A stretch of 64,000 nt of DNA, from NCBI GenBank assembly GCA_965246885.1, contig CBDFFV010000001.1, positions 1 to 64,000 of the forward strand, in the 5' to 3' direction. The position numbers were made by a program, and so were the translations under genes. This DNA comes from Abditibacterium sp. Its GTDB lineage: Bacteria > Armatimonadota > Abditibacteriia > Abditibacteriales > Abditibacteriaceae. This document shows positions 1 through 64,000 of this stretch, in pieces; the stretch's first letter is position 1; each line of letters starts with the position of its first letter. Under the pieces are notes generated by a model, which was not told the origin of the DNA, ran no database searches, and was given only the letters and a program-made list of their open reading frames with translations.

Positions 1-84
1 GGTGCCCGCCCACGCGCGCGTGTCGAGGAGCAGCGCCACCCGGAGCGGGGGGGGAAAGTTCAAGGTTAGGGAAGAAGTCGGCAT
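1..84 (-). CDS. 5' fragment of a probable next gene of the minus-strand polysaccharide operon (truncated by window edge)
   Basis: ATG at 84, 24 bp after the stop of the 109..1524 ORF; open to the window edge (MPTSSLTLNFPPPAPGG...). Confidence 0.35.
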   Translation of the reverse strand, partial: MPTSSLTLNFPPPLRVALLLDTRAWAGT

Positions 85-108
85 GGTGACGGGTTGGGGC
101 GAAGCGCG

Positions 109-1524
109 TTAGTGGCCGCTTCCGCGCAAGCGCTCCAGCAAGGGACGGAGTTCCTCGCGTATTTCTCCGGCCTGCGCGGGCGGAGCGGATTGGAGCGCGG
201 TCTTGACTTGCGAAAGCGCCTCCTGCGCCCCGCGCAGTTCGGCGCGGCTCATCAATGGCCCCTGCGCGAGTTTGCGGCGGCGCGTGGTTTCGATGAGGTG
301 GAGCGAGAGAAGCGCGCGGGCGCGGGTCAGAGTTTGGCCCGCGTTTTCCGGGCGATACCACAGCGCGCCCGTCGCCATCCCCGCCCCCGCCCACGCCATC
401 ATCGTTGGCCCGCGCGCCCAGTAGTGGTCAACCATCCCCTGCGTCAAGCGCGACAACATCAGACCGCCGCCGATACAAAGAAGCGAGAACGCGAACTCGT
501 CGCGCGGCAACCGCGAGCGCGCGTGCCAAAGCGAAGTAAAGTAGGAAACGAACATTCCCACAAACGTCACCAGCCCCACAATTCCCGTCTCGCCCAGCGC
601 CATAATCACGAAGTTGGTCGCATCTATATCTTTGCGCAACCCCATCCCGGCGCCGAACCAGATGTTTTTCCGCCACTCCTTCAGCGTGTTGTCGCTGTTG
701 ATGTAACGCTGCTTGATGTTGCCCCTTTCGGCGCCAAAACCCGTCGCATATTCGCGCGAGTCCTGCGGCAAGACGTTCCACACAACCGCGCTCAAGGGAA
801 TGAGCACGAGCGCCACGCGTCCCAGCAACGCGAACTGGCGGCGGAGCGCCACCACTAACATGATGCCGCTCAACGCCGCGAAGGTTCCCCCGCGCGATAG
901 GGTGAGCAACATCCCGACGCTAATAATGCCTATCATCGGGACGAGGATGGTTTTATGGCGCGTAGGTTTGTCCTGATAATGGAACCACAACTCCGTCGCC
1001 ACGATAAGCGCGCATGCCATCGAGCCACCCATGCCGTTCTTATTCAGGTGAAACGCTTCTTGTCCGGGATGCATCATTTTCACGATGCTGATGACAGTCG
1101 ACACCCCTAATACCCCCCACAGTGCCGGTTTGAGGTCGGACGGACGGCGCCCCATGAGCGCGAAAATGGGCACGACGACGAACAAGAACAGCCCCATCTG
1201 CACGAACGAGGTTGGCGCCGAGCCGGGCCGCCACTGCGTGAGCGCCGACATCACGCACGCGAGCGTGTAAAGCGCCGACGCCCAGAAAAGAGGCCACATG
1301 CGCATCTTGCGCGCCCCCACGAGGAGCATCGCGCCAAACAAGGGGAGCGCCAGCACGAGGCTAATCTCGGCAAAGGAAAAGTGCAGGCCGCCGCCGCCCG
1401 ACAGGTCATTTTGAAAGGGCGCCGTCGCAAAGATGAGCGCCAGCGCCACGCTGGGAAAGCGCCACGACACCATCCAAAACACCCCCGCATACACCAGCGC
1501 CACCAGCAAAAAGACCAAATCCAT
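109..1524 (-). CDS. O-antigen ligase / Wzy_C-family polymerase membrane protein
   Basis: Multi-TM protein with LNKNGMGG, LTLSRGG and FGAGMG motifs typical of the Wzy_C/WaaL family; in a GT/flippase operon. Confidence 0.75.
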   Translation of the reverse strand: MDLVFLLVALVYAGVFWMVSWRFPSVALALIFATAPFQNDLSGGGGLHFSFAEISLVLALPLFGAMLLVGARKMRMWPLFWASALYTLACVMSALTQWRPGSAPTSFVQMGLFLFVVVPIFALMGRRPSDLKPALWGVLGVSTVISIVKMMHPGQEAFHLNKNGMGGSMACALIVATELWFHYQDKPTRHKTILVPMIGIISVGMLLTLSRGGTFAALSGIMLVVALRRQFALLGRVALVLIPLSAVVWNVLPQDSREYATGFGAERGNIKQRYINSDNTLKEWRKNIWFGAGMGLRKDIDATNFVIMALGETGIVGLVTFVGMFVSYFTSLWHARSRLPRDEFAFSLLCIGGGLMLSRLTQGMVDHYWARGPTMMAWAGAGMATGALWYRPENAGQTLTRARALLSLHLIETTRRRKLAQGPLMSRAELRGAQEALSQVKTALQSAPPAQAGEIREELRPLLERLRGSGH

Positions 1525-1536
1525 AATTCAATACCC

Positions 1537-1615
1537 CCCGGACGTCCGTCACCCATTCCCGGACGTCTGTCACCGATTCCCGGACGTCCGTCACCGATTC
1601 CCAGACGTCTGTCAC
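1537..1615. repeat. 21-bp tandem repeat CCCGGACGTC(C/T)GTCACC(C/G)ATT, about 3.7 copies
   Basis: Units at 1537, 1558, 1579 and a partial at 1600; intergenic. Confidence 0.9.
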
Positions 1616-1650
1616 TGCGCGGCGGACATCTGGGGACGGGTGGCAGACGT

Positions 1651-2625
1651 CTATTTGGCGTTCACCTGCGCCCCGCGCCGGAGCAGGCGCCCCATTTGCC
1701 AGCCGAAAAAGCGAAGTTTCGCGCGCGCCACCCGCCGTTTGCGCGGGTGGAGCGCCAGCGCTACAAACGCCGCGCTGCGCGTGAGCGCCGCCACGAACAG
1801 CGCGGCGCGGTACACGGTATTGCCCCGCGCGCCGAAGTGCTTACGCATGAAGCGTTCTTGCCCTTGCCAAAACAGAAGTGAAGTTTTGGGCGCGTCACCG
1901 GCCCCCGACGCGCCGCCCAGATGAGTTACGAGCGCATCCGGGCAAAACGCGACGCGCCAACCGGCATTGAGCATGCGCTTTTGCCAATCCGTTTCCTCGG
2001 CGTAAAGGAAAAAGTCGGGGTCGAAACCGCCTACTTCCTCGAATACCTCGCGCCGCACCAACAGCGCGGCACCGATGACGAAATCCACCGCCCGCGCCTC
2101 GTCGTGCGCCCAACGATAGTAATCGCCCAAGGGAGACGAGGACGGGAACAAGCGCGTCAGCCCCCCGGCTTCAAGCCACGCACGCGCGGGCGAGGGGAAC
2201 TTCCAGCACGAGGCTTGCAGGCTCCCGTCCTCGTTCAATAAGCGCGGCCCGACCGCCCCATACCCCGCGTTTTCCGGCGCGCGCAGAAAAGCGACCAGAG
2301 TCGCCAGCGCACCCGCGTGCACAAACGCATCGGAGTTGAGCAGAAACAGGAACTGCCCCGCCGCCCGATCAAAGGCGCGGTTGTTCGCGGGGCCAAAGCC
2401 CTCGTTAATGGCCGACTCGATGAGATGCACTTTGGGAAACTCCGCGCGAATGGCGGCGGCGCTGCCGTCGTGCGAAGCGTTATCCACCACGAATGTCTCG
2501 ACGCTTTCGCCCCACGCCCGCACGTCCGTTTCCAACGTGCGCAAGCAACGCAGCGTCGTGTCGCGCGTGTTGAATGACACGATGACGACCGAGACGAGAG
2601 GGTGAGCAAGAGACGTTGGCGTCAT
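1651..2625 (-). CDS. GT2 family glycosyltransferase (WbbL/rhamnosyltransferase-like)
   Basis: VSVVIVSFNT, VVDNASHDGS, LLNSDA and FFLYAEETDW motifs; start may be 2625 or 2673. Confidence 0.9.
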   Translation of the reverse strand: MTPTSLAHPLVSVVIVSFNTRDTTLRCLRTLETDVRAWGESVETFVVDNASHDGSAAAIRAEFPKVHLIESAINEGFGPANNRAFDRAAGQFLFLLNSDAFVHAGALATLVAFLRAPENAGYGAVGPRLLNEDGSLQASCWKFPSPARAWLEAGGLTRLFPSSSPLGDYYRWAHDEARAVDFVIGAALLVRREVFEEVGGFDPDFFLYAEETDWQKRMLNAGWRVAFCPDALVTHLGGASGAGDAPKTSLLFWQGQERFMRKHFGARGNTVYRAALFVAALTRSAAFVALALHPRKRRVARAKLRFFGWQMGRLLRRGAQVNAK

Positions 2626-2737
2626 AGGGGCGTTGGGTTCTTTGGGACTCGCGGAAAGGACGACCGGGGGCACTGGTTTCTCAGTGTGCCACCCACAAGT
2701 TTCCGCGATGTTAAGCGGCCTTCAAGAAAAGCGCGGC

Positions 2738-4033
2738 TCATCCCGCTTCCTTCGCACGGGGCGCGGGCGGCTCGATGAGGGCGGCATCGGCAAAGGCGGC
2801 GAGCAAATCGTCGGCGCGCGAGCGCCACGAGTGGCCGCGCGCTTCGCGCATGCGGGCGTCGCGCTCGCACGTGACGGTGGAAACGATCCCGGCGCAAGCG
2901 TTGACTTCTTGCAGTGCGGCACGGCACGCCTCGACAAAGGCGGGCGCATCGCCCGCCAAGCGCACCAGTTTGGAGAAGTCGCGGAACCCGGCGACATCGG
3001 CGGAAACGATGGGCTTGCCCGCCGCCAGAAACTCCCACAACTTGATGGGGTTGAGGCTTTCGACGAAGCCAGAGCGTGCGTGCGGCACGATGCATACGTC
3101 GAACCCGGCCATGATACGCGGAATGTCGGAGTACGGGACGGCACCGGGCGCGTGAACGTTGGGAAAGTCGCGCAGTTCGCGCGCGAGGGCATCGCCCCGG
3201 AAGTAGTTGGGGCCGATAAGCATCACGCTGCCAGAGGGAAAAGCGCGCGCCAAGGCCCGCACGAGGTCAAGGTCGTTCCGTTCGGGGTGCAGCGAGCCGG
3301 TGTAGCCGAACACCGGACGGGGCCACAAGGCGATGTCGAAGGGGCCGCCCGACGCCGGGGCAGGGGCGGTGGGATCGAGCGGGCAAAAGGTGCCGTTTTG
3401 GTCGAAGAATCCGCGCGGGCGGGTGTCGAGTTGCTCCAAGTCGGCGTAGTGGGCGGCGTCCACACCGTTGGGCAACAACAGGCTGCGGCGGGCGAGGGGG
3501 CGGCGCGAGTCATAGAGGGCTTGCGAGCACACGACGGTGAGGTCGGCGCGGCGGCACATGGCGCGGTCGAGGTCGCGGATGCGGTCGCGCTCTGGGCCTG
3601 CGGGCGCGGCCAACTCCCAGTCGTCGGTGATGTCGTAGACCACGCCGCGCTCCCCCAGATGGCCGACCACGAAGCCGAAGTCGTAGGGGTTGAGCCACAG
3701 AAGCGGGTCGCGTAGCCCGCACACGTGGGCGGCGCGCTTGACTTGTTGGAGAATGGAGAACTCGTTCCACGCCCGCCCGCCGGGAAAGGGGTTGGGAAGT
3801 GCTTTCAGTGGCGCAAAAGCGCGCACGTTGGGGAACCCCTCGACGTGCCGGAAGCGCCGCGAAAACGTGCCGACGCGCTGGCGGTTGCGCCACACGTTGG
3901 GCGCAAACAGCAAACGCTCGACAAACAGGAGCCGCATATCCGGGAAGCGCGTGGCGAGTTGAGCGCACAAAAATTGGTTGCGCCGCCAGATGGCGTCCCA
4001 AGGCTCTAAAGAAACGAAGATTAAATCGCGCAT
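2738..4033 (-). CDS. GT-B glycosyltransferase (TuaH-like, GT4)
   Basis: LEPWDAIWRRNQ, VVYDITDDW and NPIKLWEFLAAGKPIVS motifs. Confidence 0.85.
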   Translation of the reverse strand: MRDLIFVSLEPWDAIWRRNQFLCAQLATRFPDMRLLFVERLLFAPNVWRNRQRVGTFSRRFRHVEGFPNVRAFAPLKALPNPFPGGRAWNEFSILQQVKRAAHVCGLRDPLLWLNPYDFGFVVGHLGERGVVYDITDDWELAAPAGPERDRIRDLDRAMCRRADLTVVCSQALYDSRRPLARRSLLLPNGVDAAHYADLEQLDTRPRGFFDQNGTFCPLDPTAPAPASGGPFDIALWPRPVFGYTGSLHPERNDLDLVRALARAFPSGSVMLIGPNYFRGDALARELRDFPNVHAPGAVPYSDIPRIMAGFDVCIVPHARSGFVESLNPIKLWEFLAAGKPIVSADVAGFRDFSKLVRLAGDAPAFVEACRAALQEVNACAGIVSTVTCERDARMREARGHSWRSRADDLLAAFADAALIEPPAPRAKEAG

Positions 4034-4159
4034 TCAAGAATTCCCAACCGGTCAAACGCCCCAGCTGGGGCGAAGCTGGAACTCCTTTGGTTCCGGCGCA
4101 GAGTGTGCGATAACGGCGCGCAATCGGAGCTTCCCAACGGGGCAAAAGCAGAGTAAGAG

Positions 4160-5425
4160 TTAAATTTTGACGGGAAGCCGCTCCGTCTTGTCCGTTGCTT
4201 TCGCCGCGTCATACACCCGGTTTAGCTGCGGCCAGACGGCTTCGCAGGAGAAAGTGCGCTCGAAGTGTGCCCGCGCGCCCGCGCGAAAGCGCGCGTTCTC
4301 GTCGGGATTTAGGAGGCGCAGGATGTTTCGCGCGAGGGCAGAAGAGTCCTTGCCGGAGCAAATCAGCCCTGCCGGAGGCTCGCCCGCCGCGACGGACGCG
4401 GCGTCCAAACCCAGCGTGACGTCCATGTCGCGGTGATCGTTGCCCACGACCGGCACGCCGCGCGCCATCGCTTCCATGAGGGTATAACACGGCAAATAAT
4501 CGTAGGTGGTGGGATACGTGAAGACGTCGAGCGAGGGCATGATGTCGTTCAACAGTTGCTCGCGCGGGAGAAAGGGAATCCAGGTGACGTTTTTCGCCCT
4601 GAGCGCGTGGGCGCCCGGTGGCGGCGTGTTACCGACGATCCAAAGCTGGGCGTCGGGGCGCGCGCGGAGAACGGCGTCCCACGCGCGCAAAACGAGCGGG
4701 CCGCCTTTTTGGACGAATTCGCGCGCCACAAACCCGACGCGGCACGGCCTGACGGCGCGCTTGGACACATCGAGTGTGGGTGTGGGCAGATGAAAGGGGA
4801 TGTACTCTATTTTGTCGGCGGGCAAAATACCCTGCGCGCGGAATTCGTCGCGCCCACTGAGGGTAAAGGTATACATCCGTGCGGCTTGGGGCAAGTGCTG
4901 GCTCGTAGCGTTGACGCCCAAGACGCGCGCGAGGGCGCGGTCGAGACTTTCCAAGCGTTTAACGCGGGTGGGAGAGAAATGGCGGGCGTCGAGATACAAA
5001 TGGCGCAAGCGCCCACCCAGTGACACCACGAGCGGGCAATCGAGGTTCTCGAAGCGCGCCGAGAAGATGTGCGCGTGCACCAAGTCGTACTCGCCCGCCT
5101 TAACCTCGAACCACAAGAACGGCTCCCAAAATAAGCGTTGCCGCAAGCGCAAGGCGGCGATGGTCTTGCTTACCGCCGTGAGCGAGGCTTCGCGCGTCAG
5201 CAGCGACAGCGCCTCGCCAAGGGCCAGCGCGCGCGCGCGCTGCACGCCCTCCCGGAGTGCGCGGCCCGTACCGCGCTCTCGCAAGGCGCCGCGTTCCAAG
5301 GCGAGGTCGTAGGTCTCGTAGCGCACGCCGGGAGGCGGGTTATCGCGCAGAACATAGGTATACGTGCGGTCGCCACCCGCCGCGTCCCGCCCCTCGACGG
5401 GCGATAACAAAAGCACGTTTTTCAT
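4160..5425 (-). CDS. GT4 family glycosyltransferase
   Basis: Probable start MKNVLLLS at 5425, overlapping the flippase stop (ATGA); FVQKGG and LMEAMARGVPVV motifs. Confidence 0.8.
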   Translation of the reverse strand: MKNVLLLSPVEGRDAAGGDRTYTYVLRDNPPPGVRYETYDLALERGALRERGTGRALREGVQRARALALGEALSLLTREASLTAVSKTIAALRLRQRLFWEPFLWFEVKAGEYDLVHAHIFSARFENLDCPLVVSLGGRLRHLYLDARHFSPTRVKRLESLDRALARVLGVNATSQHLPQAARMYTFTLSGRDEFRAQGILPADKIEYIPFHLPTPTLDVSKRAVRPCRVGFVAREFVQKGGPLVLRAWDAVLRARPDAQLWIVGNTPPPGAHALRAKNVTWIPFLPREQLLNDIMPSLDVFTYPTTYDYLPCYTLMEAMARGVPVVGNDHRDMDVTLGLDAASVAAGEPPAGLICSGKDSSALARNILRLLNPDENARFRAGARAHFERTFSCEAVWPQLNRVYDAAKATDKTERLPVKI

Positions 5426-7140
5426 GGTGGGGGAGAAGACGCGCGCTTCCCCCTCGCGGCAAGTTTGACAAAGAGCGACTCGATTTCGCGCCGCGCGAGG
5501 GGATGCTCCAAAGCGAAGCCGACAATGCAAAGCACCGCCACAAGCGGTGCGCCCACCAGCAGTTGCGCCCAAGCCGTCCAAAGCGATGGCGCGCGCGCGT
5601 CGAACACGGCGGTCAAACCGCTGGCCAGCCCATGCCAAGGCAACGCCCCCAAAAAGCACGCGAGGGCGCCAACGCCCAGCGCCGACAGAAGCAAAAACGG
5701 CAAGCGCTTCAGCGCATCCGGCGCCAACTCGTGCGCCCACTTCCAGCGCCATATGGACGCGCCCGCCCACGCGATGATGCCCGTTAGCGCCGCCCCCGGC
5801 GCGCCAAAGTGTCGCGTGAGGGGAATCAAAATCGTCAAAAACAACAGCGCGTCCCACACCTTGCCCTTGGACTCGAACTCCGGTCGGTTGAGGCCCACAA
5901 AAAACGTCGAGAACAACGACAGCAGCCCCGCGAAAAACCCCGCCACGAGCAACAGGCGCATCGAAACGGCGGCTTCGCTCCACTTCGTGCCATAAAACAC
6001 CCGCAACACGGCGGGGGTAAACGCCACCAAGGGCGCGAGCAGGACGGTAAGGCCAAGAGTGCCCATCGTGAAGACGCGCTCGACGAGCGCCCGCAGGCGG
6101 GCGGGGTCGTTCTCGCGCCCCGCAGAAGCAAACGCCGGAAACAAGACGGTATTGACGGCGTTGTTCACAAGGGTGCGCGAAAGAGTGCAAAACGAATAAG
6201 CCACGACGTATAACCCCAGCACTTCCTTGCCCAAAAAGTAGCCGACGGCCACGTTGTCCATCATCGTCAGCGCGTAGTTCGACAGGCCAATGACGAACTG
6301 ATGCTTGCCGAAGTCGAACGCGCGCCGCGCGAGGGAACGGTCAAGCCCCAAGCGAGGGCGATACGACGAATACACGAACGACAGGGCCGTGTCCGCGAAG
6401 GCGCCCAGCACTTGCCCCCACACAAGCGCCCAGTAGTTGCGCGTGCACACTGCCAGCACAAGGGTGGCAAGCACAGCCAAGGTGTTCGACCAGAAGCCCT
6501 GCAACGTCAGCGACTTCATGTCCATGCGCCGCTGGTCGATATATAACCCCACGTTTTGCAATGAGGTGCAAATGGGCGTGAGAGATAGCGCCACCAGCAT
6601 CGGCGTAAGGCGCGGCTCGTGGTAAAAGAACCGCGCAAATAGCCCCGATGTTAGTAGTAGCACGAAAGAGATGACCGCACCGCGCGCCACTTCCAGCGTC
6701 CACACGAGGTTGACGTAGCGGTGCAGTTCGTCGTCATCGTCAAAGCGCGAAGACACCACCGACGCGATGACGCCCGTATTGGTGAGGGTGTACAGCGCGC
6801 CAATCACCGTGAGTGCCATCGCCGCCAAGCCGAAGTCCGCCACCGAAAGCAAGCGCGCGAGCGCAACGGTGCGCACCACACTCAGCGCCTGCGTCCATAG
6901 CGTCCCGGCCAACGTCCACGACACGCCCTTGGCCACGCGCGCGCCCAACGCCCCCTCGCGTTTGGGCGGGGCCGACTCGCTGGGCGGGGCCAAAGCGCTG
7001 GGCGGGGCCGACTCGCTCCCGGATGCGGGCGCAAGTTCTGCAACGGCCTCCAATGGAATTGGCACCCCCACTTCGGCGCGGGTTGGCGGCTCCGGCTTTG
7101 AAAAGGGGAGTTTTCTCAAATTCTGGGAAGGCCCTTCCAT
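5422..7140 (-). CDS. wzx: Wzx/WzxC (PST family) polysaccharide flippase
   Basis: LARLLSVADFGL, AFDFGK and LGLYVVAY motifs; many TM segments; start uncertain (7140 or 7191). Confidence 0.85.
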   Translation of the reverse strand: MEGPSQNLRKLPFSKPEPPTRAEVGVPIPLEAVAELAPASGSESAPPSALAPPSESAPPKREGALGARVAKGVSWTLAGTLWTQALSVVRTVALARLLSVADFGLAAMALTVIGALYTLTNTGVIASVVSSRFDDDDELHRYVNLVWTLEVARGAVISFVLLLTSGLFARFFYHEPRLTPMLVALSLTPICTSLQNVGLYIDQRRMDMKSLTLQGFWSNTLAVLATLVLAVCTRNYWALVWGQVLGAFADTALSFVYSSYRPRLGLDRSLARRAFDFGKHQFVIGLSNYALTMMDNVAVGYFLGKEVLGLYVVAYSFCTLSRTLVNNAVNTVLFPAFASAGRENDPARLRALVERVFTMGTLGLTVLLAPLVAFTPAVLRVFYGTKWSEAAVSMRLLLVAGFFAGLLSLFSTFFVGLNRPEFESKGKVWDALLFLTILIPLTRHFGAPGAALTGIIAWAGASIWRWKWAHELAPDALKRLPFLLLSALGVGALACFLGALPWHGLASGLTAVFDARAPSLWTAWAQLLVGAPLVAVLCIVGFALEHPLARREIESLFVKLAARGKRASSPPP

Positions 7141-7427
7141 AAAGATGGCGGCGACGGTTTTGCCAAAACGATGCTCAAAGTGATACCACAAGCGCCCCTC
7201 TCTTTAGTTGCACGCGTGTGGCGCCACATTGGAGGCGCCTGCGTTGGAAGAGGCGGCGAGACCTCCCGTTTCGGCGCCGTCCGAACGTGAATTCCCGACA
7301 AGAACGGTGGATGGGGCGCCCTTTCGAGAACGCGCGAAAAGGGTAGTCGCCCCCGCAGAACGCTTTTGCCGCAAACTGGGCGAATCCCGACCGCGCGCTC
7401 AAAGCGCGCGATGGGCGGGACTGGACT

Positions 7428-8741
7428 ATGAATTTATCGGCTCCACTTCCGATTACCGTCTTATTCTTTGACCACACCGCCCGCATGGGCGGGGGCGAGG
7501 TGTCGCTGTTTAACCTCGTGACGCACCTTGACCGCGCGCGCATTGATCCGGTTGTGGTGTTGGCCAGCGAAGGCGAACTGCGCGACAAACTGCGCGAGGC
7601 GGGCGTGGAAGTCCACGTCCTGCCGCTCGACGAAGCGGTGACGGAAGTCCGCAAAGATTCCCTCTCGTCGGCGCGCGCGGTCTCTTTGACTCAAGCCGTG
7701 CAAATCGCGCGTTACGTGTGGCGCCTGAGCGGTTTCATCCGCGCGCGCGGCGCGCAAATCATCCATGCCAACTCGCTCAAAGCGGACTTAATCGCCGCCC
7801 TTGCGGGGCGCTTGAGCGGCGTTCCGGTCATTTGGCACGTGCGCGACCGCATCGCCGACGACTACCTGCCCGCCCTCGCCACGCGCGCTTTTCGCTTCTT
7901 GTGCCGCTTCTTGCCCACTTTTGTCATCGTCAACTCGCACGCGACCTTGGCAACGCTGGAATTGCCCCGTGCGCGGCGCGCGCGCGTCATTTATAACGGC
8001 GTGGTGCACGACGGCCTACCGCCCGGAGAATTTCAAGAAGCGATGATGGCCCGAAGCGGCGCGCCCAACGGCGCGCCCAATAAAGCGCCCGTCATCGGTT
8101 TAGTGGGACGGATTTCTCCTTGGAAAGGGCAAGACATCTTTTTGCGTGCGGCGGCGGAAGTGGTAAAGCAGTTTCCGGGCGCACGCTTTCAAATCATCGG
8201 TGCCCCCCTGTTTGGCGAAGAAGCGTATGAGCACGAGGTGCGCGCCCTGTGCACGGAGTTGGGTTTGGATGACAGCGTCGAATGGCTGGGCTTTCGGCGC
8301 GATGTGCCCCAACTGGTGTCGGGGCTGGACTTGCTCGTGCACGCTTCCAAAACCGGCGAGCCGTTTGGCCAAGTCGTGGTCGAAGCGATGATGGCGGCCA
8401 AACCCGTGGTGGCAACCAATGGCGGCGGCATCCCGGAAATTGTCCTCGACGGCGACACGGGTTTGCTCGTGCCAATGGACGACGCCCCCGCAATGGCGCG
8501 CGCCATCGAATACATCCTGAGCGACCCGGCGATGGCCCGCCAGATGGGGGAACGCGGCATCGTGCGCGCGCGGGAATACTTCTCCATCACCCGCACGAGT
8601 AGCAAAATCGCGCGCGTCTACGACCACCTGCTCTTGCAAGAAGCGGAGAAAAAGCGCCGGATACGGGCCCTCGCATGGGTGGCGATGGGCTTTGCGGTGG
8701 CCAGTCTCGTGCTTTCCAAGAGCCAGCGCGACGCAAAATAA
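7428..8741 (+). CDS. GT4 family glycosyltransferase with C-terminal hydrophobic anchor
   Basis: MGGGEVSL, GRISPWKGQ and EPFGQVVVEAM motifs; ends in ALAWVAMGFAVASLVL. Confidence 0.9.
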   Translation: MNLSAPLPITVLFFDHTARMGGGEVSLFNLVTHLDRARIDPVVVLASEGELRDKLREAGVEVHVLPLDEAVTEVRKDSLSSARAVSLTQAVQIARYVWRLSGFIRARGAQIIHANSLKADLIAALAGRLSGVPVIWHVRDRIADDYLPALATRAFRFLCRFLPTFVIVNSHATLATLELPRARRARVIYNGVVHDGLPPGEFQEAMMARSGAPNGAPNKAPVIGLVGRISPWKGQDIFLRAAAEVVKQFPGARFQIIGAPLFGEEAYEHEVRALCTELGLDDSVEWLGFRRDVPQLVSGLDLLVHASKTGEPFGQVVVEAMMAAKPVVATNGGGIPEIVLDGDTGLLVPMDDAPAMARAIEYILSDPAMARQMGERGIVRAREYFSITRTSSKIARVYDHLLLQEAEKKRRIRALAWVAMGFAVASLVLSKSQRDAK

Positions 8742-8867
8742 ACGTGGGCGCGTCCGAGCGCGCCCGCTTTATTTGCCCCCAATGCCCCACTTTAACGACG
8801 GTTCTTACCCCTCGAAACGCATTGGAAAAGAAGGAAGGCCCAAGAGTTGGCAAACTGTTTCCCAACG

Positions 8868-11015
8868 ATGAGATTTGTCCGTCCCGTTTTTCTGCTCGCG
8901 CTTCTTCTGGCGCCGTCGCCTTTGCGCGGGGTGTGGGGGCAAAGCGCCGCGCGCACGATGCGCTCCGAAGGTTACATCCTTGGCCCCGGCGACGTGTTGC
9001 GGATCAGCGTGGCTGGCTTTCCCGAATTCTCGCAGGAAACCCTTGCTGTTCCCCCCGATGGCAGCGCTTCGCTTGCGCGCATCGGCACTATCCGCCTGAG
9101 CGGTCGCACCCGCGCGGCGGTGCAAGAGGAAGTACGCCAACGACTCATCGCCCGCGTGCGCTTGCGCGATCCGCAAGTCACCGTCACGCTGTTGACCGTC
9201 CGGTCGGGCATCATCGGCGACGCTTCACTGAGCGGCGACGTGCCGCGCAGTGGCAACTTCCCGTTGCACGAAAACGAGCGCTTGTCCTCGCTGCTGGCCG
9301 AAGCGGGGCTAAACGACCGCTTGGACGAAAAGCGCGCCACCCTGTCGCGCGCAGGCGCTTCCTATGCCCTCGACCTGCGCGGCGCCGCGATGCACCCCGG
9401 CTCCAAGGCCGACGTTTTGTTGCGCGCGGGCGATGCCATCGCCGTGCGCACCCTCGCCCCGGCAAAAATCGTCGTTCTGGGTGATGTCGCGCGACCGGGC
9501 GTCTACGAGTTGCACCGCCAGCCCCGCCCCGAAGCGTATGAACTGGGGTTGGCGCCCCGGCTGAGCGACCTTCTTATCCGAGCAGGCGATTTGGCGTTCC
9601 CCGGAAGCGGCGCAGGCACCAGTGGCGGCGGCGCAGGCACCGGTGGCGGCGGCGCAGGCACCGGTGGCGGCGGCGCAGGCACCAGTGGCGGCGGCGCAGG
9701 CACCGGTGGCGGCGGAACGACGGGAGCGGTATCCGGGAGCGCGCCCGCCTCCCCCGGCGCGCCCGTTTCCTACGCCGCTACGCTTCAAAGGGACGGCGCG
9801 CGTTTGCCGCTGGACGTCGAAGCGGCGCGGGATGACGTCTTCGGGCCAGCGAACATCTTTTTGCACGCGGGGGACACCGTTTCCGTGCGGTTGGTGCGCC
9901 CCATCACGGTTTATCTGGACGGCGCAACGGCCAAGACCGGCTCTTTTGAATTGGCGCCGGGCGCGGGCGTGTTGCAACTGCTCGTTCTGGGTGGGCCGCT
10001 TTCCCGCGCGCCGGGCGAACTCAAGGCTTCCATCCGGCGCGGCGACACGACCATGCCGTTCGACCTCTCCGCCCTCTTGCTATCGAGCGAGTCGAGCGCC
10101 AACGTCCGTTTGCAAAACGGCGACATCGTCCAACTGCGCGAACCCGAAACCGTCAGCGTCAGGGTCGCGGGCGAAGTCGCCAAAACCGGCCCGCTCAAAG
10201 TGCGCCCCGGCGCCACCATCCTCGATGCCCTCCTCGCGGCGGGCGGCGTTTCGTCCAGCACGCCCGTCCAAAGCGCCCGCCTGAGCGTCTTGCGCCAAGA
10301 GGGAGACGGCTCGCAGCGCGTCTACGAGGCCAACGCCGCCGGGATTCTGGGGTTGACCGACGTTTCCACCAACATGGTGCTCCGCGATGGCGACATCATC
10401 AACCTCGCGCGCGGCGAAGACCAAACCGTGTTCGTCGCGGGCCAAGTCGCCACTCCCGGCACCTATCCGCTTGGAACCGGCGATAGCCTCGCGCAACTCA
10501 TCGTGCGCGCCGGAGGCGCCAAAGACGACGCGGCGCTGACAAGGGTGCGCGTGTCGCGCCGTGCCACCGATAAAACGCCTGCGACCGAAGTCACCATAGA
10601 CGCTTACGACGCCGTCAAAACGGGCGCCCCGCTCCCCTTTGCCCTCAAAGCGGGCGACACCATCTCCGTTCCCCTTAACACCAATCAAGTGCTGGCGATG
10701 CAAGCGTTCGCCAAACCCGGTTACTACGCCATTCCCGAACGCGGCCAACTGACGCTCTTCGACTTTCTCGCCAAGGCTCAGGTCGCGCCCGGAGTGCGCC
10801 GTTTGTACATCTCGCAAGCGGACGCCAATGGCAAGATTGACCCAAAGACCACGCCCGTGCGCACGATCAAGCTCGACGACATCCCGCGTGGGCGCCAACA
10901 GAACTTCGCGTTGGAACCGCGCGAGGTCATCTACGCCGAGTCGCCCAAAGGCCCCAAGACAAGCCCCTTCCAAGTCTTGTCCACGCTGGGCGCGCTCAGC
11001 TTTTTGTTTCCGTAA
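8868..11015 (+). CDS. wza: Polysaccharide export protein, Wza-like, with multiple SLBB domains
   Basis: Signal peptide, YILGPGDVLRISV Poly_export motif, repeated V.G.V..PG.Y SLBB units. Confidence 0.85.
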   Translation: MRFVRPVFLLALLLAPSPLRGVWGQSAARTMRSEGYILGPGDVLRISVAGFPEFSQETLAVPPDGSASLARIGTIRLSGRTRAAVQEEVRQRLIARVRLRDPQVTVTLLTVRSGIIGDASLSGDVPRSGNFPLHENERLSSLLAEAGLNDRLDEKRATLSRAGASYALDLRGAAMHPGSKADVLLRAGDAIAVRTLAPAKIVVLGDVARPGVYELHRQPRPEAYELGLAPRLSDLLIRAGDLAFPGSGAGTSGGGAGTGGGGAGTGGGGAGTSGGGAGTGGGGTTGAVSGSAPASPGAPVSYAATLQRDGARLPLDVEAARDDVFGPANIFLHAGDTVSVRLVRPITVYLDGATAKTGSFELAPGAGVLQLLVLGGPLSRAPGELKASIRRGDTTMPFDLSALLLSSESSANVRLQNGDIVQLREPETVSVRVAGEVAKTGPLKVRPGATILDALLAAGGVSSSTPVQSARLSVLRQEGDGSQRVYEANAAGILGLTDVSTNMVLRDGDIINLARGEDQTVFVAGQVATPGTYPLGTGDSLAQLIVRAGGAKDDAALTRVRVSRRATDKTPATEVTIDAYDAVKTGAPLPFALKAGDTISVPLNTNQVLAMQAFAKPGYYAIPERGQLTLFDFLAKAQVAPGVRRLYISQADANGKIDPKTTPVRTIKLDDIPRGRQQNFALEPREVIYAESPKGPKTSPFQVLSTLGALSFLFP
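9609..9713 (+). repeat. Coding 21-bp tandem repeat x5 (GAGTSGG/GAGTGGG Gly-rich linker in Wza)
   Basis: GGCGCAGGCACC(A/G)GTGGCGGC x5. Confidence 0.9.
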
Positions 11016-11030
11016 CCGCTCTTTCCATTC

Positions 11031-13220
11031 ATGTCGCCTTCATCTTCATCCAATAACTCCCCCCGCTCCAAAGGGGCGCCCGACGGTGGCGCGTCCGAAA
11101 ATGGCGCACGCCAAGCGCTCGCGCTCTTTGAAGGCGAGCCGCGCGAGGAGGAAGCGGCGACGCAAAACGGCAAGGGCGGAGCGCTCGAAGTGGCCGACGA
11201 CGCGGCCATCCGCGACTTTTACGCGCAACTGGTCACGCTTCTCACCCAAGAGAACGCGCCGCCCCCACCCAAGCCCAGTTCGCGCGGTTCGCTGCGCTTT
11301 GCCCTCAAGCGGCGCTGGCTGCCCGCGCTTGTGCTCGCGGCGCTCACGTTTTTGGGGCTGAATCACCTGTTGCGGCCCAAGCACATCAACTACACGGCTT
11401 CGGCGCAACTGCTGCTCCCGCCGCGTCCGGTGGTGGGCGCTGCCGATCCGCTCGCCCCGCCCGAAGCCAACTACGACACCGCCGCGCAGGTCGCGCTCAT
11501 CGGGTCGGAAGAGATCACCCAAAAAGCGATGACGCGCGTGCCCGCCGACCTGCGCCAAGCCGGGTGGGGCACGAGAGAGGTTTTCCCGCCCGATGTGCAA
11601 GTGGCGTCCGCCTCATCCGACAGCAACAGCAGCCTAATCGAAATCTCCGTTCCTTCGGGCGACCCCGACGCCTCACAGTTATTGGCGACCGAACTCATCA
11701 ACGCTTACACGCAGTTCAATCGGCAACGCGGCGCGGAAACGCGCGACGAGAACCTACGGCGTGCGAAGTCGCGCGTCACGCAAGTGTCGGCGGCGCTCGA
11801 ACGGGCGCGCCTTGACCGCGCCAATCTGAAAATTCGCTCCGGCGTGGGCGATGCTGGCATGGCCCAAGGCAGCGCGGCGGCCAACATCCAGCAACTGCAA
11901 AACTCTCTCGATGATGCACGCCGAAGCGCCGCCAGCGCGGGCACTTCCGACAGCACTCTCGCCACGCTCCGCAACCAATTGCAAACCACCCAAATCGCCT
12001 TGCAAACCGTGTTGCGCGATTTCTTCCCCGACTCCGACCGCGCCCGCGCCGCCCAAGCAGACGTAGACCGCGCTCAACAGGCCGTCACCGCCCGCGAAGC
12101 CGAACTGAGGAGCAACGCCGCATCACAAATCGCCCTTCTCGAAGCCTCGTTGCGCGCCGCGCGCGCCGACGCCCAGCGCCTGCCCGAAGTCGAGCGCGAG
12201 CAAAGCCGTCTCAATGACCGCATTGCCAATTTAGAGGGCGCCTTGACCGCCGCCACCGCCCGCGAAAACCAACTCGTCCAATTGCGCGACGTTATCGCAC
12301 AACCTGCCAAGGTCATCCGCTCGCCCGAAGTCGGCTCCAACCAAGGCGTTCAAAAACTCCGCGCCCTGTTCGCGGCATTGTTGGGCGCGCTCGTGGTGGG
12401 ATTGGTCGGGGCGATACTATTCGACCGGCTCGACAAGAGCGTGCGGGCCACGCCCGACCCCGAAACCTTGTGGAATGCGCCCGTTGTGGGCGCTTTGCCC
12501 AAAGGCACCGACGACGACACGCTGTTTCGTGCCACGCCCGACAAAAGCCGCGCCGGAGCCGGGGCGCGCACCCAAAACATCGAGGCGTGCTTTACCGCGC
12601 AGAGCAACATCCTCGCCCTTGCGGCGCAAGCCGGGGCGCGCTCCATCCTCTTTTCCAGCGCCCTGCCGGACGAAGGCAAAGCCGCCAGCGCCGCCAATCT
12701 CGCCGTCGCGATGGCGTACGGCGGACGCGAAACCCTCCTCATTGACGCCGACTTCCTCAACCCCACGCAGCATAAAAACTTCTTGTTGCCCCTCTCGCCC
12801 GGTTACGCGCACGTTCTGCGCGACCAGATGCCCTTGTCCGAAGCGATTCGCCCCACGAGCGTGGCGAACCTGTACGTGCTCACCCCCGGACTCGAAGCGG
12901 GGCAGGACGCAGGATTGGTGATGAGCCGTTTGGCGGGCGCGCCGCACACCAAGAACCTTGTGCTACTCAAGAAATACTTCGATGTCATCGTGATCGATGG
13001 GCCGCCGACGGACACCCTCGGCGACGCGCAACTTATCGCGCACTTGGCCGATGCCGTCGTGCTGGTGAGCGCCGAATCCACTCCGCGCGCCGAAGTGCAG
13101 CGCGCGCGCTCGATGCTGCGTTTATCGGGGGCGTTCCTGCTGGGCGTGGTCGTCAACCGCGTGCGGCGCGGCGAGGTGGCCGACTGGGACAAACACTCTG
13201 CCGCCGAAGCGGGGAAGTAA
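11031..13220 (+). CDS. Wzc-like polysaccharide co-polymerase with degenerate BY-kinase domain
   Basis: Two TM segments flanking a coiled coil; Walker A reads PDEGKAA; LLIDAD and VIVIDGPP present; no C-terminal Tyr cluster. Confidence 0.8.
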   Translation: MSPSSSSNNSPRSKGAPDGGASENGARQALALFEGEPREEEAATQNGKGGALEVADDAAIRDFYAQLVTLLTQENAPPPPKPSSRGSLRFALKRRWLPALVLAALTFLGLNHLLRPKHINYTASAQLLLPPRPVVGAADPLAPPEANYDTAAQVALIGSEEITQKAMTRVPADLRQAGWGTREVFPPDVQVASASSDSNSSLIEISVPSGDPDASQLLATELINAYTQFNRQRGAETRDENLRRAKSRVTQVSAALERARLDRANLKIRSGVGDAGMAQGSAAANIQQLQNSLDDARRSAASAGTSDSTLATLRNQLQTTQIALQTVLRDFFPDSDRARAAQADVDRAQQAVTAREAELRSNAASQIALLEASLRAARADAQRLPEVEREQSRLNDRIANLEGALTAATARENQLVQLRDVIAQPAKVIRSPEVGSNQGVQKLRALFAALLGALVVGLVGAILFDRLDKSVRATPDPETLWNAPVVGALPKGTDDDTLFRATPDKSRAGAGARTQNIEACFTAQSNILALAAQAGARSILFSSALPDEGKAASAANLAVAMAYGGRETLLIDADFLNPTQHKNFLLPLSPGYAHVLRDQMPLSEAIRPTSVANLYVLTPGLEAGQDAGLVMSRLAGAPHTKNLVLLKKYFDVIVIDGPPTDTLGDAQLIAHLADAVVLVSAESTPRAEVQRARSMLRLSGAFLLGVVVNRVRRGEVADWDKHSAAEAGK

Positions 13221-13223
13221 GGT

Positions 13224-13306
13224 GCTCACCGTGTGGCGGCTCACCGTGTGGCGGCTCACCGAGTGGCGGCTCACCGAGTGGCGGCTCACCGTGTGGCGGC
13301 TCACCG
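13224..13306. repeat. 15-bp tandem repeat GCTCACCG(T/A)GTGGCG, 5.5 copies, between convergent genes
   Basis: Units at 13224, 13239, 13254, 13269, 13284 and a partial at 13299 that contains the ABC transporter stop codon. Confidence 0.9.
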
Positions 13307-15211
13307 ATACGACTGCGCTTGCGTTTCAAACAGGTTGGCGTAAAGGCCGCCTTGGGCGAGCAGTTCCTCGTGCGTGCCGCGCGCGACCAAAACGCCTTTA
13401 TCGAGGACGCAGATCGAGTCGGCCAAGCGCACCGTCGAGAGGCGGTGCGAGATGAGTAGGGCGGCGCGGCCTTGCACCAATTCGCGGAACGACTCAAACA
13501 GTTCGGCTTCGGCGCGCGGATCGAGGGCGCTGGATGGCTCGTCCAAGATCAGCAGTTGCGACGGGCGTAAAAAGGCGCGCGCGAGGGCGATTTTCTGCCA
13601 CTGTCCGATGGAAAGCTCCTCGCCACCCGCGAAGTCGCGGCCCAACAAAGTATCCAACCCTTCGGGCAAGCGGTCGGCAATACGATTGACGCCCGCGCGA
13701 TACGCTGCTTCTTCGACTTGGCGGCGCGTGAGGGGTGACATTAGTTCGCGCCCTTCGGGAGAAACAACGTCGCTGTCTCTGGGGTGCGTGGCGGGCAAGC
13801 GCAGGTCGCCCAGCCAGATGTTCTCGGCGAGGGTGAGGGAATAGTGGTTGTAGTCTTGGAAAACCGCCGAAATGCCGCGCCGCCACTCGACGGGGTCGCA
13901 GTCGCGCGCGTCCACCCCATCGAGCGCGATGCGCCCGGCATCGGGGTCATACAAACGGCAGAGCAGCTTGACGAGGGTGGTTTTGCCCGACCCGTTCTCG
14001 CCCACAAGCGCCACCACTTCGCCCGGAGCAACCGAGAAAGAGATGTCTTTCAGGGCTTGGCGCTCGGAGTTGGGATAGCCAAAAGAGAGGTTCTCGACCG
14101 TCAAGCCGCTCTTCCAGCGCGTGGGCAACGCCTTGGGAACGGCGGGCGCGACGAGCTTGGGTTGCAAGTCGAGGAACTGATACAACAGAGACAAAAACGT
14201 GGTGTCCTCGTGAAGCGACAAGATGGAGCCGAGGGTGCCTTGCATCGAGCCTTGCGCGCGTTGCACCGCTCCGAAATACATCACCAAGGCGCCCAGCGAG
14301 AGGGTGCCCGCGAAGGTTTTCGAGGCGATATACGCGAGGAGCGCGAAGGTGGGCGCGACGACGAACAGTTGCACGCTCCCGTCGGCCAGCATGCGCCGCC
14401 GCGCCACGCGCAAACGTCCGCTTGATAGCCACGCGCGCATGGCGTCGAAGCGGGCGCTGAAAAAGGGCGCCATGTCGAACAAGCGCACTTCCTTGGCGAA
14501 GGGTTCGAGCGTCAGCAGGTAGTTGAAGTACCCCGCGCGGCGCTCGATGGGCGTGCTTTTCATCGTCCATTCCCAAAGAATGGACACAAAGCGCAAACGC
14601 ACGAACAAGCCCGGCAGCACCGACAAGAACAGCACGAACGGCACAATGGGATGGAGCGTGAACAGCAAGGCGCCGATGGCGGCGAGCGAAAAGAGGTTTT
14701 GCCCCAAGCTGGTCAGCCCGTTCACGATGCGCGTCGGGCGAAAGGGCGCTTCTTCTTGGGCGCGATGGAGGGAGTTGAAGAACTCGGCGTTCTCGAAATA
14801 CTCCAAATCCATGCGCGCCGCCTGTTTTTGCACGAGCGCGCTCATGCGCCGCGACACGACCAGCCCTTGCCCCTCGCTTACGAACGACGAAGCCGTCGAA
14901 CACAAAGAGGAAAGAAGCGCGACGCCGCCCGCGAGCGCGATGAGTTCGAGGGAAACGTGCCATGCCGCTTCGCGCGCGGCACCGGGCAGGAGCGTCGCCC
15001 CGTGCGTAACCGCGTCCACGATGCGCCCCAGCAACCACAACGAGGCGAGCGGCAAGATGGCGCCCGCCGCCACCAAAAGCAGCGACGCCGCCATCCACCC
15101 CGGCCCGCTTGACCAAACCAATTGGATGGCGCGTCCCAATAGTGCCAGAGAGCGCACGCGGCTCCAGATGCGGTGTTTCACAAAAAGAAGTAGTGTGGTC
15201 GAAGCACGCAA
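13301..15211 (-). CDS. ABC exporter (fused TMD-NBD), lasso peptide cluster D protein
   Basis: N-terminal TM domain; Walker A GENGSGKTT, signature LSIGQWQK, Walker B LILDEPSS; abuts the kinase gene; start uncertain. Confidence 0.9.
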   Translation of the reverse strand: MRASTTLLLFVKHRIWSRVRSLALLGRAIQLVWSSGPGWMAASLLLVAAGAILPLASLWLLGRIVDAVTHGATLLPGAAREAAWHVSLELIALAGGVALLSSLCSTASSFVSEGQGLVVSRRMSALVQKQAARMDLEYFENAEFFNSLHRAQEEAPFRPTRIVNGLTSLGQNLFSLAAIGALLFTLHPIVPFVLFLSVLPGLFVRLRFVSILWEWTMKSTPIERRAGYFNYLLTLEPFAKEVRLFDMAPFFSARFDAMRAWLSSGRLRVARRRMLADGSVQLFVVAPTFALLAYIASKTFAGTLSLGALVMYFGAVQRAQGSMQGTLGSILSLHEDTTFLSLLYQFLDLQPKLVAPAVPKALPTRWKSGLTVENLSFGYPNSERQALKDISFSVAPGEVVALVGENGSGKTTLVKLLCRLYDPDAGRIALDGVDARDCDPVEWRRGISAVFQDYNHYSLTLAENIWLGDLRLPATHPRDSDVVSPEGRELMSPLTRRQVEEAAYRAGVNRIADRLPEGLDTLLGRDFAGGEELSIGQWQKIALARAFLRPSQLLILDEPSSALDPRAEAELFESFRELVQGRAALLISHRLSTVRLADSICVLDKGVLVARGTHEELLAQGGLYANLFETQAQSYR

Positions 15212-16207
15212 TTAGCCCCGCGTTTCGCGCACCAGCCGCGTCACGGTTTCGATGGTTTGCGGCAACAGCGCGAGGTCGCGGCGGCGCGACAGTTCCCAGA
15301 CATGGCAGTGAGCGGCTAAGGCTGCGCACGCGCGAAAGTGCGCCACGCGCCGCGCGCCAGTCAAATACAAGTCACTCCAGCGCGCAGCGAAAGTATGGGG
15401 GAGCAACTGCCCCAGCGCTTCTCCCGGCGACAGCGCGCGGGCATCTATGTCGGGACGCGCGGGGTCATCGTGCGAAGCCAACAGGAAAACGTGTCGCAAC
15501 GGGCGGGCGGCGCTCGCAAGCGGGGCCATGAAGTACTGCTTGTCTACTAACCCCATGCCGTCCAGTTCGGGCGCCACGCGCGGGAGGGTGTCGGGCGCCG
15601 CCCCAACGACAGCGCGCACCGCGTCCGGCACCAATTTCATCGAACCAAATCCCACGCGCGCGAGCGGCGCTCCCAACGGCGCGTCGGACGCGAAGTCAAG
15701 GGCCAGCACATCGTCGCAAAACAAGGGATAACCCGCAAGCGAAAACGCGGCGCCAAGGGTGGATTTGCCTTGCCCCTTGTCGGCGGCAAAAGCGCAGGCA
15801 ACGGGTTGGCCATCGGCGTCAGTCATTTCAACGGCGCCCGCATGGAGCGCCAACCAACCGCGCGCTTCGAGCAAAAGGGCCAAAACGCTGCCAAGAAGGG
15901 GCACGCGCCACGTCGAAGCGGATGTGCCTTCAAGCGGCTCAACCAAAACGCGCGCGTCGCCCTCGATTTCAAAGCGGCCCACTTGGGCAAAAAGCAGGGA
16001 AGAAGAGTTCTCGGAAAAGCTCAAAACGTTCTCGATGGGGGCGTCGGGCGCGTTTCGTGCTTCAACTTCGGCGAGTGGTAAAGTCCTGCCCACTTCAATC
16101 GAAACGTCAGCGCCCCCACTCGCATCGAACGCGGGCAAATCGGGCAAGGCGAACTGCGATTGGAAGCGCAGGCCGTAAGCGAAGCGGCGGTCAAGCGGCG
16201 GGGTCAT
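15212..16207 (-). CDS. HPr kinase-like lasso peptide kinase (PadeK/ThcoK type)
   Basis: AYGLRFQS N-terminus, LALHAGAVE, GQGKSTL P-loop and CDDVL motifs; directly downstream of lasso precursors. Confidence 0.8.
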   Translation of the reverse strand: MTPPLDRRFAYGLRFQSQFALPDLPAFDASGGADVSIEVGRTLPLAEVEARNAPDAPIENVLSFSENSSSLLFAQVGRFEIEGDARVLVEPLEGTSASTWRVPLLGSVLALLLEARGWLALHAGAVEMTDADGQPVACAFAADKGQGKSTLGAAFSLAGYPLFCDDVLALDFASDAPLGAPLARVGFGSMKLVPDAVRAVVGAAPDTLPRVAPELDGMGLVDKQYFMAPLASAARPLRHVFLLASHDDPARPDIDARALSPGEALGQLLPHTFAARWSDLYLTGARRVAHFRACAALAAHCHVWELSRRRDLALLPQTIETVTRLVRETRG

Positions 16208-16221
16208 GGTGGGGTAGGGCA

Positions 16222-16254
16222 CAAAAACAAAAAAGGCCCGCAATGGAGCCTTTT
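16222..16254 (-). terminator. Rho-independent terminator after lasso precursor genes
   Basis: Minus strand AAAAGGCTC-CATTGC-GGGCCTTTTTTGTTTTT: GC hairpin followed by a U-tract. Confidence 0.7.
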
Positions 16255-16365
16255 GAGTTTTGTTTGCTGCGTATCAGGAAGATTGTGCGGCCAAAGCGCC
16301 CTTGTCCGGGCCGGAGTCAGCGATTCGTGGATTGCAGGTCGGTCGTTCTTTGAACGTGGTGTCTC

Positions 16366-16509
16366 TTACGAGAGGCTCGTATTAATGAGGCTCACGCTGG
16401 AGCCAGCGATCAAAGTGCGGTCGAGTTTGCTTCCGTGAGAGTTCTGCTGGGTGATTTGCGCAACGGTGCCATGAACGGTCAGTTGCGGGGTTTGGTAGGA
16501 TTTTTTCAT
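16366..16509 (-). CDS. Lasso peptide precursor A2 (47 aa): [47 protein letters not shown]
   Basis: Hand-translated and absent from the ORF track; YxxPxL leader motif, Thr at -2, Asp9, C-terminal Ser. Confidence 0.9.
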
Positions 16510-16595
16510 CTGTTGGCACTTTGAAGTGGGAAGTGGGTAGAGATGATCCGATCCTTTGCTTGTCCCCTTAGCACCTTGGGAGGCGCCGTCTCAAG

Positions 16596-16733
16596 TTACG
16601 AGAACAAGAGGTTCTTTTTGGGAGTGTTCACGGGGAAGGAACGGTCGAGGTTGTCGCCGTCTTTGTTCCCTTGGGTGATTTGCGCAACGGCGCCGTGAAC
16701 GGTCAGTTGCGGGGTCTGGTAGGATTTTTTCAT
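16596..16733 (-). CDS. Lasso peptide precursor A1 (45 aa): [45 protein letters not shown]
   Basis: Hand-translated; strong SD AGGAGGTG 7 nt upstream; YxxPxL leader, Thr at -2, Gly1, Asp9, C-terminal Ser. Confidence 0.93.
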   Translation of the reverse strand: MKKSYQTPQLTVHGAVAQITQGNKDGDNLDRSFPVNTPKKNLLFS

Positions 16734-16826
16734 GTGTTGTCACCTCCTGTTTAAGTGGAATAGGGTTTGTCCAGCTAACCTCGGCCCGGACAAAAGCACC
16801 TAAGCACGTCTCATCTTCCTCTCCAA

Positions 16827-16856
16827 AGCATAGCATACGGTTTGGACGCGGTGCAA
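16827..16856 (-). promoter_or_regulatory. Putative sigma70 promoter for lasso precursors
   Basis: TTGCAC-18 bp-TATGCT with a TGn extended -10 on the minus strand, about 95 bp upstream of A1. Confidence 0.5.
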
Positions 16857-16897
16857 GCACAATTTTTCTTTTAACAGTTAAAGTTATCTACGGGCGC

Positions 16898-18943
16898 TCA
16901 AATTCCTCTTACCTGTTCCGTTTGTGTAAACGCCATGTTTCCTGAACTCCCCTTTTCGACGCCTTGCAGCCACGCGCCAAGGGCCAGTACTCGCCACAGA
17001 GCAAATGCGACGCGCGTGACATGACCGCCGGAGGGCGGCAGAATTTTTAATTCTTCCCACAAGCGGTGCACGGCAGCGACGTCGAGCCACTCAGCCAGCG
17101 CGCCCGGTTCTTCCAGCCATGTTTCAATGCGTGCGGCTTCAACCGCGCGCAGCCCATGAATCATTTGCGGCGCGAAGTTCGTTTTCGCGGCCCGCCATTG
17201 CACTCCCGGAGGTAGTAGCCCTTGCATCGCGCGGCGCATGACCCAGCGATTCCAGCCGTCGCGCAGTTTTTGATCGGACGGCAGGCTTAGACACAGTTCC
17301 ACCATCTCCTGCTCCCAAAACGGAACGCGCACTTCAAGCGCGTGCGCGCCCGCCTGAGAATCTATCGCTTCGAGGGCAACCGCTTGCATGGCAGTCCCCA
17401 ACATTTCGGCGTGGTGGGCGCGCACGATTGGACTAGCGGGAGGAGAAGAAATGGCCGGCAGCAAAGCGCGTTTGTCGGCGCGCACCAGTTCTCGCACCAA
17501 TGCGGCGCTTTCTTCGTCTTCCGACGCGGAACCGGAGCGCGCGCGAGGAAAAGGCATGGCCTCGATGCCGCGTGAAAACAGGCGCAGAAAACGTCCGAGG
17601 AAGCGGGTGCCGCGCGCGCGTTGCATGAGCGGCCCCCACCACAACGGCCAGATGGATTGATTGGTGATGCCAGCGCGCCGCAGGGCGCGCAGTTCGTGGC
17701 GCGCCGCCCCGAAACGACGCTGAAAGGCCAATTCCGCCACCCGCTCGTAACCCAAAAAGACCACTTCGTCGCCGCCGTGCCCATCCAACACGACCTTCAC
17801 GCCCGCTTCTTGAAGCGGTGGGTATTGCACCCACGTCGAGCAGGTGTTGGGGCCAAGGGGGGGGCCATCGAGGTGCCACACGACGCGCTCGATGTCGTGC
17901 AAGGCGCCAATGTCGTCGCCCCAAACCCACTCGCGCCGGAGCTTGTCGCCCGCCAAGGCGAGGTTTTGCTCGATCCAAGGGCGCTCGTCGCATTCGGCGA
18001 AGCGGGCAAAGACCGTCGAAAGCGCCAAAAGAGGCACTTTGTCGGGCGGGGCTTGGCGGATCGCCACCGCCGCCACGGACGACGAGTCCAACCCGCCCGA
18101 CAAAAACGTGGCCAGTTCGCCCGCGCTCCGGCTGCGCTCGGCGACGCTGCGCTCAAAGGCCGCTTTCACCCTTTGGGCGTAATCATCATCATGCGGAAGT
18201 TCCAATTCGCGGCTCGCGTCGAGGCTGAAATACTGCCCTTGGCGCGGTGAGGCGGACGGGTGGGCATCGAGTGCAAGCGAAAGGGTGCGCGCGGGTGCCA
18301 AGCGCTCGACGCCCTCATAAAAAGTGCGTGTGAAAGAAGTAATTTCCCCCGCGAGATATGCGCCGATTTGAACCTCGTCGGGGCAGGGCGGGAAGGGCAG
18401 GGCGGGCCACAGCGCCTTGATTTCGTTGGCGAAAGCGAACACGACGCCCGGCACGAAAGCGAAGTAAAAAGGTCGCACGCCGAAGCGGTCGCGCGCGCAG
18501 AAAAGGGTCTGATTCTTTTCGTCCCACACGGCGAAAGCGAAGTCACCCTTTAAATGGAAGGGCGCTTCTTCGCGCCACAAGGAATACGCTTCGAGCGCCA
18601 AGCGTCCGTCGCTCCACGCCCGCGCTTTCGTTGTATCAAGTCCAAGCTCGAACGCCAACGCTTCCCGTCCGTCCAAGCGCACGTCACCGACCAACCGCAA
18701 CCACTCGCCGCCATCGGCGCTTGGAAGAGAAAGGGCGGCGGCGCCCCCAGCGCATTCCCACTGCGCTTGCGGGGTGGCGTTGAGCGGAGCGGAACCTAAC
18801 GCGACGGCGCCGCGTGCGTCCGTCCAGCGCGCGTTCCATCCGGCAACGTCTACCCGATGGCGCAGACGCTCCAGCATAGTGGCGGCGACCGCGTCAGAAG
18901 CCTCGCTGCCGTCCAAGCGGACGTATCCGACAAAAGCGCTCAT
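16898..18943 (-). CDS. Lasso peptide cyclase (C protein, asparagine synthetase-like)
   Basis: No N-terminal Cys (MSAFVG); ARDRFGVRP, LSGGLDSS, LDGHGGDE and RVPFW motifs; ATGA-coupled to B2. Confidence 0.9.
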   Translation of the reverse strand: MSAFVGYVRLDGSEASDAVAATMLERLRHRVDVAGWNARWTDARGAVALGSAPLNATPQAQWECAGGAAALSLPSADGGEWLRLVGDVRLDGREALAFELGLDTTKARAWSDGRLALEAYSLWREEAPFHLKGDFAFAVWDEKNQTLFCARDRFGVRPFYFAFVPGVVFAFANEIKALWPALPFPPCPDEVQIGAYLAGEITSFTRTFYEGVERLAPARTLSLALDAHPSASPRQGQYFSLDASRELELPHDDDYAQRVKAAFERSVAERSRSAGELATFLSGGLDSSSVAAVAIRQAPPDKVPLLALSTVFARFAECDERPWIEQNLALAGDKLRREWVWGDDIGALHDIERVVWHLDGPPLGPNTCSTWVQYPPLQEAGVKVVLDGHGGDEVVFLGYERVAELAFQRRFGAARHELRALRRAGITNQSIWPLWWGPLMQRARGTRFLGRFLRLFSRGIEAMPFPRARSGSASEDEESAALVRELVRADKRALLPAISSPPASPIVRAHHAEMLGTAMQAVALEAIDSQAGAHALEVRVPFWEQEMVELCLSLPSDQKLRDGWNRWVMRRAMQGLLPPGVQWRAAKTNFAPQMIHGLRAVEAARIETWLEEPGALAEWLDVAAVHRLWEELKILPPSGGHVTRVAFALWRVLALGAWLQGVEKGSSGNMAFTQTEQVRGI

Positions 18944-19416
18944 GACGTTGCGCCACCGGGAGAGGGCGGCGCAAGAGTAGCCGATGCCCCTTTGGGCGCG
19001 ACCGTCAAGAGCGGTTTCCACCTCTCAATCGGCCCCCCGATGATGACCCGACCCTTCCACTCGATCCATGCGTGCGCTTCAAACGGTTTGCGTTTGTTCG
19101 CGGTGGCGTCCACTCCCAGCACCAGCGCACACACCTCGCCCTCGCGGGCCAATACTGTTTGCAGCGTGAGAGCTTGGGTGAGACACGAGGCGCGGGGAAC
19201 AAAACGTGCCGCCCGCCTGACCGCATGGGCGCGCCGCCACACTTCAAAGGGCACCAATTCCGCCACCTGACTGGCCCGCGCCGCGTCGAGCAGGCGCGAC
19301 GCGTCCTCTTCCCACTGTTTGGAGCAGGAGGTGATGGGGCTGCGCCACAGCGCCCACCGCACGCGGGCGACGAGCGGCAAGTAGCGAAACGTCAAAGCCA
19401 AATCTTGCGAGGCCAT
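18940..19416 (-). CDS. Lasso peptide leader peptidase B2 (transglutaminase-like)
   Basis: ASCLTQAL catalytic Cys and FEAHAWIE His motif; start MASQDL at 19416. Confidence 0.9.
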   Translation of the reverse strand: MASQDLALTFRYLPLVARVRWALWRSPITSCSKQWEEDASRLLDAARASQVAELVPFEVWRRAHAVRRAARFVPRASCLTQALTLQTVLAREGEVCALVLGVDATANKRKPFEAHAWIEWKGRVIIGGPIERWKPLLTVAPKGASATLAPPSPGGATS

Positions 19417-19457
19417 AGTTTTGGAACAGGAAGACCGGGGGAAAAGGGCGCTCCGGC

Positions 19458-19745
19458 TTATTCGCACACTTCGATGAGTCCGCGTTCGAGCAGTTGACCC
19501 AGCAAGGCCAACACGTCGTTTTGGCACTGCGTGGCTTCGACGTCGTATTCGTCCAGTAGCTGCGAGGTGATCTCTTGGATTTCGCGCGGGCTTTGGATGA
19601 GTTCCCAGATGCGCGCTCCGACGGGATCGAGGCCGTAGTAGATGCCGTTTTGCAAATCTAAGATAGCCGCTTCGCCTGCGAGGTCGCACGAGACCTGCTC
19701 GCTGGCGGCTTTAACTTGGGTTGTGGGCAGGAGAGTGTGTGTCAT
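19458..19745 (-). CDS. Lasso peptide RRE protein B1 (PqqD family)
   Basis: QVSCDLAGEAAILDLQNGIYYGLDPVGARIWELI..EYDV is a classic lasso PqqD/RRE sequence. Confidence 0.92.
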   Translation of the reverse strand: MTHTLLPTTQVKAASEQVSCDLAGEAAILDLQNGIYYGLDPVGARIWELIQSPREIQEITSQLLDEYDVEATQCQNDVLALLGQLLERGLIEVCE

Positions 19746-19769
19746 AGAGAATGGATGAGAAAATACTGT

Positions 19770-21272
19770 TTATTCGGCGTCAGTGTCGCGCGCGGCGCTT
19801 CCATTGAGGTATTGACCGTTGCGCGCCACGATTTGAAGCGCGGGCAGGGGAGCCGGTTCACCAGTGGCGGGGGCCGCATCGTGAATTTGGGTGAGACCTC
19901 CTCCGCCGTCGAGAGGCACACTGGGCTTCGATTGTTCGGAGCGTTCGCTGATGGCGGGCAAGTCGGGTGTGACCAACCGGGTGGGTGCTTCGACCGACAC
20001 GATGTCGGAGGGCGCACTCGGCTCGCGTTCGCCGATGACAGTTTTACCGTCCGGGGCCAAAATGTGACGGCGGCGGTCGAACCACGCGAAGCGTCCGGCT
20101 TTGACGACGGCGCGGCGGCGGTCGCCCTCGCGCGGGTGGCCTGCTGGATTGCGGCGGCGATCGCCGGTTTCGTCGCGGCGGTCGCCGGGGCTGGTGGTAG
20201 CAATGACGTGCTGGATTTTGGCGCGGAAACTGGGGGTATCGAAGCGCATGGCGTTTTCGCGGATGACTTCGGGGTTCCATTCATGGGCGTAAGCGCGCTC
20301 GACCGCTTCGCATAGCGCTTCAGTGGTTTGCGGGCGGAACAGGATGCCGCTTTTGCCCTCGACTTGCACGTCCAAGGCGCCGCCTGCGGCAAACGCCACG
20401 ACCGGCACGCCCGCCGCGTTCGCTTCGACGGGCGCGATGCCAAAGTCTTCCTCACCGGGCATCAGATACATCTTCGCGCGGGCAATAAGGCCGGGCAGGT
20501 CGGCGTCGGACACGTAACCCAGAAACTCAATCGTCGGCCCGGCAATGGCTTTGAGAGCGTCCAACTGGCGCCCGGTGCCAATCACTTTCAGGGGTTGGCC
20601 TAATTTTGTGAACGCGCGCACCGCCAAATCTACGCGCTTATATGGCACCAAGCGCGAAGCGACGATGCCGTAGTCCCCGACCTCACTGCGCGGGGCGAGT
20701 TGGAATCGTTCGGTGTCCACCGGCGGGTGCACGACTTCGGCTTCGCGGCGGTAGAACTTGCGGATGCGGCGCGCGACGGCGCTGGAGTTGGCGATATACC
20801 TGTCCACGCGCATAGCGGCGATGGCATCCCACGTGCGCAAATAGTGCAGCCCCGGCGCAAGCATCGAGCGAATAGGGGAGGAGATGCGTTCTTTCTCGAC
20901 GTAAGAGGTCGTCGCCCAAGCGTAGCGCATCGGCGAGTGCGTGTAGCAAATGTGGGTGGTGTGCGGCTGGGTAATGACACCCTTGGAAAACGCCGACGAG
21001 CTTGACAGTACGAGGTCGTAACTGCTCAAATCGAACGATTCAAAAGCGGTCGGGTAAAGCAAAAGCGCCGCACGGTGCGTCATCCGCTTGGCGGGCAAAC
21101 GCTGCAAAAACGAGGTGCGAATATCCCAAGAGCGATACGTAGACGGCATCGCGTCGGGGTCATACGCCGACGTGAAGACGGGCGCTTCCGGGAAAAGGTC
21201 GTGGAACACCTCGACCACCTTTTCGGCGCCCCCCATTTGCATCAAAAAATCGTGGACAATTGCAACTCGCAT
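19770..21272 (-). CDS. GT4 glycosyltransferase (WbaZ-like mannosyltransferase) with Arg-rich C-terminal extension
   Basis: MRVAIVHDFLMQMGGAEKV, YTHSPMRYAW and EEDFGIAPVEA motifs; about 140 aa extra tail; 24 bp upstream of B1. Confidence 0.88.
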   Translation of the reverse strand: MRVAIVHDFLMQMGGAEKVVEVFHDLFPEAPVFTSAYDPDAMPSTYRSWDIRTSFLQRLPAKRMTHRAALLLYPTAFESFDLSSYDLVLSSSSAFSKGVITQPHTTHICYTHSPMRYAWATTSYVEKERISSPIRSMLAPGLHYLRTWDAIAAMRVDRYIANSSAVARRIRKFYRREAEVVHPPVDTERFQLAPRSEVGDYGIVASRLVPYKRVDLAVRAFTKLGQPLKVIGTGRQLDALKAIAGPTIEFLGYVSDADLPGLIARAKMYLMPGEEDFGIAPVEANAAGVPVVAFAAGGALDVQVEGKSGILFRPQTTEALCEAVERAYAHEWNPEVIRENAMRFDTPSFRAKIQHVIATTSPGDRRDETGDRRRNPAGHPREGDRRRAVVKAGRFAWFDRRRHILAPDGKTVIGEREPSAPSDIVSVEAPTRLVTPDLPAISERSEQSKPSVPLDGGGGLTQIHDAAPATGEPAPLPALQIVARNGQYLNGSAARDTDAE

Positions 21273-21352
21273 TTCAAAACCTCTGACTCTGGCGCTTAGT
21301 CGAGAATCCTTGAATTTTCGCCGAGTGCCCGGCGAAGGGATTGCCTTCTCGA

Positions 21353-21358
21353 ATTATA
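21353..21358 (-). promoter_or_regulatory. Putative -10 box (TATAAT) for the GT4-B1-B2-C operon
   Basis: Perfect TATAAT on the minus strand about 80 bp upstream of the GT4 start; no clear -35. Confidence 0.4.
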
Positions 21359-21786
21359 CCCGCTTTTTTGTTAAGCTTTCCCCGCTCCTCTCGGAGTGGG
21401 GGTCGTTAACCTCTGCCTTTCCCCACTCCGAGCCGCGCCCGCCGAAGCAAGATGGTCTCCAAGAGCGGGACAAGCGGCGTTTTCATTGGGCCGTCCGAAA
21501 GATTCACCGCTTGGGTGAAACATTCGGCGTGATGCCCTAAACGCTCGCAGTGACACGGTTTTGGCCGCATCGAGGCGAAATATAGACCGCCCCGGAAGCC
21601 GCTTGGTTCAATCGTAACCCGTTTTGGTAGCGCGCGCCCTACTTTAGAAAAAAACACGCGCAAAGATGCCGCCAAGGCTGCCCGGCGTTCACTGCCATGT
21701 CGCCGTGTAGGTATGAGGCAACATTTTCACCTCTGTGTTTCATCCGCGCAAATTTCTGTCGTCGGCAAGTTGTGAAAGTCCTCCGT

Positions 21787-23076
21787 TTAAGCGGTAAGCT
21801 TGGCGGCGAGTCGGTCGGGGAAGCGCTCTTTGACTTCGCGGCGGCGCCCGCGCGTTATCTCCCCGCGCGCTCCTGCCGTGCCGGGGTTGTCACGCAAGAA
21901 GGGCGCGAGTCCCTCCCGCACGCGCTCCTCGATGGCTGTTTGCTCGTCGGGCGCAAGCTCGGCGAAGACGGCATCCAGCGCCTGATTCTGCTCCTCCTCG
22001 TCCTCGAAATCTAAGGGTAAAAGCGCGCGCGGCCCGAAATCGGGCAACAAGATTTGTCGAAGCGAACCGGGAGGGGGCGTTAATGGGCCGTTGACGGCCA
22101 TTCCCGGCGCTTGTGGCGCTTCCGGGCCATGATGTGCCAAAACGGGAGAAAGCGGGCTTCCAAAGCGAAATGTGGCGAGCGGCTCGCCATCTTTGGCCGC
22201 CTCGATTTCCATGCTTTCGAGATACCCGCGCGAGATGAGTTCCTCGACGGCGGGCGCCAGTTTTTCGCGGATTTTCGAGGGGTATTTGTAGGGCGACATT
22301 CCCAATCGGTCGCGCAACTTCCACAAACCGAGGGTGATGATCTTGCGCGGCGGCTTGTCCGCGTGACGCAGTAACTCCAGCAGGCGAAACAAGCGCCGCG
22401 AGGTCGGCGAGTCGAGCGAGATGGCGAAATCGAGCGCGAGCGAGCGCACGTTGCCCGCGTGAAAAGAGGTGTGGAGTACCTCGTCCCAATGAAACCACGA
22501 GAGCGGCAGATGCCCCTGCCCCTTGCGTCCGCGCGCTTCGGCGGAGATGGCGTAAGAACTGATAATACCAAAAGCAATGGAATCGTAGGGCGCTTTGCGG
22601 CGCGCGTCCCAAAAGGCGTGTTGCGCCGCGATGTGAACCGCGCTCAAGCGGTTGAACGCCAGCTCCAACTTTTTGTACCCGAGGTCGTTCGGGTTCCAGT
22701 CGAGCCGGGAAAGTAACTCGTAGCGGGAGAAAGTGACTTTTTGCGGCCACTCGCTTCCGGCGGCGGCTTCGCGGGTGAGTTGCAGCAAGACGAGATACAG
22801 CAACTCTTCGTTCGGCCCGGGCAACCCGTACGCCGTCGGAGTTGTGACATGCCACCGAGCGTTGACAAGCCTTCCGTCCGGCAAAGTACGCGGCGTTTCG
22901 GAAAGCAGTTCGTTTTCGCTTTGACGACCGGGTGGTTGTAAGAGCGCGAAGGGATGTCCGGCTAAATTCATCTCGTCGCGCCCGGAGTGATCGTCACCGA
23001 GCAAAACGAGCTGCGCCGAAGGCAACGGCGCAGCCGTTTTTGCCTCCGTTTGCGAAGCAAAATTGCTTTTTTTCAT
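21787..23076 (-). CDS. repA: Plasmid replication initiator protein (RepA/RPA family)
   Basis: GRDEMNLAGHPFALL N-terminal motif of RPA-type initiators, winged-helix-like core, adjacent iteron array; start 23076 (alternative 23121). Confidence 0.8.
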   Translation of the reverse strand: MKKSNFASQTEAKTAAPLPSAQLVLLGDDHSGRDEMNLAGHPFALLQPPGRQSENELLSETPRTLPDGRLVNARWHVTTPTAYGLPGPNEELLYLVLLQLTREAAAGSEWPQKVTFSRYELLSRLDWNPNDLGYKKLELAFNRLSAVHIAAQHAFWDARRKAPYDSIAFGIISSYAISAEARGRKGQGHLPLSWFHWDEVLHTSFHAGNVRSLALDFAISLDSPTSRRLFRLLELLRHADKPPRKIITLGLWKLRDRLGMSPYKYPSKIREKLAPAVEELISRGYLESMEIEAAKDGEPLATFRFGSPLSPVLAHHGPEAPQAPGMAVNGPLTPPPGSLRQILLPDFGPRALLPLDFEDEEEQNQALDAVFAELAPDEQTAIEERVREGLAPFLRDNPGTAGARGEITRGRRREVKERFPDRLAAKLTA

Positions 23077-23156
23077 AAATTTTTTTCCAATAAGGATTTT
23101 CTTTCTACTTTCTATGTGCAAAGTATGGCTTTATAAAGCCCACGCAAGGCGATCAT

Positions 23157-23485
23157 TTCCCCAACAAGGCGTGTTTCCTTCCCCAACAAGGCGTGTTTAA
23201 CCGTCCCCAATTTCCCCAACAAGGCGTGTTTCTTTTCCCCAACAAGGCGTGTTTCTTTTCGACCTCTTCCCCAACAAGGCGTGTTTCCCGATTTTAAACA
23301 CGCCTTGTTGGGGAAATCCGCGCAAATCCACGCTCAAATGCCTATGGATAACTTGGGGATAACTTTTTAAACACGCCTTGTTGGGGAAGGATTTATCGAC
23401 TCCTGAAACCTCTTCCCCAACAAGGCGTGTTTAAAATCGCGTGACTGCGCCCGAAATGCCTAAAGAAACACGCCTTGTTGGGGAA
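23157..23485. repeat. Iteron array / replication origin: nine exact copies of TTCCCCAACAAGGCGTGTTT
   Basis: Forward copies at 23157, 23179, 23212, 23235, 23267, 23413; reverse copies at 23296, 23369, 23466; immediately upstream of repA. Confidence 0.9.
23343..23362 (-). promoter_or_regulatory. Two DnaA-box-like sites within the origin
   Basis: TATGGATAA (23343) and TGGGGATAA (23354), each one mismatch from TGTGGATAA. Confidence 0.55.
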
Positions 23486-23689
23486 ATCCACGCTCAAAGG
23501 ATAACTTCGGACAGTTCCAAACCCAGTTCGGTGAGGAAGTCACTGGCGCGAGCCGATTTTCCCCTTTCATCGGGATTTGTAACAGATTGTATGGAGTATT
23601 AAGAAAAAGAAAACGCGACGAAAAGAGCCTGCCATCGCCGCCAAACGCCCGCTTATAGCCGCCGAAAAGCGGGTTATGAAAGGGATAAA

Positions 23690-25024
23690 TTACAGTTTTA
23701 CTATACGAGAATGTGGCTGCTCCGCGACTGATTTGAAGGCGTTGCGGGTGTCCACGATGAGGCGCGCCTGCGACGCTATGGCGGGTAAATCGTAGAGGCG
23801 GTGGTCGGTAAGCATCACCACGCAGTCGGCTTCCAGCACCTTTTCTACCGGTTGCGACTCCATCGGATGTTCGCCAATGCGCACACTTGGAACGTGCGGA
23901 TCGTTATAAACTAAGCGCGCGCCGCGCGCCAGAAGCAACTCCGCCACGCGCAGCGACGGGGATTCCCGACAATCGCCGATGTTGGGCTTATAGCTCATGC
24001 CGAGCAGCCCAATGGACGAGTTTTTGACGGCTTTGGCGTCGTCGTTGAGCGCGCGCGTGACCAGTTCCACCACATGATGCGGCATGGCGCGGTTGATTTC
24101 GCCCGCCAACTCGATGAAATGCGTTTGAAAATCGTGCTGGCGCGCCTTCCACGACAGATAAAACGGGTCAATCGGGATGCAATGCCCGCCCAAACCCGGC
24201 CCCGGCAGAAAGCGCGTGAAGCCGTACGGCTTGGTCGAAGCGGCGTCTATCACTTCCCACACGTCTATCTCCATGCGGTCGCACAGCAGCGCCAACTCGT
24301 TCACAAGCGCGATGTTGACCGAGCGAAAAATGTTCTCCAACAGCTTGGTTAGCTCGGCGGCTTGCGTCGAACTGACCGGAACGGTGCGCTCGACGATACA
24401 ATCATACAGCGCGCTCGCCGCCGCCAGACACGCGGGGGTGTGGCCGCCCACCACTTTGGGGACTTTTTGAATCGGAAATGCGGCGTTGCCCGGATCAATG
24501 CGTTCGGGCGAAAAGGCGAGAAAGAAGTCCGTCCCCGCGCGCAGTCCGCCCGCTTCGAGCAGGGGGCGCACCACTTCATCGGTCGTGCCGGGGTAGGTCG
24601 TGCTTTCCAAAATCACCAGTTGTCCGGCGCGAAGCAAGGCCGCTACCGACGCCGCCGCGCTTTCGACCGCCCGCAAATCGGGGTCGCGCGCTTCGGTGAG
24701 GGGCGTAGGAACGCAGATGATGGCCGCGTCGCACTCGCGGAGCCGCCCGAAATCAGTCGTCGCCTCGAAGCGTCCCGACGCCCGCAACTGCCCCACGCGC
24801 TCCGCCGCGATGTCGCCGATGTGCGACTTTCCTGTATTGAGCGCCGCAATAGTTGCGGCGTTGAGGTCGAAACCAGTGGTCTTAAACCCCGCTTCGCCAA
24901 ACGCCACGACCAGCGGCAGGCCGACGTAACCCAACCCCAACACGCCGACGGTGAGCGCGCGGTCATCGATTTTCTTCTGGAAAGCGGTGGCGGACATCTG
25001 GCTTGCAGGGGCGTGGGGAATCAT
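23690..25024 (-). CDS. Nucleotide-sugar dehydrogenase (UDP-GlcNAc 6-dehydrogenase WbpA/TviB/WecC family)
   Basis: GLGYVGLP, ICVPTP, ESTTYPGTT, FSPERIDPG and GGHCIPIDP motifs; start 25024 or 24997. Confidence 0.9.
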   Translation of the reverse strand: MIPHAPASQMSATAFQKKIDDRALTVGVLGLGYVGLPLVVAFGEAGFKTTGFDLNAATIAALNTGKSHIGDIAAERVGQLRASGRFEATTDFGRLRECDAAIICVPTPLTEARDPDLRAVESAAASVAALLRAGQLVILESTTYPGTTDEVVRPLLEAGGLRAGTDFFLAFSPERIDPGNAAFPIQKVPKVVGGHTPACLAAASALYDCIVERTVPVSSTQAAELTKLLENIFRSVNIALVNELALLCDRMEIDVWEVIDAASTKPYGFTRFLPGPGLGGHCIPIDPFYLSWKARQHDFQTHFIELAGEINRAMPHHVVELVTRALNDDAKAVKNSSIGLLGMSYKPNIGDCRESPSLRVAELLLARGARLVYNDPHVPSVRIGEHPMESQPVEKVLEADCVVMLTDHRLYDLPAIASQARLIVDTRNAFKSVAEQPHSRIVKL

Positions 25025-25083
25025 AGCGAGAAATAGCGCGGGCGACTCAATGACAGGAGCGCGCCATTCAGTGACAAAGGCGT

Positions 25084-25134
25084 GGAAATGGCCGCCAGAC
25101 ATGCGGGAATGGCTGCCAGACAAGTGGGAATGGC
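25084..25134. repeat. Degenerate 21-bp tandem repeat, about 2.4 copies
   Basis: GGAAATGGCCGCCAGACATGC / GGGAATGGCTGCCAGACAAGT / GGGAATGGC. Confidence 0.65.
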
Positions 25135-25173
25135 CCACCGAGGCGCGTCAGCCAGTGGCGCGCCTCGGTCTTT

Positions 25174-27156
25174 CTATAAACGGCCTCCGAAAATGGCGAG
25201 CGGGCCGATGATGTCGGAGAATTTGAGGCCTTGCCCTTTCACCGGGACGTACAGGATGTCGTTGGGCTGAAGCTGCACGTTTTGCGTTTTGCCGTTTTTG
25301 CGCAACAGTTGGTCTAAATTGACCGGGATGATTTGCGAGTTGCCGTTGACGGTGCGCACGATGGTGGCGTTTTTGAGTCCGGCGGTTTGGGTGGGGCCAC
25401 CGGCGGCGCTCAGGGCGTTGAGGAGCGACGCGTCGGCGGGGTTTTCGGGAAACGGGTAGTAGTTGGGCTTTTGGACTTGGCCAAACACGGCGATGCGCAG
25501 GGGGTTTATCGGAAGCACGAGTTGATCGCCGGGCGCAAAGCGAAACGCGGCGACGGCGGGGTCGGGCGTGCCCGCAACGGTCGAGGTCAGGTCGAATTCG
25601 ATGTGTTGTCCGGCTCGCGCGACGTAGGAGTGACGCAGCGTCGCCAGTTCCAGTGGCCCGCCCGCTTTGGAAAGCAGGGATAAGACGGTGAGGTCGTCGT
25701 CGAGGTCGTAGGGGCCGGGTTTGGCGACTTGACCAATAACCTGCACCTGACCGCGCATGTCGGGAATGACGATGGTGTCGCCGTCTTGCAATTTGAAACC
25801 GGCCACGTCGGGCGTCACTTGGCGGTCAACCAAGGCGGGGCGCAGGTTGATGGGCAGTTGCACGCCAGCGCGCAGGACGTAAGCGCGGCTCAGCCCCGCT
25901 CCGGCGGTCGGGTTGCCCGCGTCGGCGATGACGGACAAAAGCGTCGAACCGCTTTGCAACGGGTAGGGGCCGGGCTTGGCGACGGGGCCGATGACGTTGA
26001 CCGAATGTTCGAGGCGTTTGGGGACATACAAGACGTCGTCACCTTGCAAAACGATGTTGTCGGGCGCGCGTCCGGCGAGCATTTGGGCGGCGTTGACGGC
26101 GATGGCTTGGCTTTTGTTGCCGGTTGCACGGGTGATGGTGGCGTGTTCGAGATCGCCGTCGGCGAGCGGTCCGCCCGCTTGGGAGAGAGCTTTGAGAACC
26201 GTCGCTTCCGCCGGGTTTTCAGGGAGGGGATAGTAGGAGGGGCGGGCGACTTGGCCTTGCACGCTAAAACGCGCGGTGTTTTCGGGGATGTTCAGAACGT
26301 CGCCCGGCTCGAACAGGAAATGTGTGAGGGGCGAATCGGGTGCGGCGTTGCCCTGCGCGGCGGCGCTCAGGTCGGTCAGGACGGGCTGGCCGTGCCGCAA
26401 CACCTGCGCGCGGCGTAGCGCGGCAGAATCGAGCGGCCCGCCCGCCCGCGCGAGCAAGCCCATGACAGTCAGGCCCTCGTCGAGGTCGTACGCGCCGGGG
26501 GTTTTGATGGCGCCCATGACGGTGATTTGCTTGGCGTAGTCGAGGGCGTCGAGTTCGACGACGTCATCGGGACGAAGCGCGACGTTGGAGCTACTGCCCG
26601 GCTCGGCGACGGCGCGGCCCATGTCGAAGGCGATGACGCCGCCCGCGCGAATGACGCGCCCGGAGATGCGCGTGGCCTTGGTGCTAAGTCCCCCGGCTTG
26701 CGCGACCAAATCGAGGACGTGCGCTCCGGGTTGCAAGGGAAACGTGCCGGTCGTTTTGACAGCGCCGATGATGCGCGCTTGACGGGGGCGGGCTTGCTTG
26801 AGCACCACTTGCACGCGGGCGTTGTTGAGCGTGCGCGCCAACAGGCGCTCGATGGTGCGCGCCAAAGCGGGGACGGACTGGCCGCTCGCCCTGATTTCTC
26901 CGGCGCGGGGGAGGGTGATTTTGCCGTCGGGCCGCACCGTCACCGAGGTGTTGAGGTCGGGGTGGTTGGACACGGAAATGTCCAACACGTCATCGGCGCC
27001 CAACAGATACTCGCCGCTCGTCGCGACGCGCGCGGGTTGCTGGGCCGAAGCGCCGGGGAGCTTGGGCTTGGTGGGGGGGCGGCCCTTGGTCGCGGCGCGG
27101 GAAGACGCGCAAAGCAGCAGAGGCAGGGTGATGGCAAGGGCGAAGCGGGAAGTCAT
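25174..27156 (-). CDS. wza: Polysaccharide export protein, Wza-like, multi-SLBB
   Basis: Signal peptide, YLLGADDVLDISV and VRPDGKITLP motifs, about six SLBB repeats. Confidence 0.88.
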   Translation of the reverse strand: MTSRFALAITLPLLLCASSRAATKGRPPTKPKLPGASAQQPARVATSGEYLLGADDVLDISVSNHPDLNTSVTVRPDGKITLPRAGEIRASGQSVPALARTIERLLARTLNNARVQVVLKQARPRQARIIGAVKTTGTFPLQPGAHVLDLVAQAGGLSTKATRISGRVIRAGGVIAFDMGRAVAEPGSSSNVALRPDDVVELDALDYAKQITVMGAIKTPGAYDLDEGLTVMGLLARAGGPLDSAALRRAQVLRHGQPVLTDLSAAAQGNAAPDSPLTHFLFEPGDVLNIPENTARFSVQGQVARPSYYPLPENPAEATVLKALSQAGGPLADGDLEHATITRATGNKSQAIAVNAAQMLAGRAPDNIVLQGDDVLYVPKRLEHSVNVIGPVAKPGPYPLQSGSTLLSVIADAGNPTAGAGLSRAYVLRAGVQLPINLRPALVDRQVTPDVAGFKLQDGDTIVIPDMRGQVQVIGQVAKPGPYDLDDDLTVLSLLSKAGGPLELATLRHSYVARAGQHIEFDLTSTVAGTPDPAVAAFRFAPGDQLVLPINPLRIAVFGQVQKPNYYPFPENPADASLLNALSAAGGPTQTAGLKNATIVRTVNGNSQIIPVNLDQLLRKNGKTQNVQLQPNDILYVPVKGQGLKFSDIIGPLAIFGGRL

Positions 27157-27186
27157 GGGAGTGAGTCGGGGTGGGTAGAGTTTGGC

Positions 27187-29541
27187 TTACTCGTCGTCGT
27201 CTTCGTCCCCGTCGTCGTGGGGGCCAGTTCCGTTGGCGCCCTGCGGGGGGGCGGCGGTGGCGGTCGGAGAAAAGCGGCGGGCACGGGTCAGGAGTGGCCC
27301 GTTGCCGTCTCCTCCTCCGGTAACGTTTGCGGCGGGGAGCGATTCACTTTCGGCGGGCGGGTTGGTCGGGTCGTCGTCGTAGTAGTAGCCGCCGTAGCCG
27401 CCGTAGGCTTTGTTGGTCTGCTGGTCTATCTGGTTAAAGACCATGCCCACGACGCGCGCGTGCGCTTGGCGCAGCAGTTCAAAGGAGCGCTTGACCGCCG
27501 AGCGGGGCACGCGGCCCAGTTGCATGACGTAGATGACGCCGTCCACTTTGGAAGCGAGCACCTGCGAGTCGGCGGTGGCCAAAAGGGGCGGCGAGTCGAA
27601 GATGACGACGTCGGCGCCCTTGCCCAACCTTTGAATCACGGCGTCCATGACGGCGGAGTTGAGCAGTTCGGCGGGGTTGGGCGGCATGACGCCCGCCGCG
27701 ATGAGGCGCATGCCGGGCACGCCGACTTCCTGCACGCAGTCGCGCAGTTTGGCGTTGCCCACCAGAGCGTCGGTCAGGCCGGGAACGCGCGGCACGCCAA
27801 AGATTTCGTGCTGGCGGGGGCGGTGCAGGTCGGTGTCCACGAGGATGACCGTCTTGCCCGCCAAGGCCATTGCGATGGCGAGGTTGGAAGCGATGTAGCT
27901 CTTGCCTTCGCCGGGAATGGAACTGGTGACGAGTAGCTTCTGGCCGGGGCTGTTGACGAGGGCGAACTGCACGTTGGAACGCAGACCCCGAAAGCCTTCG
28001 AGCAGGGTCTTGTCGGGGTTTTCCAAGTCGAGGACGGGACGCGCGCCTTTGGCGACGCCGGTCAGAAGCGGGAAGTAGCCCAAAATCGAGGTGCCCAATA
28101 AGCGGCGCGCTTCCTCGGCGTTGCGGATGTGGTCGTCGAGGGATTCTTGCAACAGGGCCGCGCCCGCGCCCAGCAAGCTCGCCAGCAGAAGGGAAAACAG
28201 GAGGTTGCGCACCAAGCTGGGGGCGATTTTGACGGGCGGACTACCCCCTTGCAGGATGACGACGGGCGCGCCTGCCGCTTCGAGGGCGGCCTTGCGCGTC
28301 GAGAGTTGCATCACGTTCTTGTAGAAGGTGTCGTAGGCGAGCCTGCTGTTGTCGAGGTCGCGCGATAAGCGGGCTTCTTGGCGGGCGATGCCGGGAAAGC
28401 GGGAAAGCGTTGCGCTTTGCGCGGCGAGTTGGCGGCGCAGGGGCGTTTGGGAATCGCGCGCGGCTTGTAAGGCGGCGCGGGCGTCGCGGATTTTCTCATC
28501 GAGCGAGGAGACGGCGGGGTTGGGCGCGCGGCTGGAGTTGGTGATGGTCGCGGGCGTATTGGCCAAGCGTTGCCGCAAGCTGCTGATTTGCAAGTCCACC
28601 TTTTTGATCTCGTCGTCGTTGGGCTTGTAGAGAAACAGCTTTTGCTGGCGCTCTTGGCCCAAGGAAGCGATTTGGTCTTTGAGGGCTTGGACTTGCGGGT
28701 TGGTGGTGGTGACGGGGGTATCGGTGAAGTTGCCCAGTTGCCGCCGTTCGGTTTGCAGGGCGGCGACTTGGGCGGTGAGGCGTGCGGCCTCTTGCTGGGC
28801 AGCAGCGAGGCCGGTGCGCGTTTGGGCGATTTGGGCGATGGCGGACGAGGTTTCGTCGCTCGTGTTGGCCACGCGCGCGCGCGTGCGGAAGTTGGCGAGG
28901 GCGCGCTCGGTCGCTTGCAGCTTGGCGTTTTGGCGGGCGAGGGTCTTTTGCGCGAAGTCGAGAGAGGCGGTCACTTCGCGCAGACGGTCGGAGCGGGATT
29001 GGTCTTTATAAACCTTGGGCAGAATGTCTATAAAGCGCGCCAGCCCCTCGCGCGACGTGGAGATGGCGACCAGTTCGATGACATCGGTGCGCTCGACGCG
29101 CTGGACGTCCAAATTCACGGCGGTGGGCGGGACGCCCGCTTCTTTGACAACGCGGTCAAGCACCATCGGCGAACGCAAAATTTCGACTTGGGTATCCACA
29201 TCGCGACCCGATTTGGGCGCGAAGACGCTGGATAGAGGATCGTCGCCGGTGCTCAGGTTGATGGTGTTGGATTTCCCTTCGACCAGCAAGCGAGCGCCGG
29301 TACGGTAAACGGGCTTGGTAATGAGCGTAATGGCGAGGCCCAGCGCCATGACTAACACGAACACGCTGAGCGCGATTTGCGCGCGGCGGCGCAAGACCTC
29401 GAAGAAGTCGCGTAGCGTCATGGTGGGCGCGGCGGGAGCGCCGTCCTCGACGGAAGGGGCGGAAGTCGGATAACGTCCGGCGCCGTTGGGGTCGGGGGGA
29501 GGCGCGGGCACAAGTTCGCCGTGATGAAGGGTGGAAGGCAT
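27187..29541 (-). CDS. wzc: Wzc polysaccharide co-polymerase / tyrosine autokinase
   Basis: EGFRGLRSN, Walker A PGEGKS, DTDLHRP, DSPP and C-terminal Tyr cluster AYGGYGGYYY. Confidence 0.9.
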   Translation of the reverse strand: MPSTLHHGELVPAPPPDPNGAGRYPTSAPSVEDGAPAAPTMTLRDFFEVLRRRAQIALSVFVLVMALGLAITLITKPVYRTGARLLVEGKSNTINLSTGDDPLSSVFAPKSGRDVDTQVEILRSPMVLDRVVKEAGVPPTAVNLDVQRVERTDVIELVAISTSREGLARFIDILPKVYKDQSRSDRLREVTASLDFAQKTLARQNAKLQATERALANFRTRARVANTSDETSSAIAQIAQTRTGLAAAQQEAARLTAQVAALQTERRQLGNFTDTPVTTTNPQVQALKDQIASLGQERQQKLFLYKPNDDEIKKVDLQISSLRQRLANTPATITNSSRAPNPAVSSLDEKIRDARAALQAARDSQTPLRRQLAAQSATLSRFPGIARQEARLSRDLDNSRLAYDTFYKNVMQLSTRKAALEAAGAPVVILQGGSPPVKIAPSLVRNLLFSLLLASLLGAGAALLQESLDDHIRNAEEARRLLGTSILGYFPLLTGVAKGARPVLDLENPDKTLLEGFRGLRSNVQFALVNSPGQKLLVTSSIPGEGKSYIASNLAIAMALAGKTVILVDTDLHRPRQHEIFGVPRVPGLTDALVGNAKLRDCVQEVGVPGMRLIAAGVMPPNPAELLNSAVMDAVIQRLGKGADVVIFDSPPLLATADSQVLASKVDGVIYVMQLGRVPRSAVKRSFELLRQAHARVVGMVFNQIDQQTNKAYGGYGGYYYDDDPTNPPAESESLPAANVTGGGDGNGPLLTRARRFSPTATAAPPQGANGTGPHDDGDEDDDE

Positions 29542-29639
29542 TGGAAATGGCTGCGAAAAGAAGGCGTTGACGCGCGGAGCAGCGCACGAAAGCGCTACAC
29601 CTCACTTCCAGTCTGCCTTTTTCTTGCAAAACGCGCCCT

Positions 29640-29740
29640 GACGGGATTAACACTTAACTTAGATAACGGGAAAGGACTGGTCGCGGGCAGCCACCAGCCG
29701 CCCCCGACGGCATTAACACTTAACTTAGATAAAGGGAAAG
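29640..29740. repeat. 35-bp direct repeat x2 upstream of the wzc operon
   Basis: GACGG(G/C)ATTAACACTTAACTTAGATAA(C/A)GGGAAAG at 29640 and 29706 (66-bp period). Confidence 0.85.
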
Positions 29741-29787
29741 CCCCCAAGTGTCAGTGACCCCCCGAAGCTGCGCCCGGCCCCCGTGCT

Positions 29788-32094
29788 TTACGGGGCCAAG
29801 GCGTGCGCGCTCACCAATTCGTGCGACGGCACGAGCAGGGTGCCGACCCTTTTTCCGCCTTGGAAGACCCCGGCGCGAACGGGAGCGTCGGTGGGGTTAA
29901 AGGCGATGAAGGTCTTCTGGCCCGTCGCGGCGTTGACATACGCCCGCGAAAGGGGCAGGCTGAAGGAGTAGTCCCACGCGATGGCGCCCAGAGAGAGGTT
30001 GGCGTGCGCGAAGTAATACGTCAGGCCGGGAGTGTCGTTGTCGTGCGCGGTGGCGCTGTTCTTGGCCCACAACTCGTCCATCTGCTGCGCGGCAAAAGCG
30101 GGGTTGACCTGCGCGGCTTGCCCCAACAGGACGTTACCCAGCGCGGGGCCGACCTTGTCGAAATCTATCTCGCCGTCCTTGGACGCCTTGCGCGCGGCCC
30201 ACATCGCGCTGAAGCTCTTTTTGGCAAAAGCGGGGTCTTCCACTAAATACGCCAGCCCCGGCGACATGGGGCACCACTGGATGCCCCATATCCAAGCGGG
30301 GTCACCCGAAAAGTAGGTGCCATAGTTGTTGCCGCCGCTCCACACCATGCCCACCACCTCGTGCTTCCAGTTGGGCGGCCAGTTGTCGCCGTGCTCGTTG
30401 AACCAGTACTCTTGCACGGCGCGGCTTTCGAGGGCGTAGCCCATCGCGCCCGCCGCCGTCATTTCCTTGTCGCCCAAGGCTTCGCCCAGCAGGAACAGGC
30501 CCTCCCAGCTTTGCACGGCTTCGGACGAGGACTCCTGATTGTTGCCCGTGCCACCCGAAAAGCCGCCCGCCCACGAGTGCCCTTCCCACACGTCGAAGGT
30601 GCGCAGAAAGGGAAAGTCGGCGTCATTCCTGTCCCAGTTGGCGTACTCTTTGGCGACCAAGCGCGCCATCGGGCCGTAGTCCCGCAGCCATGCGGGGTCG
30701 GAGAAGCCCAACAGCGCGCTGGCGAGGGTGAAGTAGCCGTAGTGGAAGTGCTGGTCGTTGAACCCTTCCGAGCCGTAGCTGGTGTTAAAGCCGATCAAGC
30801 CGCCCCATTTGGGATAGCGCGCGAACAAGTGCGCTTTTTCGCCGGGGGTAAAGGTGAACCAGTCGGTGAGGGCGGTTTTGAGCGAGTCGTGCAGCTTCGC
30901 TTCGCTGGGGTCGCGGAGGGCGTGCGCAATGTCCATATATTGCGCCCACTGCGTCAGGTGCTTGGCGCCCCAGTAGGTATCGTCGCCGTATTGCGTGCGG
31001 GTCGCGTAGCGGGCGAGGTAGTCGCGCATGCGCGCCGCGTCGAAGCTCTTATCGGTTGGGGCGGGCAAAGAAGGCGGGAAGCCCTTGAAGGGATAGGTGA
31101 TGGAAAAGTCCGTCCCGACCGCGCACTTCATCGTCCCGCGCGGCGTCAGATACTCTGGGCCTGTCAGCGCGAGGTCGTTCTCCGTGCCGCGCCAGTGATG
31201 CGAAAGCCAGCCTTGAATCAGGCGCTTTTCCGTGCCTTGCAGGGGTTGCGTTTCCAGATGCCAGTGCGTCACCACGCGGGCGCGCGCGCTCTGATACTCC
31301 CACGACAAGCGGCTGTCGCGCGGAACCGCAAACGCGAAGCGGTGAAACAAGGCGAAGTCGCTCGTCTTGGCGAGGGGGCAGACCGTCAAAAACCCCTTGC
31401 CGCCCGTAAAGGTGGCGGATACCTTGTCCCCGTCGCGCGTCCACCGGGTGTTCGCGGGAGCGAACACCCCATACGAGCGCCCGCCATAGGTCAGTCCGAA
31501 GCCGTCTCCCGTCGCGGGCAAGTCGGCTTTGTCGCCGCCCGCGCCGAAAAAGGTGGCGTCTTTATCTATTTGCAGCGTGGGAGAGATGCCCTTGGCTTCT
31601 ATCCACACATACGGCAAGCCGCGCCCAAGCGTGACGTCGAAGTATTTGTTCGCGCTTTCGCCCAGACGGAAGGAAACCAGCCAATCGCTCCACGATTTGG
31701 CGCGGGTGTCAACGGGCTTGAAGCCGTCCCCGCCGACTTTGAGCGGGTTTTCGGAAACGGGGTCGCTGCCCGACTCGTTCCAGCGCGTGGGAAAGGTGAT
31801 CTCCAAGCCGTCCGGCGTCGCTTTGGTTTGTTGCGGAAACGACCATAGCTGCCCCACGTAGCGGTCAACGAGCAGGTTCGTCCACCACTTGTTGGTCGGG
31901 ATCGGCTTGCCCGCCGCTTCGGGTAACAGTTGTAACGGTTTATCCAGCGTGGCGCGCGCTTGTGCCGCGACTTCGGGCGGCGGAAAAGACGCATACGAGC
32001 CTTTGTCTACGCTCACGACTGCGGGGGTGCCTTGGGCATGGGCGGCGGCGGACAGCAAAAGGGTTCCGAGGAGGGAGAATGTGAGGAGCTTCAT
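29788..32094 (-). CDS. Secreted GH81 endo-beta-1,3-glucanase
   Basis: Signal peptide; PIPTNKWW, FNDQHFHYGYF, GHSWAGG and NQESSSEA catalytic motifs. Confidence 0.9.
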   Translation of the reverse strand: MKLLTFSLLGTLLLSAAAHAQGTPAVVSVDKGSYASFPPPEVAAQARATLDKPLQLLPEAAGKPIPTNKWWTNLLVDRYVGQLWSFPQQTKATPDGLEITFPTRWNESGSDPVSENPLKVGGDGFKPVDTRAKSWSDWLVSFRLGESANKYFDVTLGRGLPYVWIEAKGISPTLQIDKDATFFGAGGDKADLPATGDGFGLTYGGRSYGVFAPANTRWTRDGDKVSATFTGGKGFLTVCPLAKTSDFALFHRFAFAVPRDSRLSWEYQSARARVVTHWHLETQPLQGTEKRLIQGWLSHHWRGTENDLALTGPEYLTPRGTMKCAVGTDFSITYPFKGFPPSLPAPTDKSFDAARMRDYLARYATRTQYGDDTYWGAKHLTQWAQYMDIAHALRDPSEAKLHDSLKTALTDWFTFTPGEKAHLFARYPKWGGLIGFNTSYGSEGFNDQHFHYGYFTLASALLGFSDPAWLRDYGPMARLVAKEYANWDRNDADFPFLRTFDVWEGHSWAGGFSGGTGNNQESSSEAVQSWEGLFLLGEALGDKEMTAAGAMGYALESRAVQEYWFNEHGDNWPPNWKHEVVGMVWSGGNNYGTYFSGDPAWIWGIQWCPMSPGLAYLVEDPAFAKKSFSAMWAARKASKDGEIDFDKVGPALGNVLLGQAAQVNPAFAAQQMDELWAKNSATAHDNDTPGLTYYFAHANLSLGAIAWDYSFSLPLSRAYVNAATGQKTFIAFNPTDAPVRAGVFQGGKRVGTLLVPSHELVSAHALAP

Positions 32095-32116
32095 GGGCAG
32101 GGTGCTTCTTTGAATC

Positions 32117-32222
32117 AAGCGACTAAAGTCGCAGCCCGCAGGGTCGTCGGCCTTCGCCGACGGGGTGCCAGTTCACCTTCGGCAAAGGCCGACGACCCTG
32201 CGGGCTGCGACTTTAGTCGCTT
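32117..32222. repeat. Long inverted repeat (REP/REPIN-like), 38-bp perfect arms
   Basis: AAGCGACTAAAGTCGCAGCCCGCAGGGTCGTCGGCCTT at 32117-32154 with its reverse complement at 32185-32222; each arm has an internal GCGACTAAAGTCGC palindrome. Confidence 0.85.
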
Positions 32223-32229
32223 ACTTATC

Positions 32230-33222
32230 TCAAACCGTATCCCCGTCCAAGACGGTGACGGGCAAGCGAATTTCTTCGACTTCGGGCGGGGTTTGGCCGG
32301 ATGCGCGGTTTTCGATAAGGGCGACCAATTTGGCGAGAGCGGCGGTCGCCACATCTTCCCAAGGCGACTTCGCCGTGACCAAGCGGCGCGCGGGCAGTTG
32401 GTCGCGGTCGAACCCATCGAACCCGGTGACGGCTATCTCTTCCGGCACGCGCACGCTCGCCGCCAAGCACGCGCGCAAGAGGTTGTAGGCGGCGCGGTCG
32501 TTCCAACACAAGACCGCGACGGGCGATAGGTCGCGCAGCTGCGGGAGGGCGGGCGCGGCCTCCTCGAAGTCAATGGGAATGACACGCCGCTCCGACGGTG
32601 AGACGCCGCGCCGCGCCAGTTCCGTCTCGAAAGCGGCGCGGCGCCGCTCGATGGACAAGAGCTTCACGCGCGGCGTCAAAAACGCGAAACGGCGGTGGCC
32701 GCGCGCCCACAAGAGTTCGACCAGTTGCGCGATTCCGCCCTCGTCGTCGCACGTTACGGCGGGGAAATAGGGAAGCGCATCGGCGACCGACACCACCGGC
32801 AAGGAGGAGCGCCCCAGTATCTCGACGAGCGGGTCGTCGGCTCCGGCGTGCAATATCAGCCCGTCAATGCGCCCATCGCGCAGCTTGCCAAACATCGTCT
32901 CGGCGGAGGAGCCATACGAGTTGTGCAGCATCAAGTCCAGCCCATACGCGCCGCACGCGCACTGCAAGGCGCCCACAACCGTGCCCAGAAAAGCGTTGCG
33001 CACATCGTAGTTGTGGTTGGTATGCACTCCGATGATGCCCGTGCGCCCGTGCCGAAGCGAGCGGGCAACGGCGTTGGGTTGATACCCCAAGCGTTGCGCC
33101 GTTTCCAACACGCGCTGGCGCGTCGCGGCGGACGCGCGGTGCCGCGCATCGCCGTTCAAGATGCGAGACACCGTTGGCTGCGACAAGTTCAACTCTCGCG
33201 CGATGTCTTTGGCAGTGAGCAT
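32230..33222 (-). CDS. LacI family transcriptional regulator
   Basis: TAKDIARELNLSQPTVSRILNG HTH, YQPNAVARSL hinge and VPEEIAVTGFD; probable start Met 33222, with TATAAT about 50 bp upstream. Confidence 0.92.
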   Translation of the reverse strand: MLTAKDIARELNLSQPTVSRILNGDARHRASAATRQRVLETAQRLGYQPNAVARSLRHGRTGIIGVHTNHNYDVRNAFLGTVVGALQCACGAYGLDLMLHNSYGSSAETMFGKLRDGRIDGLILHAGADDPLVEILGRSSLPVVSVADALPYFPAVTCDDEGGIAQLVELLWARGHRRFAFLTPRVKLLSIERRRAAFETELARRGVSPSERRVIPIDFEEAAPALPQLRDLSPVAVLCWNDRAAYNLLRACLAASVRVPEEIAVTGFDGFDRDQLPARRLVTAKSPWEDVATAALAKLVALIENRASGQTPPEVEEIRLPVTVLDGDTV

Positions 33223-33304
33223 CCCAAGGCACCCCGATCCGCAGGCGCGTTCCTTCGTTGTGGTTCCAATCATTATACCTTCCTTCCCGCGCCCGCTCGG
33301 TGCG

Positions 33305-33501
33305 CCGTCCGCCCTTGCGGGCCAACCGTCCGCCCTTGCGGGCCAACCGTCCGCCCTTGCGGGCCAACCGTCCGCCCTTGCGGGCCAACCGTCCGCCCTT
33401 GCGGGCCAACCGTCCGCCCTTGCGGGCCAACCGTCCGCCCTTGCGGGCCAACCGTCCGCCCTTGCGGGCCAACCGTCCGCCCTTGCGAGCCAACCGTCCG
33501 C
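33305..33501. repeat. 21-bp tandem repeat CCGTCCGCCCTTGCGGGCCAA x9 plus partial (VNTR)
   Basis: Eight identical units plus one with a single mismatch; intergenic upstream of lacI. Confidence 0.95.
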
Positions 33502-33617
33502 GCGCGTCATTCTTCCATCGGCGCGCCTCTTTCTGCGGAAGAATTGCGTGATTCCGTCGTCGTCCCACCTAATTCTTCCATCGGCGCGCCCCTTTCAACG
33601 GCTCCCGCGCGCGCGTC

Positions 33618-36032
33618 CTACTCGAATTTGATGTCGTCCAAGAAGAAGGTGACCGGCTGGCCTTTGGCGCCCACGACCCAGCAAAAGCCGGTCTTGATTT
33701 GCGATAAGTCTTTGCCTGCCAAGTCAATGCTGTACTGCTTCCACTCCTTGCCCAGCGCCACTTCCTTGAGTTCGCCCTTGCCGGAATCGGCGTATTTGGC
33801 TTTGTCCAAGAGGCCGAAGGAGAAGGACACGACCTCGCTGCCCGTTTCGCCGCGTGCCCAGAACGTCAGTTTCTTGGCGCCGCTTAAGTTGAAGCCGCCG
33901 GGTTGGTCGCCCCAATCGTTGGCGGGGCTTTGCCACACCACGCCGCCCCAACCGCCGCCCGCCGTGAACTGCGCTTTGATGTCGGTCTTGCCACTGTGCG
34001 GGTTGGTCGTGTCGTCGTCGGCCATCTTGATGTTGCCGGTATCGCCCATATAGCCCGACGGGATATACGGCGCTTTGTCGCCCGCTTCGGCGTAAACCGA
34101 GAAAGGCAAAGTCGCTTTGGGCGCCGCCGTTTTGGTTCCTCCGCCACCACCCGGCGCGGCGACGTTGGTCGTGGCGGCGCCCATTGCCGTCGCGGGCGCA
34201 TCGGTGCCGAGCCATTGGATGTCGTCCAGATAAAAGCGAACCGGGGCGCCCTGTCCGCCCACCACCCACGCGAAGCCGGTCTTGATGTCGCTCAGGTCTT
34301 TGCCCGCCACGCCTATGGCGTAGCGCTTCCACTCCTTGGTCAAAACCACGTCCTTGATTTCGCCCTTGGCGGAGTCGGAATATTTGGCCTTGTCGAGCAG
34401 GCCAAAAGAGAAGTTGACCTTCTCGCCGCCTTGGTCGCCGCGCGCCCAAAAGGAGAGTTGCTTGGCGCCCGCGAGGTTGAAGCCGCCCGGCTTGTCGCCC
34501 CAGTCATTGGCGGGCGACTGCCACACGACGCCGCCCCAGCCGGTGCCCGACGAAAAGTCCACTTGGGTGCACACGTCGCCAGTGTGCGGGTTGGTGCGCG
34601 ACTCGGTCATTTTGATATTGCCGGTATCGCCCATATAACCCGACGGGATGTATGGCAAATCGCCGCCGCTCTCGCCCAGCACCTCGAAGGGCAGCGCGAC
34701 CTTTTTGACTTGAACCGGGGGAGCTTTGTCGCCGCCCTCGACAAAAAGGGGCAAGTTGGCGACAGCGCCGCCGCCCTTGCCGTCGCTGATAAAAGCGAAC
34801 AAGCGATACGCGCCGCCGTATTTGGGCATTTTGACGGTCACGCCGGAGTTGGAAGCGTGCTCGATGGCATCGGGGAACGTCGGCGGTGTCGCTTGCGTTT
34901 CCCCTCCGAGAGACTCGTTCATCGGGTCGTATTGCAGCACCCAGTCCACGTTGACGGGGTTGTGGTCGGGGTCGGCGACATCCAGCTTCGCCTTGACTTC
35001 CGCGTCGGGTTTGGTCTTTTCGGGGGTTTCCAAAGCGACTGTCTTGATGAGCGGGACGCGGTTGGCGGGGTCTTTCCCAGTCCACAGCTTCTGCATCATA
35101 TCAACGGGGCCAAGCCGGGTGCCGTCGTGAAGCAGCATGCCATACCATGTGGCCGAGGCTTCCTGCTTGTTGCCCCACGTGAACGCGTAGCCGCCCAGCG
35201 CAAGGGGATGACCGGCGATGGACTGGTTCCATGTGGCGGCGTAGGAATCGGCCTTTTGCGTCGAGGTCGGTTCGGCGACGGCGCCCCAACTGTTCTTGCC
35301 CAACTCCCACGTTCCGGGCGGGCCGAACTCGGTGATGACGTACGGCTTGACGCCGCCCGCTTTGGGGTAACGCTCGGCGATGGACGGCCCGCCCGCGTAG
35401 GAGTTGATGCCCAAAACGTCTATATCCGGGCAGTATTTGTTGAGGCTCTCGACTTTATCGCCGCCAATCTCGGCGACAACGGTCATGGTGGGGTGGTTGG
35501 GGTCTACTTTGTGCGCGTAAGCGGCGATTTCTTGCACGGCGGCCCACATTTTTGGGTCGGTGGTGGCGCCGTAACCTTCCATTTCGTTGCCGATGCCCCA
35601 CATCAGGACGGCGGGCGAGTCTTTGTAGTGGTCAATGGCGGCTTTGGCCATCTCGAACTGGGCGGCAACGGCTTTGGGGTCGTCGTAGCTAAAGCCGTGC
35701 TCTTTGTGACCGAGCCAAATGCCGACGGTAACGCTGAGGCCCAGCTTTTGCGCGGCGGCCAGTTGCTTTTCGAGGTGGTCGCTGCCCCATGTGCGGAAGG
35801 AGTTGCCGCCGATAGAGCGTAGCATCTCCTTGGAACCGTCGCCGCCCGCGCCTTGAATGAAATACGGCGCCCCGCCGCGCATCAACTGCCACTTGCCGCC
35901 GGTGTGAACGAGCTTAGTAGGCGTCGCGCCCGCATCGGCAGCAAAAGCGGCAGGCGTGTTGAGGGCGGACGGCGCGCAACCGCCCAAGAAAGAGAGTGCG
36001 AGCAGCGCGGCGGGGCGAAGGGAAGGTGCCAT
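33618..36032 (-). CDS. Lipoprotein glycoside hydrolase (clan GH-A, GH2-like TIM barrel) with two tandem C-terminal CBM-like domains
   Basis: Lipobox LGGC; WGIGNEME acid/base and ITEFG nucleophile motifs; duplicated PYIPSGYMGD..WGGVVWQSPANDWG domains. Confidence 0.8.
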   Translation of the reverse strand: MAPSLRPAALLALSFLGGCAPSALNTPAAFAADAGATPTKLVHTGGKWQLMRGGAPYFIQGAGGDGSKEMLRSIGGNSFRTWGSDHLEKQLAAAQKLGLSVTVGIWLGHKEHGFSYDDPKAVAAQFEMAKAAIDHYKDSPAVLMWGIGNEMEGYGATTDPKMWAAVQEIAAYAHKVDPNHPTMTVVAEIGGDKVESLNKYCPDIDVLGINSYAGGPSIAERYPKAGGVKPYVITEFGPPGTWELGKNSWGAVAEPTSTQKADSYAATWNQSIAGHPLALGGYAFTWGNKQEASATWYGMLLHDGTRLGPVDMMQKLWTGKDPANRVPLIKTVALETPEKTKPDAEVKAKLDVADPDHNPVNVDWVLQYDPMNESLGGETQATPPTFPDAIEHASNSGVTVKMPKYGGAYRLFAFISDGKGGGAVANLPLFVEGGDKAPPVQVKKVALPFEVLGESGGDLPYIPSGYMGDTGNIKMTESRTNPHTGDVCTQVDFSSGTGWGGVVWQSPANDWGDKPGGFNLAGAKQLSFWARGDQGGEKVNFSFGLLDKAKYSDSAKGEIKDVVLTKEWKRYAIGVAGKDLSDIKTGFAWVVGGQGAPVRFYLDDIQWLGTDAPATAMGAATTNVAAPGGGGGTKTAAPKATLPFSVYAEAGDKAPYIPSGYMGDTGNIKMADDDTTNPHSGKTDIKAQFTAGGGWGGVVWQSPANDWGDQPGGFNLSGAKKLTFWARGETGSEVVSFSFGLLDKAKYADSGKGELKEVALGKEWKQYSIDLAGKDLSQIKTGFCWVVGAKGQPVTFFLDDIKFE

Positions 36033-36072
36033 AGTGTGTGGAATGAGTTGGAGAATCAGGAGGTCAAGGAGT

Positions 36073-36091
36073 TGCGTATCCGTATGTGCAA
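36073..36091. promoter_or_regulatory. Putative LacI operator, copy 1 (TGCGTATCCGTATGTGCAA)
   Basis: Identical 19-mer at 37007; quasi-palindrome with central CG; upstream of the GH gene. Confidence 0.7.
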
Positions 36092-36100
36092 AAGCGGAAA

Positions 36101-36134
36101 GAAGAAGGCAAAGCCGGGTGGCCTTGCCTTCTTC
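36101..36134 (-). terminator. Hairpin terminator after the DUF1559 gene
   Basis: GAAGAAGGCAAGGCC-ACCC-GGCTTTGCCTTCTTC followed by TTT on the minus strand. Confidence 0.65.
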
Positions 36135-36149
36135 ATCGTTGCTTCGGCT

Positions 36150-36923
36150 TTATTGGTATTTGACGGTGGCCACGTGAACCCACGCGGCTAGACCAGCATC
36201 GTAGGGGGCTTGGGTGCGATCCCACAAGTTGCCGCCCGCCACGCTGTCGGTCGCGTCGGGGCGCAAGGCTTTGACGTGTCCGTCGGCGAACAGGTAATTG
36301 CTGGTTTGCAAGTGTCCGGCGAAAATCGGGTAGGCAGGCTGGTTGTAGCCGCAATTGGGCTGCGTCCAGTTTTGACCGGTAGCTTCAAACACGGCGATAG
36401 TTTTGGCCGTATCCAGCACCTGAGCGAGGGCTACGCCGGAGGACGCAGTGCCCGGAGCGTTATCACCATCGCCGAAAATCCCGTTGCCAAGGCCAGAGCC
36501 GCCGCCATAGCAGCCTGCGCTATTGTAGTTGTTTCCTTCGTAGTGCTGGAGAATGGTCAAGGCGGCAGTGGTAGCGTTGAAGGAGTGGTCGGCAACTTGG
36601 GTGTTCGTCGAGTTCGAGGGACACTCGAAGAGTTGCGTGCTTTTGACGTAAGGATAGACCTGATACTGCCAATGCGCCCACTTGCCGTTCCAAACGCCTA
36701 CGTAAGAGTTGGGGTAACGCTCGTCGTAGTCTTGGGTGTACTGCGCGAGGCCCAGCCCGATTTGCTTGAGGTTGGACTGGCAGGAGGCGCGGCGGGCGTT
36801 CTCGCGGGCGCGGGCAAAAGCCGGGAACAAGATGGCCGCTAAAATTGCGATGATAGCGATAACAACGAGCAATTCTATGAGGGTAAATCCAGAATCGCGC
36901 TTGAAAGGACGGTGGTTGTTCAT
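36150..36923 (-). CDS. DUF1559 prepilin-type N-terminal cleavage/methylation protein with H-X9-DG motif
   Basis: [37 protein letters not shown] and [15 protein letters not shown]. Confidence 0.92.
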
Positions 36924-37006
36924 AGTTAACCTGAAAATGCAGTAAGCAACGACGAAAAACGCGCTGGGGTCGGTGGAAGCACGGAAGTCTCCGTCGCCGC
37001 CGCAAG

Positions 37007-37035
37007 TGCGTATCCGTATGTGCAAGACCATTATA
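37007..37035 (-). promoter_or_regulatory. Promoter -10 (TATAAT, 37030-37035) with adjacent putative LacI operator copy 2 (37007-37025)
   Basis: Perfect TATAAT followed after 4 bp by the repeated 19-mer, which overlaps the expected TSS. Confidence 0.7.
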
Positions 37036-37111
37036 CCCATCCGCGCGCCTTTTTAAACATTTTCCCGAAAGTTTTTTTTGCGGCGGCTTTTGGCGCTGTT
37101 TTTGGGGCTGG

Positions 37112-37984
37112 TTAGGGCTTATCAGCCAGCGATTGCGGTGGGCGGGTGGGCGGCAACAAACCCGCGCGCAAGGAGCGGCGCGCGTCGGCGGGATGGGTGC
37201 CGCTCCTTTGCCAAAAGGCGCGGTGGAAATGGGCATACGAGCCGTAGCCCGCCCGCAATGCCACTTCTCCCAGTGGCAAATCACCCTCGCACAAGCGCAG
37301 CGCCCGCTCGTGGCACGCGCGCGCCCGGAACTCCGTGAGCGATACCCCCGTCTGGGCTTTGAACAGCCGCGACAAGCGCGAGGGCGACAGCCCGACCGCG
37401 CGCGCCAACTGCGGCAACGAGGGCGGCGGCACTTGCTCGCGCAACACCCGCGCGGCGCGCTCGACGCACGGATGCACCGCGCGCGACTCGTGCGGTTCTT
37501 GGGCGGCGCGCTCCCACGCCGCGTGCGCGTGGTGCAGCAAAAAGCCCAGCCCCCAATCCAACGCTTCGCCCGTCGCGCTTTGGAGCGCGTCCGCGAGCGT
37601 TTCGAGCACCCCGAACTCCTCTTCGCCGATGCGCCTTAGGCGCGCTTCGCCGGGATGTTCCTCTAAAACGATGCGCGACCCCTCCGCTCGGCACGCCCGC
37701 TCCACAAACGCCGGTTTCCACACCGCGATGTGCATGGCGAAGTCGGGCGAGGCTTCGAGCAAGATATGGTGCTGCGCCGGATGTAGCCACAACAACGAGC
37801 GGCGCACCAGTTTCACGCGCGCACTCCCCACTAAGTAAGTCGCGTGCCCGCCCAAGGCAAGGTTTAGCTCCAGTTCGGCGTGACGATGAAACGGCGAGCG
37901 CCTCGCGCACCCTGCCCAGCGCCACACGCACCCGGCGACTTCGGGCGAAAGGGCAAGTTCTTCTTCGACAGGCGCCAGCGACAT
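37112..37984 (-). CDS. AraC family transcriptional regulator
   Basis: HRHAELELN cupin domain; C-terminal LARAVGLSPSRLSRLFK..AGYGSYAHFHRAF double HTH. Confidence 0.9.
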   Translation of the reverse strand: MSLAPVEEELALSPEVAGCVWRWAGCARRSPFHRHAELELNLALGGHATYLVGSARVKLVRRSLLWLHPAQHHILLEASPDFAMHIAVWKPAFVERACRAEGSRIVLEEHPGEARLRRIGEEEFGVLETLADALQSATGEALDWGLGFLLHHAHAAWERAAQEPHESRAVHPCVERAARVLREQVPPPSLPQLARAVGLSPSRLSRLFKAQTGVSLTEFRARACHERALRLCEGDLPLGEVALRAGYGSYAHFHRAFWQRSGTHPADARRSLRAGLLPPTRPPQSLADKP

Positions 37985-38053
37985 CGAATGAGAAGTTTAC
38001 GCCCTCAAACGAGAAGCGATGCCCCCTATTGCGTCCTAAAATGAGAAGGGCAA

Positions 38054-38830
38054 ATGACAACCGCAACTCAGTCGCCGGTCACTCCGGCTCACCAAGAGCA
38101 ATACGAGCGCGATGGCTTCTTCATCCTTGAAGGCGTCGTTTCCGCCGAGCATCTGGACATCATGCGCGCCGAGGTTGGCGCAGCGATGGCGCGCATAGAC
38201 GCCGAAATGGACGCCAAGGGCGTCGAAAAGCTCGGCATCAACCTCAAACACTCCCGCTACTTCGTGTCCGTCCTCAAAGAAGACCTGAGCAACCCCGTCG
38301 CCGAGTTCGTCTTTTCTCCCCTCATGGCCGACGTCTGCCGCGCCACCCTTGGCCCGAACGCTTATCTTTTCCACGACCAATACGTCGTTAAAGCCGCCGA
38401 GCGCGGGGAATCGTTCTCGTGGCACCAAGATTCCGGCTACGTCGGCTACCCCGACCACAAACCCTACCTCACCTGCTGGGTTACGCTCGACGACGTCAAC
38501 GAGCAAAACGGGACGGTTTACATCCTGCCCTACGACAAAGCGGGCACGCGCGACTACGTCCCCCACGTTCAAAGCGGGCAAAACAACGACCTGACGGGCT
38601 ACAATGGCGACGACCCCGGCTTGCCCATTATCGCCCCCGCCGGAAGCATCGCTTGCTTTTCCTCGACCGTTTTCCACCGCTCCGGCGCCAACCAAACCGA
38701 CCACATGCGCCGCGTTTATCTGCCGCAGTATTCGAGCGAACCCATTACCAAGCCCGATGGCACCGGCATCTGGAACATGGCCGTTCCTTTTGTCCGCGAC
38801 GGGAAGCAGGTCAAATTCGGCGCGGGGTAG
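38054..38830 (+). CDS. Phytanoyl-CoA dioxygenase (PhyH) family Fe(II)/2-OG dioxygenase
   Basis: YERDGF, WHQD, TCWVTLDDVNEQNG and HRSGAN motifs; divergent from AraC. Confidence 0.9.
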   Translation: MTTATQSPVTPAHQEQYERDGFFILEGVVSAEHLDIMRAEVGAAMARIDAEMDAKGVEKLGINLKHSRYFVSVLKEDLSNPVAEFVFSPLMADVCRATLGPNAYLFHDQYVVKAAERGESFSWHQDSGYVGYPDHKPYLTCWVTLDDVNEQNGTVYILPYDKAGTRDYVPHVQSGQNNDLTGYNGDDPGLPIIAPAGSIACFSSTVFHRSGANQTDHMRRVYLPQYSSEPITKPDGTGIWNMAVPFVRDGKQVKFGAG

Positions 38831-39157
38831 GTCACTGCCGCTTGCGCTCTCTCCAGCGCGCGTCGGCAATTCCGGGACGGTGCGTCGTTGGCCTCGCCCG
38901 TCGCCCGTCAGGAGCGCGGCTGGCTCCGTCCCAGTCACTCCCCTACCCGACGTGCATCATTAATGCTCAAGAAGTCCACTTCTCAAGAACTAAAAAGCTC
39001 CGATGATTTTTGCGCGGCGCGCGGCCTCGCACGCCGAGTGATCAACTTATTACTTATGGCATGGGGTGGCCGGGTCAGGACGCGCGTTGTCCCACTCTTT
39101 TCTTCCCGGAAACGGAGCCGGAAGCGCTTGCCCATCGGCAGAAACGCTTACACCCGT

Positions 39158-39562
39158 TTAAACCGTTTTCGGGCGGCCCGTCTTGACGCGCTCCAAGCGC
39201 TCAAAGACGGCGTGCCGCGCTGTCTCGTCGCTTTCGGCGAGGAGCAGTAACCCCGCTCGAATTACCTCGCTTTTGGATACCGCGACCGCACCGCTCAGCA
39301 TCCCCGCGCGAATCGCCTCGATTTGCGCGTGTTCGGCTTCGGGAATCGTAAACGCTTCGCGCACCACTTTTGGAACCGGCGGCGCTTCAATGGGCGGCTC
39401 CCCTTCGGACGCGGCATCGGCGGGGGCAGATTCAAAGGCGGTGACGCCCTCCGCAGGAGCGCCGCCCAAGCGCGCCTCGGCGCGCGCCAAGCGCTCCTGA
39501 AAAGCATCGGTTTCGGCAGACATTGAAGCGCTGAGCGCCGCACTCATGGAAGGTTTCGTCAT
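39158..39562 (-). CDS. Small ParA partner protein (probable ribbon-helix-helix centromere-binding protein)
   Basis: Downstream of parA; C-terminal KVVREAFTIP..SKSEVIRAGL..VKTGRPK beta-alpha-alpha pattern; start uncertain (39547-39574). Confidence 0.6.
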   Translation of the reverse strand: MTKPSMSAALSASMSAETDAFQERLARAEARLGGAPAEGVTAFESAPADAASEGEPPIEAPPVPKVVREAFTIPEAEHAQIEAIRAGMLSGAVAVSKSEVIRAGLLLLAESDETARHAVFERLERVKTGRPKTV

Positions 39563-39721
39563 GACATGAACCATTTTAACAGTTGGAACGGTTTTATGGG
39601 TACGCCCAGTAAAAAGAGTTCTTTCAATTCTCCTATCCTACTCCATTTGAGCGTGAACAGAAGATGTCGGGGCGAGGGGAGTTGTTTGGAAAGCCGGTAT
39701 CTTCCTCGGTGGAAGAGAGAA

Positions 39722-40381
39722 TCATTTCTCCAGTTGCAACAGTTGTAATAGTTCTTGCGAGAGTGCTTCCACTTCCGCGACCGCCGCCTTGTTGTCGAGG
39801 TCGTGGACACTCTGGCCCCACACGGCGCTTTGACGAAACGCGGCGCGTTGCCGCCAGATGGTGCCGCACATCTCGATGCCGAAGCCTTCCAATATCTGTA
39901 GCGTCTCGCGCGTCAGGTTCTGGTTGGGTTGCGCCTGATTGAGAAGCAAGCGCCCCTGCAGCGTTTCGTTGATGTCGCTCAGGCGGCCAATCACTTCCCG
40001 AATTCCCACAGAAGCCCACAAATCGAGGGGCGAGGGCACAAGCGGCACGAGCGCCAAATCCGCCACTAACAAGGCGCTTTGCGGCACGACCGAATCGGCG
40101 GCGGGCGGGCAGTCAATGAGAATCACGTCATACAGCGCCACGAACTTGGCGACTTCGCGGTGCAGCTTTCCGCTTGCGTGCGCCAGCCCTACGACGGCGG
40201 CGGGAAAGGGATGCTCGTCGCTCGCCGAGGCCGCCCAGCGCGTCGCCGTTCCCTGCGGGTCGGCGTCCACCACAAGGGTATGAAGGCCGCGCCGCGCGAA
40301 AGAGGCCGCCAATTGCATGGTCGCCGTCGTTTTGCCACTGCCGCCCTTTTGATTGCACACCGCCAGAATTTTGGAAGACAT
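39722..40381 (-). CDS. parA: ParA family partition ATPase (short type Ib / ParF-like)
   Basis: NQKGGSGKTT, VDADPQG and LIDCPP motifs; 219 aa with no N-terminal HTH. Confidence 0.92.
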   Translation of the reverse strand: MSSKILAVCNQKGGSGKTTATMQLAASFARRGLHTLVVDADPQGTATRWAASASDEHPFPAAVVGLAHASGKLHREVAKFVALYDVILIDCPPAADSVVPQSALLVADLALVPLVPSPLDLWASVGIREVIGRLSDINETLQGRLLLNQAQPNQNLTRETLQILEGFGIEMCGTIWRQRAAFRQSAVWGQSVHDLDNKAAVAEVEALSQELLQLLQLEK

Positions 40382-40487
40382 ATATCCGTTGAAAGAGTAG
40401 AAACAGTTTGAAAAGTCGCAACTGTTCCCTTTGAGTGTGCCCGGTTGGGCGGCGGCTGTGACCCGCGAGGCGCTACATTATGGAGCG

Positions 40488-41309
40488 ATGCCAACGATTT
40501 CCAACGGGGAACTACGTCCCGTTCCAGCGCCTGCGCGCTCGCGCGGCGCTTTTGAGGGCGCGCTGGGCGCCTTCGTCTTGTGGTTCGCCGCACGAGATTT
40601 GGGGTTGCTCGAATTGGTGCCCATCCTGCGAGGCGCCTCTTGGCTTGTGCTTGGATTCTCAGCGACGGGAGCGCTGTTGGGGCGAACGCGGGCGCTTGGG
40701 GCGGGGCGCACCCTCGTGGGGTTGGCGTTGGGGCTGTGGCTCGTCGTGGCATGGACACCCCTTGCGTCGGCCCTCGTGGGGCCGCTCAAAACCGAGGATG
40801 CGCCCGCGCGCGCCGACGCGGTTGTGGTATTGCAAGCGGGAATTCAACGCGACGACGACTTCGAGGCTTCGACTTTGGAGCGCATGGTGCACGGCATGGA
40901 ACTCTTGCACGCTGGCTACGCGCCGCGCCTCATCGTAACTGAAGTCCCACACACCGGCTCCAACGCGCGGGCGACGAGCGCCTTGATGGGGCATTTGGGC
41001 ATTGGCGCGCAGCTTTTGGCGGTCGGCCCCGTCCAGACCACGCGCGACGAAGCGCTCCAATGCGCCGCCTTATGTCATGCGCGCGGCTGGAAAACGATCC
41101 TGCTCGTAACTTCCCCGGCGCACTCCAAGCGCAGCGCGCTTGCGTTCAAGCGGGTAGGGCTGCGCGTGATTTCCTCGCCGTGCCGGGAAAGCGCCTTTGA
41201 TTTCGAGAACCTTGCCAGAGCGGACGCGCATGGTCGCGCCTTGGCTTTTGGCGAAGCGATGCGCGAGATCGTGGGGCTACGAACCTATCAAGCGCGCGGT
41301 TGGGCATAG
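40488..41309 (+). CDS. YdcF/ElyC (DUF218) family membrane protein
   Basis: ADAVVVL, TTRDEA and ILLVTSPAHSKRS motifs; N-terminal TM segments. Confidence 0.8.
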   Translation: MPTISNGELRPVPAPARSRGAFEGALGAFVLWFAARDLGLLELVPILRGASWLVLGFSATGALLGRTRALGAGRTLVGLALGLWLVVAWTPLASALVGPLKTEDAPARADAVVVLQAGIQRDDDFEASTLERMVHGMELLHAGYAPRLIVTEVPHTGSNARATSALMGHLGIGAQLLAVGPVQTTRDEALQCAALCHARGWKTILLVTSPAHSKRSALAFKRVGLRVISSPCRESAFDFENLARADAHGRALAFGEAMREIVGLRTYQARGWA

Positions 41310-41494
41310 AAAACGCTTTCCTTATGGGAGTTGCCAGTTGCCAACTGCCATTTTCCTGCTTCGGCGGCTCGTTTTCCCGACTGCTGCGCGGCGCGCGGGC
41401 AACCCTTCTTCGCTTTAAAAGTGGCCTTCATTTGGCATGACGCGCCGGAATGAGTAAATTCCTCCTCGTTCTTTGAGAAACGAAGAGCCAATTT

Positions 41495-42904
41495 ATGTTG
41501 CATCCCGTGATTTTGTGCGGCGGATCGGGCACGCGGCTCTGGCCGCTCTCGCGTCAAGCGCGCCCCAAACAGTTCCTGCCCCTCCTGTCGAGCCATAGCC
41601 TGCTCCAAGACGCCGTTCTGCGCTTGCGCGGAGTGCCCGACTTGGCCCCGACGCTTGTGGTGTGCAACAACGACCACCGCTTTATGGTGGCCGAACAGAT
41701 GCTCGAACTGGGCGGTGAAATCGGGCCGATTCTGCTCGAACCCGCCGGACGCAATACCGCCCCCGCCGTCGCTTTGGCCGCGCACACCGCGCTCCAAAGC
41801 GACCCGGACGCCCTCTTGCTGGTGCTGCCGTCCGACCATGTTATCCGCGACGGGGCCGCCTTCCAAGCCCGCGTGAGCGAAGCGCGCGTTTTGGCAGAGC
41901 AGGGTTTGCTCGTGACTTTTGGCATCGTGCCGACCTCTCCCGAAACCGGCTACGGCTACATCGAGCAAGGCGAACCCCTTGAATTTGGCGCCTTCACGGT
42001 GCGCCGCTTCTTCGAAAAGCCCGACGCGGAGCGCGCGAGTGAGTTCGTCCATGCGGGCACGTTCCTGTGGAACAGTGGCATGTTCCTGTTTGGCGCGCGC
42101 GCGTTCTTGGACGAGTTGCAAACCCACGCGCCCGACGTTCATGCGGCAGGCGCGCGCGCTTTCGAGGGCGCCCAAAGCGACCTTGACTTTTGCCGCCCCG
42201 AACCCGGCGCCTTTCTGGACAGCCCGTCGGTCTCCATTGACTACGCCGTGATGGAGCACACTGCGCGCGCGGCGGTGGTGCCCGCGAACATCGGCTGGAG
42301 CGACGTTGGCTCCTACACGGCCCTTTGGGAAGTGGAGGACAAAGATGGGCAGGGGAACGCCGTGCGCGGTCAAACGGCCCTGCACGACGCGCACCGTTGC
42401 TTCGTGCACACCGAAAAGCAGTTGGTCGCTCTGCTTGGGGTCGAGGACTTGGTGGTCGTGGCGACGGCGGATGCCATTCTGGTGGCGTCCAAGGAACGCT
42501 CGCAGGACGTGAAGCTCATCGTGGACGACCTGCGCCGTCAAGGGCGCGCCGAGCACGAAGTTCACACCAAGGTCTACCGGCCTTGGGGCTGGTACGAGGG
42601 CGTCGAGCGCGGCGACCGTTTCCAAGTGAAGCAACTCATGGTCAAGCCGGGGCAGAAATCCTCGATGCAGGTGCATCACCACCGCTCCGAGCACTGGATT
42701 ATCGTCAAAGGCACCGCCGAAGTCACCCTTGGCGAGAGCAAAACTCTGCTGACCGAAGACCAGTCTATTTATATCCCGCTCGGCGTTCCCCATCGGATAT
42801 GGAATCCGGGACGAATCCCGATGCACTTTGTCGAAGTGCAAAGCGGCTCTTATTTAGAAGAGGACGACATCGTGCGCTTGGATGACCAATATGGGCGAAA
42901 CTGA
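41495..42904 (+). CDS. manC: Mannose-1-phosphate guanylyltransferase / mannose-6-phosphate isomerase
   Basis: GGSGTRLWPLSR..PKQF, EPAGRNTAPA and C-terminal cupin RPWG..HHHRSEHW. Confidence 0.95.
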   Translation: MLHPVILCGGSGTRLWPLSRQARPKQFLPLLSSHSLLQDAVLRLRGVPDLAPTLVVCNNDHRFMVAEQMLELGGEIGPILLEPAGRNTAPAVALAAHTALQSDPDALLLVLPSDHVIRDGAAFQARVSEARVLAEQGLLVTFGIVPTSPETGYGYIEQGEPLEFGAFTVRRFFEKPDAERASEFVHAGTFLWNSGMFLFGARAFLDELQTHAPDVHAAGARAFEGAQSDLDFCRPEPGAFLDSPSVSIDYAVMEHTARAAVVPANIGWSDVGSYTALWEVEDKDGQGNAVRGQTALHDAHRCFVHTEKQLVALLGVEDLVVVATADAILVASKERSQDVKLIVDDLRRQGRAEHEVHTKVYRPWGWYEGVERGDRFQVKQLMVKPGQKSSMQVHHHRSEHWIIVKGTAEVTLGESKTLLTEDQSIYIPLGVPHRIWNPGRIPMHFVEVQSGSYLEEDDIVRLDDQYGRN

Positions 42905-42925
42905 GCACCTCTCACACTGACCAGC

Positions 42926-43966
42926 ATGAAAACAGCACTCATCACAGGCATTACTGGGCAAGATGGCTCTTATTTGGCAGAACTCCTTTTGGAGCGCGGC
43001 TACAATGTTCACGGTATCGTGCGCCGCTCCTCGACGTTTAACACCGGTCGAATAGACCACTTGTGCGGCGAGAACGCCAACACCAATTTGACCCTCCACT
43101 ACGGCGACCTGAGCGACGCGACGGGACTGATGCGCCTCATCGCGCAATTGGAGCCGGACGAGATTTACAATCTGGGCGCGCAATCGCACGTCAAAGTCTC
43201 GTGGGACGAAGCGCAGTACACGGCGGACGTCACTGGCGTGGGCGTTTTGCGCCTTTTGGAAGCGGTGCGCGAAGTGCAAGAGCGCACGGGCAAGCCCATC
43301 CGTTTTTATCAAGCCTCCAGTTCCGAGATGTACGGCAGCGCGCCGCCGCCGCAACGTCTGGACACCCCCTTTCACCCCCGTAGTCCGTACGCGTGCGCGA
43401 AGGTGTATGGCTTTTGGCAGACCGTCAATCACCGCGAAAGCTACGGCATCTTCGCGTGCAACGGTCTGCTCTTCAACCACGAAAGCCCGCGCCGGGGCGA
43501 AACGTTTGTGACGCGCAAAATCACGCGCGCGGTGGGCCGCATCAAGATGGGCTTGCAGAAGAAACTGCTGCTGGGCAACCTCGACGCCAAGCGCGACTGG
43601 GGTCACGCCCGCGATTACGTCGAAGCGATGTTCCTGATGCTTCAACAAGACGAAGCGCGCGATTACGTCGTGGCAACGGGCGAAGCGTACTCCGTGCGCG
43701 AGTTCGCGGCGCGCGCCTTTGCCCTTGTGGATTTGGACTGGGAAGAGTTTGTCGAGGTCAACCCGAAGTTTTTCCGCTTGGCCGAAGTCGAGCATTTGCT
43801 CGGCGACCCGCAGGAAACCTTCCGCTTGCTCGATTGGCACCCCAAAACTTCCTTTGACCAACTGGTCGAGGAGATGGTGGACGCCGATTTGGAATCGGCG
43901 CGCCGCGAGCGGGTGCTGGCCGACTCCGGTCTGTCGCTCGCCCTCGCCGGTGTGGGCAACGAATAG
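42926..43966 (+). CDS. gmd: GDP-mannose 4,6-dehydratase
   Basis: [31 protein letters not shown] and [16 protein letters not shown]. Confidence 0.95.
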
Positions 43967-43981
43967 GGCGGCGGATGAGTC

Positions 43982-44077
43982 ACCGACGCGCGCCGATGAA
44001 TGACGCACGCGCGGGAATCAATGGCGCGCATGGCGGAATCGTTGGCGCGCGTGCGTCATTCATCGGCGCGGGTCGGT
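43982..44077. repeat. Intergenic inverted repeat, 31-bp arms (1 mismatch)
   Basis: ACCGACGCGCGCCGATGAATGACGCACGCGC at 43982-44012; reverse complement at 44047-44077. Confidence 0.85.
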
Positions 44078-44096
44078 TGCGAGCTACTTTCTTTTC

Positions 44097-45143
44097 ATGC
44101 CTAACGCGCTGATTACCGGGATTCGTGGACAAGACGGGGCGTATCTCGCCAAGTTGCTTCTCGACCGGGGGTATGCCGTCTGGGGCGCGGTGCGGTCGCA
44201 AACGGCCTCAAGCGAGGTGTCGGGCGAACTGGTCGGGAATGACCGCGCGTCGGTGCAACTTCCGGCCCTCGAAGTGCTTGGCATCGCCGACCAAGTGCGC
44301 TTGGTGTCGGTGGACTACCTGCAGATTGACTCGCTCGCGCGGGTGCTCGATTTGTCGCGGCCCGATGAACTGTACAACCTCGCGGCGCAAAGCTCGGTCG
44401 CGCGCTCGTTCGAGGCACCAACAGAAACGGGGGAAGTGACCGGCTTGGGGGTGGCGCGCTTGCTCCATGCCGTGCGTCAAGTGAGTCCGAAGACACGCTT
44501 TTATCAAGCGTCGAGTTCCGAAATGTTCGGGCGCACGCGCGAAACTCCCCAGAACGAGGGGACGCCGTTTTATCCGCGCAGCCCGTACGGAGCGGCGAAG
44601 GTGTACGCGCATTGCATGACGATCAACTACCGCGAAGCGTTCGGCTTGTTCGCGTGTAACGGGATTTTATTCAATCACGAGTCGCCCCTGCGCCCGGAGC
44701 GGTTCGTGACGCGCAAAATTTGCGAGGGCGTGGCGCGCATTAAGATGGGCCAGCAAAGCGAGCTTGTGCTTGGCAACATTGAGGTGGAGCGGGACTGGGG
44801 CTTTGCGGGCGATTACGTCGCAGCGATGCACTTGATGCTCCAGCAGAAGGAGGCGAGCGACTTCATTATAGCGACCGGCCAGACCCATTCGTTGCGCGCG
44901 TTCGTCGAGCGCGCTTTCGCGTGCGCGGGATTGCGCTTCGAGGATTGGGTGCGGGTGGATACCGGACTGTATCGTCCGTCGGAAGTGAACACGGTGGTGG
45001 GCGATGCGAGCCGCGCGCACGCGCTGTTGGGTTGGAGGCCGCGCGTCTCGTTCGCGGAGTTGGTCGAGTTCTTGGTGGAAGTCGAACTGCGCCGCGCGCG
45101 GGGCGAGGCCATTCCCAGTTATTATCCGCCTTCGGCCCGCTAA
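44097..45143 (+). CDS. gmd: Second GDP-mannose 4,6-dehydratase paralog
   Basis: ALITGIRGQDGAYLA, YNLAAQSSV, RSPYGAAK and NHESPLR. Confidence 0.85.
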   Translation: MPNALITGIRGQDGAYLAKLLLDRGYAVWGAVRSQTASSEVSGELVGNDRASVQLPALEVLGIADQVRLVSVDYLQIDSLARVLDLSRPDELYNLAAQSSVARSFEAPTETGEVTGLGVARLLHAVRQVSPKTRFYQASSSEMFGRTRETPQNEGTPFYPRSPYGAAKVYAHCMTINYREAFGLFACNGILFNHESPLRPERFVTRKICEGVARIKMGQQSELVLGNIEVERDWGFAGDYVAAMHLMLQQKEASDFIIATGQTHSLRAFVERAFACAGLRFEDWVRVDTGLYRPSEVNTVVGDASRAHALLGWRPRVSFAELVEFLVEVELRRARGEAIPSYYPPSAR

Positions 45144-45386
45144 TCGGGTGTCGTCTCCTTTATCACGGTGGAACCCCCTCGAAATTAGGCCAAAAGCGTC
45201 CAGTTAATGGCCGTCAACTTGCCTTCTTCTGGTGGGCGTAGTAGGCTTATGGCCGTTTGTCGCCGCGTTTCGGGTTTCGACCGGGAGGGCAGGGGACATT
45301 TGATGGATGCTTCAGTCACCGTCAGCGCGGGGAAAACCCCGTCGGATGCTTCAGTCACCGACCCCGTTTTTCCAAAGGTAACAACT

Positions 45387-47210
45387 ATGAACGCTCAATC
45401 TTCATCGCGGGAACAACTTCCCGCCGCGTCGCGCCGCTCCGTGTGGGCGGAGCTAACGCAAAACCGCATCGTCGCGCTTGTGCTGGCGATGATCGTGGCG
45501 GTTCCGCTTTTGGCGGCGCCCGCCGACCGCAACCTGCACGGCGTGGCCGCCATCACGCTCGAAACCTTCGCCCTGTTCCTGATGACCGCGCTCTTGTGGC
45601 GCGCGAAGTGGGACTTGCGCGCCGAGAACGTGCGCCGCTTCCTTGGAACGGGCGCCAACTTGCCCATCGTGGCGTTGCTTGGCCTGATGACCGTCTCCTG
45701 CGTCTTTTCGCCGGTCAAATTGTTCTCGATTCAGGAGCTTTTGCGCACTGGGTCGGGCATCCTATTGTATTTCGTGGTGGCGTATCAATTCCGCCAATCG
45801 AAGCACCTCTCTTTGCTGGTCAACGTCGTCCTAAGCCTGTCGGCTTTGGTCGCTCTGGGCGGCATGATTGGCTATCAACTCTTCTCCGAAGCGCGCGCGA
45901 GCGCGGTTTTCGGCAATTCGCAGCCCCTCGCCTCGTTCGTGATGTTGCTTTTGCCGCTTGTGGCGGCGCTCGCGTGGACGGACAAAAGCCTCGCGCGCCG
46001 CAACGTGGCCACCATCGTCGCGGTGCTGATGGTCGGTTGCTTGATGCTCACTCAAGGCCGGAGCGCGTGGGCTGGTGCCCTCGCCGGTTTGGTGACGCTC
46101 GCCTTTTTGACCCGTCTCGGCGTTCCGGCGCTGGACAAAACGGCCTCTGCTGCTCCGCTTCGCGCCCGCAAACATTTGCTCGTGTGGCCGGTTTTGGTCG
46201 CCGTGATTGCGGTCGGCTTTTTGGCCATCACGAAGTCGCAGAACAACTCGATTGACTCGCACGCCGTTGCCGCGCAGAACCTGTCCGCCGATGGTTCGTG
46301 GCAGTCGCGCTTGGTGTCGTGGCGCGGCGCGGTCAAGATGATCGAGGCCAAGCCGCTCACGGGATGGGGAACGGGAACGTTCCCAGTGTACCAGCGCGCG
46401 TTTACTGGCCAAGGCGCGGTTATTAACCCGACCGGCGCCGGTGTGCGTGTGTCGCTCGCCGAGCAAGCGCACAACTACTACTTGCAAACGGCGGCGGAAC
46501 TGGGCTTGCCCGGTTTGCTGTTGTCGCTGAGCGTGTTCGCGCTCTTTTTGCGCGCCGGTGTGCGCCGCTTGAACGCGATGGAAGCCGGTGTGCGCCGCAC
46601 GCTTTTGATAGGCACGCTCGCCGCGACAGTTGCGTTCTTGGTGGACGCCCTCGCTTCCCCGTCGTGGCAGTATGGGCAAACCTCGATGTTTCTCTGGTTG
46701 GCGATGGGTGTGGGCACGAGTTGCCTGCGTCCGCGTGCCAAGCGCGAGCAAACCCTCGAAGTTCACTCGGCCTCGCGTCGCATGGTCTTGATCAGCCGTC
46801 CGGCGGCGGCGGGGTTGTTTCTGTCGTGCGTGACGCTCTTGCCGACCGCCTTCGCTTCGGCGCAGTCGTTCGATTACAACACGAGTGATAGCCCCACCAA
46901 AATTGACACCGGCACCGCCATCACTTATGGTGTGGCTGGCGTTGGTGCTTTGGCGCTTCTCATTTCCAGTCTGAGCGAGGGCGTCGCTGGTGGCGCTGCC
47001 GGTGCGGCGGCTGGCGCGGCGGCTGGCTCTGGCGCGGGTGGCGCGAGTGCGGCGGGCGCCCATGCCCCCGGATCGGGCGGCTTTAACCCCAACGGCACAA
47101 GCCCGGGCAGTGGCACGGGCGAGGCGACTGGTGCGGAGCCGAGCACTCCCGATTCTAACTCCGCTCCTGCTGCGACGCCGACGACCCCGGCTCCCGCTCC
47201 TGCTGGCTAA
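45387..47210 (+). CDS. O-antigen ligase family protein with low-complexity C-terminal extension
   Basis: FGNSQP, LTQGRSAW, SRL..W, GWGTG and AHNYYLQTAAELG motifs; Gly/Ala/Ser/Thr/Pro tail; start at MNAQSS. Confidence 0.82.
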   Translation: MNAQSSSREQLPAASRRSVWAELTQNRIVALVLAMIVAVPLLAAPADRNLHGVAAITLETFALFLMTALLWRAKWDLRAENVRRFLGTGANLPIVALLGLMTVSCVFSPVKLFSIQELLRTGSGILLYFVVAYQFRQSKHLSLLVNVVLSLSALVALGGMIGYQLFSEARASAVFGNSQPLASFVMLLLPLVAALAWTDKSLARRNVATIVAVLMVGCLMLTQGRSAWAGALAGLVTLAFLTRLGVPALDKTASAAPLRARKHLLVWPVLVAVIAVGFLAITKSQNNSIDSHAVAAQNLSADGSWQSRLVSWRGAVKMIEAKPLTGWGTGTFPVYQRAFTGQGAVINPTGAGVRVSLAEQAHNYYLQTAAELGLPGLLLSLSVFALFLRAGVRRLNAMEAGVRRTLLIGTLAATVAFLVDALASPSWQYGQTSMFLWLAMGVGTSCLRPRAKREQTLEVHSASRRMVLISRPAAAGLFLSCVTLLPTAFASAQSFDYNTSDSPTKIDTGTAITYGVAGVGALALLISSLSEGVAGGAAGAAAGAAAGSGAGGASAAGAHAPGSGGFNPNGTSPGSGTGEATGAEPSTPDSNSAPAATPTTPAPAPAG

Positions 47211-47224
47211 AACCCTGCATCTCC

Positions 47225-47260
47225 CGAACTGCCTGATTCCTCGTTGAATCAGGCAGTTCG
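47225..47260. terminator. 15-bp perfect stem-loop downstream of the ligase gene
   Basis: CGAACTGCCTGATTC-CTCGTT-GAATCAGGCAGTTCG; no strong U-tract. Confidence 0.55.
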
Positions 47261-47348
47261 AGCGTTAGGGCTTTTCTGCGCGACGCCTTTTTCTTGGACT
47301 TCGACCGAATACAACCCAGTCCGCCGCTCGGCGAACTATATAGCAGTC

Positions 47349-49352
47349 ATGGTCAATTCTATTCCCAGCCCCCGTCACCCTCAAGGGACTCTGGTTCCGG
47401 CGCGCCACGTCATTGATTTGATTTTGCGGTGGCCTCGCCTTGATCTTCTCAAGCCCGTCTTTGACTTGTTGCTCATCACGCTGGGCGCGGCGTGGGCGTG
47501 GGGTGTTTGCTATGGGCAAGTGTCCCATCCCGGTTCGCCGCTTCCGTTTTTGGCGTCGGTGCTGATGGCGCGGGCGGCCATCTACTTTGGTTTGCGGTTG
47601 CATCGCACCTCGTGGCTGCATGTGTCGCGCTTTGAAGTGCTGTGGCTGGGCGTTAGCGCTCTCGCGGGGCCTTGGCTAATTGCGTTCGTCTTGTGGGTTC
47701 TTCCCGATCCGTTTACGCTGCGTGCGCTGACCCGCCCAGAAATTATCTTTTCGACCGAAGCGGCGTTTTACCTGCTGCTCCTGTTTGGCGCCCGCATCAC
47801 GGCGCGGGCGCTGGCGCACTCGAAGCGGCCCCACAACCTGCGCCGCGTGCTCATTGTCGGTGCCGGAGAGAGCGGGCGCTCGCTCGCGTATCAGTTGCAA
47901 GAAACGGTCAATACCTACCAAGCCGTCGGCTTTTTGGACGACGACCCAGCGCTGGAAGGCCGCGCGTATCGCGGGTTAAAGGTGCTGGGCACCACGTATC
48001 AACTGCGCGAAGTAGCGAGTCTGGCCGAAGTGCAGGAAGTGGTCATCGCCATTACTGCGCTCGCGCCCGACCGCGTGCGCGAGATTTTGAGCGAGTGCGA
48101 GCGATGCGAGGTGCGCGTGCGGATTCTGCCGCCGCTCACCGAACTCATCGGCGGACGCCCCGATTTCAAGGCCATCCGCGAGGTTTCGATGGACGACCTT
48201 TTGCCCCGTCCCGCCGTCGCGCTCGATATGGCCGCCATCACTGCTTATCTGGCGGGCCGCACTGTGTTGGTGACGGGCGGCGGCGGCTCGATTGGCGGCG
48301 AACTGTGTCGCCAAGCGCTCGCGGCGGGCGCGAAGCGGCTGCTCGTTTTGGGGCGGGGGGAGAACAGCGTCTTTGAAGCGCTGCAAAACCTCAACGAGTT
48401 GCGCATGGGCGACCATTGCTGCGCGTGCGAACTGATTCCCGTCATCTGCGACGTGCGCGATCGTCCGGCGCTGCGGCAAATCTTCGAGAAGTATCAGCCC
48501 GAAGTCGTCTTCCACGCGGCGGCGCACAAGCACGTCCCGCTTATGGAGCAGTATCCGTGCGAGGCGGTCAAGAACAATGTGCTGGGCACGCTCAACGTCG
48601 TGGAGCTTTCGGCGCAAAATCATGTGAAGCAACTGGTGCTGGTTTCGACGGATAAAGCCGTCGCGCCGACGAGCGTGATGGGCGCGACCAAGCGCATCAC
48701 CGAGATGATTATCCAGTCGCACCGCGCGAAGAAGGACTTCGATATCGTGTGTGTGCGCTTTGGCAACGTGCTGGGCAGTCGGGGCAGCGTGGTGCCGACG
48801 ATGACGCGCCAAATTCGGCGCGGCCTGCCCGTAACGGTGACTGACCCGGACATGGTGCGCTTTTTCATGACCATCCCGGAAGCGGTGCAACTTATCCTGC
48901 AAGCGGGCGCCGTCGGCGGCAGGGGTGAAGTGTTCATCCTTGATATGGGCCATCCGGTCAAGATACTCGACCTCGCCCACGATCTGATCCGCTTGCACGG
49001 CATGGTGCCGGGTCAAGACATCCCGATTCACATCATCGGCAGGCGTCCCGGCGAGAAGATGTACGAGGAGTTGCTGACGGGCCGCGAACTGTCGAGCGCG
49101 CAAAAGCGTGGGCCGTTCTATGTCGCTTCGACGTCGCCCATTGACCGCGAGGAGTTCTTGCGTCAGGTGCGCGCGCTTATCGAACTGGGGCAAGCGGGCG
49201 AGGAAGCCGGAGTGCGGCGGCTGTTGCGCGAAATCGTGCCGGAGTTCCATACTCCTGTCCCGCCCATCATCGCCGCGCCGCGCGAACCCCAGTTCCTGCC
49301 GGAAGCAGACCGCGCGCCGTCGCTGGTGGTTGCCGGACACGGCTTCAACTAA
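47349..49352 (+). CDS. Membrane-bound nucleoside-diphosphate sugar 4,6-dehydratase (CapD/PglF/WbpM family)
   Basis: N-terminal TMs; IVGAGESG, TGGGGSIGGE, HAAAHKHVP, STDKAV and RFGNVLGSRGSV. Confidence 0.92.
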   Translation: MVNSIPSPRHPQGTLVPARHVIDLILRWPRLDLLKPVFDLLLITLGAAWAWGVCYGQVSHPGSPLPFLASVLMARAAIYFGLRLHRTSWLHVSRFEVLWLGVSALAGPWLIAFVLWVLPDPFTLRALTRPEIIFSTEAAFYLLLLFGARITARALAHSKRPHNLRRVLIVGAGESGRSLAYQLQETVNTYQAVGFLDDDPALEGRAYRGLKVLGTTYQLREVASLAEVQEVVIAITALAPDRVREILSECERCEVRVRILPPLTELIGGRPDFKAIREVSMDDLLPRPAVALDMAAITAYLAGRTVLVTGGGGSIGGELCRQALAAGAKRLLVLGRGENSVFEALQNLNELRMGDHCCACELIPVICDVRDRPALRQIFEKYQPEVVFHAAAHKHVPLMEQYPCEAVKNNVLGTLNVVELSAQNHVKQLVLVSTDKAVAPTSVMGATKRITEMIIQSHRAKKDFDIVCVRFGNVLGSRGSVVPTMTRQIRRGLPVTVTDPDMVRFFMTIPEAVQLILQAGAVGGRGEVFILDMGHPVKILDLAHDLIRLHGMVPGQDIPIHIIGRRPGEKMYEELLTGRELSSAQKRGPFYVASTSPIDREEFLRQVRALIELGQAGEEAGVRRLLREIVPEFHTPVPPIIAAPREPQFLPEADRAPSLVVAGHGFN

Positions 49353-49366
49353 GCCAAACTCATTTT

Positions 49367-51277
49367 ATGTGCGGTATCGCGGGCATCGTGTCCGGCAACC
49401 AACCCCCCGGCGACCTCGAAAAGCGCGTTCGGTCTATGACCGATGAGATGTTTCATCGTGGCCCGGACGACGGCGGAACGTATTTGTCCGACGACCGCCG
49501 CGTCGCATTTGGAGCGCGCCGCTTGGCCATTCAAGACCTCAGCCCCGCCGGTCATATGCCCATGACCAGCGCCGACCGCCGGGTATGCATCACCTACAAC
49601 GGCGAGGTCTACAACGCGCCCGAACTGCGCGCCGAACTCGAACGACAAGGCCACTTTTTCGCTTCGCACTCCGACACCGAAGTCATTCTGCACGCCTACC
49701 AAGCGTGGGGAGAACAGTGCGTCGAGCGCTTGCGCGGCATGTTCGCTTTCGCCATCCACGACGCGCGCGCAGGCAAAGCGGGCGCGGGACGGGTGTTTCT
49801 GGCACGCGACCGCTTGGGCATCAAGCCGCTTTACATCGCGGACACTGCGCGCGGGTGGGTGTTCGCTTCCGAACTGCGCGCCATCCAAGCGAGCGGGCTG
49901 ATAAGCCGCGACCTCAGTAGCGCCGGAATCGTCGGCTTTTTGATGCTGGGCGCCGTTCCCAATCCGCTCACTATCTACCGCGAAGTGCGCGCGCTCCAGC
50001 CGGGGCACACGCTGTCCATCGCACTGGGCGACACGGGCACGCCCACTCCGAAGCGATATTGGGCGTTGCCAACGAACACGGTTGAAACGAGCCACGAAGC
50101 CGCCGTCGAGGAAATTCAGCACCTGCTCCATGAAGCGGTGCGCACAGAGTTGGTGTCGGACGTGCCGTTGGGCGCGTTTTTGAGCGGCGGCTTGGATTCG
50201 AGCGGCATCGTCGCCCTCATGCGCGGCGCGACGAGTGGGCCGATTCGCACTTGCTCGATGGTCTTCGAGGAAAGCGAGTATTCGGAAGCGCCCTTTGCGC
50301 GGGCGATGGCGGAGTTTGTCGGCGCGGAACACTTCGAGCGCACCATCACCGCGCGCGACCTCCATGACGAACTGCCCAACATCTTCCGGGCAATGGATCA
50401 GCCCACGCTCGACGGCGTGAACACCTACTTCGTGTCGCAAACCGCGCGGCAGGCGGGCCTCACCGTCGCGCTGTCGGGGTTAGGCGGCGATGAACTGTTT
50501 GGCGGCTACCCGAACACTTTCGCGGGCGTGCCGCAGATGATGCGGCATCTGTCGCGCGCACAGATAATTCCCGGCGGCGCGGCCCTTGCGCGCGGCGCCA
50601 TCGGCCTCCTACCGCAAAAGCACCGCTTGGCGCGCGTCCATGAAGCGTTGGGGCGACCCGTCTCGCCCGCAAGCGCGTATCTGACGCGGCGCGGTTTGTT
50701 CGCGCGCCACGAAGTCCAAGCGCTTTTGTCGCGCGAGGTGTGGGAGGAGGGGCTGCGCGAGTTCGATGCGGTCGCACACGTCGCGGCGCGCGCCGATTGC
50801 AACGGCGTGCCCATCGAAGCGGGCGGGGATGTCTTCGAGTGGACGAGCCGCGCGGAGCTTGGCACCTACACTCATCACCAACTGCTGCGCGACACCGACG
50901 CCATGAGCATGGCGCACTCCTTGGAAGTGCGCGTGCCGCTCCTCGACCACAAACTGGTCGAAGCCGCGCTCCGCTTGCCCGCCGCCATTAAACGCCAAGG
51001 GGAAGGGCCAAAGCCGTTACTGGGCGCGGCGCTCCATGACCTGTTGCCGCCCCTCATCCGCGAGCGGCGCGACAAAAAGGGGTTCACTATGCCCTTCGAT
51101 CAGTGGATACAAGGGATGCGCGGCGATTTTGCGGGCGGCGGGCAAGCGCATCTGTGGCAACGCGGGGCGGTCGAGCAGGTATGGGAGCATCATGCCGCGA
51201 ACCGAATGCACTGGTCGCGCGCGTGGGCGCTGTTGTCCTTGGAACGTTGGATGGAGGAACGAGCGCGCGCGGTGTAA
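49367..51277 (+). CDS. asnB: Glutamine-hydrolysing asparagine synthase-family amidotransferase (probably sugar amidation, WbpS-like)
   Basis: MCGIAG N-terminal Cys, HRGPD, NGEVYN, LSGGLDSS and LSGLGGDELFGGY; located in a polysaccharide operon. Confidence 0.9.
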   Translation: MCGIAGIVSGNQPPGDLEKRVRSMTDEMFHRGPDDGGTYLSDDRRVAFGARRLAIQDLSPAGHMPMTSADRRVCITYNGEVYNAPELRAELERQGHFFASHSDTEVILHAYQAWGEQCVERLRGMFAFAIHDARAGKAGAGRVFLARDRLGIKPLYIADTARGWVFASELRAIQASGLISRDLSSAGIVGFLMLGAVPNPLTIYREVRALQPGHTLSIALGDTGTPTPKRYWALPTNTVETSHEAAVEEIQHLLHEAVRTELVSDVPLGAFLSGGLDSSGIVALMRGATSGPIRTCSMVFEESEYSEAPFARAMAEFVGAEHFERTITARDLHDELPNIFRAMDQPTLDGVNTYFVSQTARQAGLTVALSGLGGDELFGGYPNTFAGVPQMMRHLSRAQIIPGGAALARGAIGLLPQKHRLARVHEALGRPVSPASAYLTRRGLFARHEVQALLSREVWEEGLREFDAVAHVAARADCNGVPIEAGGDVFEWTSRAELGTYTHHQLLRDTDAMSMAHSLEVRVPLLDHKLVEAALRLPAAIKRQGEGPKPLLGAALHDLLPPLIRERRDKKGFTMPFDQWIQGMRGDFAGGGQAHLWQRGAVEQVWEHHAANRMHWSRAWALLSLERWMEERARAV

Positions 51278-51299
51278 GCGATGTTCATGGAGAATCTCA

Positions 51300-52805
51300 A
51301 TGTCTATTAGCGGTCGCGTCCTGCGGGGCACCGCGTTTATTTCGGGTGCCACGCTGTTAGCGCGCGTGGGCACTTTTCTGGCGAATCTGGCGATCATCCG
51401 CTTGCTGGGGCGCGAGGGAATCGGGCAGTTGGGACTCATCGAAAGTTGGTTGGGCGTCACCACGCTTTTCTCCCTCGCGGGTGTGGGCGTGGGGCTAACC
51501 AAGTTCGTTTCGCAGTATTGGAAAAGCGACAACGAGCGCAGCGCGGGCATCACCGCCACCGCGCTGTTGGTCGCCACGTTGATGAGTTTGGGCGTGGGAG
51601 TGGGCGTGTATCTCTGCATTGGCTTGGGGTTGTGGAAGCACGAGCAGATCGGGGTGCTCTTCCGCGCGAACTGTCTCTTGTTCCTCGCCCTGATTCTGGT
51701 CGTCTCGCTCAAGCAGACCGTGACCAACGTCATCTACGGCTTCCAAGAGTTCTCGTCGCTGGTTCGAGCCAATATCGCGGTCGGCATCTTCAGCTTTCCC
51801 GTCTCGTTTCTCCTCGTTAAAATGCACGGACTGCAAGGGGCGCTTGAATCTCGCCTGCTGTTGGCGGTCATCGAGTTGGCGTGGTTGGGGTGGGCGATGG
51901 GAGCCGTGTTGCGCCGCGAGAAAGCGCCTTTGCACTTGCGCGAGATGCGGCGCGACGGAAAAGAGTTGCTTCTGTTTGGCTTGCCCACCTTTATCGGGCA
52001 GTTGGCATCGAACCCGGTGCAGCCGTTCATGCTCACCTTTTTAGCGTCGCAGCCGGGCGGCTTGGCGCAGGTGGGCCTTATCACCATCGCGCAGCGTTTG
52101 GTGGCGCTGGTGAATTTCCTCCCCGGCTCGATGTCGTCCACCCTTATCCCCGTGCTGTCGAGCGAATGGGGAAGCGGAAGCGCATCCCGCTTTCGGGAAA
52201 GCGCGCTCGCAACGCTGCGCCTGTGCTGGCTGTGCACGTTGCCCATCGTCGTCTTCTTTGCGGCAGCCAGCCCGTTTGTGCTGAGCCGCTTGTATGGTCA
52301 GGGCTTTTCGGCGGCGTGGCCCACCGCGTTCATCCTGCTGCTCATCGCGTTGCTGGGAAGTTTGAACGAGACGGCGGATCGCTCGTTCATCGCGGCGGGG
52401 CGAGTGTGGCTTTCCACGTCGAACAATTTCGTCTGGCTCGCCCTCTTTGTGCCGTTGGCGTGGTATCTGATTCCCGCTCATGGCGCGCGGGGCTACGTCG
52501 TGGGGTTTCTATTCACGTTCGAGCTGTACGTGACGTTGCAGATGTGGTGGCTGTATCGCTTGTTCCGGGTGGACACGCCTGCCCTGTTCCCGATGGTCTT
52601 TACTTCAGCCGCTTTGCTATCCCTAAGTTGGATGGTGGCGGCGGCGCACCAATGGGCGTGGGTGGGCGCCCTTGTGCTGACGGCGCTGACTTTGTTGCTG
52701 GAAGTGCGCTACTTCCTCACTGCGTCCGAGCAGCAGGCGTTGGCCCGCCGCTTTCAAAACACTGGCTTGGGGCGAAGAATCGCCACTCGGTTGGTGCGAG
52801 CGTGA
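51300..52805 (+). CDS. wzx: Oligosaccharide flippase (Wzx, MOP family)
   Basis: Start MSISGRVLRG; IRLLGREGIG motif; many TM segments. Confidence 0.8.
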   Translation: MSISGRVLRGTAFISGATLLARVGTFLANLAIIRLLGREGIGQLGLIESWLGVTTLFSLAGVGVGLTKFVSQYWKSDNERSAGITATALLVATLMSLGVGVGVYLCIGLGLWKHEQIGVLFRANCLLFLALILVVSLKQTVTNVIYGFQEFSSLVRANIAVGIFSFPVSFLLVKMHGLQGALESRLLLAVIELAWLGWAMGAVLRREKAPLHLREMRRDGKELLLFGLPTFIGQLASNPVQPFMLTFLASQPGGLAQVGLITIAQRLVALVNFLPGSMSSTLIPVLSSEWGSGSASRFRESALATLRLCWLCTLPIVVFFAAASPFVLSRLYGQGFSAAWPTAFILLLIALLGSLNETADRSFIAAGRVWLSTSNNFVWLALFVPLAWYLIPAHGARGYVVGFLFTFELYVTLQMWWLYRLFRVDTPALFPMVFTSAALLSLSWMVAAAHQWAWVGALVLTALTLLLEVRYFLTASEQQALARRFQNTGLGRRIATRLVRA

Positions 52806-52824
52806 TGGGGAGGTTGACTATTCG

Positions 52825-53475
52825 ATGAACCGTTTGCTCAGGGTCTGGACAAGGCATGGCTGGCGGACACCTTTCGTGGCAGTGGGCATGGCCTGCGAGC
52901 GTTTCCAAGGCGTCCGGGGCTGGCTCCATCTGGGGTGGCTGCGCTTTGCGACGCGCGGGCGCAAAGGGCGAAACATCTGGATCGGCAAATCGGTCAGCGT
53001 TTCGCCGGGCGGCCATCTGGATATGGAGGGGGATTTGTATATCGGGGAGCGTTGCTCCTTCATAATCTCGGTCGCCCCCAGAGGGCGCGTAAGCATCGGC
53101 ACCAACACGTGGCTGTCGCGCGATTGCCTCGTGGGTTGCAACCGCTCCGTTCACATCGGCTCCCATGTCCTCATTGGCGAGTTCGTTTCCATCCGCGACA
53201 GCACGCACTCCCACGCCAACGTGGAAGTGCCAATCAAAGGGCAGGGGGACATCTTGGGCACCATTCGCATCGAGGACGACGTGTGGATCGGGCGCGGGTG
53301 CTTGATTCAGGGGCGTCCCGAAGGCATCACCATTGGAAGCGGCAGCATTGTCGGCGCCAACAGCGTGGTGTCGCGCTCCATTCCGCCCATGCAAGTTTGG
53401 GGTGGCGTCCCCGCGCGCTTCATCAAAAACCGGGAGGGCAAGGCGGGCGCCGCTCAAGACTCTATAGGCACCTGA
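52825..53475 (+). CDS. Hexapeptide-repeat (LbH) O-acyltransferase
   Basis: IRIEDDVWIG..ITIGSGSIVGANSVV..GGVPARFIK. Confidence 0.88.
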   Translation: MNRLLRVWTRHGWRTPFVAVGMACERFQGVRGWLHLGWLRFATRGRKGRNIWIGKSVSVSPGGHLDMEGDLYIGERCSFIISVAPRGRVSIGTNTWLSRDCLVGCNRSVHIGSHVLIGEFVSIRDSTHSHANVEVPIKGQGDILGTIRIEDDVWIGRGCLIQGRPEGITIGSGSIVGANSVVSRSIPPMQVWGGVPARFIKNREGKAGAAQDSIGT

Positions 53476-53646
53476 GGGCTTCGGCGTAGGCGCCCATGTT
53501 TCTAAAGACGGTATACAAAAGGCGCTCCAATCTTCCATGAACAACCGATTCTTGCTGCCTCCGCCCGATGCTCCCACTCTTCGTGCGGCGGCGCTCGTTC
53601 CCCGTTCACCGGCAGCGTCTGCGCCGGATATTACCTATGCATCTCT

Positions 53647-54483
53647 TTGGAAAAAGCGGCCACCAGGCTGCGTCACTCGCGTCTTCTCAAAAACTCCTTC
53701 TGGCTCTGGAACGGAGTGCGCCCCCTTTATAACCGCGTGCTGGGCGCGCGAAGTCACACCGGGTTGGAACGCAACATCAATGGCACCGACCGCGTGTTCA
53801 TCGCCCCGCACGTGCGCGTCGTAACCGAAGAGTACAAACCCGATGTGTGGGCCAGCCTGATGAGCGAGTTGCGGCGCGACGACACTCTCGCCGATGTCGG
53901 CGCCTACTACGGCCTCTACGCGGTCGCCGTCGCAAAGCGGATGGGGGCGGAAGGACGGGTCGTGGCCTTTGAACCCAGCGCCGCCAACCGCGCCGTGTTG
54001 CAAGAACATCTGCGATTGAACCATGTGGAAGAGAAAGTTGAGGTTGTGGCGGCGGCAGTGGGAAGCGAGACTGGGCGCGTAAGTTTTGCGGGCAACAATT
54101 TCAGCGAGTCGCACGTTGTGGCCGGACAAGAAACCGCCGCGTCAAACACCGGTTCGGTGTCTACCGAATCGGTCGAGATGGTCACGCTCGACGGCCACTT
54201 CGCAGGCATGAAGCTCGACATTCTAAAGATAGACGTGGAAGGTTTCGAGGAACAGGTGCTGCGCGGTGCCGATAAACTCTTGCGCGACGCGGCGCGCGAC
54301 CCACGCGTTTTATACATCGAGGTTCATCCCTTCGCGTGGCATCACCTGGGAACGACGGGCGAATCACTGCTCGCTTTGCTTGCCTCTCACGGCTTCACCA
54401 CGACTTTTGTGGACGGGCGCCCAGCCAATAAGATTGAGGATTACGGCGAGATCATCGCGCGCAGAACTCCACCCGCTCTTTGA
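53647..54483 (+). CDS. FkbM family methyltransferase
   Basis: DVGAYYG, VAFEPS and LKIDVEGFE; start uncertain. Confidence 0.88.
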   Translation: MEKAATRLRHSRLLKNSFWLWNGVRPLYNRVLGARSHTGLERNINGTDRVFIAPHVRVVTEEYKPDVWASLMSELRRDDTLADVGAYYGLYAVAVAKRMGAEGRVVAFEPSAANRAVLQEHLRLNHVEEKVEVVAAAVGSETGRVSFAGNNFSESHVVAGQETAASNTGSVSTESVEMVTLDGHFAGMKLDILKIDVEGFEEQVLRGADKLLRDAARDPRVLYIEVHPFAWHHLGTTGESLLALLASHGFTTTFVDGRPANKIEDYGEIIARRTPPAL

Positions 54484-54561
54484 ACAAGCCGTCTTCGTGG
54501 TCTCCTCTGCTACAACGCAACGTCGAAAGTATCATCCGTTAGCTTCGTATAATTCCATCCG

Positions 54562-56580
54562 ATGAAAATCGAGAGCCGCGCGTTGCCCCGGCTGGGAATC
54601 TTTTTCTCCCATCCCACACAGCACCACTCGGTCATGTTCAAGCACTTGTCCGAGGTGCCGGATATTTCCACCCACATCTACTACTACGATTATGGCTCGC
54701 TCAAAGGCGCCTTCGATCCGGGGTATGGCACGAGCGAGAGTTGGGATGTGGACTTGTTGTCGGGAACGCCCACCAAAGTTCTGCCCAACCTCCTGCGCGG
54801 CCAGCAAATCAGCCAGTTCCGGCAGTTCAATCCCCGCGTCATCGGGGCGATGCTGCGCGAACGCTTCGACGCGGTTTTCGTGTCGGGCTACGTCAGTCCC
54901 TCCAATTGGCTGGTGCTTCTGGGCGCAAAACTACTGGGCGCCAAGGTCTTTTACCAGTCCGACACCAACATCTTGGACGAAGAGCGCAAGCCGCAGTCGC
55001 GCCTCAAAGCCGTGTTGCGGCGCGCGTTCTTGGATCGGGTGGATTTGTTCTTGCCGATTGGCGACCACAACCGCGAGGTTTATACCCGGCTCGGTTACGA
55101 CCCGCAAAACATGGTGTGGTGTCCTTGTCCCGTAGATGTCGAACGCTTTCGCGGCTCCCTCGATAACGCCCAAACCAAAACGGTCAGCGAAGGACTGCGC
55201 GCCAAATACGACATTCCCGATGGCGCCAAAATCGTGGCGTTTTGCGGCAAGCTCATCGAGCGCAAGCGCCCGCAAGACCTCATTGACGCCGTCCGGTCGC
55301 TCGGTCGCTCCGATGTCTACGCCCTTCTCATTGGCTCCGGCCCGATGGAAGCGCAGCTTCGGGCGGGTCTTTCGCCCGCTGACCCCGTTCGCATCACCGG
55401 CTTCGTCAATCAAAGCCAAATGCCCGCGCACATGATGCTCGCCGACGTGGGCGTGGTGTGTTCCGAATGGGATCCGCACCCGCTCGTCGTGACCGAGTTC
55501 GCCGCGTGCGGCTTGCCCGTTGTCGCCTCGCACTTTTGCGGGATGTGGGGGCCAAACGACATCCTGCGCCCCGACGAGAATGGCTTTGTCTATCCCTGCG
55601 GCGATGTCGCGGAGTTGGCGTGTTGCATCACCCGCTTGGTGGACGACCCGGCCTTGGCAGCGCGCATGGGCGCGCATTCCCTTGAACTTTCCGCCACCCA
55701 ATCGGCCCGCTACGGCGCCCAGATTGTTGCCGAGCAACTCCGAAAACTGAGAAGATCCATTGCCGTGTCCCATTCCAACACCTCTTCGCGGGTCGCTTTG
55801 GTGCCACTCAAGCGGGCAATAGCTGCGGTTTTGTGCAGCGCGCCAATGGGTTGGTTCGTCGGGACGCTGTTCGCCAATCGCGTTCCTCATCGGGGCGCCT
55901 CTATTGATACGCACCACAAGGCAGTGAAGTCGACCGTCAAGGCGGCTCTGCTGTGGGGCATTTACGAGAGCGCCGAGACGCGCTTTTTGCAAAAGTATCT
56001 GGAGCCGACACGGGATGTCGTCGAGTTGGGCGCCAGTTTGGGCGTCGTCACTTCGCACATCGCGCGCATCGTCGGAACGAAGCACCAAATCGTGGTCGTG
56101 GAAGCCAACCCCGCGCTCCTCGATTCGATTCAAACCAACGTGCGCCGGAACTGTTCCGGCGCGCGCCTGTCGGTCGTTCATGGGGCTATTTTCTACTCGC
56201 CCGCCCACGAGCCGCCGCCCGCCTCGATTCATTTGCAACTTGGCAACACCAACACCGATTCGAGCGTGGGCGGCGGCCCCACTGACTCGTCCGTTGCTGT
56301 GCCCGTCGTGACGCTCAGCCAAATTCTGGAAGCGCACGCTATTGGTGGCTACACGCTCGTCTGCGACATTGAGGGCGCCGAAGTCGGCCTGCTCGAACGC
56401 GAACAAGCGGCCCTTTCGCGCTGCGAACTGCTGATTGCCGAACTGCACGCAACCCAATGGGAGGGGCAATCTGTGAGCGCCGACGAACTCTGCGACCGGT
56501 TCCAACGCGAGCACGGCTTTCGCTTGCGCGACCGGCACGGCCCGGTTTGCGTGTTTGACCGGCCAAAAGTATCCGTATGA
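54562..56580 (+). CDS. GT4 glycosyltransferase fused to FkbM methyltransferase
   Basis: aa 1-~400 GT4 (FCGKLIERKRP, GFVNQS, EFAACGLPVV); C-terminal ELGASLG, VEANP and CDIEGAE methyltransferase motifs. Confidence 0.8.
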   Translation: MKIESRALPRLGIFFSHPTQHHSVMFKHLSEVPDISTHIYYYDYGSLKGAFDPGYGTSESWDVDLLSGTPTKVLPNLLRGQQISQFRQFNPRVIGAMLRERFDAVFVSGYVSPSNWLVLLGAKLLGAKVFYQSDTNILDEERKPQSRLKAVLRRAFLDRVDLFLPIGDHNREVYTRLGYDPQNMVWCPCPVDVERFRGSLDNAQTKTVSEGLRAKYDIPDGAKIVAFCGKLIERKRPQDLIDAVRSLGRSDVYALLIGSGPMEAQLRAGLSPADPVRITGFVNQSQMPAHMMLADVGVVCSEWDPHPLVVTEFAACGLPVVASHFCGMWGPNDILRPDENGFVYPCGDVAELACCITRLVDDPALAARMGAHSLELSATQSARYGAQIVAEQLRKLRRSIAVSHSNTSSRVALVPLKRAIAAVLCSAPMGWFVGTLFANRVPHRGASIDTHHKAVKSTVKAALLWGIYESAETRFLQKYLEPTRDVVELGASLGVVTSHIARIVGTKHQIVVVEANPALLDSIQTNVRRNCSGARLSVVHGAIFYSPAHEPPPASIHLQLGNTNTDSSVGGGPTDSSVAVPVVTLSQILEAHAIGGYTLVCDIEGAEVGLLEREQAALSRCELLIAELHATQWEGQSVSADELCDRFQREHGFRLRDRHGPVCVFDRPKVSV

Positions 56581-57623
56581 AAGTTCTTTTGGTAGGCGAC
56601 TTTGCGACTTGGATAACGGCGATGGAGCGGTCGTATCGCCGCGCGTTCGAGGCCATCGGAAGCGAGGTGTTGGCGTTCGACATCCACGCGGCCATCAACC
56701 GGCATTGCCGCTTGGGGCGGGTGGGGCGAACGCTCAACCGCTTCCTGCCCGTCGAAGCGTGGACGCGCAAAGCCAATCTCGAACTGTTGCAAGCCGCCGA
56801 TAACTTCGCGCCGGAACTGCTCGTCGTCATCGGCACAAGCGGCGTGTTGCCGGGGATTTTGGCGCAAATCAAGGTGCGTTTGCCCGCTTGCACCCTCGCG
56901 TGCGTGTATCCCGACGGGCCGTATAACCTCACGAACGAGCGCATCGCGTGCCTACCGTTCTTCGATTTCGTGACCACCTCTTCCCCGGCATGGCAAGAGG
57001 CGTTTCGGAAATTGGGCGCCCCGCGCGTCGAGTTCTTGCCCTTCGGGGTGGACGAGACGCTGCGGGCGCGCGCCACGAACTTCGTGCCCGACGCGGCGCT
57101 CGCGCATGATGTCACCTTCATCGGCAACTGGCGCCCCGAACGCGAGGCGCTTTTGGAGAGGCTATGCGATTTCGACGTGCGCGTGTGGGGCGGCGACGGG
57201 TGGCAGAAGCGTATCCGGCCCGATTCGCCGCTCGCGGGCAAGTGGGGCGGGCGTGCGTTGCAAGGGCCGGAGTTCGCGCTCGCGTGCGCGCAAAGCCGAA
57301 TCATGCTCAACATCATGGATGCCGCGACGTGGCCGGGGCCAAATATGCGCGTCTTCGAGCAGGCCGCGTGCGGCGCTTTTTCGCTTACCACGCGCTCGGA
57401 GGCCGTCACCGACCTGTTTCCCGAAGGGCAAACCATCGAGTGCTTCGGCTCGGTCGAGGAAGCCCGCGAGAAAATCCGCTTTTATCTGGCAAACGAAGAC
57501 GCGCGCCAAGCCATCGCCAACGCGAGCTACGAGTTCGTCCTTCGTGGCGGTCACACCTACGCGGACAGGGCGCGGCAGTTGCAAGCGTGGGTAAGGGAAA
57601 TGCCGCAAAATGTGGCGCGTTAG
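56577..57623 (+). CDS. CgeB/YkvP-like glycosyltransferase (Glyco_trans_1_2)
   Basis: DVTFIG, NMRVFEQAACG and HTYADRA motifs; ATGA overlap with the upstream gene. Confidence 0.85.
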   Translation: MKVLLVGDFATWITAMERSYRRAFEAIGSEVLAFDIHAAINRHCRLGRVGRTLNRFLPVEAWTRKANLELLQAADNFAPELLVVIGTSGVLPGILAQIKVRLPACTLACVYPDGPYNLTNERIACLPFFDFVTTSSPAWQEAFRKLGAPRVEFLPFGVDETLRARATNFVPDAALAHDVTFIGNWRPEREALLERLCDFDVRVWGGDGWQKRIRPDSPLAGKWGGRALQGPEFALACAQSRIMLNIMDAATWPGPNMRVFEQAACGAFSLTTRSEAVTDLFPEGQTIECFGSVEEAREKIRFYLANEDARQAIANASYEFVLRGGHTYADRARQLQAWVREMPQNVAR

Positions 57624-57675
57624 GGGCACATGTTCCCAAGGGCGCGCTCATTTTGTAGGCTTTTCCCAGCTTTTC

Positions 57676-58917
57676 ATGCCAGAATCGAACCCGGCTCCCC
57701 CGGTGCAACTCGCCGCGCCCAGCGCCCAGCCGCTGTTGCAACTTATTTTCTACAACAACCCCGACGGTCATCCGCCCATCATCAACGGCCTGCGGTTGTT
57801 GGCGCGCGCCGGTTTCGAGATCGAAGTCTTTTGCCGCGATGATGGCAACGATTGGGGGGTGGCCTATCCCGATGCGGTGCGTTTGCACCGTTTGCGCGGG
57901 CCAAGCGGCAACTCGTTGCGCGATTTCGGCGACTTCCTCCTGCGCGTCTTGCGAGGAGCCGACAAGCGCGGCGCTCTCGTCATGGGGCACGATTCGCACG
58001 GCTTTCTGGTCGCCCGCCTTCTGGCGTGGGCACGCCGTCGCCCGTTGATTTACCACTGCCACGACTACGCCGACGCGAGCGACGCCAAACACATTAAAAC
58101 GCGCGGCGTGAAGTTGGCGCGCGACTTCGAGCAACGCTTCGCGCGCACCGCGCAGGTCGTCATTGTCCCCGACGCCGACCGCGCACTCATCATGAAGCGC
58201 GAATTGCGCCTTACGCGGGAGCCGCTCATCGTCGCCAACGCGCCACTCAAAGAAAACGCTCCCAGCGCGCCGCTCCAAGAAAACGCCCCCAACACGCCGG
58301 ACGACGCGCTACAACAAGCGCTCGCCGCCCAAGGCAAGCGCTTCGAGCGGATCGTGTTTCGCCAAGGCCGACTCGGAGAGGGGCACGCCATCGAAGGCAC
58401 GCTACGCTCCCTTCCGGCGTGGAACAATGCGGGCTGGGGATTCGCGGTCATGGGGCCGGGGGATGAGGCTTACCGCGAGCAACTGCTGGCGCTGGCGCGC
58501 GAGTTGGGCGTGGAAGAGCGCTTCGCCATCCTGCCGCCCGTTGGCTACGACCGCGTGAGCCACTTCACGCGCGGCGCCGATGTCGGACACACGATGTATG
58601 CCCCCATTCATACCACCAACATGCATCACTCGACGGCCTCGAACAAAATCATGGAGTGTCTGAGCGCTGGGCTGCCGATCTTGGTGTCGGATGGCCCCGC
58701 GCTACGCGCCTTGGTCGAGAGGCACGGTTGCGGTTTAAGCGTAGATCAAAGCTCACCCGAAGCCATCGCCGCCGCCGTCAACTCGTTGCTGGGCGACCCG
58801 CAACGCGCCGCCGACATGGGCCGCGCCGCGCGCCGCGCTTTCGACGAGGTGTTCTGCTACGACCGCCAATTCGCGCCTGTGATTGACGTGGTGCGCCACT
58901 TGGCAGGGGGAAAATGA
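57676..58917 (+). CDS. GT4 family glycosyltransferase
   Basis: IYHCHD and ASNKIMECLSAGLPILVS motifs; start MPESNP. Confidence 0.85.
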   Translation: MPESNPAPPVQLAAPSAQPLLQLIFYNNPDGHPPIINGLRLLARAGFEIEVFCRDDGNDWGVAYPDAVRLHRLRGPSGNSLRDFGDFLLRVLRGADKRGALVMGHDSHGFLVARLLAWARRRPLIYHCHDYADASDAKHIKTRGVKLARDFEQRFARTAQVVIVPDADRALIMKRELRLTREPLIVANAPLKENAPSAPLQENAPNTPDDALQQALAAQGKRFERIVFRQGRLGEGHAIEGTLRSLPAWNNAGWGFAVMGPGDEAYREQLLALARELGVEERFAILPPVGYDRVSHFTRGADVGHTMYAPIHTTNMHHSTASNKIMECLSAGLPILVSDGPALRALVERHGCGLSVDQSSPEAIAAAVNSLLGDPQRAADMGRAARRAFDEVFCYDRQFAPVIDVVRHLAGGK

Positions 58918-59025
58918 ATCCCAAAGCAGCCAAGCGCGCACACTTGGCTTCCGTGTTCCATCAGAAGTAGCGGCGGATAAGAGCGGCGGGACGCTTCCCG
59001 CGACCGTGTGTCCTACAATGTTCCT

Positions 59026-60522
59026 ATGGCTTCCTACTCTTATCCCGGCAACGCCCGCCCGCGCGGTCTTGAAATCGGCGGCAGGGTTATTTCCACCACG
59101 CAAACCGCGTGGGTCGGTTATATCTTGGCGCTTTTGACCTACGCAGTCGTCTTTGGCGAGTGGCAAAAGGTGCCGGTGCCCGACGATGTTCACGCGCTGG
59201 GCGTGTTGGTGGCGGCGCTGTGCTTTTTCCCGATGGCGCTCTGGACGGCGCGCGGCAGCCGCGAAATCCCGGCTTTCGAGCTAATCTGCATCGCGTATCT
59301 GATGGCGTTCAGCGTTCCGATCTACGTCTTGCCCAATCGCATCACCATCTTCAGCGAGCCAATGTATTTCACGTGGGCAGACACAGCGCGCGCCGTCTCG
59401 CTCGCGGCTATTGGCATCGCGGCGCTTATCGGGGGCTACTATCTCGCGCTCAGCAACAAGTTCCAGTTAAACGCGCTGCAACTGGACTTGCCCCTCGCCC
59501 CGCACAAGCGGCTCACCTTCGTCAAGCTCGCCCTCCTGCTCGGCTTCATTCCTCTTATCGCGGGCGGCGCGGGGAGGTCGGCGGACGCGGGCGTTTTCAA
59601 CTCTCTCGTTAGCGTCTTGCAGAACCTAACCAACGTGGCCATTGTTATCTTGGGCTACCGCGTTGTGCGCGGACAGGAGAATAGCCAATGGAAACTGGTG
59701 CTGTATGGCGCCGCCACCCTTTCGGCGTTGCTTGGGTTGACGGCGGGGATGCTCGAAGCTGCCGTCGTTCCGCTTCTGCTCGTAATCATTGTGCGCTGGA
59801 ACGTCTCGCGCCGCCTTCCCTGGGGGCTTCTGGGGGTTGGGCTGTGCGTCTTTATACTGCTCAACTCGCTCAAGATGAGCTACCGCGCGCAGACGTGGGG
59901 CGCGACCCGGCACATCGGCATCACCGAGCGCATCGGCATTTGGGCCGACTTGCTGACCGGGGGCGGCGTGGCGAGCCACAAGCAGACCAGCTTTCAAGAC
60001 TCGTTCGGCAAAACGATGAGCCGCTTCGACTTGCTGCATAACTTCGTGCGCGTCCAGCAACTGACGCCCGGCACCGTGCCCTATTACGAGGGGAGCACGT
60101 ATGGGTATCTGTTCTACGGATGGATTCCGCGCTTCCTCTGGCCCGATAAACCCATCGCCCAAGGCGCCAACGTGACCTTCGCAGTCGCGTATGGCTTTCT
60201 CGCGCCAGAGCAAACCAGTTCGGTCATGATCGGCATCGGCCACTTGCCCGAAGCCTACGCCAACTTCGGCGTGGGGGGCATCGTCTTCGTGATGGCGCTT
60301 CAAGGCGCGTTTCTGGCGTTCATCGGCAAGATGCTGAACGGGCCACACTCCGAAGGCGGCAAAGCCATTTACCTTGCCATCATGATTTTCTTCCTCAACG
60401 GCATCGGCAGTTCAACTGCGGCCTTGTTTATGTCCGTTCCGCAAACGCTCATCATCAGCAGCCTTATCCTGCGCTTATTTGCGACCGGTTGGCGCGCGCA
60501 TCCGCAACTCCAGCACCGTTAA
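59026..60522 (+). CDS. wzy: Putative Wzy polysaccharide polymerase
   Basis: About 11 TM segments with a periplasmic loop; SRFD, IPRFLWPDKP and EAYANFG motifs; start 59008 or 59026. Confidence 0.7.
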   Translation: MASYSYPGNARPRGLEIGGRVISTTQTAWVGYILALLTYAVVFGEWQKVPVPDDVHALGVLVAALCFFPMALWTARGSREIPAFELICIAYLMAFSVPIYVLPNRITIFSEPMYFTWADTARAVSLAAIGIAALIGGYYLALSNKFQLNALQLDLPLAPHKRLTFVKLALLLGFIPLIAGGAGRSADAGVFNSLVSVLQNLTNVAIVILGYRVVRGQENSQWKLVLYGAATLSALLGLTAGMLEAAVVPLLLVIIVRWNVSRRLPWGLLGVGLCVFILLNSLKMSYRAQTWGATRHIGITERIGIWADLLTGGGVASHKQTSFQDSFGKTMSRFDLLHNFVRVQQLTPGTVPYYEGSTYGYLFYGWIPRFLWPDKPIAQGANVTFAVAYGFLAPEQTSSVMIGIGHLPEAYANFGVGGIVFVMALQGAFLAFIGKMLNGPHSEGGKAIYLAIMIFFLNGIGSSTAALFMSVPQTLIISSLILRLFATGWRAHPQLQHR

Positions 60523-60553
60523 GCGCCCGCCCTTGCCGCTTCGCGGTTCTCGA

Positions 60554-61711
60554 ATGCACGTCCCACCATCTTCCAAGCACTTGCAAATCCTGTATTTGAC
60601 GCCCGATTTATTCGGCCCCCCAAGCGGCATTGCGCGCTACTGCCGCCTCGTGTGCCGCGCGACCTTGGCGGGTGGGCACGCGCTCACCACCGTTTCTCTG
60701 CTCGACCAAAGCCCCGCCCGCGCGCAGGCCAAAGCGACGTTCCCCAAAATGCGCTACTTTCCGTGCGCCGACCGGCGCGGCGCGTTCATTGGGCGCGCGC
60801 TCCGGGCGCTCCGCGCGCGTCCCGATGTCATCTTGGTCGGCCATCCGCACCTTGCCCCCGTTGGCTGGTTGCTTGGCCAAATCGCTCGTGCCCCTGTCGT
60901 CAATTTCATTTACGGCATGGACGCTTGGGAGCCGCTTTCCCCACTGCGCCGGGGCGCCTTGCAAAGCAGTGCGCTCATTCTGTCCATTTCGCGCTTCACC
61001 GCGCGACGTTGCGAACACACCAACGGCATCGCGCCGGACAAAGTGCGCATCCTGCACAACTGCCTCGACCCCGATTTGCAGCACCAAGAAGCGCACCCCC
61101 CCACCGACGCATTGTCCCTCCTGACCGTCGGGCGCATCAACAACTGGGAGCACCCCAAAGGACACGAGTTCGTCATCCGCGCCTTGCCGCAGTTGCTCCA
61201 GCAGTTCCCTTCCCTCACCTATCGCGTTATCGGCAACGGCGACGGGTGGGCACCCTTACAAAAGCTGGCAGCAGAACTGGGCGTGAGCGAGGCCATCCAC
61301 TGGTCGGCCTTTGTGCCCGAAGCGGAGTTGGCGCGCGCCTACGCGCAGGCCAGCGTATTTATCATGCCCAGCCAAAGGGAAGGGTTTGGCTTCGTGTTCG
61401 CCGAAGCGATGGCGCAGGGTGTCCCCGCCATTGGCGGCGATAGCGACGCTACGCCCGAAGTCATTGTAGATGGAAAAACCGGCTTTTTGGTTGATCCCAC
61501 CTCCGTCGAAGCCATCACCGAGGCCGCCGCGCGTTTATTGGGCGATGCAGATCTGCGCCGCGATATGGGCCGCGCCGCGAGGGAACACGTCGCGCGCCAG
61601 TTCAGCTTCGACAAGTTTGAGGAAACCCTCCTCGCCTTCTTGTGCGAACTGCTCCCGCCACACTCGGAGAGTGTGACGGGTAGGGGCGCTCCCGACCATG
61701 CTTCCGATTGA
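60554..61711 (+). CDS. GT4 family glycosyltransferase (paralog 1)
   Basis: PSGIARY, KGHE and EGFGFVFAEAM. Confidence 0.88.
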   Translation: MHVPPSSKHLQILYLTPDLFGPPSGIARYCRLVCRATLAGGHALTTVSLLDQSPARAQAKATFPKMRYFPCADRRGAFIGRALRALRARPDVILVGHPHLAPVGWLLGQIARAPVVNFIYGMDAWEPLSPLRRGALQSSALILSISRFTARRCEHTNGIAPDKVRILHNCLDPDLQHQEAHPPTDALSLLTVGRINNWEHPKGHEFVIRALPQLLQQFPSLTYRVIGNGDGWAPLQKLAAELGVSEAIHWSAFVPEAELARAYAQASVFIMPSQREGFGFVFAEAMAQGVPAIGGDSDATPEVIVDGKTGFLVDPTSVEAITEAAARLLGDADLRRDMGRAAREHVARQFSFDKFEETLLAFLCELLPPHSESVTGRGAPDHASD

Positions 61712-61789
61712 CCTGATACCGCCCCTGTTAAGATAAACCCCCGCCCGTTTCCCATTCTCTGCCGCGCCCCGACACCGCACCTTTCCGCC

Positions 61790-62896
61790 ATGCCTTTGCG
61801 AATTTTGTATTTGACGCCGGATTTGTTTGGGCCGCCAAGTGGCATCGCGCGCTATTGCCGCATGGTCTGCCGCGCCCTCGCGCACGGAGGGCACCGCGTC
61901 ACCACCATTTCCCTGCTCGACAAAGACAGCGCCCGCACCGAGGCCAAAGCCGCGTTTCCGGCGATGCGCTACTTTCCGTGCGACGCCAAACGGCGCCCCT
62001 TTATCCGCCACGCCCTGCGCGCCGTGCGCACCCGACCGGACGTAATTTTAGTGGGACACCCCAACTTCGCGCCGCTCGGCTGGCTCTTAGCCCGCTTGAC
62101 TGGCGCGCCCGTCATCAGCTTCATTTATGGCATAGACGCTTGGGAGCCGCTCTCGAAAGCGCGCCGGTGGGCGCTTGGCGCGGCTACACGCATCGTGTCC
62201 ATTTCTCGCTTCACCGCCCAAAGCTGCGCGCGCGTGAATGGCATCGCGCTCGCCAAAGTGCGCATCTTGCACAACTGCCTCGACCCCAATTTCCAAGAGC
62301 GCAACGCCGCGCCCGCGCCCGACGCCCTCTGCCTCCTCACTGTGGCCCGCATTGACGCGGGCGAAGGTTACAAGGGGCACGATATCGTTATCCGCGCTTT
62401 GGGGAAACTATTACAACGGTTTCCCTCACTCGTCTATCACGTCGTCGGCGACGGTGATGGGCGCCCCGCGCTCGAAGCCCTCGCGCGCACGGAGGGCGTT
62501 GCCCATGCCGTCTGCTTTCATGGCGTGGTGTCCGAGCGCGAACTAATCGAGAGCTACCAAAGCGCGAGCGTGTTCGTGATGCCCAGCCGCTTCGAGGGGT
62601 TCGGTTTCGTCTTCGTCGAAGCGATGACGTACGGCAAGCCCGTCGTGTGCGGGAACGAGGACGCTTCGCCCGAAGTGGTGAGCGACGGCGAAAGCGGATT
62701 TTGCGTCGCGCCCACTTCGGTCGCAGCCGTCGGTGCGGCGCTGGAACGCTTGCTCGGCGACGCTGACTTGCGCGCGCGCATGGGACAAGCCGCCAAGCGG
62801 CGCGTCGAGGAACACTTCGGCTTCCCCGCCTTCGAGCGCCATCTGAGCGCCATCTTAGCCGAAGTCGCGCCCGCCGCGCACGAGGCGGCGCAGTGA
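61790..62896 (+). CDS. GT4 family glycosyltransferase (paralog 2)
   Basis: PSGIARY, YKGHD and EGFGFVFVEAM. Confidence 0.9.
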   Translation: MPLRILYLTPDLFGPPSGIARYCRMVCRALAHGGHRVTTISLLDKDSARTEAKAAFPAMRYFPCDAKRRPFIRHALRAVRTRPDVILVGHPNFAPLGWLLARLTGAPVISFIYGIDAWEPLSKARRWALGAATRIVSISRFTAQSCARVNGIALAKVRILHNCLDPNFQERNAAPAPDALCLLTVARIDAGEGYKGHDIVIRALGKLLQRFPSLVYHVVGDGDGRPALEALARTEGVAHAVCFHGVVSERELIESYQSASVFVMPSRFEGFGFVFVEAMTYGKPVVCGNEDASPEVVSDGESGFCVAPTSVAAVGAALERLLGDADLRARMGQAAKRRVEEHFGFPAFERHLSAILAEVAPAAHEAAQ

Positions 62897-64000
62897 AAAT
62901 CCTGCAAGTCACCATCTACGGCGAGCGCAAGTTTGGCGGGCCGCCGCAGAAGATATTCGCCCTGAGCGAGGGTCTGGCCGCGCGCGGACACGAGGTGGAC
63001 ATCGCTTCCTTTCACTCGGATGCGCCGGGGGGTCGCCCGTCAGAGTCCATCGGCGGCGCGCGTCTGCACTTCCTCAAGTGGGTGGGGCGCGAACTGTTGC
63101 AACTCCCGACCGACTGGCGCCGTCTGCGCCGCTTGATTCAAAGGGCCGACGTCGTGCATCTTTACGGTCTGTATAACCTGCTCTGTCCCCTCGCAGCGCT
63201 GTGGGCGTGGCGCTTGGGCAAGCCCTTTGTGCTGGAGCCGGTCGGGATGTGGGTGCCGCGCGCGCGCAACCTGCGCTTCAAGGCGATCTACAACCGCCTC
63301 CTCACCCTGCCGATGGCGCGCGGCGCGGCGCGCGTGGTTGCCACTTCGCCCCGCGAACGGGAGGAGTTGGCGGGCTTTGTGCCCGAAGACAAGCTCGTCT
63401 TGCGGCGCAACGGCCTCGACCTTTCGGCCTTCGCCCACCTCCCGCCCGCCGACGCCTTGCGCGCGCTGTGGGGTTTGGGCGACGGCGAGCGGGTCGTCTT
63501 GTTCATCGGACGCATCAGCCCCATCAAAAACCTCGATACCCTTATCCGCGCCTTCGCCGCCGCCCGCGTGCCCGGCGCGCGTCTCGTGTTGGTCGGGCCG
63601 GAACTCGAACCCGATTACGCCGCCACGCTGCGCGCCTTGGTGGACGAACTCGGCCTCCTTGAGCGCGTCCTGCTCGCGGGCGAACTGTACGGCGACGACA
63701 AACTGGCGGCCTTGGGCGCGGCGGAGTTGTTCGTGTTGCCCTCGACGTATGAAAGCTACGGCAACGCCGCCGCCGAAGCGGTCGCGGCGGGTGTGCCCGT
63801 GCTGCTCTCGAACGGTTGCGGCATCGCGCCGCTCCTCCACGAACGGGCGGGCATGGCCGTCGCGCCCGAAATTGGCCCCCTCGCGGCGGGGTTGACCCTG
63901 CTCCTGACCGACCCCGCCGCGCGCGCCGACCTGATGCGCCGCCGCGCCGAAGTGGTGCGCGACCTCTCGTGGGACGAACCGCTCGACCAAACCGAAGCGC
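62893..64000 (+). CDS. GT4 family glycosyltransferase (3' truncated by window edge)
   Basis: GTG at 62893 overlaps the previous stop; MKILQV..FGGPP, FIGRISPIKNL and ESYGNAAAEA; absent from the ORF track because there is no stop. Confidence 0.85.
   Translation, partial: MKILQVTIYGERKFGGPPQKIFALSEGLAARGHEVDIASFHSDAPGGRPSESIGGARLHFLKWVGRELLQLPTDWRRLRRLIQRADVVHLYGLYNLLCPLAALWAWRLGKPFVLEPVGMWVPRARNLRFKAIYNRLLTLPMARGAARVVATSPREREELAGFVPEDKLVLRRNGLDLSAFAHLPPADALRALWGLGDGERVVLFIGRISPIKNLDTLIRAFAAARVPGARLVLVGPELEPDYAATLRALVDELGLLERVLLAGELYGDDKLAALGAAELFVLPSTYESYGNAAAEAVAAGVPVLLSNGCGIAPLLHERAGMAVAPEIGPLAAGLTLLLTDPAARADLMRRRAEVVRDLSWDEPLDQTEA

Follow-up and report, generated by a model that had tools for sequence, protein, structure and literature searches.

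A predicted kinase-type lasso peptide operon among polysaccharide genes on an iteron plasmid of Abditibacterium sp.

Described systems and the overall layout of the locus

Reports of glycosylated lasso peptides date from 2019 and 2025, and those of paeninodin-like clusters within the capsule loci of Bacilli from 2026. The pade cluster of Paenibacillus dendritiformis, together with the kinases ThcoK and SyanK (PMC9266682), shares with the locus described here a split B1/B2 pair, C, D, and an HprK-like kinase with an H-K-D-D motif, which is essential in ThcoK; its precursor likewise ends in Ser, the site of phosphorylation. The psm cluster of Bacillus pseudomycoides (PMC6993621) has in common with it a kinase and a PF14907-type nucleotidyltransferase. 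Without the latter, PsmN, the phosphoserine of pseudomycoidin does not receive its one or two hexoses, and the authors left open transfer by a separate glycosyltransferase. In the davasin system of Streptomyces davaonensis (PMC11912497), a Ser of the lasso peptide is glycosylated by the cluster-encoded glycosyltransferase IgtG. This enzyme, a membrane GT2 with a DXD motif and a fused polysaccharide deacetylase domain, modifies the mature lasso peptide at an internal Ser, and its cluster has no kinase. Lastly, paeninodin-like and LPP clusters in capsule loci of Bacilli (PMC13381572) share the RiPP recognition element (RRE), HprK-like kinase, NTP transferase, and MsbA-like exporter, as well as co-localization with polysaccharide genes; a role in biofilms was offered there as speculation.

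The window, which is the whole 64,000-nucleotide stretch analyzed here, corresponds to positions 1-64000 of a second contig 72,363 bp in length. Eight genes encoding GT4, B1, B2, C, A1, A2, a kinase (K), and an ABC exporter (D) lie intact on its minus strand at 13301-21272, separated by 24, 41, -4, 164, 86, 158, and 0 nt in that order. The preliminary description of this DNA had proposed a complete, co-oriented lasso cluster with a kinase, and our analysis bears this out: all eight genes were recovered within the same limits, B1, B2, C, A1/A2, K, and D could be assigned to their families, C by its best match, and the catalytic motifs are retained. Unlike the pade cluster, this one belongs to another phylum and a diderm host, is plasmid-borne, has the order GT4-B1-B2-C-A-A-K-D with two precursors, and includes GT4 in the operon. 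In contrast to psm, the nucleotidyltransferase gene is distant and lies among exopolysaccharide (EPS) genes, while a recognizable GT-B enzyme is encoded in the operon. The Bacilli clusters belong to monoderm Bacillota, whereas here the host is diderm, OPX/PCP (Wza/Wzc) partners are present, and a specific GT4 clade is fixed to the cluster.

Lasso peptide genes and their plasmid

Both elements of a lasso split B protein are present, a discrete PqqD-like RRE and a transglutaminase-like protease. B1 (95 aa; 19458..19745) matched PF05402 (PqqD) at 76.6 bits and the lasso PqqD chaperone family NF033536 at 79.6 bits, just below the cut-off of 80. B2, the leader peptidase (158 aa; 18940..19416), scored 68.6 bits against NF033537 (cut-off 33) and 64.2 bits against PF13471, and its stop codon overlaps the start of C by 4 nt. 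For C, the Asn-synthetase-like macrolactam cyclase (681 aa; 16898..18943), the lasso cyclase family NF033535 was by far the best (455 bits, E of 4e-136), but the curated cut-off of 525 was not reached. A PP-loop, SGGLDS, is located at residue 282 of C. The protein begins with MSAF and has no Cys there, whereas the true Asn-synthase-type paralogue in the window (49367-51277) begins with MCGI; lasso cyclases are not known to have this N-terminal Cys. D (636 aa; 13301..15211) combines a transmembrane and a nucleotide-binding domain (ABC_tran, 109 bits), and MsbA-type families were top-scoring, none of them over its own cut-off. The true start of D may differ by some 10 codons; relatives align from residue 9-15 on, and identity to D in related loci is 50-86%.

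The two precursors, A1 (45 aa; 16596..16733) and A2 (47 aa; 16366..16509), both exceed the cut-offs of NF033528 (33) and NF033521 (19), with 40.8 bits for A1 and 41.8 bits for A2 against the former and 22.5 bits for A1 against the latter. A Shine-Dalgarno-like AGGAGG precedes A1. In an alignment of 14 precursors, Y5, P8, L10, T20, Q21, and D30 were invariant, corresponding to a YxxPxL leader, a Thr at -2, and an Asp at core position 9; Gly26 was invariant as well. Leader cleavage would fall after Gln21, giving predicted cores of residues 22-45 in A1, with a ring from Gly22 to Asp30, and of residues 22-47 in A2, where core position 1 is Gln. Ser is the last residue of A1 and A2, and likewise of 35 of 37 precursors in the family. 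The A1 core type is kept in 9 loci, and across phyla A1-type cores are as conserved as the leader (0.51 versus 0.57). Between A2 and the start of the kinase gene, a terminator-like hairpin (16231..16254, minus strand) has a 9-pair stem followed by TTGTTTTTGT, which is a consensus match only.

K (331 aa; 15212..16207) is a P-loop Ser kinase of the lasso-tailoring (HprK-like) kind. Its motif residues H134, K160, D177, and D178, in the numbering of the 343-aa open reading frame, were invariant across 33 homologues, and the same positions in the 331-aa numbering (H122, K148, D165, and D166) were invariant in 11 kinases from several phyla, including two from Paenibacillus. Compared with the kinase from a lasso locus of Paenibacillus, K shows 36% identity (E of 5e-23). 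With the H-K-D-D motif kept and the precursors ending in Ser, the earlier assignment to a PadeK/ThcoK-type kinase stands. An identity as HPr kinase/phosphorylase proper was rejected, as PF07475 gave no match at E of 0.01 or below, and so was membership in TIGR04352 (HprK-related kinase A; 26.3 bits versus a cut-off of 200). A profile of K reached HprK chains at E of 2e-4 to 0.08 only, and the predicted model (pLDDT 94.3) adopts a PEPCK-like fold (Z of 16.6). As judged from sequence and model, K is a distant relative of HprK and not a member of that family, with a whole-protein fold closest to PEPCK.

Upstream of GT4 lie repA (21787..23121, minus strand; PF10134, 35.5 bits, cut-off 27) and an iteron array (23155..23493, minus strand) of six direct and three inverted repeats; a parA gene is found at 39722-40381. 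RepA relatives at 28-33% identity come from plasmids of Planctomycetes and Rubrobacter (15 records). The ends of the 72,363-bp contig do not overlap. The host is a little-studied, diderm bacterium of soil type, and no lasso peptide work on its lineage was found in the literature searched, in agreement with its earlier portrayal as poorly studied. RepA, nine iterons, and ParA on a 72-kb second contig agree with the plasmid-type replicon proposed before. By its gene content, the cluster is a predicted paeninodin/pseudomycoidin-type (kinase-type) lasso operon on an iteron plasmid.

Glycosyltransferase, nucleotidyltransferase, and polysaccharide genes

The first gene of the operon (19770..21272) encodes a 500-aa GT4-family (GT-B) glycosyltransferase, in which Glycos_transf_1 (82.3 bits) and Glyco_transf_4 (30.9 bits) both lie above their cut-offs. 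An IgtG-like enzyme was considered and rejected, as Pfam returned GT4-type domains only, with no GT2 or deacetylase match; in contrast to IgtG, this GT4 is of soluble type and has an Arg-rich tail. The catalytic domain of ~355 residues is followed by a tail of 145 residues, whose Arg-rich segment (residues ~358-412; 20037..20201, minus strand) carries the motifs GDRR, DRRR, DRRR, and WFDRRRH. Thirteen tail positions (G363, D364, R365, R366, R372, R373, R385, R386, W397, D399, R400, R401, and H403) were invariant in 10 sequences. A search with the tail only matched 7 proteins, every one from the lasso-linked GT4 clade, and the motif is unique within its own genome. GC3 holds at 0.74-0.80 across codons 351-450, and the predicted model (pLDDT 53.8) is too poor for any statement on the tail.

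GT4 lies directly upstream of B1 in all 10 Abditibacteria-type loci having DNA upstream of B1 (gap below 40 nt in 7 of the 10), loci which are kin and hence do not count as ten independent events. Beyond GT4, the neighbors vary: repA; a GlcNAc 2-epimerase; glycosyltransferases; a DUF5060 protein (L040); an epimerase with Wza; and ManC with UGDH. One clade (support 99/94) unites the lasso-linked GT4s of two genera with P0074, whose contig is as long as that of locus L067; short GT4s belonging to the same genus fall outside it. These short GT4s, the closest relatives at 62-68% identity, occur in Wzm/Wzt or Wzx (flippase)/Wzy glycan loci. Each genome has one family member, lasso-linked or else glycan-linked, and the plasmid-borne GT4 is the sole one in its own genome. 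No orthologue of the Wzm/Wzt glycan locus found with the short GT4 is present in this genome, where the best matches reach 31% and 43% (RmlA, 74%). GT4 has diverged in step with C, K, and D (Spearman 0.88-0.96), with a mean pairwise identity of 0.80 for the GT4 catalytic domain versus 0.51 for C or K. No match to GT4 was found within 10 kb in 11 kinase-lasso loci of other phyla.

A PsmN-like PF14907 nucleotidyltransferase gene, N (C2:68665-70248; 181 bits), lies on the same plasmid outside the window and the operon, ~16 kb away if the plasmid is circular, embedded among EPS genes and adjoining Bac_transf. It is most similar to the N genes that accompany the lasso clusters of loci G012, L064, and L067 (41-56% identity, orthologous). 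In deeper relatives (G012, G026, L064, and L067), both GT4 and N are present, and in G016 an N gene is paired with a GT4 carrying DRR repeats. Cassettes of K, B1, and N without a cyclase also occur in glycan loci.

On the other side of the operon, as described before, are polysaccharide genes. A Wza-like OPX gene (8847..11015; Poly_export and SLBB matches) and an atypical Wzc-like PCP gene (11031..13220; TIGR01007 match), both on the plus strand, converge on D; the Wzc-like protein has GKA in its Walker A motif and no Tyr cluster. Wzx/Wzy-type genes with Pfam matches occupy 109..8741 (Wzy-like, GT2, two GT1-type, flippase, and GT4). Orthologues of Wza and Wzc flank the cluster in G011, G003, G001, and L062 (45-66% identity) and recur in G026 at 35-38% in a different arrangement, and orthologues of several of the 109-8741 genes flank it in L062, L064, and G026. 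In two genera, the linkage of such Wzx/Wza/Wzc orthologues to the cluster has survived rearrangement. The survey of homologous clusters that had been proposed for the glycan link found GT4 before B1 in every one of the 10 loci and polysaccharide genes beside 9 of them. Among other lineages, glycan genes adjoin 5 of 14 annotated loci. In the unrelated locus L066, which comes from a metagenome, the lasso operon itself contains Wza and Wzc; they are placed between B2 and C (junctions of 2-4 nt), a WecG transferase precedes B1, and an N gene follows D. In L017, a Wzc gene and B1 point away from each other, as do a Wza gene and A in L079. The slot before B1 is filled in other lineages by non-homologous transferases, namely WecG (L066), Bac_transf (L083), and another GT4 (L099).

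Possible products of the operon

We give an even chance to a reading in which the operon yields a pair of lasso peptides, each having a nine-residue ring and a phosphate on its C-terminal Ser, and in which GT4 and the plasmid-borne N would add sugar to them. B1 would bind the YxxPxL leader, and K would phosphorylate the terminal Ser of the linear precursor, like PadeK and PsmK. B2 would then cleave after Gln21, C would close the ring from residue 1 to Asp9, N and GT4 would add one or more hexoses, possibly onto the phosphate, and D would export the product; the Arg-rich tail would hold the (poly)phosphorylated end. The family matches, the H-K-D-D motif, the Ser ends, the GT4 slot, the clade-restricted tail, the co-divergence, the N gene, and the literature on PsmN all argue for this reading. 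The C and B1 scores below the NCBIfam cut-offs count against it. Glycosylation had been raised as possible in the preliminary description, and the place of GT4 as a fixed operon member favors it, whereas the hexose of pseudomycoidin needs PsmN and not a GT4. The nearest relatives of GT4 are polysaccharide enzymes, and action on the peptide and action on a glycan appear about equally probable.

A tentative alternative, to which we assign clearly less weight, is that GT4 is an ordinary polysaccharide enzyme that sits beside the lasso genes by descent and never touches the peptide, which would be only phosphorylated or perhaps receive hexose via N. The lasso operon would have entered, or arisen in, an EPS locus just downstream of GT4. 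The short GT4s in glycan loci and the absence of this GT4 from the kinase-lasso clusters of other phyla are consistent with such an origin and speak against a peptide substrate. With one family member per genome, both forms could do the same glycan job; the much higher conservation of the catalytic domain than of the lasso enzymes fits a conserved non-peptide substrate; and EPS genes beside 9 of 10 loci mean that adjacency could be inherited rather than functional. However, the break in synteny always falls upstream of GT4, in at least six contexts, and never between GT4 and B1. The conserved tail is found only in lasso-linked forms, these forms cluster across two genera against taxonomy, the Wzm/Wzt partners of the short form have no orthologue here, and unrelated transferases occupy the same slot elsewhere. 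Far less probable still is a silent or decaying plasmid passenger without a product. The separation of N from the operon in this genome would suit it, but the eight frames and their motifs are intact, and the same architecture persists in 10 loci even as their C and K fall to 36-38% identity, which implies selection.

It also seems unlikely, though less so than a silent passenger, that the peptide is an EPS substituent. K would phosphorylate the terminal Ser, N would activate the phosphopeptide as a nucleotide diester, and GT4 would join it via a phosphodiester to an EPS sugar, with D and the Wzc/Wza-like pair serving as the conjugate's way out of the cell. Decoration with phosphocholine or glycerol-phosphate follows a parallel logic of kinase, nucleotidyltransferase, and transferase. 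The gene arrangements of L066, L017, and L079, the linkage of one EPS locus through rearrangements in two genera, the position of N beside Bac_transf, the cyclase-less cassettes, and a core as conserved as the leader favor this proposal, as does the attachment of the pseudomycoidin hexose to phosphate (PMC6993621). Yet it draws purely on gene neighborhood, only 5 of the 14 annotated loci of other lineages adjoin glycan genes, NDP-sugar donors are the norm for GT4 enzymes, and no peptide-glycan conjugate of this kind was found reported in the literature examined. Production of pseudomycoidin and paeninodin in E. coli gave free peptides (PMC6993621, PMC9266682).

The idea of a link between lasso peptides and glycans is not new, as the account of the Bacilli clusters describes the same co-localization (PMC13381572). 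New here are the fixed GT4 before B1, its own clade with the Arg-rich tail, the EPS linkage, and Wza/Wzc inside the L066 operon. The conserved EPS linkage and the L066 arrangement lend comparative support to a possible glycan link, which the preliminary description had offered as speculation. The conserved core and the EPS linkage hint that the peptides would serve at the cell surface or in a matrix rather than as antibiotics. Kinase-type lasso peptides might even be phosphodiester-linked decorations or primers of EPS instead of free antibiotics, with K, N, and the tail-bearing GT4 as a coupling triad, although we hold this improbable. If true, it would mean a knotted peptide coupled via its terminal phosphoserine to a sugar, leaving the cell through an ABC exporter and a dedicated Wzc/Wza-like pair.

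The lasso cluster and its replicon

The preliminary description reported a lasso-peptide cluster with a kinase, and this observation was correct: eight intact, co-oriented genes occupy positions 13301-21272 of the minus strand. In order, they encode a 500-residue glycosyltransferase, GT4 (19770-21272; Glycos_transf_1, 82.3 bits); the PqqD-like RRE protein B1 (19458-19745; PqqD, 76.6 bits; NF033536, 79.6 bits versus a cut-off of 80); the leader peptidase B2 (18940-19416; NF033537, 68.6 bits versus a cut-off of 33); the cyclase C (16898-18943); the precursors A1 (16596-16733) and A2 (16366-16509); the Ser kinase K (15212-16207); and the MsbA-like ABC exporter D (13301-15211). The intergenic gaps from GT4 to D are 24, 41, -4, 164, 86, 158, and 0 nt. 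C matched the lasso cyclase model NF033535 with an E value of 4e-136 (455 bits, below the curated 525) and contains the PP-loop SGGLDS. Its N-terminus lacks the Cys that is present in the real Asn-synthase-type gene of the window at 49367. A hairpin with a T-run lies 3' of A2 (16254-16231) and was the only meaningfully placed site in a terminator scan that returned 27 sites versus 17 +/- 4.3 expected. A promoter scan was uninformative, with 2 sites versus 1.5 expected.

The genome consists of two contigs (3.56 Mb), and the cluster lies on the second (72,363 bp, 63% G+C), of which the window comprises bases 1-64000; no overlap was found when the contig ends were compared. The neighbors claimed for the cluster were also borne out. 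On one side, genes for Wza (OPX) and a Wzc-like (PCP) protein are convergent with D; a glycan locus of the Wzx/Wzy type occupies 109-8741. On the other side is repA (21787-23121), relatives of which are found on plasmids of Planctomycetes and Rubrobacter. Directly upstream of repA is an iteron array (23155-23493) of nine units of ~20 nt, six direct and three inverted, with the core CCCCAACAAGGCGTGTTT. A 15-nt tandem repeat (13224-13306; 5.5 copies, 97% matches) fills the convergent spacer between the Wzc-like gene and D and enters the D stop codon. Also encoded on this plasmid are a GH81 glucanase-like protein (29788-32118) and, together with LacI and AraC regulators, a DUF1559/prepilin-type protein (36150-37040). 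At the K-D junction, a P450-BM3-like fusion with P450, flavodoxin, FAD, and NAD domains is found in the related genome G001 (L043:11322-14513), and a TnpB/IS605-type gene occupies the equivalent position in the metagenome locus L064 (11138-12241), where the D matches are fragmented.

Precursors, kinase, and nucleotidyltransferase

Two NCBIfam models for lasso precursors recognized both A1 and A2 with scores above cut-off. Both leaders contain a YxxPxL motif and have Thr at -2, a residue with a recognized role in lasso leaders. YxxPxL is described as the RRE-binding motif in a study of Bacilli capsule-locus clusters (PMC13381572). In an alignment of 14 precursors, Y5, P8, L10, T20, Q21, G26, and D30 were invariant, and a nine-residue ring is predicted because Asp lies at core position 9. 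Core position 1 is Gly in A1 and Gln in A2, and Ala, Glu, Gln, or Leu in relatives, an unusual variety for this position as placed by the predicted cleavage site. A terminal Ser was found in 35 of the 37 precursors of the family, the exceptions being the precursor of locus L089 and a questionable call in locus L011. In the A1-type 24-residue core, compared between the window and eight other loci, D, FP, TP, L, and S were invariant and the mean identity was 0.51, nearly matching the conservation of the leader (0.57; 9 loci). Relative to the window kinase, those of the eight other loci are 28-53% identical, seven of them only 28-35%. Such core conservation is unusual among RiPPs and points to a conserved partner.

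K had no match in a Pfam search and scored 26.3 bits against TIGR04352, for which the cut-off is 200. None of its 50 close homologues has a precomputed Pfam domain, and a distant 51st has PF07475. HprK and PEP carboxykinase (PEPCK) belong to one P-loop superfamily, and the structural model of K (pLDDT, 94.3) was closest over its whole length to PEPCK (Z, 16.6; rmsd, 4.6; 279 residues aligned). PEPCK chains filled the Foldseek and VIA lists, and the absence of HprK among the matches listed is not counter-evidence to HprK kinship. The K sequence alone matched no PDB sequence, and a profile of the K family reached HprK chains at E values of 2e-4 to 0.08. K is 36% identical (E, 5e-23) to the kinase of a Paenibacillus lasso locus. 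Across 33 sequences, H134, K160 (in GQGKST), D177, and D178 were invariant, and the same four residues were invariant in 11 lasso-locus kinases from Abditibacteria-type genomes, Paenibacillus, Rhodothermaceae, Longimonas, Nostocales, Vicinamibacterales, Marivita, and one metagenome. According to a review covering the ThcoK kinases, this His-Lys-Asp-Asp motif is essential in lasso kinases, which act on the linear precursor and phosphorylate its C-terminal Ser (PMC9266682).

Second kinase copies in four related genomes (G011, G003, G009, and G026; loci L094, L095, L097, and L104) form cassettes of K, B1, and the PF14907 nucleotidyltransferase N, with neither cyclase nor B2; Wza/Wzc genes are found close to two of them, L097 and L104. 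The second kinase of a further genome, G016 (L096), had no B1 or N match nearby.

In many kinase-lasso loci, among them the deeper Abditibacteria-type G012, G026, L064, and L067, a PF14907 gene lies 3' of D. The single such gene of the present genome lies outside the window on the same plasmid (C2:68665-70248, equal to L105:5866-7449; 181 bits), among glycosyltransferase genes and an acyltransferase gene and convergent with a Bac_transf gene. Its best matches were lasso-linked N genes (41-56% identical), the N genes of the cyclase-less cassettes being 27% identical, and by this comparison it is orthologous to the lasso-linked genes. The pseudomycoidin study reports that the corresponding protein, PsmN, is needed for the addition of one or two hexoses to the phosphoserine of that peptide, and its authors left standing the possibility that PsmN only supplies a host glycosyltransferase with its substrate (PMC6993621). 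Here, N lies on the plasmid outside the operon, and the operon itself includes a GT-B enzyme, GT4. A cluster that combines N with a GT-B enzyme fits the second possibility, PsmN as a substrate maker, and GT4 is a candidate for such an additional transferase.

Linkage and possible role of GT4

Scanning one genome per species identified 17 loci holding a kinase relative. The order GT4-B1-B2-C-A(n)-K-D was common to five Abditibacterium/Abditibacteriota-type loci, and no GT4 match was found within 10 kb in eleven lasso loci of other taxa. In a survey of the class (31 genomes, including the present one), the GT4 family was found in 20 genomes, one copy each, and the kinase in 8. GT4 directly precedes B1 in seven of these eight; the eighth (G016) has its kinase elsewhere. 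GT4 likewise precedes B1 in the three metagenome loci whose sequence extends that far (L062, L064, and L067; kinases 52%, 43%, and 33% identical), giving 10 of 10 scorable related loci, which are kin; four further loci of this type end before B1 and were left out of the count. The GT4-B1 spacing is 13-240 nt, and less than 40 nt in seven of the ten. The neighbor upstream of GT4 varies: repA here, and elsewhere a GlcNAc 2-epimerase, glycosyltransferases, a DUF5060 protein, an epimerase with Wza, or ManC with UGDH.

Shorter GT4s (378-468 aa, 62-68% identical) occur in 13 other genomes, in Wzm/Wzt or flippase/Wzy glycan loci. In a maximum-likelihood tree, seven lasso-linked GT4s of two genera and one further sequence, P0074, formed one clade (99/94), and a separate clade (100/99) comprised the short GT4s from the same genus. 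Neither a second GT4 of the family nor an orthologue of the short form's Wzm/Wzt partners was found in the present genome. The idea that the lasso genes were inserted into an ancestral glycan pair of GT4 and D was rejected, since in genomes without the lasso cluster the short GT4 is accompanied by ABC genes of the Wzm/Wzt type, which are ~28% identical, in the ATPase domain only.

The lasso-linked GT4s share a tail in which GDRR, two RR pairs, and W-x-DRR-x-H are invariant. A search with the tail only matched seven proteins, all of the lasso-linked clade; within the present genome the tail is unique, and a protein atlas search with it gave no usable match. In the AlphaFold model of GT4 (10 sequences; mean pLDDT, 53.8), the tail was below 35 and unusable. 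In G016, a GT4 of the family with a DRR-repeat tail comes after a PF14907 N gene (L046:6044-9445), in a flippase/GT1/GT47 operon with no lasso core genes. Because G016 pairs N with a DRR-tailed GT4, the Arg-rich tail goes with the K/N chemistry, and we infer that it may bind the (poly)phosphate end.

Three observations count against action of GT4 on the peptide. The catalytic domain of GT4 is much better conserved (mean identity, 0.80) than C or K (0.51), the other members of the family are glycan enzymes, and the ten linked loci are kin. On balance, we hold the chances of a peptide-tailoring role for GT4 to be roughly even.

Polysaccharide genes and the meaning of the linkage

Six other loci have orthologues of the window's polysaccharide genes beside the cluster, in differing orders and orientations. 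Wza orthologues are 60% identical in G011 and G003, 45% in L062, and 38% in G026; Wzc-like orthologues are 49-66% identical in G011, G003, G001, and L062, with a 35% partial match in G026. The second window GT4 gene, GT4b (7428-8741), has orthologues in G011, G003, L062, and G026 (55-72%), and single orthologues were found for Wzx (36%, G026) and for the glycosyltransferase genes GTa (53%, L062) and GTb (52%, L064). The Wzc-like protein beside D (11031-13220) is atypical, with no C-terminal Tyr cluster and GKA in its Walker A motif; the second Wzc of the window (27187-29541) has GKS and a YGGYGGYYY tail. Examination of the sequence around the ten related loci revealed glycan genes near the cluster in nine, the tenth locus stopping just after D. 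The survey of homologous clusters proposed in the preliminary description gave comparative support for linkage to glycosyltransferase and polysaccharide genes, with GT4 before B1 in all ten.

Outside the lineage, adjoining glycan genes were found in 5 of 14 annotated loci. In the metagenome locus L066 (1144-12270), the order is acyltransferase, WecG transferase, B1, B2, Wza, Wzc, C, A, K, D, and N; the junctions around Wza and Wzc are 2-4 nt, and the L066 precursor shares the leader and ends in Ser. Elsewhere, a Wzc gene is divergent from B1 (L017), a Wza gene is divergent from A (L079), Bac_transf precedes B1 (L083), and three GT2 genes adjoin the cluster (L010). A further Armatimonadota locus (L099) has GT1, an acyltransferase, and GT4 before B1, and GT47 after N, with Wzy nearby.

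Phosphorylation of lasso peptides has been documented since 2016; to our knowledge, no biological role has been established for the phosphorylated peptides. Glycosyltransferases are reported to co-occur in silico with 36% of lasso clusters of rumen Firmicutes. Kinase-tailored lasso peptides are established for paeninodin, ThcoA/SyanA, and pseudomycoidin, as described in PMC9266682 and PMC6993621, and the davasin glycosyltransferase IgtG is reported to be a membrane GT2 that acts on mature davasin (PMC11912497). Paeninodin-like and LPP clusters embedded in Bacilli capsule loci were described in 2026 in a study that left the meaning of this location open (PMC13381572). Our literature search returned no lasso report for the Abditibacteria lineage (for the Armatimonad group, survey papers with one mention each were returned), no report, judging by titles only, linking lasso peptides with Wza, and no report of the GT4 clade described here.

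At the level of sequence, the main inference of the preliminary description, that the cluster makes phosphorylated and possibly glycosylated lasso peptides, is sound. The locus extends the kinase-type lasso family to a barely studied diderm lineage. What GT4 acts on and what the glycan link means can now be put to sharp tests: the locus and its relatives, in which the operon is fused to polysaccharide-export genes, are clean test cases, and here the operon and the whole glycan locus lie on one 72-kb plasmid that is potentially movable or curable as a unit. If the peptide is attached to, or exported with, the polysaccharide, lasso peptides would have a function new to this class of RiPP.

Follow-up and report, generated by a model that had tools for sequence, protein, structure and literature searches.

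In rRNA operons, processing stems bracket the 16S rRNA. Pairing between distant parts of one transcript has also been described for bacterial mRNAs. The S. aureus yabJ-spoVG operon carries a 46-nt duplex between the 5' UTR and the intercistronic region, which is processed by RNase III and leaves the downstream gene repressed; the preprint, of September 2026, claims to be the first to report mRNA-mRNA regulation in cis inside an operon (10.64898/2026.09.18.752551). In S. aureus icaR, the 5' and 3' UTRs pair into a substrate of RNase III, and a 7-nt motif pairs with the Shine-Dalgarno sequence and blocks translation (PMC3868564). The RNase III substrates of B. subtilis are reported to include long-range ones with up to 505 nt between the sites (PMC11780869). 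For microcin C, it is reported that an excess of precursor is needed and that it is gained by the mccA terminator (PMC6495379).

The locus analysed here is a lasso peptide cluster in a window of 64,000 nucleotides, by which we mean the whole stretch of DNA under study. A sequence-only reading of this window had proposed that a duplex joining the 5' UTR to the 3' UTR encloses both lasso precursor genes. Folding, comparison with relatives and profile searches led us to conclude, with high confidence, that an RNA helix is under selection at the lasso precursor locus. The genes it surrounds are genuine precursor genes by their profile matches, and the selection is indicated by covariation. Genomes are designated by G numbers, G000 being the genome that contains the window.

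Genomic Setting and Precursor Genes

The genes on the minus strand follow the order glycosyltransferase, B1, B2, cyclase, A1, A2, terminator, HprK-related kinase and ABC transporter (Table 1). Precursor, RRE, peptidase, cyclase, kinase and transporter genes are all together in this lasso cluster, the kinase match being weak. We take the layout to be paeninodin-like and the kinase, presumably, to act on the peptide as in paeninodin-type clusters. The kinase reading frame begins ∼15 nt past the U tract of the terminator and has no Shine-Dalgarno sequence. The cluster lies amid genes for polysaccharide export and synthesis (7428-13220, 19770-21272 and 23690-25138), and the upstream glycosyltransferase adjoins B1 in all six of the relatives' clusters examined.

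The window is part of contig C2 of G000, a 72-kb contig that lacks tRNA genes, carries iteron-like repeats beside a RepA-like gene and looks like a plasmid; in G012 the same lasso cluster is carried on a 7.4-Mb contig. REP-like palindromes of 100-190 nt are abundant in contig C1 of G000 and also present in the window at 32117-32222 and 43982-44077. ARAGORN made two "tRNA-Stop (tta)" calls, and the one at C1 1435707 coincides in part with a palindrome of this kind, which makes it a probable false positive. In sequencing run X2, one contig stops at 16317, within the 3' arm, where depth falls from ∼200 to ∼25, and the next contig listed has 26 unplaced letters ahead of 16408; the break at 16317-16408 may come from strains that vary in the A2 core or from the assembly.

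Table 1. Features of the lasso precursor locus and its surroundings (positions in the window).
Feature	Position	Strand	Basis and remarks
ABC transporter	13301..15211	-	PF00005, weak PF00664
HprK-related kinase	15212..16207	-	weak TIGR04352, E 3e-6, far under cut-off; no Pfam match
intrinsic terminator hairpin and U tract	16222..16254	-	scan; similar hairpin in four closest relatives
3' arm	16296..16321	-	3' of second precursor gene, ∼40 nt ahead of terminator
predicted RNase III cut, 3' arm	16304..16305	-	2-nt 3' overhang; best shared register
lasso precursor A2, 47 aa	16366..16509	-	NF033528 41.8 bits
lasso precursor A1, 45 aa	16596..16733	-	NF033528 40.8 bits, cut-off 33
Shine-Dalgarno sequence of A1	16742..16748	-	strong; outside helix; GGAGGTG invariant in alignment A3
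alternative local hairpin over most of 5' arm	16766..16794	-	9 bp; -12.0 kcal/mol for 40-nt window
5' arm	16774..16799	-	5' UTR of first precursor gene; fold, duplex, alignment
predicted RNase III cut, 5' arm	16788..16789	-	best shared register, E. coli pair-count matrix
predicted sigma-70-type promoter	16827..16856	-	-35 at 16856-16851, 18 nt, extended -10 at 16832-16827
lasso cyclase C	16898..19021 (likely start 18940)	-	PF00733; NF033535 455 bits, below cut-off 525
leader peptidase B2	18940..19689 (longest ORF; true start probably later)	-	PF13471; NF033537 over cut-off
RRE protein B1 (PqqD family)	19458..19745	-	PF05402; NF033536 79.6 bits, cut-off 80
RepA-like gene and about nine iteron-like repeats, both orientations	21787-23121 and 23155-23493

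The lasso ring of A1 is predicted from known lasso rules to join Gly1 and Asp9, with a C-terminal Ser. Over 102 nt, the DNA of A2 is 84% identical to the A1 leader region. The second precursor seems tuned down, with no GGAG ahead of the A2 start codon (window 16510-16530), an ATT start in G012 and an ATA start in G010; the counter-case is G003, where it has an ATG and a full Shine-Dalgarno sequence. In G012 and G010 the helix described below excludes this second precursor, and its ATT or ATA start is consistent with tuning down. The A1 core (window 16596-16670) is closer to the cores of G014 and G223 (loci L093, L101 and L107) than to those of the first precursors in the four nearest relatives, which suggests that precursor genes may be exchanged inside a fixed clamp. 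Elsewhere in G000, weak matches to the lasso leader (E 0.001 or worse) were found at C1 2931260-2931316 and 1485196-1485258, possibly orphan precursors.

The promoter proposed by the sequence-only reading was missed by a consensus scan but is kept in all five of the closest genomes examined, with a TTG-type hexamer, 18 nt and TGn plus TAYKCT. The start site was assumed near 16820. The terminator proposed with it was recovered by the scan at 16254-16231.

Pairing of the Two Arms in the Window

The arms are as first described: minus-strand 16799-16774 pairs with 16321-16296 at 25 of 26 positions, with 20 Watson-Crick pairs, five G-U pairs and one A-C. The duplex energy was -46.3 kcal/mol on the mRNA strand versus -34.1 on the opposite strand. 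When the suggested folding check was run on the 611-nt region, the arm helix was contained in both the MFE and the centroid structure; the transcript had a z of -5.99, and none of 20 shuffles was equally stable. Outward from the 5' arm, weaker pairing continues to ∼16805 and toward the presumed start site. A local hairpin of some kind is computed to cover the 5' arm in all five closest genomes (-7.0 to -17.4 kcal/mol, with differing partners) and is weak in G014; we read it as a putative folding intermediate. A search of Rfam 15 over 15800-17300 gave no match at the gathering score and two chance-level matches, neither on the arms.

The wobble pairs had been taken as a sign of selection on RNA structure. 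The count of five in six mismatches was correct. Every one of the six DNA-level mismatches between the arms is a transition and gives a G-U pair on a single strand; for the sixth (A-C) that strand is the opposite one. At P=0.11 the wobble count is by itself no demonstration of RNA-level selection. Furthermore, G000 is rich in long inverted repeats, with 221 strand-specific long-range matches at a score of at least 36, of which 28 have a near-unique core. Since such repeats are common, the duplex is unexceptional within this one genome and the evidence has to come from relatives.

Conservation and Covariation of the Helix

A cyclase search of 61 genomes gave an orthologue at E <= 4.5e-99 in seven, G000 included. 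Gene order is the same in all seven orthologous clusters, the precursors are oriented as the cyclase in each of them, and the arm pair is present in all seven. The arm core is nearly letter-for-letter the same in G003, G012 and G002, and in G010 the helix is weakened (-29.0; z -4.0). The helices of G004 and G014 (another genus) seemed unrelated at first; their scores of 71 and 61 compare with null maxima of 26 and 27.

MAFFT aligned all eight units across both arms, the 5' arm without internal gaps. In this alignment (A3), built without structure information, a 27-pair helix has 91.1% of its cells paired, and 15 of the 27 pairs show two-sided compensatory change. Its covariation is 0.57, against 0.26 in shuffled alignments. 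These values were reached by none of 500 shuffles, a count that overstates significance because the sequences represent about three lineages. Slid registers gave at most 49% paired cells and a covariation of at most 0.17, and RNAalifold predicted the same helix unprompted. The covariation check across homologous loci that the earlier reading called for thus upholds the duplex. Where five genomes have a G-C-rich core, G004 and G014 have A-U pairs instead. Counted as distinct types, G-U exceeds A-C by 15 to 7 over all units and by 12 to 4 without G010 (P=0.038), and one U-G pair is retained in seven of the eight units. The sense duplex is more stable than the antisense duplex in four of five genomes, the exception being G003 (antisense -64.7 versus sense -59.3). 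We conclude that the arms form a conserved RNA helix of 25-45 bp that brackets the lasso precursor cistron or cistrons, as shown computationally. To judge from these comparisons the helix is a real and covarying RNA element with a putative function.

These data also bear on an origin at the DNA level, in which the arms would mark sites of inversion, serve as paired operators or be left over from a mobile element. The richness of the genome in palindromes, the plasmid-like contig and the variable gene content between the arms speak for such an origin. The arms occur once per genome, and they are neither multi-copy nor fixed-sequence repeats of the MITE or REP kind. The core has been replaced pair by pair across lineages with pairing retained, unlike a protein site or a transposon end, and both the U-G pair and the constant orientation of the precursors argue in the same direction. 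We therefore regard a DNA-level repeat as the least probable of the explanations, with hardly any weight. The contigs of two sequencing runs from one study, possibly the window's own source, listed no joint that changes strand.

Extent and Distribution of the Helix

The sequence-only reading described the precursor mRNA as clamped end to end. Both precursors are enclosed in the window, but this does not hold throughout. The 3' arm of G003, G012 and G010 falls between the two precursor genes, ∼255 nt ahead of the terminator, and only the first gene is enclosed; G002 has its single precursor enclosed. In G004, precursors 2 and 3 are each preceded by a 5' arm, and the two would compete for a single 3' arm (-68 and -75 kcal/mol); G014 has two tandem copies, each with its own helix. 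The placing of the helix around precursor genes only, with the Shine-Dalgarno sequence left outside its pairs, is shown computationally. The first precursor of G004 is the one without a clamp, and a perfect inverted repeat of ∼39 bp was seen by eye upstream of it (L006:3810-3905). The third precursor of G014 (L074 near 1506) has a weak possible duplex (z -3.7) and four cysteines or an otherwise atypical core.

An ungapped duplex test missed G010 (score 24, null maximum 26), and a gapped test with self-folding subtracted and eight shuffles per test was therefore added. In each of the seven clusters one unit or more reached z <= -4.0, G010 being borderline at -4.0. Applied 38 times to 27 further lasso-type loci, most of them from the phylum and order of the cyanobacterium G061 and outside the lasso classes of Bacillota, Pseudomonadota and Actinomycetota, the same test found no duplex, with no value better than z -2.9; this set left out L110, which has no precursor ORF by pattern, and the duplicates L102, L104-L106, L108 and L132. 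Apparent duplexes at L095 and L099 were repeated self-complementary hairpins that disappeared once self-folding was subtracted. A 5'-UTR profile (R1) run on 31 genomes of the class detected no further strong copy: its nine strong matches were the training sequences, and the next best had an E of 0.0016. A 16-nt 5'-arm pattern with one mismatch, searched in 31 genomes, occurred as often as its reversed control save at the lasso loci. The exact 19-nt motif of the 3' arm had 13 matches in metagenome contigs, none near lasso genes and none with a partner arm, which were taken as chance. The plasmid collection held no cyclase match at E 1e-60. Given the negative results at the other loci and with the profile, the element is thus tied to this lasso cluster in this family, among the genomes searched.

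A Putative RNase III Stem

Among the roles first suggested for the duplex, a stabilising stem and an RNase III processing site are still the best readings, and control as in type I toxin mRNAs is not supported. We favour, tentatively and at a little short of an even chance, a stem at which RNase III would excise a 484-nt precursor message sealed by ∼14 bp and uncoupled from the neighbouring genes. During transcription the 5' arm would be parked in its local hairpin and later captured by the 3' arm. RNase III would then cut the helix near its middle, at 16789|16788 and 16305|16304. The inner product, of 484 nt in the window and 255-294 nt in relatives, would be closed by ∼14 bp, its 5' end paired and its 3' end overhanging by 2 nt. 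Paired ends with a short overhang resist exonucleases. Such ends would offer little grip to RNase J, to the 5' sensor of RNase E/G or to 3' exonucleases. The pieces outside, namely read-through from B1-B2-C, the second precursor in three genomes and read-through into the kinase and transporter, would be cut loose and decay separately. The enclosed precursor would thereby exceed both the enzymes and the excluded precursor.

An RNase III substrate requires a helix of at least ∼22 bp; the window has 25 of 26 positions paired, and the 27-column helix is 91% paired in the eight units. The host encodes RNase III (PF14622 over cut-off, with the signature motif in the translation) as well as RNase E/G, J and Y. 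Cleavage registers were scored with the pair counts of 85 E. coli sites as given in Table S4 of PMC6212723, using an assumed sum of log10 frequencies, for a host that is not E. coli. The best register falls on the same column in five of the eight units and on average. Four pairs of A3 are invariant, and three of them, G-C, U-A and U-A, fall on the matrix positions J', D' and C', where each is the commonest pair. Joint column shuffles gave P values for the shared register of 0.002 with all eight units, 0.004 without G010 and 0.050 with one unit per lineage; shuffles that moved only well-paired columns gave 0.035, 0.013 and 0.006, respectively.

The scores themselves ranged from -19.4 to -24.9 in seven of the eight units, against -22.1 for the genome's own 16S stem. 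Under the assumed formula, the paper's cut-off of -25.5 is cleared by 75% of 155 other helices formed by long-range inverted repeats of the genome, and -22.2 by 25%. The score is thus weak in absolute terms, as any good helix scores well. In the window's own unit a register three pairs away is slightly better (-21.7 versus -22.2 at the shared register), and shuffles within single units were significant at 0.05 in only three of eight. Five genomes have an inner half-site rich in G-C, an unfavourable composition for E. coli RNase III at position D. The duplex that would end the inner product has -23 to -40 kcal/mol and a pair probability near 1 in seven of the eight units (-29 in the window); the inner product of G010 is predicted not to stay closed.

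The G-C-rich half-site would also suit a helix that is left uncut and protects the message, with RNase III in a minor role. The helix would bury the 5' end, or both ends if the terminator is close, and keep the transcript closed up, so that only fully transcribed messages are long-lived. In G003, G012, G010 and unit 1 of G014 pairing runs on, by different sequences, as far as the presumed start site or close to it, an outer extension that counts against excision in that it fits plain 5'-end protection equally. The B. subtilis hbs mRNA offers a parallel, since its 14-bp pairing of 5' and 3' UTRs hinders RNase Y (PMC5737220). On the other side, a near-perfect helix of 25-45 bp is a likely RNase III substrate in a host with the enzyme, a 5' end could be protected by simpler means, a local hairpin, and the invariant pairs coincide with RNase III positions. 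An uncut helix is for these reasons a rather unlikely alternative.

Cleavage might instead lower expression, as a built-in decay signal or timer on the precursor message or chiefly as repression of the downstream gene. The same helix and register evidence applies here, and the two tested precedents, icaR and yabJ-spoVG, are both repressive; that the duplex lowers expression in these two systems also counts against excision for the benefit of the precursor. Three genomes share the yabJ-spoVG layout, in which the 5' UTR pairs with the intercistronic region. The inner product is predicted to remain closed, and a precursor with its own promoter, a near-perfect Shine-Dalgarno sequence and tandem copies points to high demand, so we consider down-regulation improbable. 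If the preferred excision does take place, it may proceed in the manner of rRNA and yield an end-sealed, pseudo-circular precursor mini-message, the position of the 3' arm picking the precursor genes that are amplified, namely the first alone in G003, G012 and G010, both in the window, one or two in G004 and each tandem copy by its own clamp in G014; we hold this extension to be possible but doubtful.

Translation and Termination

Translational control similar to that of type I toxin mRNAs had been offered as a further role. The Shine-Dalgarno sequence starts 26 nt inside the helix and is paired with neither arm, and it lies outside both arms in all eight units. Its computed opening energy before and after addition of the 3' arm was 8.5/8.5, 5.9/5.9, 7.1/8.4, 11.8/8.6 and 7.4/6.7 kcal/mol in five genomes. 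With the Shine-Dalgarno sequence outside the helix and no consistent change in its accessibility, silencing of the type I toxin kind is unsupported; the helix fails the defining test of such silencing, namely pairing that hides the Shine-Dalgarno sequence or the start. The scan gave one promoter-like site on the plus strand, at 17016, pointing away from the precursors.

An antiterminator function of the 5' arm was considered and is not supported, as the pair probability of the terminator with and without this arm (1.00/0.62, 0.16/0.81, 1.00/1.00, 1.00/1.00 and 1.00/1.00) shows no common direction. A switch in which the local 5' hairpin gives way to the long helix, with effect on translation or termination, would find a parallel in the metastable hairpins of aapA3 (10.1101/615682), given the alternative hairpin computed in all five closest genomes. 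The position of the Shine-Dalgarno sequence and the lack of a common shift in opening energy or terminator probability make such a switch very unlikely.

Significance and Comparison With Known Systems

The sequence-only reading knew of no such duplex at RiPP precursors, and our search of the literature on lasso and RiPP clusters, covering mainly open-access papers with subscription journals largely outside its scope, found no such element described. RiPP clusters have to produce precursor well in excess of enzyme, and in the literature covered the RNA device for this is a local terminator. If the proposed function is true, a long-range covarying helix around the precursor cistron would be a different solution to precursor excess, and one of few cases in which RNase III cutting raises rather than lowers an mRNA. 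On the extended reading it would act as an RNA-level selector of peptide product ratios and could serve as a portable part for higher peptide yields. The helix is a second candidate for such regulation in cis, backed by evolutionary evidence, in a phylum unrelated to that of yabJ-spoVG, and its cut sites are predicted exactly. A narrow distribution (seven genomes, one family) and the putative nature of its function limit its weight.

The stems of rRNA operons resemble the lasso helix as long helices formed from the flanks of a bulk product, and the genome's own 16S stem has a similar RNase III matrix score (-22.1). The lasso helix differs from them in enclosing an mRNA cistron rather than a structural RNA, and no sequence similarity was seen by eye. 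The type I toxin mRNAs aapA3 and hok share a small-peptide message and 5'-3' long-distance pairing, and their transient 5' hairpins would have a counterpart in the computed local hairpin, whereas their pairing sequesters the Shine-Dalgarno sequence and an antisense RNA is needed (10.1101/615682). Long-range pairing of UTRs is likewise found in B. subtilis hbs, where it modulates nuclease access; there the pairing is 14 bp, acts on cleavage by RNase Y and concerns a single gene (PMC5737220). The icaR mRNA is alike in its pairing of 5' and 3' UTRs and in giving an RNase III substrate; by the 7-nt motif that pairs with its Shine-Dalgarno sequence it differs from the lasso helix of 25-45 bp, which leaves the Shine-Dalgarno sequence outside.

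With microcin C the likeness lies in the proposed role, that of an RNA element by which a short precursor message comes to exceed the enzyme genes of a RiPP cluster. The mccA element is a local terminator controlled by the ribosome (PMC6495379), unlike the lasso helix. By layout, yabJ-spoVG is the closest precedent found. There too the 5' UTR pairs past the first gene and one cistron is enclosed, the layout seen in G003, G012 and G010; the yabJ-spoVG duplex is an RNase III substrate and uncouples the genes. In yabJ-spoVG a downstream regulator gene is repressed and the duplex overlaps a coding end. The lasso helix, by comparison, brackets RiPP precursor genes, encloses one or two of them and shows covariation across genera.

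Follow-up and report, generated by a model that had tools for sequence, protein, structure and literature searches.

Two small open reading frames (ORFs) on the minus strand, A1 (positions 16733–16596) and A2 (positions 16509–16366), probably represent the lasso peptide precursors of a kinase-bearing cluster within a polysaccharide locus; a short mRNA of their own is predicted, whose ends likely pair as a conserved helix of 30–40 bp, and the match between their leaders likely stems from leader recombination between genes with older, unlike cores. Positions refer to the window, i.e., the whole analysed stretch of 64,000 nucleotides, with which contig C2 (72,363 bp) of a 3.56-Mb genome begins. 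The precursors alone are ordinary, as multi-precursor and kinase-bearing lasso clusters are already known; what is likely added to this familiar kind of cluster is a lineage-specific, covarying RNA clasp and a mosaic history of leaders and cores.

A1 encodes 45 amino-acid residues, consisting of a 21-residue leader (16733–16671) and a 24-residue core of the widespread FP..TP...L.FS type with a predicted Gly1–Asp9 ring. A2 encodes 47 residues, consisting of a 21-residue leader (16509–16447) and a 26-residue core of another type with a predicted Gln1–Asp9 ring. The initial annotation had given the same ORFs, leaders and cores, with a single residue separating the leaders and with N2, G5, L8-D9-R10 and the last Ser common to both cores, and these observations are confirmed: 4 of 63 nt differ over the 21 leader codons (three synonymous differences and one Ala/Thr exchange), and the cores are 27% identical. 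It had also termed both ORFs unannotated, which holds for A2, whose exact protein is absent from the protein collection searched, but not for A1, whose exact protein is recorded there (NCBI, ENA); the large published precursor tables may already list these peptides (Tietz 2017; Kretsch 2023). The calculated masses of the cyclised products are 2657.36 Da for A1 and 2666.40 Da for A2, with an addition of 79.97 for the phosphorylated form. A GTG-started ORF of 22 codons (16574–16506) has a stop codon that overlaps the A2 start, a stop that arises from any ATG-A.

Both ORFs score above the curated cut-off (33 bits) of NCBIfam NF033528 (lasso_cyano), with 40.8 bits for A1 and 41.8 bits for A2, and above that of NF033521. 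They are flanked by lasso cyclase and kinase genes, and these scores together with this position argue that the ORFs are not chance occurrences. Pfam gave no match for A1 or A2, and a PDB sequence search with A1 gave none at E up to 10. The acceptor of the lasso ring is Asp or Glu at core position 7–9 (PMC12480086, accessible text), and both cores carry Asp9. In addition, both leaders have the YxxP-x-L motif and Thr at position −2 that characterise class II lasso precursors, and genes for an RRE, a leader peptidase and a cyclase with catalytic motifs lie nearby, the cyclase having NF033535 as its best match, under the cut-off. Judged from sequence, A1 and A2 are real lasso precursors and members of lasso_cyano.

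Conservation among relatives bears on the residues proposed to be modified. The related set contains 23 precursors, taken from seven genomes and 4 of 26 metagenome loci; the other 22 metagenome loci were left out, 20 of them having no precursor under the regular expression used and two being unrelated. Gly5, Asp9 and the C-terminal Ser are present in 23/23 of these precursors, and their first core residues comprise 15 Ala, four Gln, three Gly and one Glu. Asp9 as putative ring acceptor and the last Ser as putative kinase target are thereby supported, and the proposed cleavage after Thr-Gln is supported by the motifs and by the intact B1, B2, C and K genes. Records with closely related precursors (L102, L123, L252) are labelled Abditibacteriota or Abditibacterium, which makes a host from that group likely.

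The minus-strand gene order is GT4-B1-B2-C-A1-A2-K-D. B1 (19458–19745) encodes a RiPP recognition element of the PqqD fold (PF05402, 1.8e-21; NF033536, 79.6 bits with the cut-off at 80), and B2 (18940–19416) encodes a leader peptidase (NF033537, 68.6 bits against a cut-off of 33; PF13471) with SCLTQAL as its Cys motif and AHAWIE as its His motif. C (16898–18943) encodes a lasso macrolactam cyclase of the asparagine-synthase fold, whose best match is NF033535 (E 4e-136; 455 bits, below the cut-off of 525), and which carries the ATP-binding motifs SGGLDSS and DGHGGDE. K (15212–16207) encodes an HPr-kinase-like lasso kinase, with a weak match to TIGR04352 (3e-6); its His122, Lys148, Asp165 and Asp166 correspond to the His-Lys-Asp-Asp kinase set named in the accessible part of PMC9266682, and are invariant in four orthologs. 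D (13301–15211) encodes an MsbA-like ABC exporter with 80–85% identity in four congeners. The GT4 glycosyltransferase gene (19770–21272; PF00534/PF13692) is directly upstream of B1 and co-oriented with it, and occupies the same position at 64–83% identity in six relatives (G003, G012, G010, G002, G004 and G014); it may be part of the polysaccharide locus or serve in tailoring the peptide.

The operon order is conserved in the same six genomes, G014 being without a B2 match. Orthologs of cyclase C are 61–65% identical, and close orthologs occur in 5/12 congeners and one family member; an initial cyclase search for related loci returned distant matches only (24–35% identity).

The cluster most resembles those of pseudomycoidin (psm, Bacillus pseudomycoides) and paeninodin (pade), which in the accessible texts share the split B1/B2, the cyclase, an HPrK-like kinase with His-Lys-Asp-Asp, the ABC exporter, the C-terminal Ser, the residue 1–Asp9 ring (predicted here) and, on the same replicon, an NTP_transf_5 gene (PMC6993621; PMC9266682). 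The combination of a His-Lys-Asp-Asp kinase with a precursor ending in Ser, typical of the paeninodin/pseudomycoidin type, is found here. The differences lie in the gene order (B1-B2-C-A-A-K-D here), in the two precursors with different cores, in the conserved closing helix and in the host, which is likely Abditibacteriota here and Bacillota for pseudomycoidin and paeninodin. The PsmN-like gene is located about 20 kb away here, whereas it is located between B2 and D in the pseudomycoidin cluster. The WxxP leader motif is nearly invariant in paeninodins according to the available part of PMC13381572, whereas A1 and A2 have YxxP; the cluster is thus taken to work like that of pseudomycoidin but is not filed as paeninodin-type. 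The linear phosphopeptide class LPP, for which the same part of that source gives no cyclase requirement and, as leader peptidase, a signal peptidase of archaeal type, is disfavoured by the presence of the cyclase, B2 and Asp9 (PMC13381572). Caulosegnins I–III, xanthomonins, caulonodins and astexins 2 and 3 also combine several precursor genes with one enzyme set, but their clusters, as far as the accessible text covers them, mostly have an isopeptidase and no ABC exporter, which is present here (PMC7549694). The GT2 enzyme described in the accessible text of PMC11912497 is unrelated to GT4.

A1 and A2 differ in their predicted translation. A1 has a strong Shine-Dalgarno site (16740–16748) with a pairing energy of −16.0 kcal/mol with the 16S tail of the same genome, and −14 kcal/mol or stronger is reached by just 0.2% of 1007 crude genome starts. 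A2 is without such a site (−1.7 kcal/mol), whereas 16 other precursor genes at their true starts (the third gene of G014 left out) retain −11.7 to −17.9 kcal/mol. By this crude test, sites at or below −8 are barely enriched in the genome, at 8.1% of the 1007 starts vs 7.1% of 1116 internal ATGs. Strong sites are likewise missing from B1, B2 and K. As strong sites are scarce genome-wide, A2 is probably translated more weakly rather than silent.

An unlikely alternative, yet one with appreciable weight, is that only A1 yields a lasso peptide and A2 is silent or a dead end, through loss of its ribosome site, through cyclisation of Gln to pyroglutamate after cleavage, or through unthreading of its small-residue tail. 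An N-terminal Gln can indeed cyclise to pyroglutamate, A2 has no aromatic residue after Asp9, and the missing ribosome site just described points the same way. In two relatives, the second precursor gene follows an intact strong ribosome site and has ATT (L076 of G012; near 8382, minus strand) or ATA (L077 of G010; near 8413, minus strand) as its start codon. Pseudomycoidin, also with a residue 1–Asp9 ring, was isolated as a branched cycle according to the accessible text (PMC6993621). On the other side, besides the genome-wide rarity of strong sites, the A2 subtype with Gln1 is conserved in P0001 and P0002, Gln1 occurs in 8/98 outside precursors as well as in the four related ones, and the divergence of A2 fits the outlying position of this genome. 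Relaxed selection on A2 was considered and is unsupported, this genome being an outlier for the cyclase too.

The initial annotation explained the two genes by duplication followed by core diversification, a claim that is poorly supported for this lineage, each core being nearer to cores of other genomes than to its neighbour. The A1 core is 50% identical to a core of another genus and the A2 core is 50–56% identical to the second cores of congeners, compared with 27% between the two. Most related cores fall into three types that are combined differently from locus to locus. The 24-residue type of A1 is found across phyla: it accounts for 30/98 outside precursors, mostly from Mesorhizobium and other Alphaproteobacteria, and is also present in G014, L215 and L219. 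The Gln1 subtype of A2 recurs in P0001 and P0002 with the same length, Gln1 and most of the core motif (...LDRTLIAG). In core trees, A1 and A2 fall into different groups (support 92/95 and 85/90, not starred).

Leaders behave differently from cores. In L228, two leaders identical at 59/60 nt stand before two core types, and the second of these cores is 24/27 identical to the A2 core of G003, whereas the leaders of that pair match at only 49/60 nt. On the leader data, trees with genes grouped by core type are rejected (p-AU 0.023 and 0.005), the core groups having been defined after the sequences had been seen; a count of diagnostic sites (five in leaders, two in cores) is too thin to use. The same leader protein sequence also occurs with other cores in P0001–P0005, so the identity of the A1 and A2 leaders at the protein level partly reflects plain conservation, and the case for homogenisation at the DNA level consists of the three synonymous differences between A1 and A2 vs six to eight in cross-genome pairs. 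These data suggest a tendency for leaders to go with the locus and for cores to go with the type, pointing to leader recombination, which is significant in relatives and borderline for the window pair (p 0.05–0.28). Crossover or conversion likely combined old cores with a leader that had been homogenised locally.

A recent tandem duplication in this lineage, after which the cores diverged fast while the leader stayed fixed, is considered improbable. The A1 and A2 leaders are identical at 56/60 nt and are mutually nearest neighbours, a direct repeat of 102 nt begins about 10 nt ahead of the ATG and reaches into core codon 10, and recent tandem copies do exist in relatives (G014, G004, L222); the cores of these clearly recent duplications are, however, 68–100% identical. 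When sisterhood of A1 and A2 was forced on the cores, it was not clearly rejected (p-AU 0.28 for 45 nt, 0.20 for whole-core DNA and 0.0497 for protein), so that firm exclusion is not given by the AU tests. Against this, the duplication history requires that two core types already present elsewhere, namely the 24-residue type and the Gln1 ...LDRTLIAG type, arose again by convergence, and leader recombination is preferred.

The precursor genes are enclosed by a predicted RNA helix, which the initial annotation had not noted. A putative internal promoter (16827–16856, minus strand) has the −35 sequence TTGCAC, an 18-nt spacer and the extended −10 sequence TG-n-TATGCT, with a predicted transcript start near 16820. 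A promoter-like arrangement was matched by a regular expression in 7/9 units and is visible in alignments, and a scan with the strict sigma-70 consensus found no promoters, the putative one included. Between A2 and the kinase gene, a hairpin followed by a U run resembles an intrinsic terminator (16224–16254, minus strand) and has a regular-expression match in 8/10 units. The 5′ arm of the helix (16774–16820, minus strand) contributes 32 bp at 16808–16774 and an outer 8 bp at 16820–16813, with pair probabilities of 0.99 and 0.98, and the outer 8-bp helix begins at the predicted transcript start. The 3′ arm (16276–16321, minus strand) is located downstream of A2 here, and between both precursor genes in two-gene relatives. 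The complementary arms are also recognised as inverted repeat I1 (16774–16793 vs 16302–16321), and the fold of the predicted transcript has a z score of −7.2 relative to 20 shuffles.

Pairing of the flanks exceeds all 20 shuffles in 11/11 related loci (z 4.4–19), among them G004 and G014 with their drifted arm sequences. In an alignment of nine units, 95.6% of 225 cells are paired, compared with 33–44% in slid controls. Double changes occur in 8 of 25 helix pairs, a level reached by 16/500 shuffles, and the covariation score is above 500/500 shuffles, in both cases with a shuffle that ignores kinship; four of the eight double-change pairs stem from one related group (L215, L219, L222), in which L215 and L219 are near-identical. 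The mRNA strand outscores the opposite strand in 11/13 stems, is equal in one and lower in one, and in the window stem the scores are 53 vs 34. On the mRNA strand, 7/32 helix pairs are G-U, and one U-G pair is invariant in 9/9 units. The strand preference and the G-U pairs point to RNA. As an RNA prediction, the helix is lineage-specific and covarying, and favours the mRNA strand.

The distribution of the helix is limited. In two-gene relatives it encloses the first gene only, and the window is the only locus with a helix spanning both genes. The helix of G010 is weak (z 4.4; p < 0.5 in the full fold), and no stem was found at the first precursor of G004 or at the third of G014. The two tandem precursor genes of G004 (L079:10129–10758) have a 5′ arm each and one common 3′ arm, so that the two helices would be mutually exclusive. 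In a genome-wide scan, the window stem ranks 18th of 162 spaced inverted repeats; its score is therefore unremarkable in the genome, and the argument is carried by conservation. Rfam covariance models gave no match at E up to 5 in 16100–17000. A closing helix as a general lasso feature was rejected: among lasso_cyano precursors outside this group, z exceeds 5 in 2/95 ORFs, one of which is a duplicated local hairpin. This test comprised 97 precursor ORFs from 85/123 pattern loci, in a scan of 22/64 parts of the collection; three of these ORFs score at least 40, namely L102 (Abditibacteriota), L143 (the duplicated local hairpin) and L103 (weak, GC-rich). No closing helix was seen in six other YxxP loci (the second locus of G014, G022, G266, G248, L209 and L212).

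Long helices formed by sequences on either side of a functional stretch are familiar from end-paired toxin mRNAs. They are also known from the RNase III processing stalks of rRNA (PMC6582327, accessible text), whereas the enclosed stretch here is a peptide-coding mRNA. In the open main texts searched, no description of a helix enclosing a lasso precursor gene was found, and such a helix is absent from the accessible parts of PMC8498205, PMC12214591, PMC11912497, bioRxiv 10.1101/2025.09.11.675593 and PMC12697547. A hairpin was removed in the astexin-1 cluster to raise the yield, and the work on multi-precursor clusters, as described in the accessible text, concerns a local hairpin and intergenic replacement, whereas the helix described here encloses the precursor genes (PMC7549694).

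The host has an RNase III gene (TIGR02191, over the cut-off). A helix of 23–46 bp is predicted in 9/10 folded units, which exceeds the minimum of two turns required of a processing stalk for RNase III. RNase III processing and shielding of the 5′ end, taken together, are somewhat favoured as the job of the helix; the remainder falls to repression, which is discussed next, and to a DNA-level or neutral role.

A repressive helix would keep the full-length RNA translationally off until it is processed, and this is regarded as unlikely. Type I toxin mRNAs are kept inert through such end-to-end folding. In the predicted fold here, an anti-SD-like stretch of the A1 core pairs with the ribosome site of the same gene (p 0.98), and distant anti-SD-like stretches reduce expression in B. 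subtilis according to the accessible part of PMC12697547. Yet the conserved helix stops 20–30 nt upstream of the ribosome site and leaves it uncovered, and for that site just one consensus pairing was obtained, a helix of 4 bp, one column set without double changes that is broken at one pair in 2/9 units. It is very unlikely that the inverted repeat acts as DNA, as the ends of a small mobile cassette or as protein-binding sites. In favour of such a role, the repeat has a core of 13 bp that is perfect as a DNA inverted repeat, its arms border precisely those genes that shuffle, and the genome contains many spaced inverted repeats. Against it, the 13-nt arm is present once in the genome, the helix begins at the predicted transcript start, and the G-U pairs and the higher sense-strand scores noted above favour RNA.

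With processing or shielding as the favoured function, the following pathway may be proposed. Transcription from the promoter at 16856–16827 would yield an RNA of about 600 nt ending at the terminator at 16254–16224. Its ends would close into the helix, most likely serving as an RNase III processing stalk and/or a 5′-end shield, and the helix would keep precursor mRNA far above enzyme mRNA. A1 would be strongly translated from its near-perfect ribosome site, and A2 more weakly. By analogy with paeninodin and pseudomycoidin, as described in the accessible parts of PMC9266682 and PMC6993621, B1 would bind the YxxP leader, K would phosphorylate the precursor at its C-terminal Ser, B2 would cleave after Thr(−2)-Gln(−1), and C would close residue 1 onto Asp9. 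The PsmN-like enzyme encoded about 20 kb away may attach a hexose to the phosphate, and D would export the product. A hexose-phosphate may lock the threaded form (PMC6993621, accessible text), which would suit the small-residue tail of A2. In the most speculative step, the products would act with the capsule or biofilm matrix and not as antibiotics; a capsule or biofilm role is a guess based on the location of the locus.

A broader proposal, which is tentative and more probably wrong than right, is that Abditibacteriaceae package lasso precursor genes in an rRNA-style processing stalk, comprising a promoter, a covarying helix of 25–45 bp and a near-perfect ribosome site of a kind that the genome otherwise hardly uses. 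This would produce a very stable mini-mRNA and, in bulk, phospho-glyco-lasso peptides as a capsule or matrix component, and the stalk and leader would form a fixed frame into which ancient cores, including those with Gln1–Asp9 rings, are swapped by recombination.

If the helix functions as proposed, it would offer such pathways an uncomplicated means of securing the high ratio of precursor to enzyme that they need, and could serve as a compact, transferable element for increasing lasso yields. The natural combinations of leaders and cores suggest that lasso diversity can arise from leader-anchored recombination of old cores; a 2026 mini-review states, with respect to maturation enzymes, that RiPPs are not extensively reliant on mix-and-match (PMC13500794, accessible text). 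A Gln1–Asp9 ring, if formed, would add to the residues known at position 1, which include Trp1 and Tyr1 (bioRxiv 10.1101/2020.11.25.399105) and Asn1, reported as new in 2025 (PMC12670498), both according to the accessible texts; no case of a Gln1 lasso ring was found in the literature searched.

The lasso operon is neighboured by Wza-, Wzc-, flippase- and sugar-nucleotide genes. Paeninodin-like clusters have been reported in capsular polysaccharide loci, and the role of kinase-type lasso peptides there is stated to be unknown in the accessible part of PMC13381572; here such a locus is located on one small replicon. A gene for an RPA-family replication initiator (21787–23121, minus strand) adjoins nine 20-bp iteron-like repeats in both orientations (23155–23493), and part of the 7.4-Mb contig of G012 shows collinearity with C2 that continues across the two ends of C2. 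From these features, C2 is likely a circular 72-kb plasmid whose locus is chromosomal in a congener. An NTP_transf_5 (PF14907) gene, the PsmN-like gene referred to above, is located at 69013–69798 of C2 on the same (minus) strand, about 20 kb from the lasso genes across the contig join. A PF14907 gene is on the lasso contig in 6/7 lasso-bearing genomes, at a distance of 4–33 kb in five relatives; within the genus it is over the cut-off in six lasso-bearing genomes and in 0/7 others, a comparison confounded by the common polysaccharide locus, with which the gene may merely travel. A PF14907 gene is also present at L246:4665–6248.

Glycoside hydrolase (GH81, GH2-like), LacI, DUF1559 and AraC genes at 29788–38938 separate the two halves of the polysaccharide locus. 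At 9606–9670, within a polysaccharide export gene, 63 nt of a tandem repeat coding for Gly, Ala and Thr are skipped in a contig from sequencing run X2, which is either a repeat-length variant or an assembly collapse. A loose end from the same run, joining A2 to a chromosomal YxxP ORF at a common GATC, was dismissed as a library chimera, being out of frame and out of register; on a 19-kb stretch, 86/113 contigs of the run match only partly, which supports this interpretation.

GATC is scarce in the genome as a whole (3773 sites in 3.48 Mb). L081 (G014:C6, about 1683100–1683750) and L084 (G022) contain ORFs with a lasso leader whose long cores are rich in Gly, His and Cys and lack an acid at positions 7–9; none of the genes of this cluster was matched within the 17-kb regions covered. 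Small ORFs with a lasso-like YRAP.LT.HG...LT leader are present on the chromosome of the host (contig C1, at 154913, 1485249 and 2931316, all on the minus strand) and at L241:283–471, one being listed with 62 residues. The chromosomal ORFs have a Gly-rich core without an acid at 7–9 and NCBIfam matches under the cut-off; their surroundings showed no lasso enzymes, and a search of 26 family genomes with the DNA pattern did not find such ORFs. Each of them directly follows a gene for a large secreted repeat protein that ends in the same motif, and they possibly represent another peptide class or in-trans substrates of the plasmid-encoded B1 and B2.
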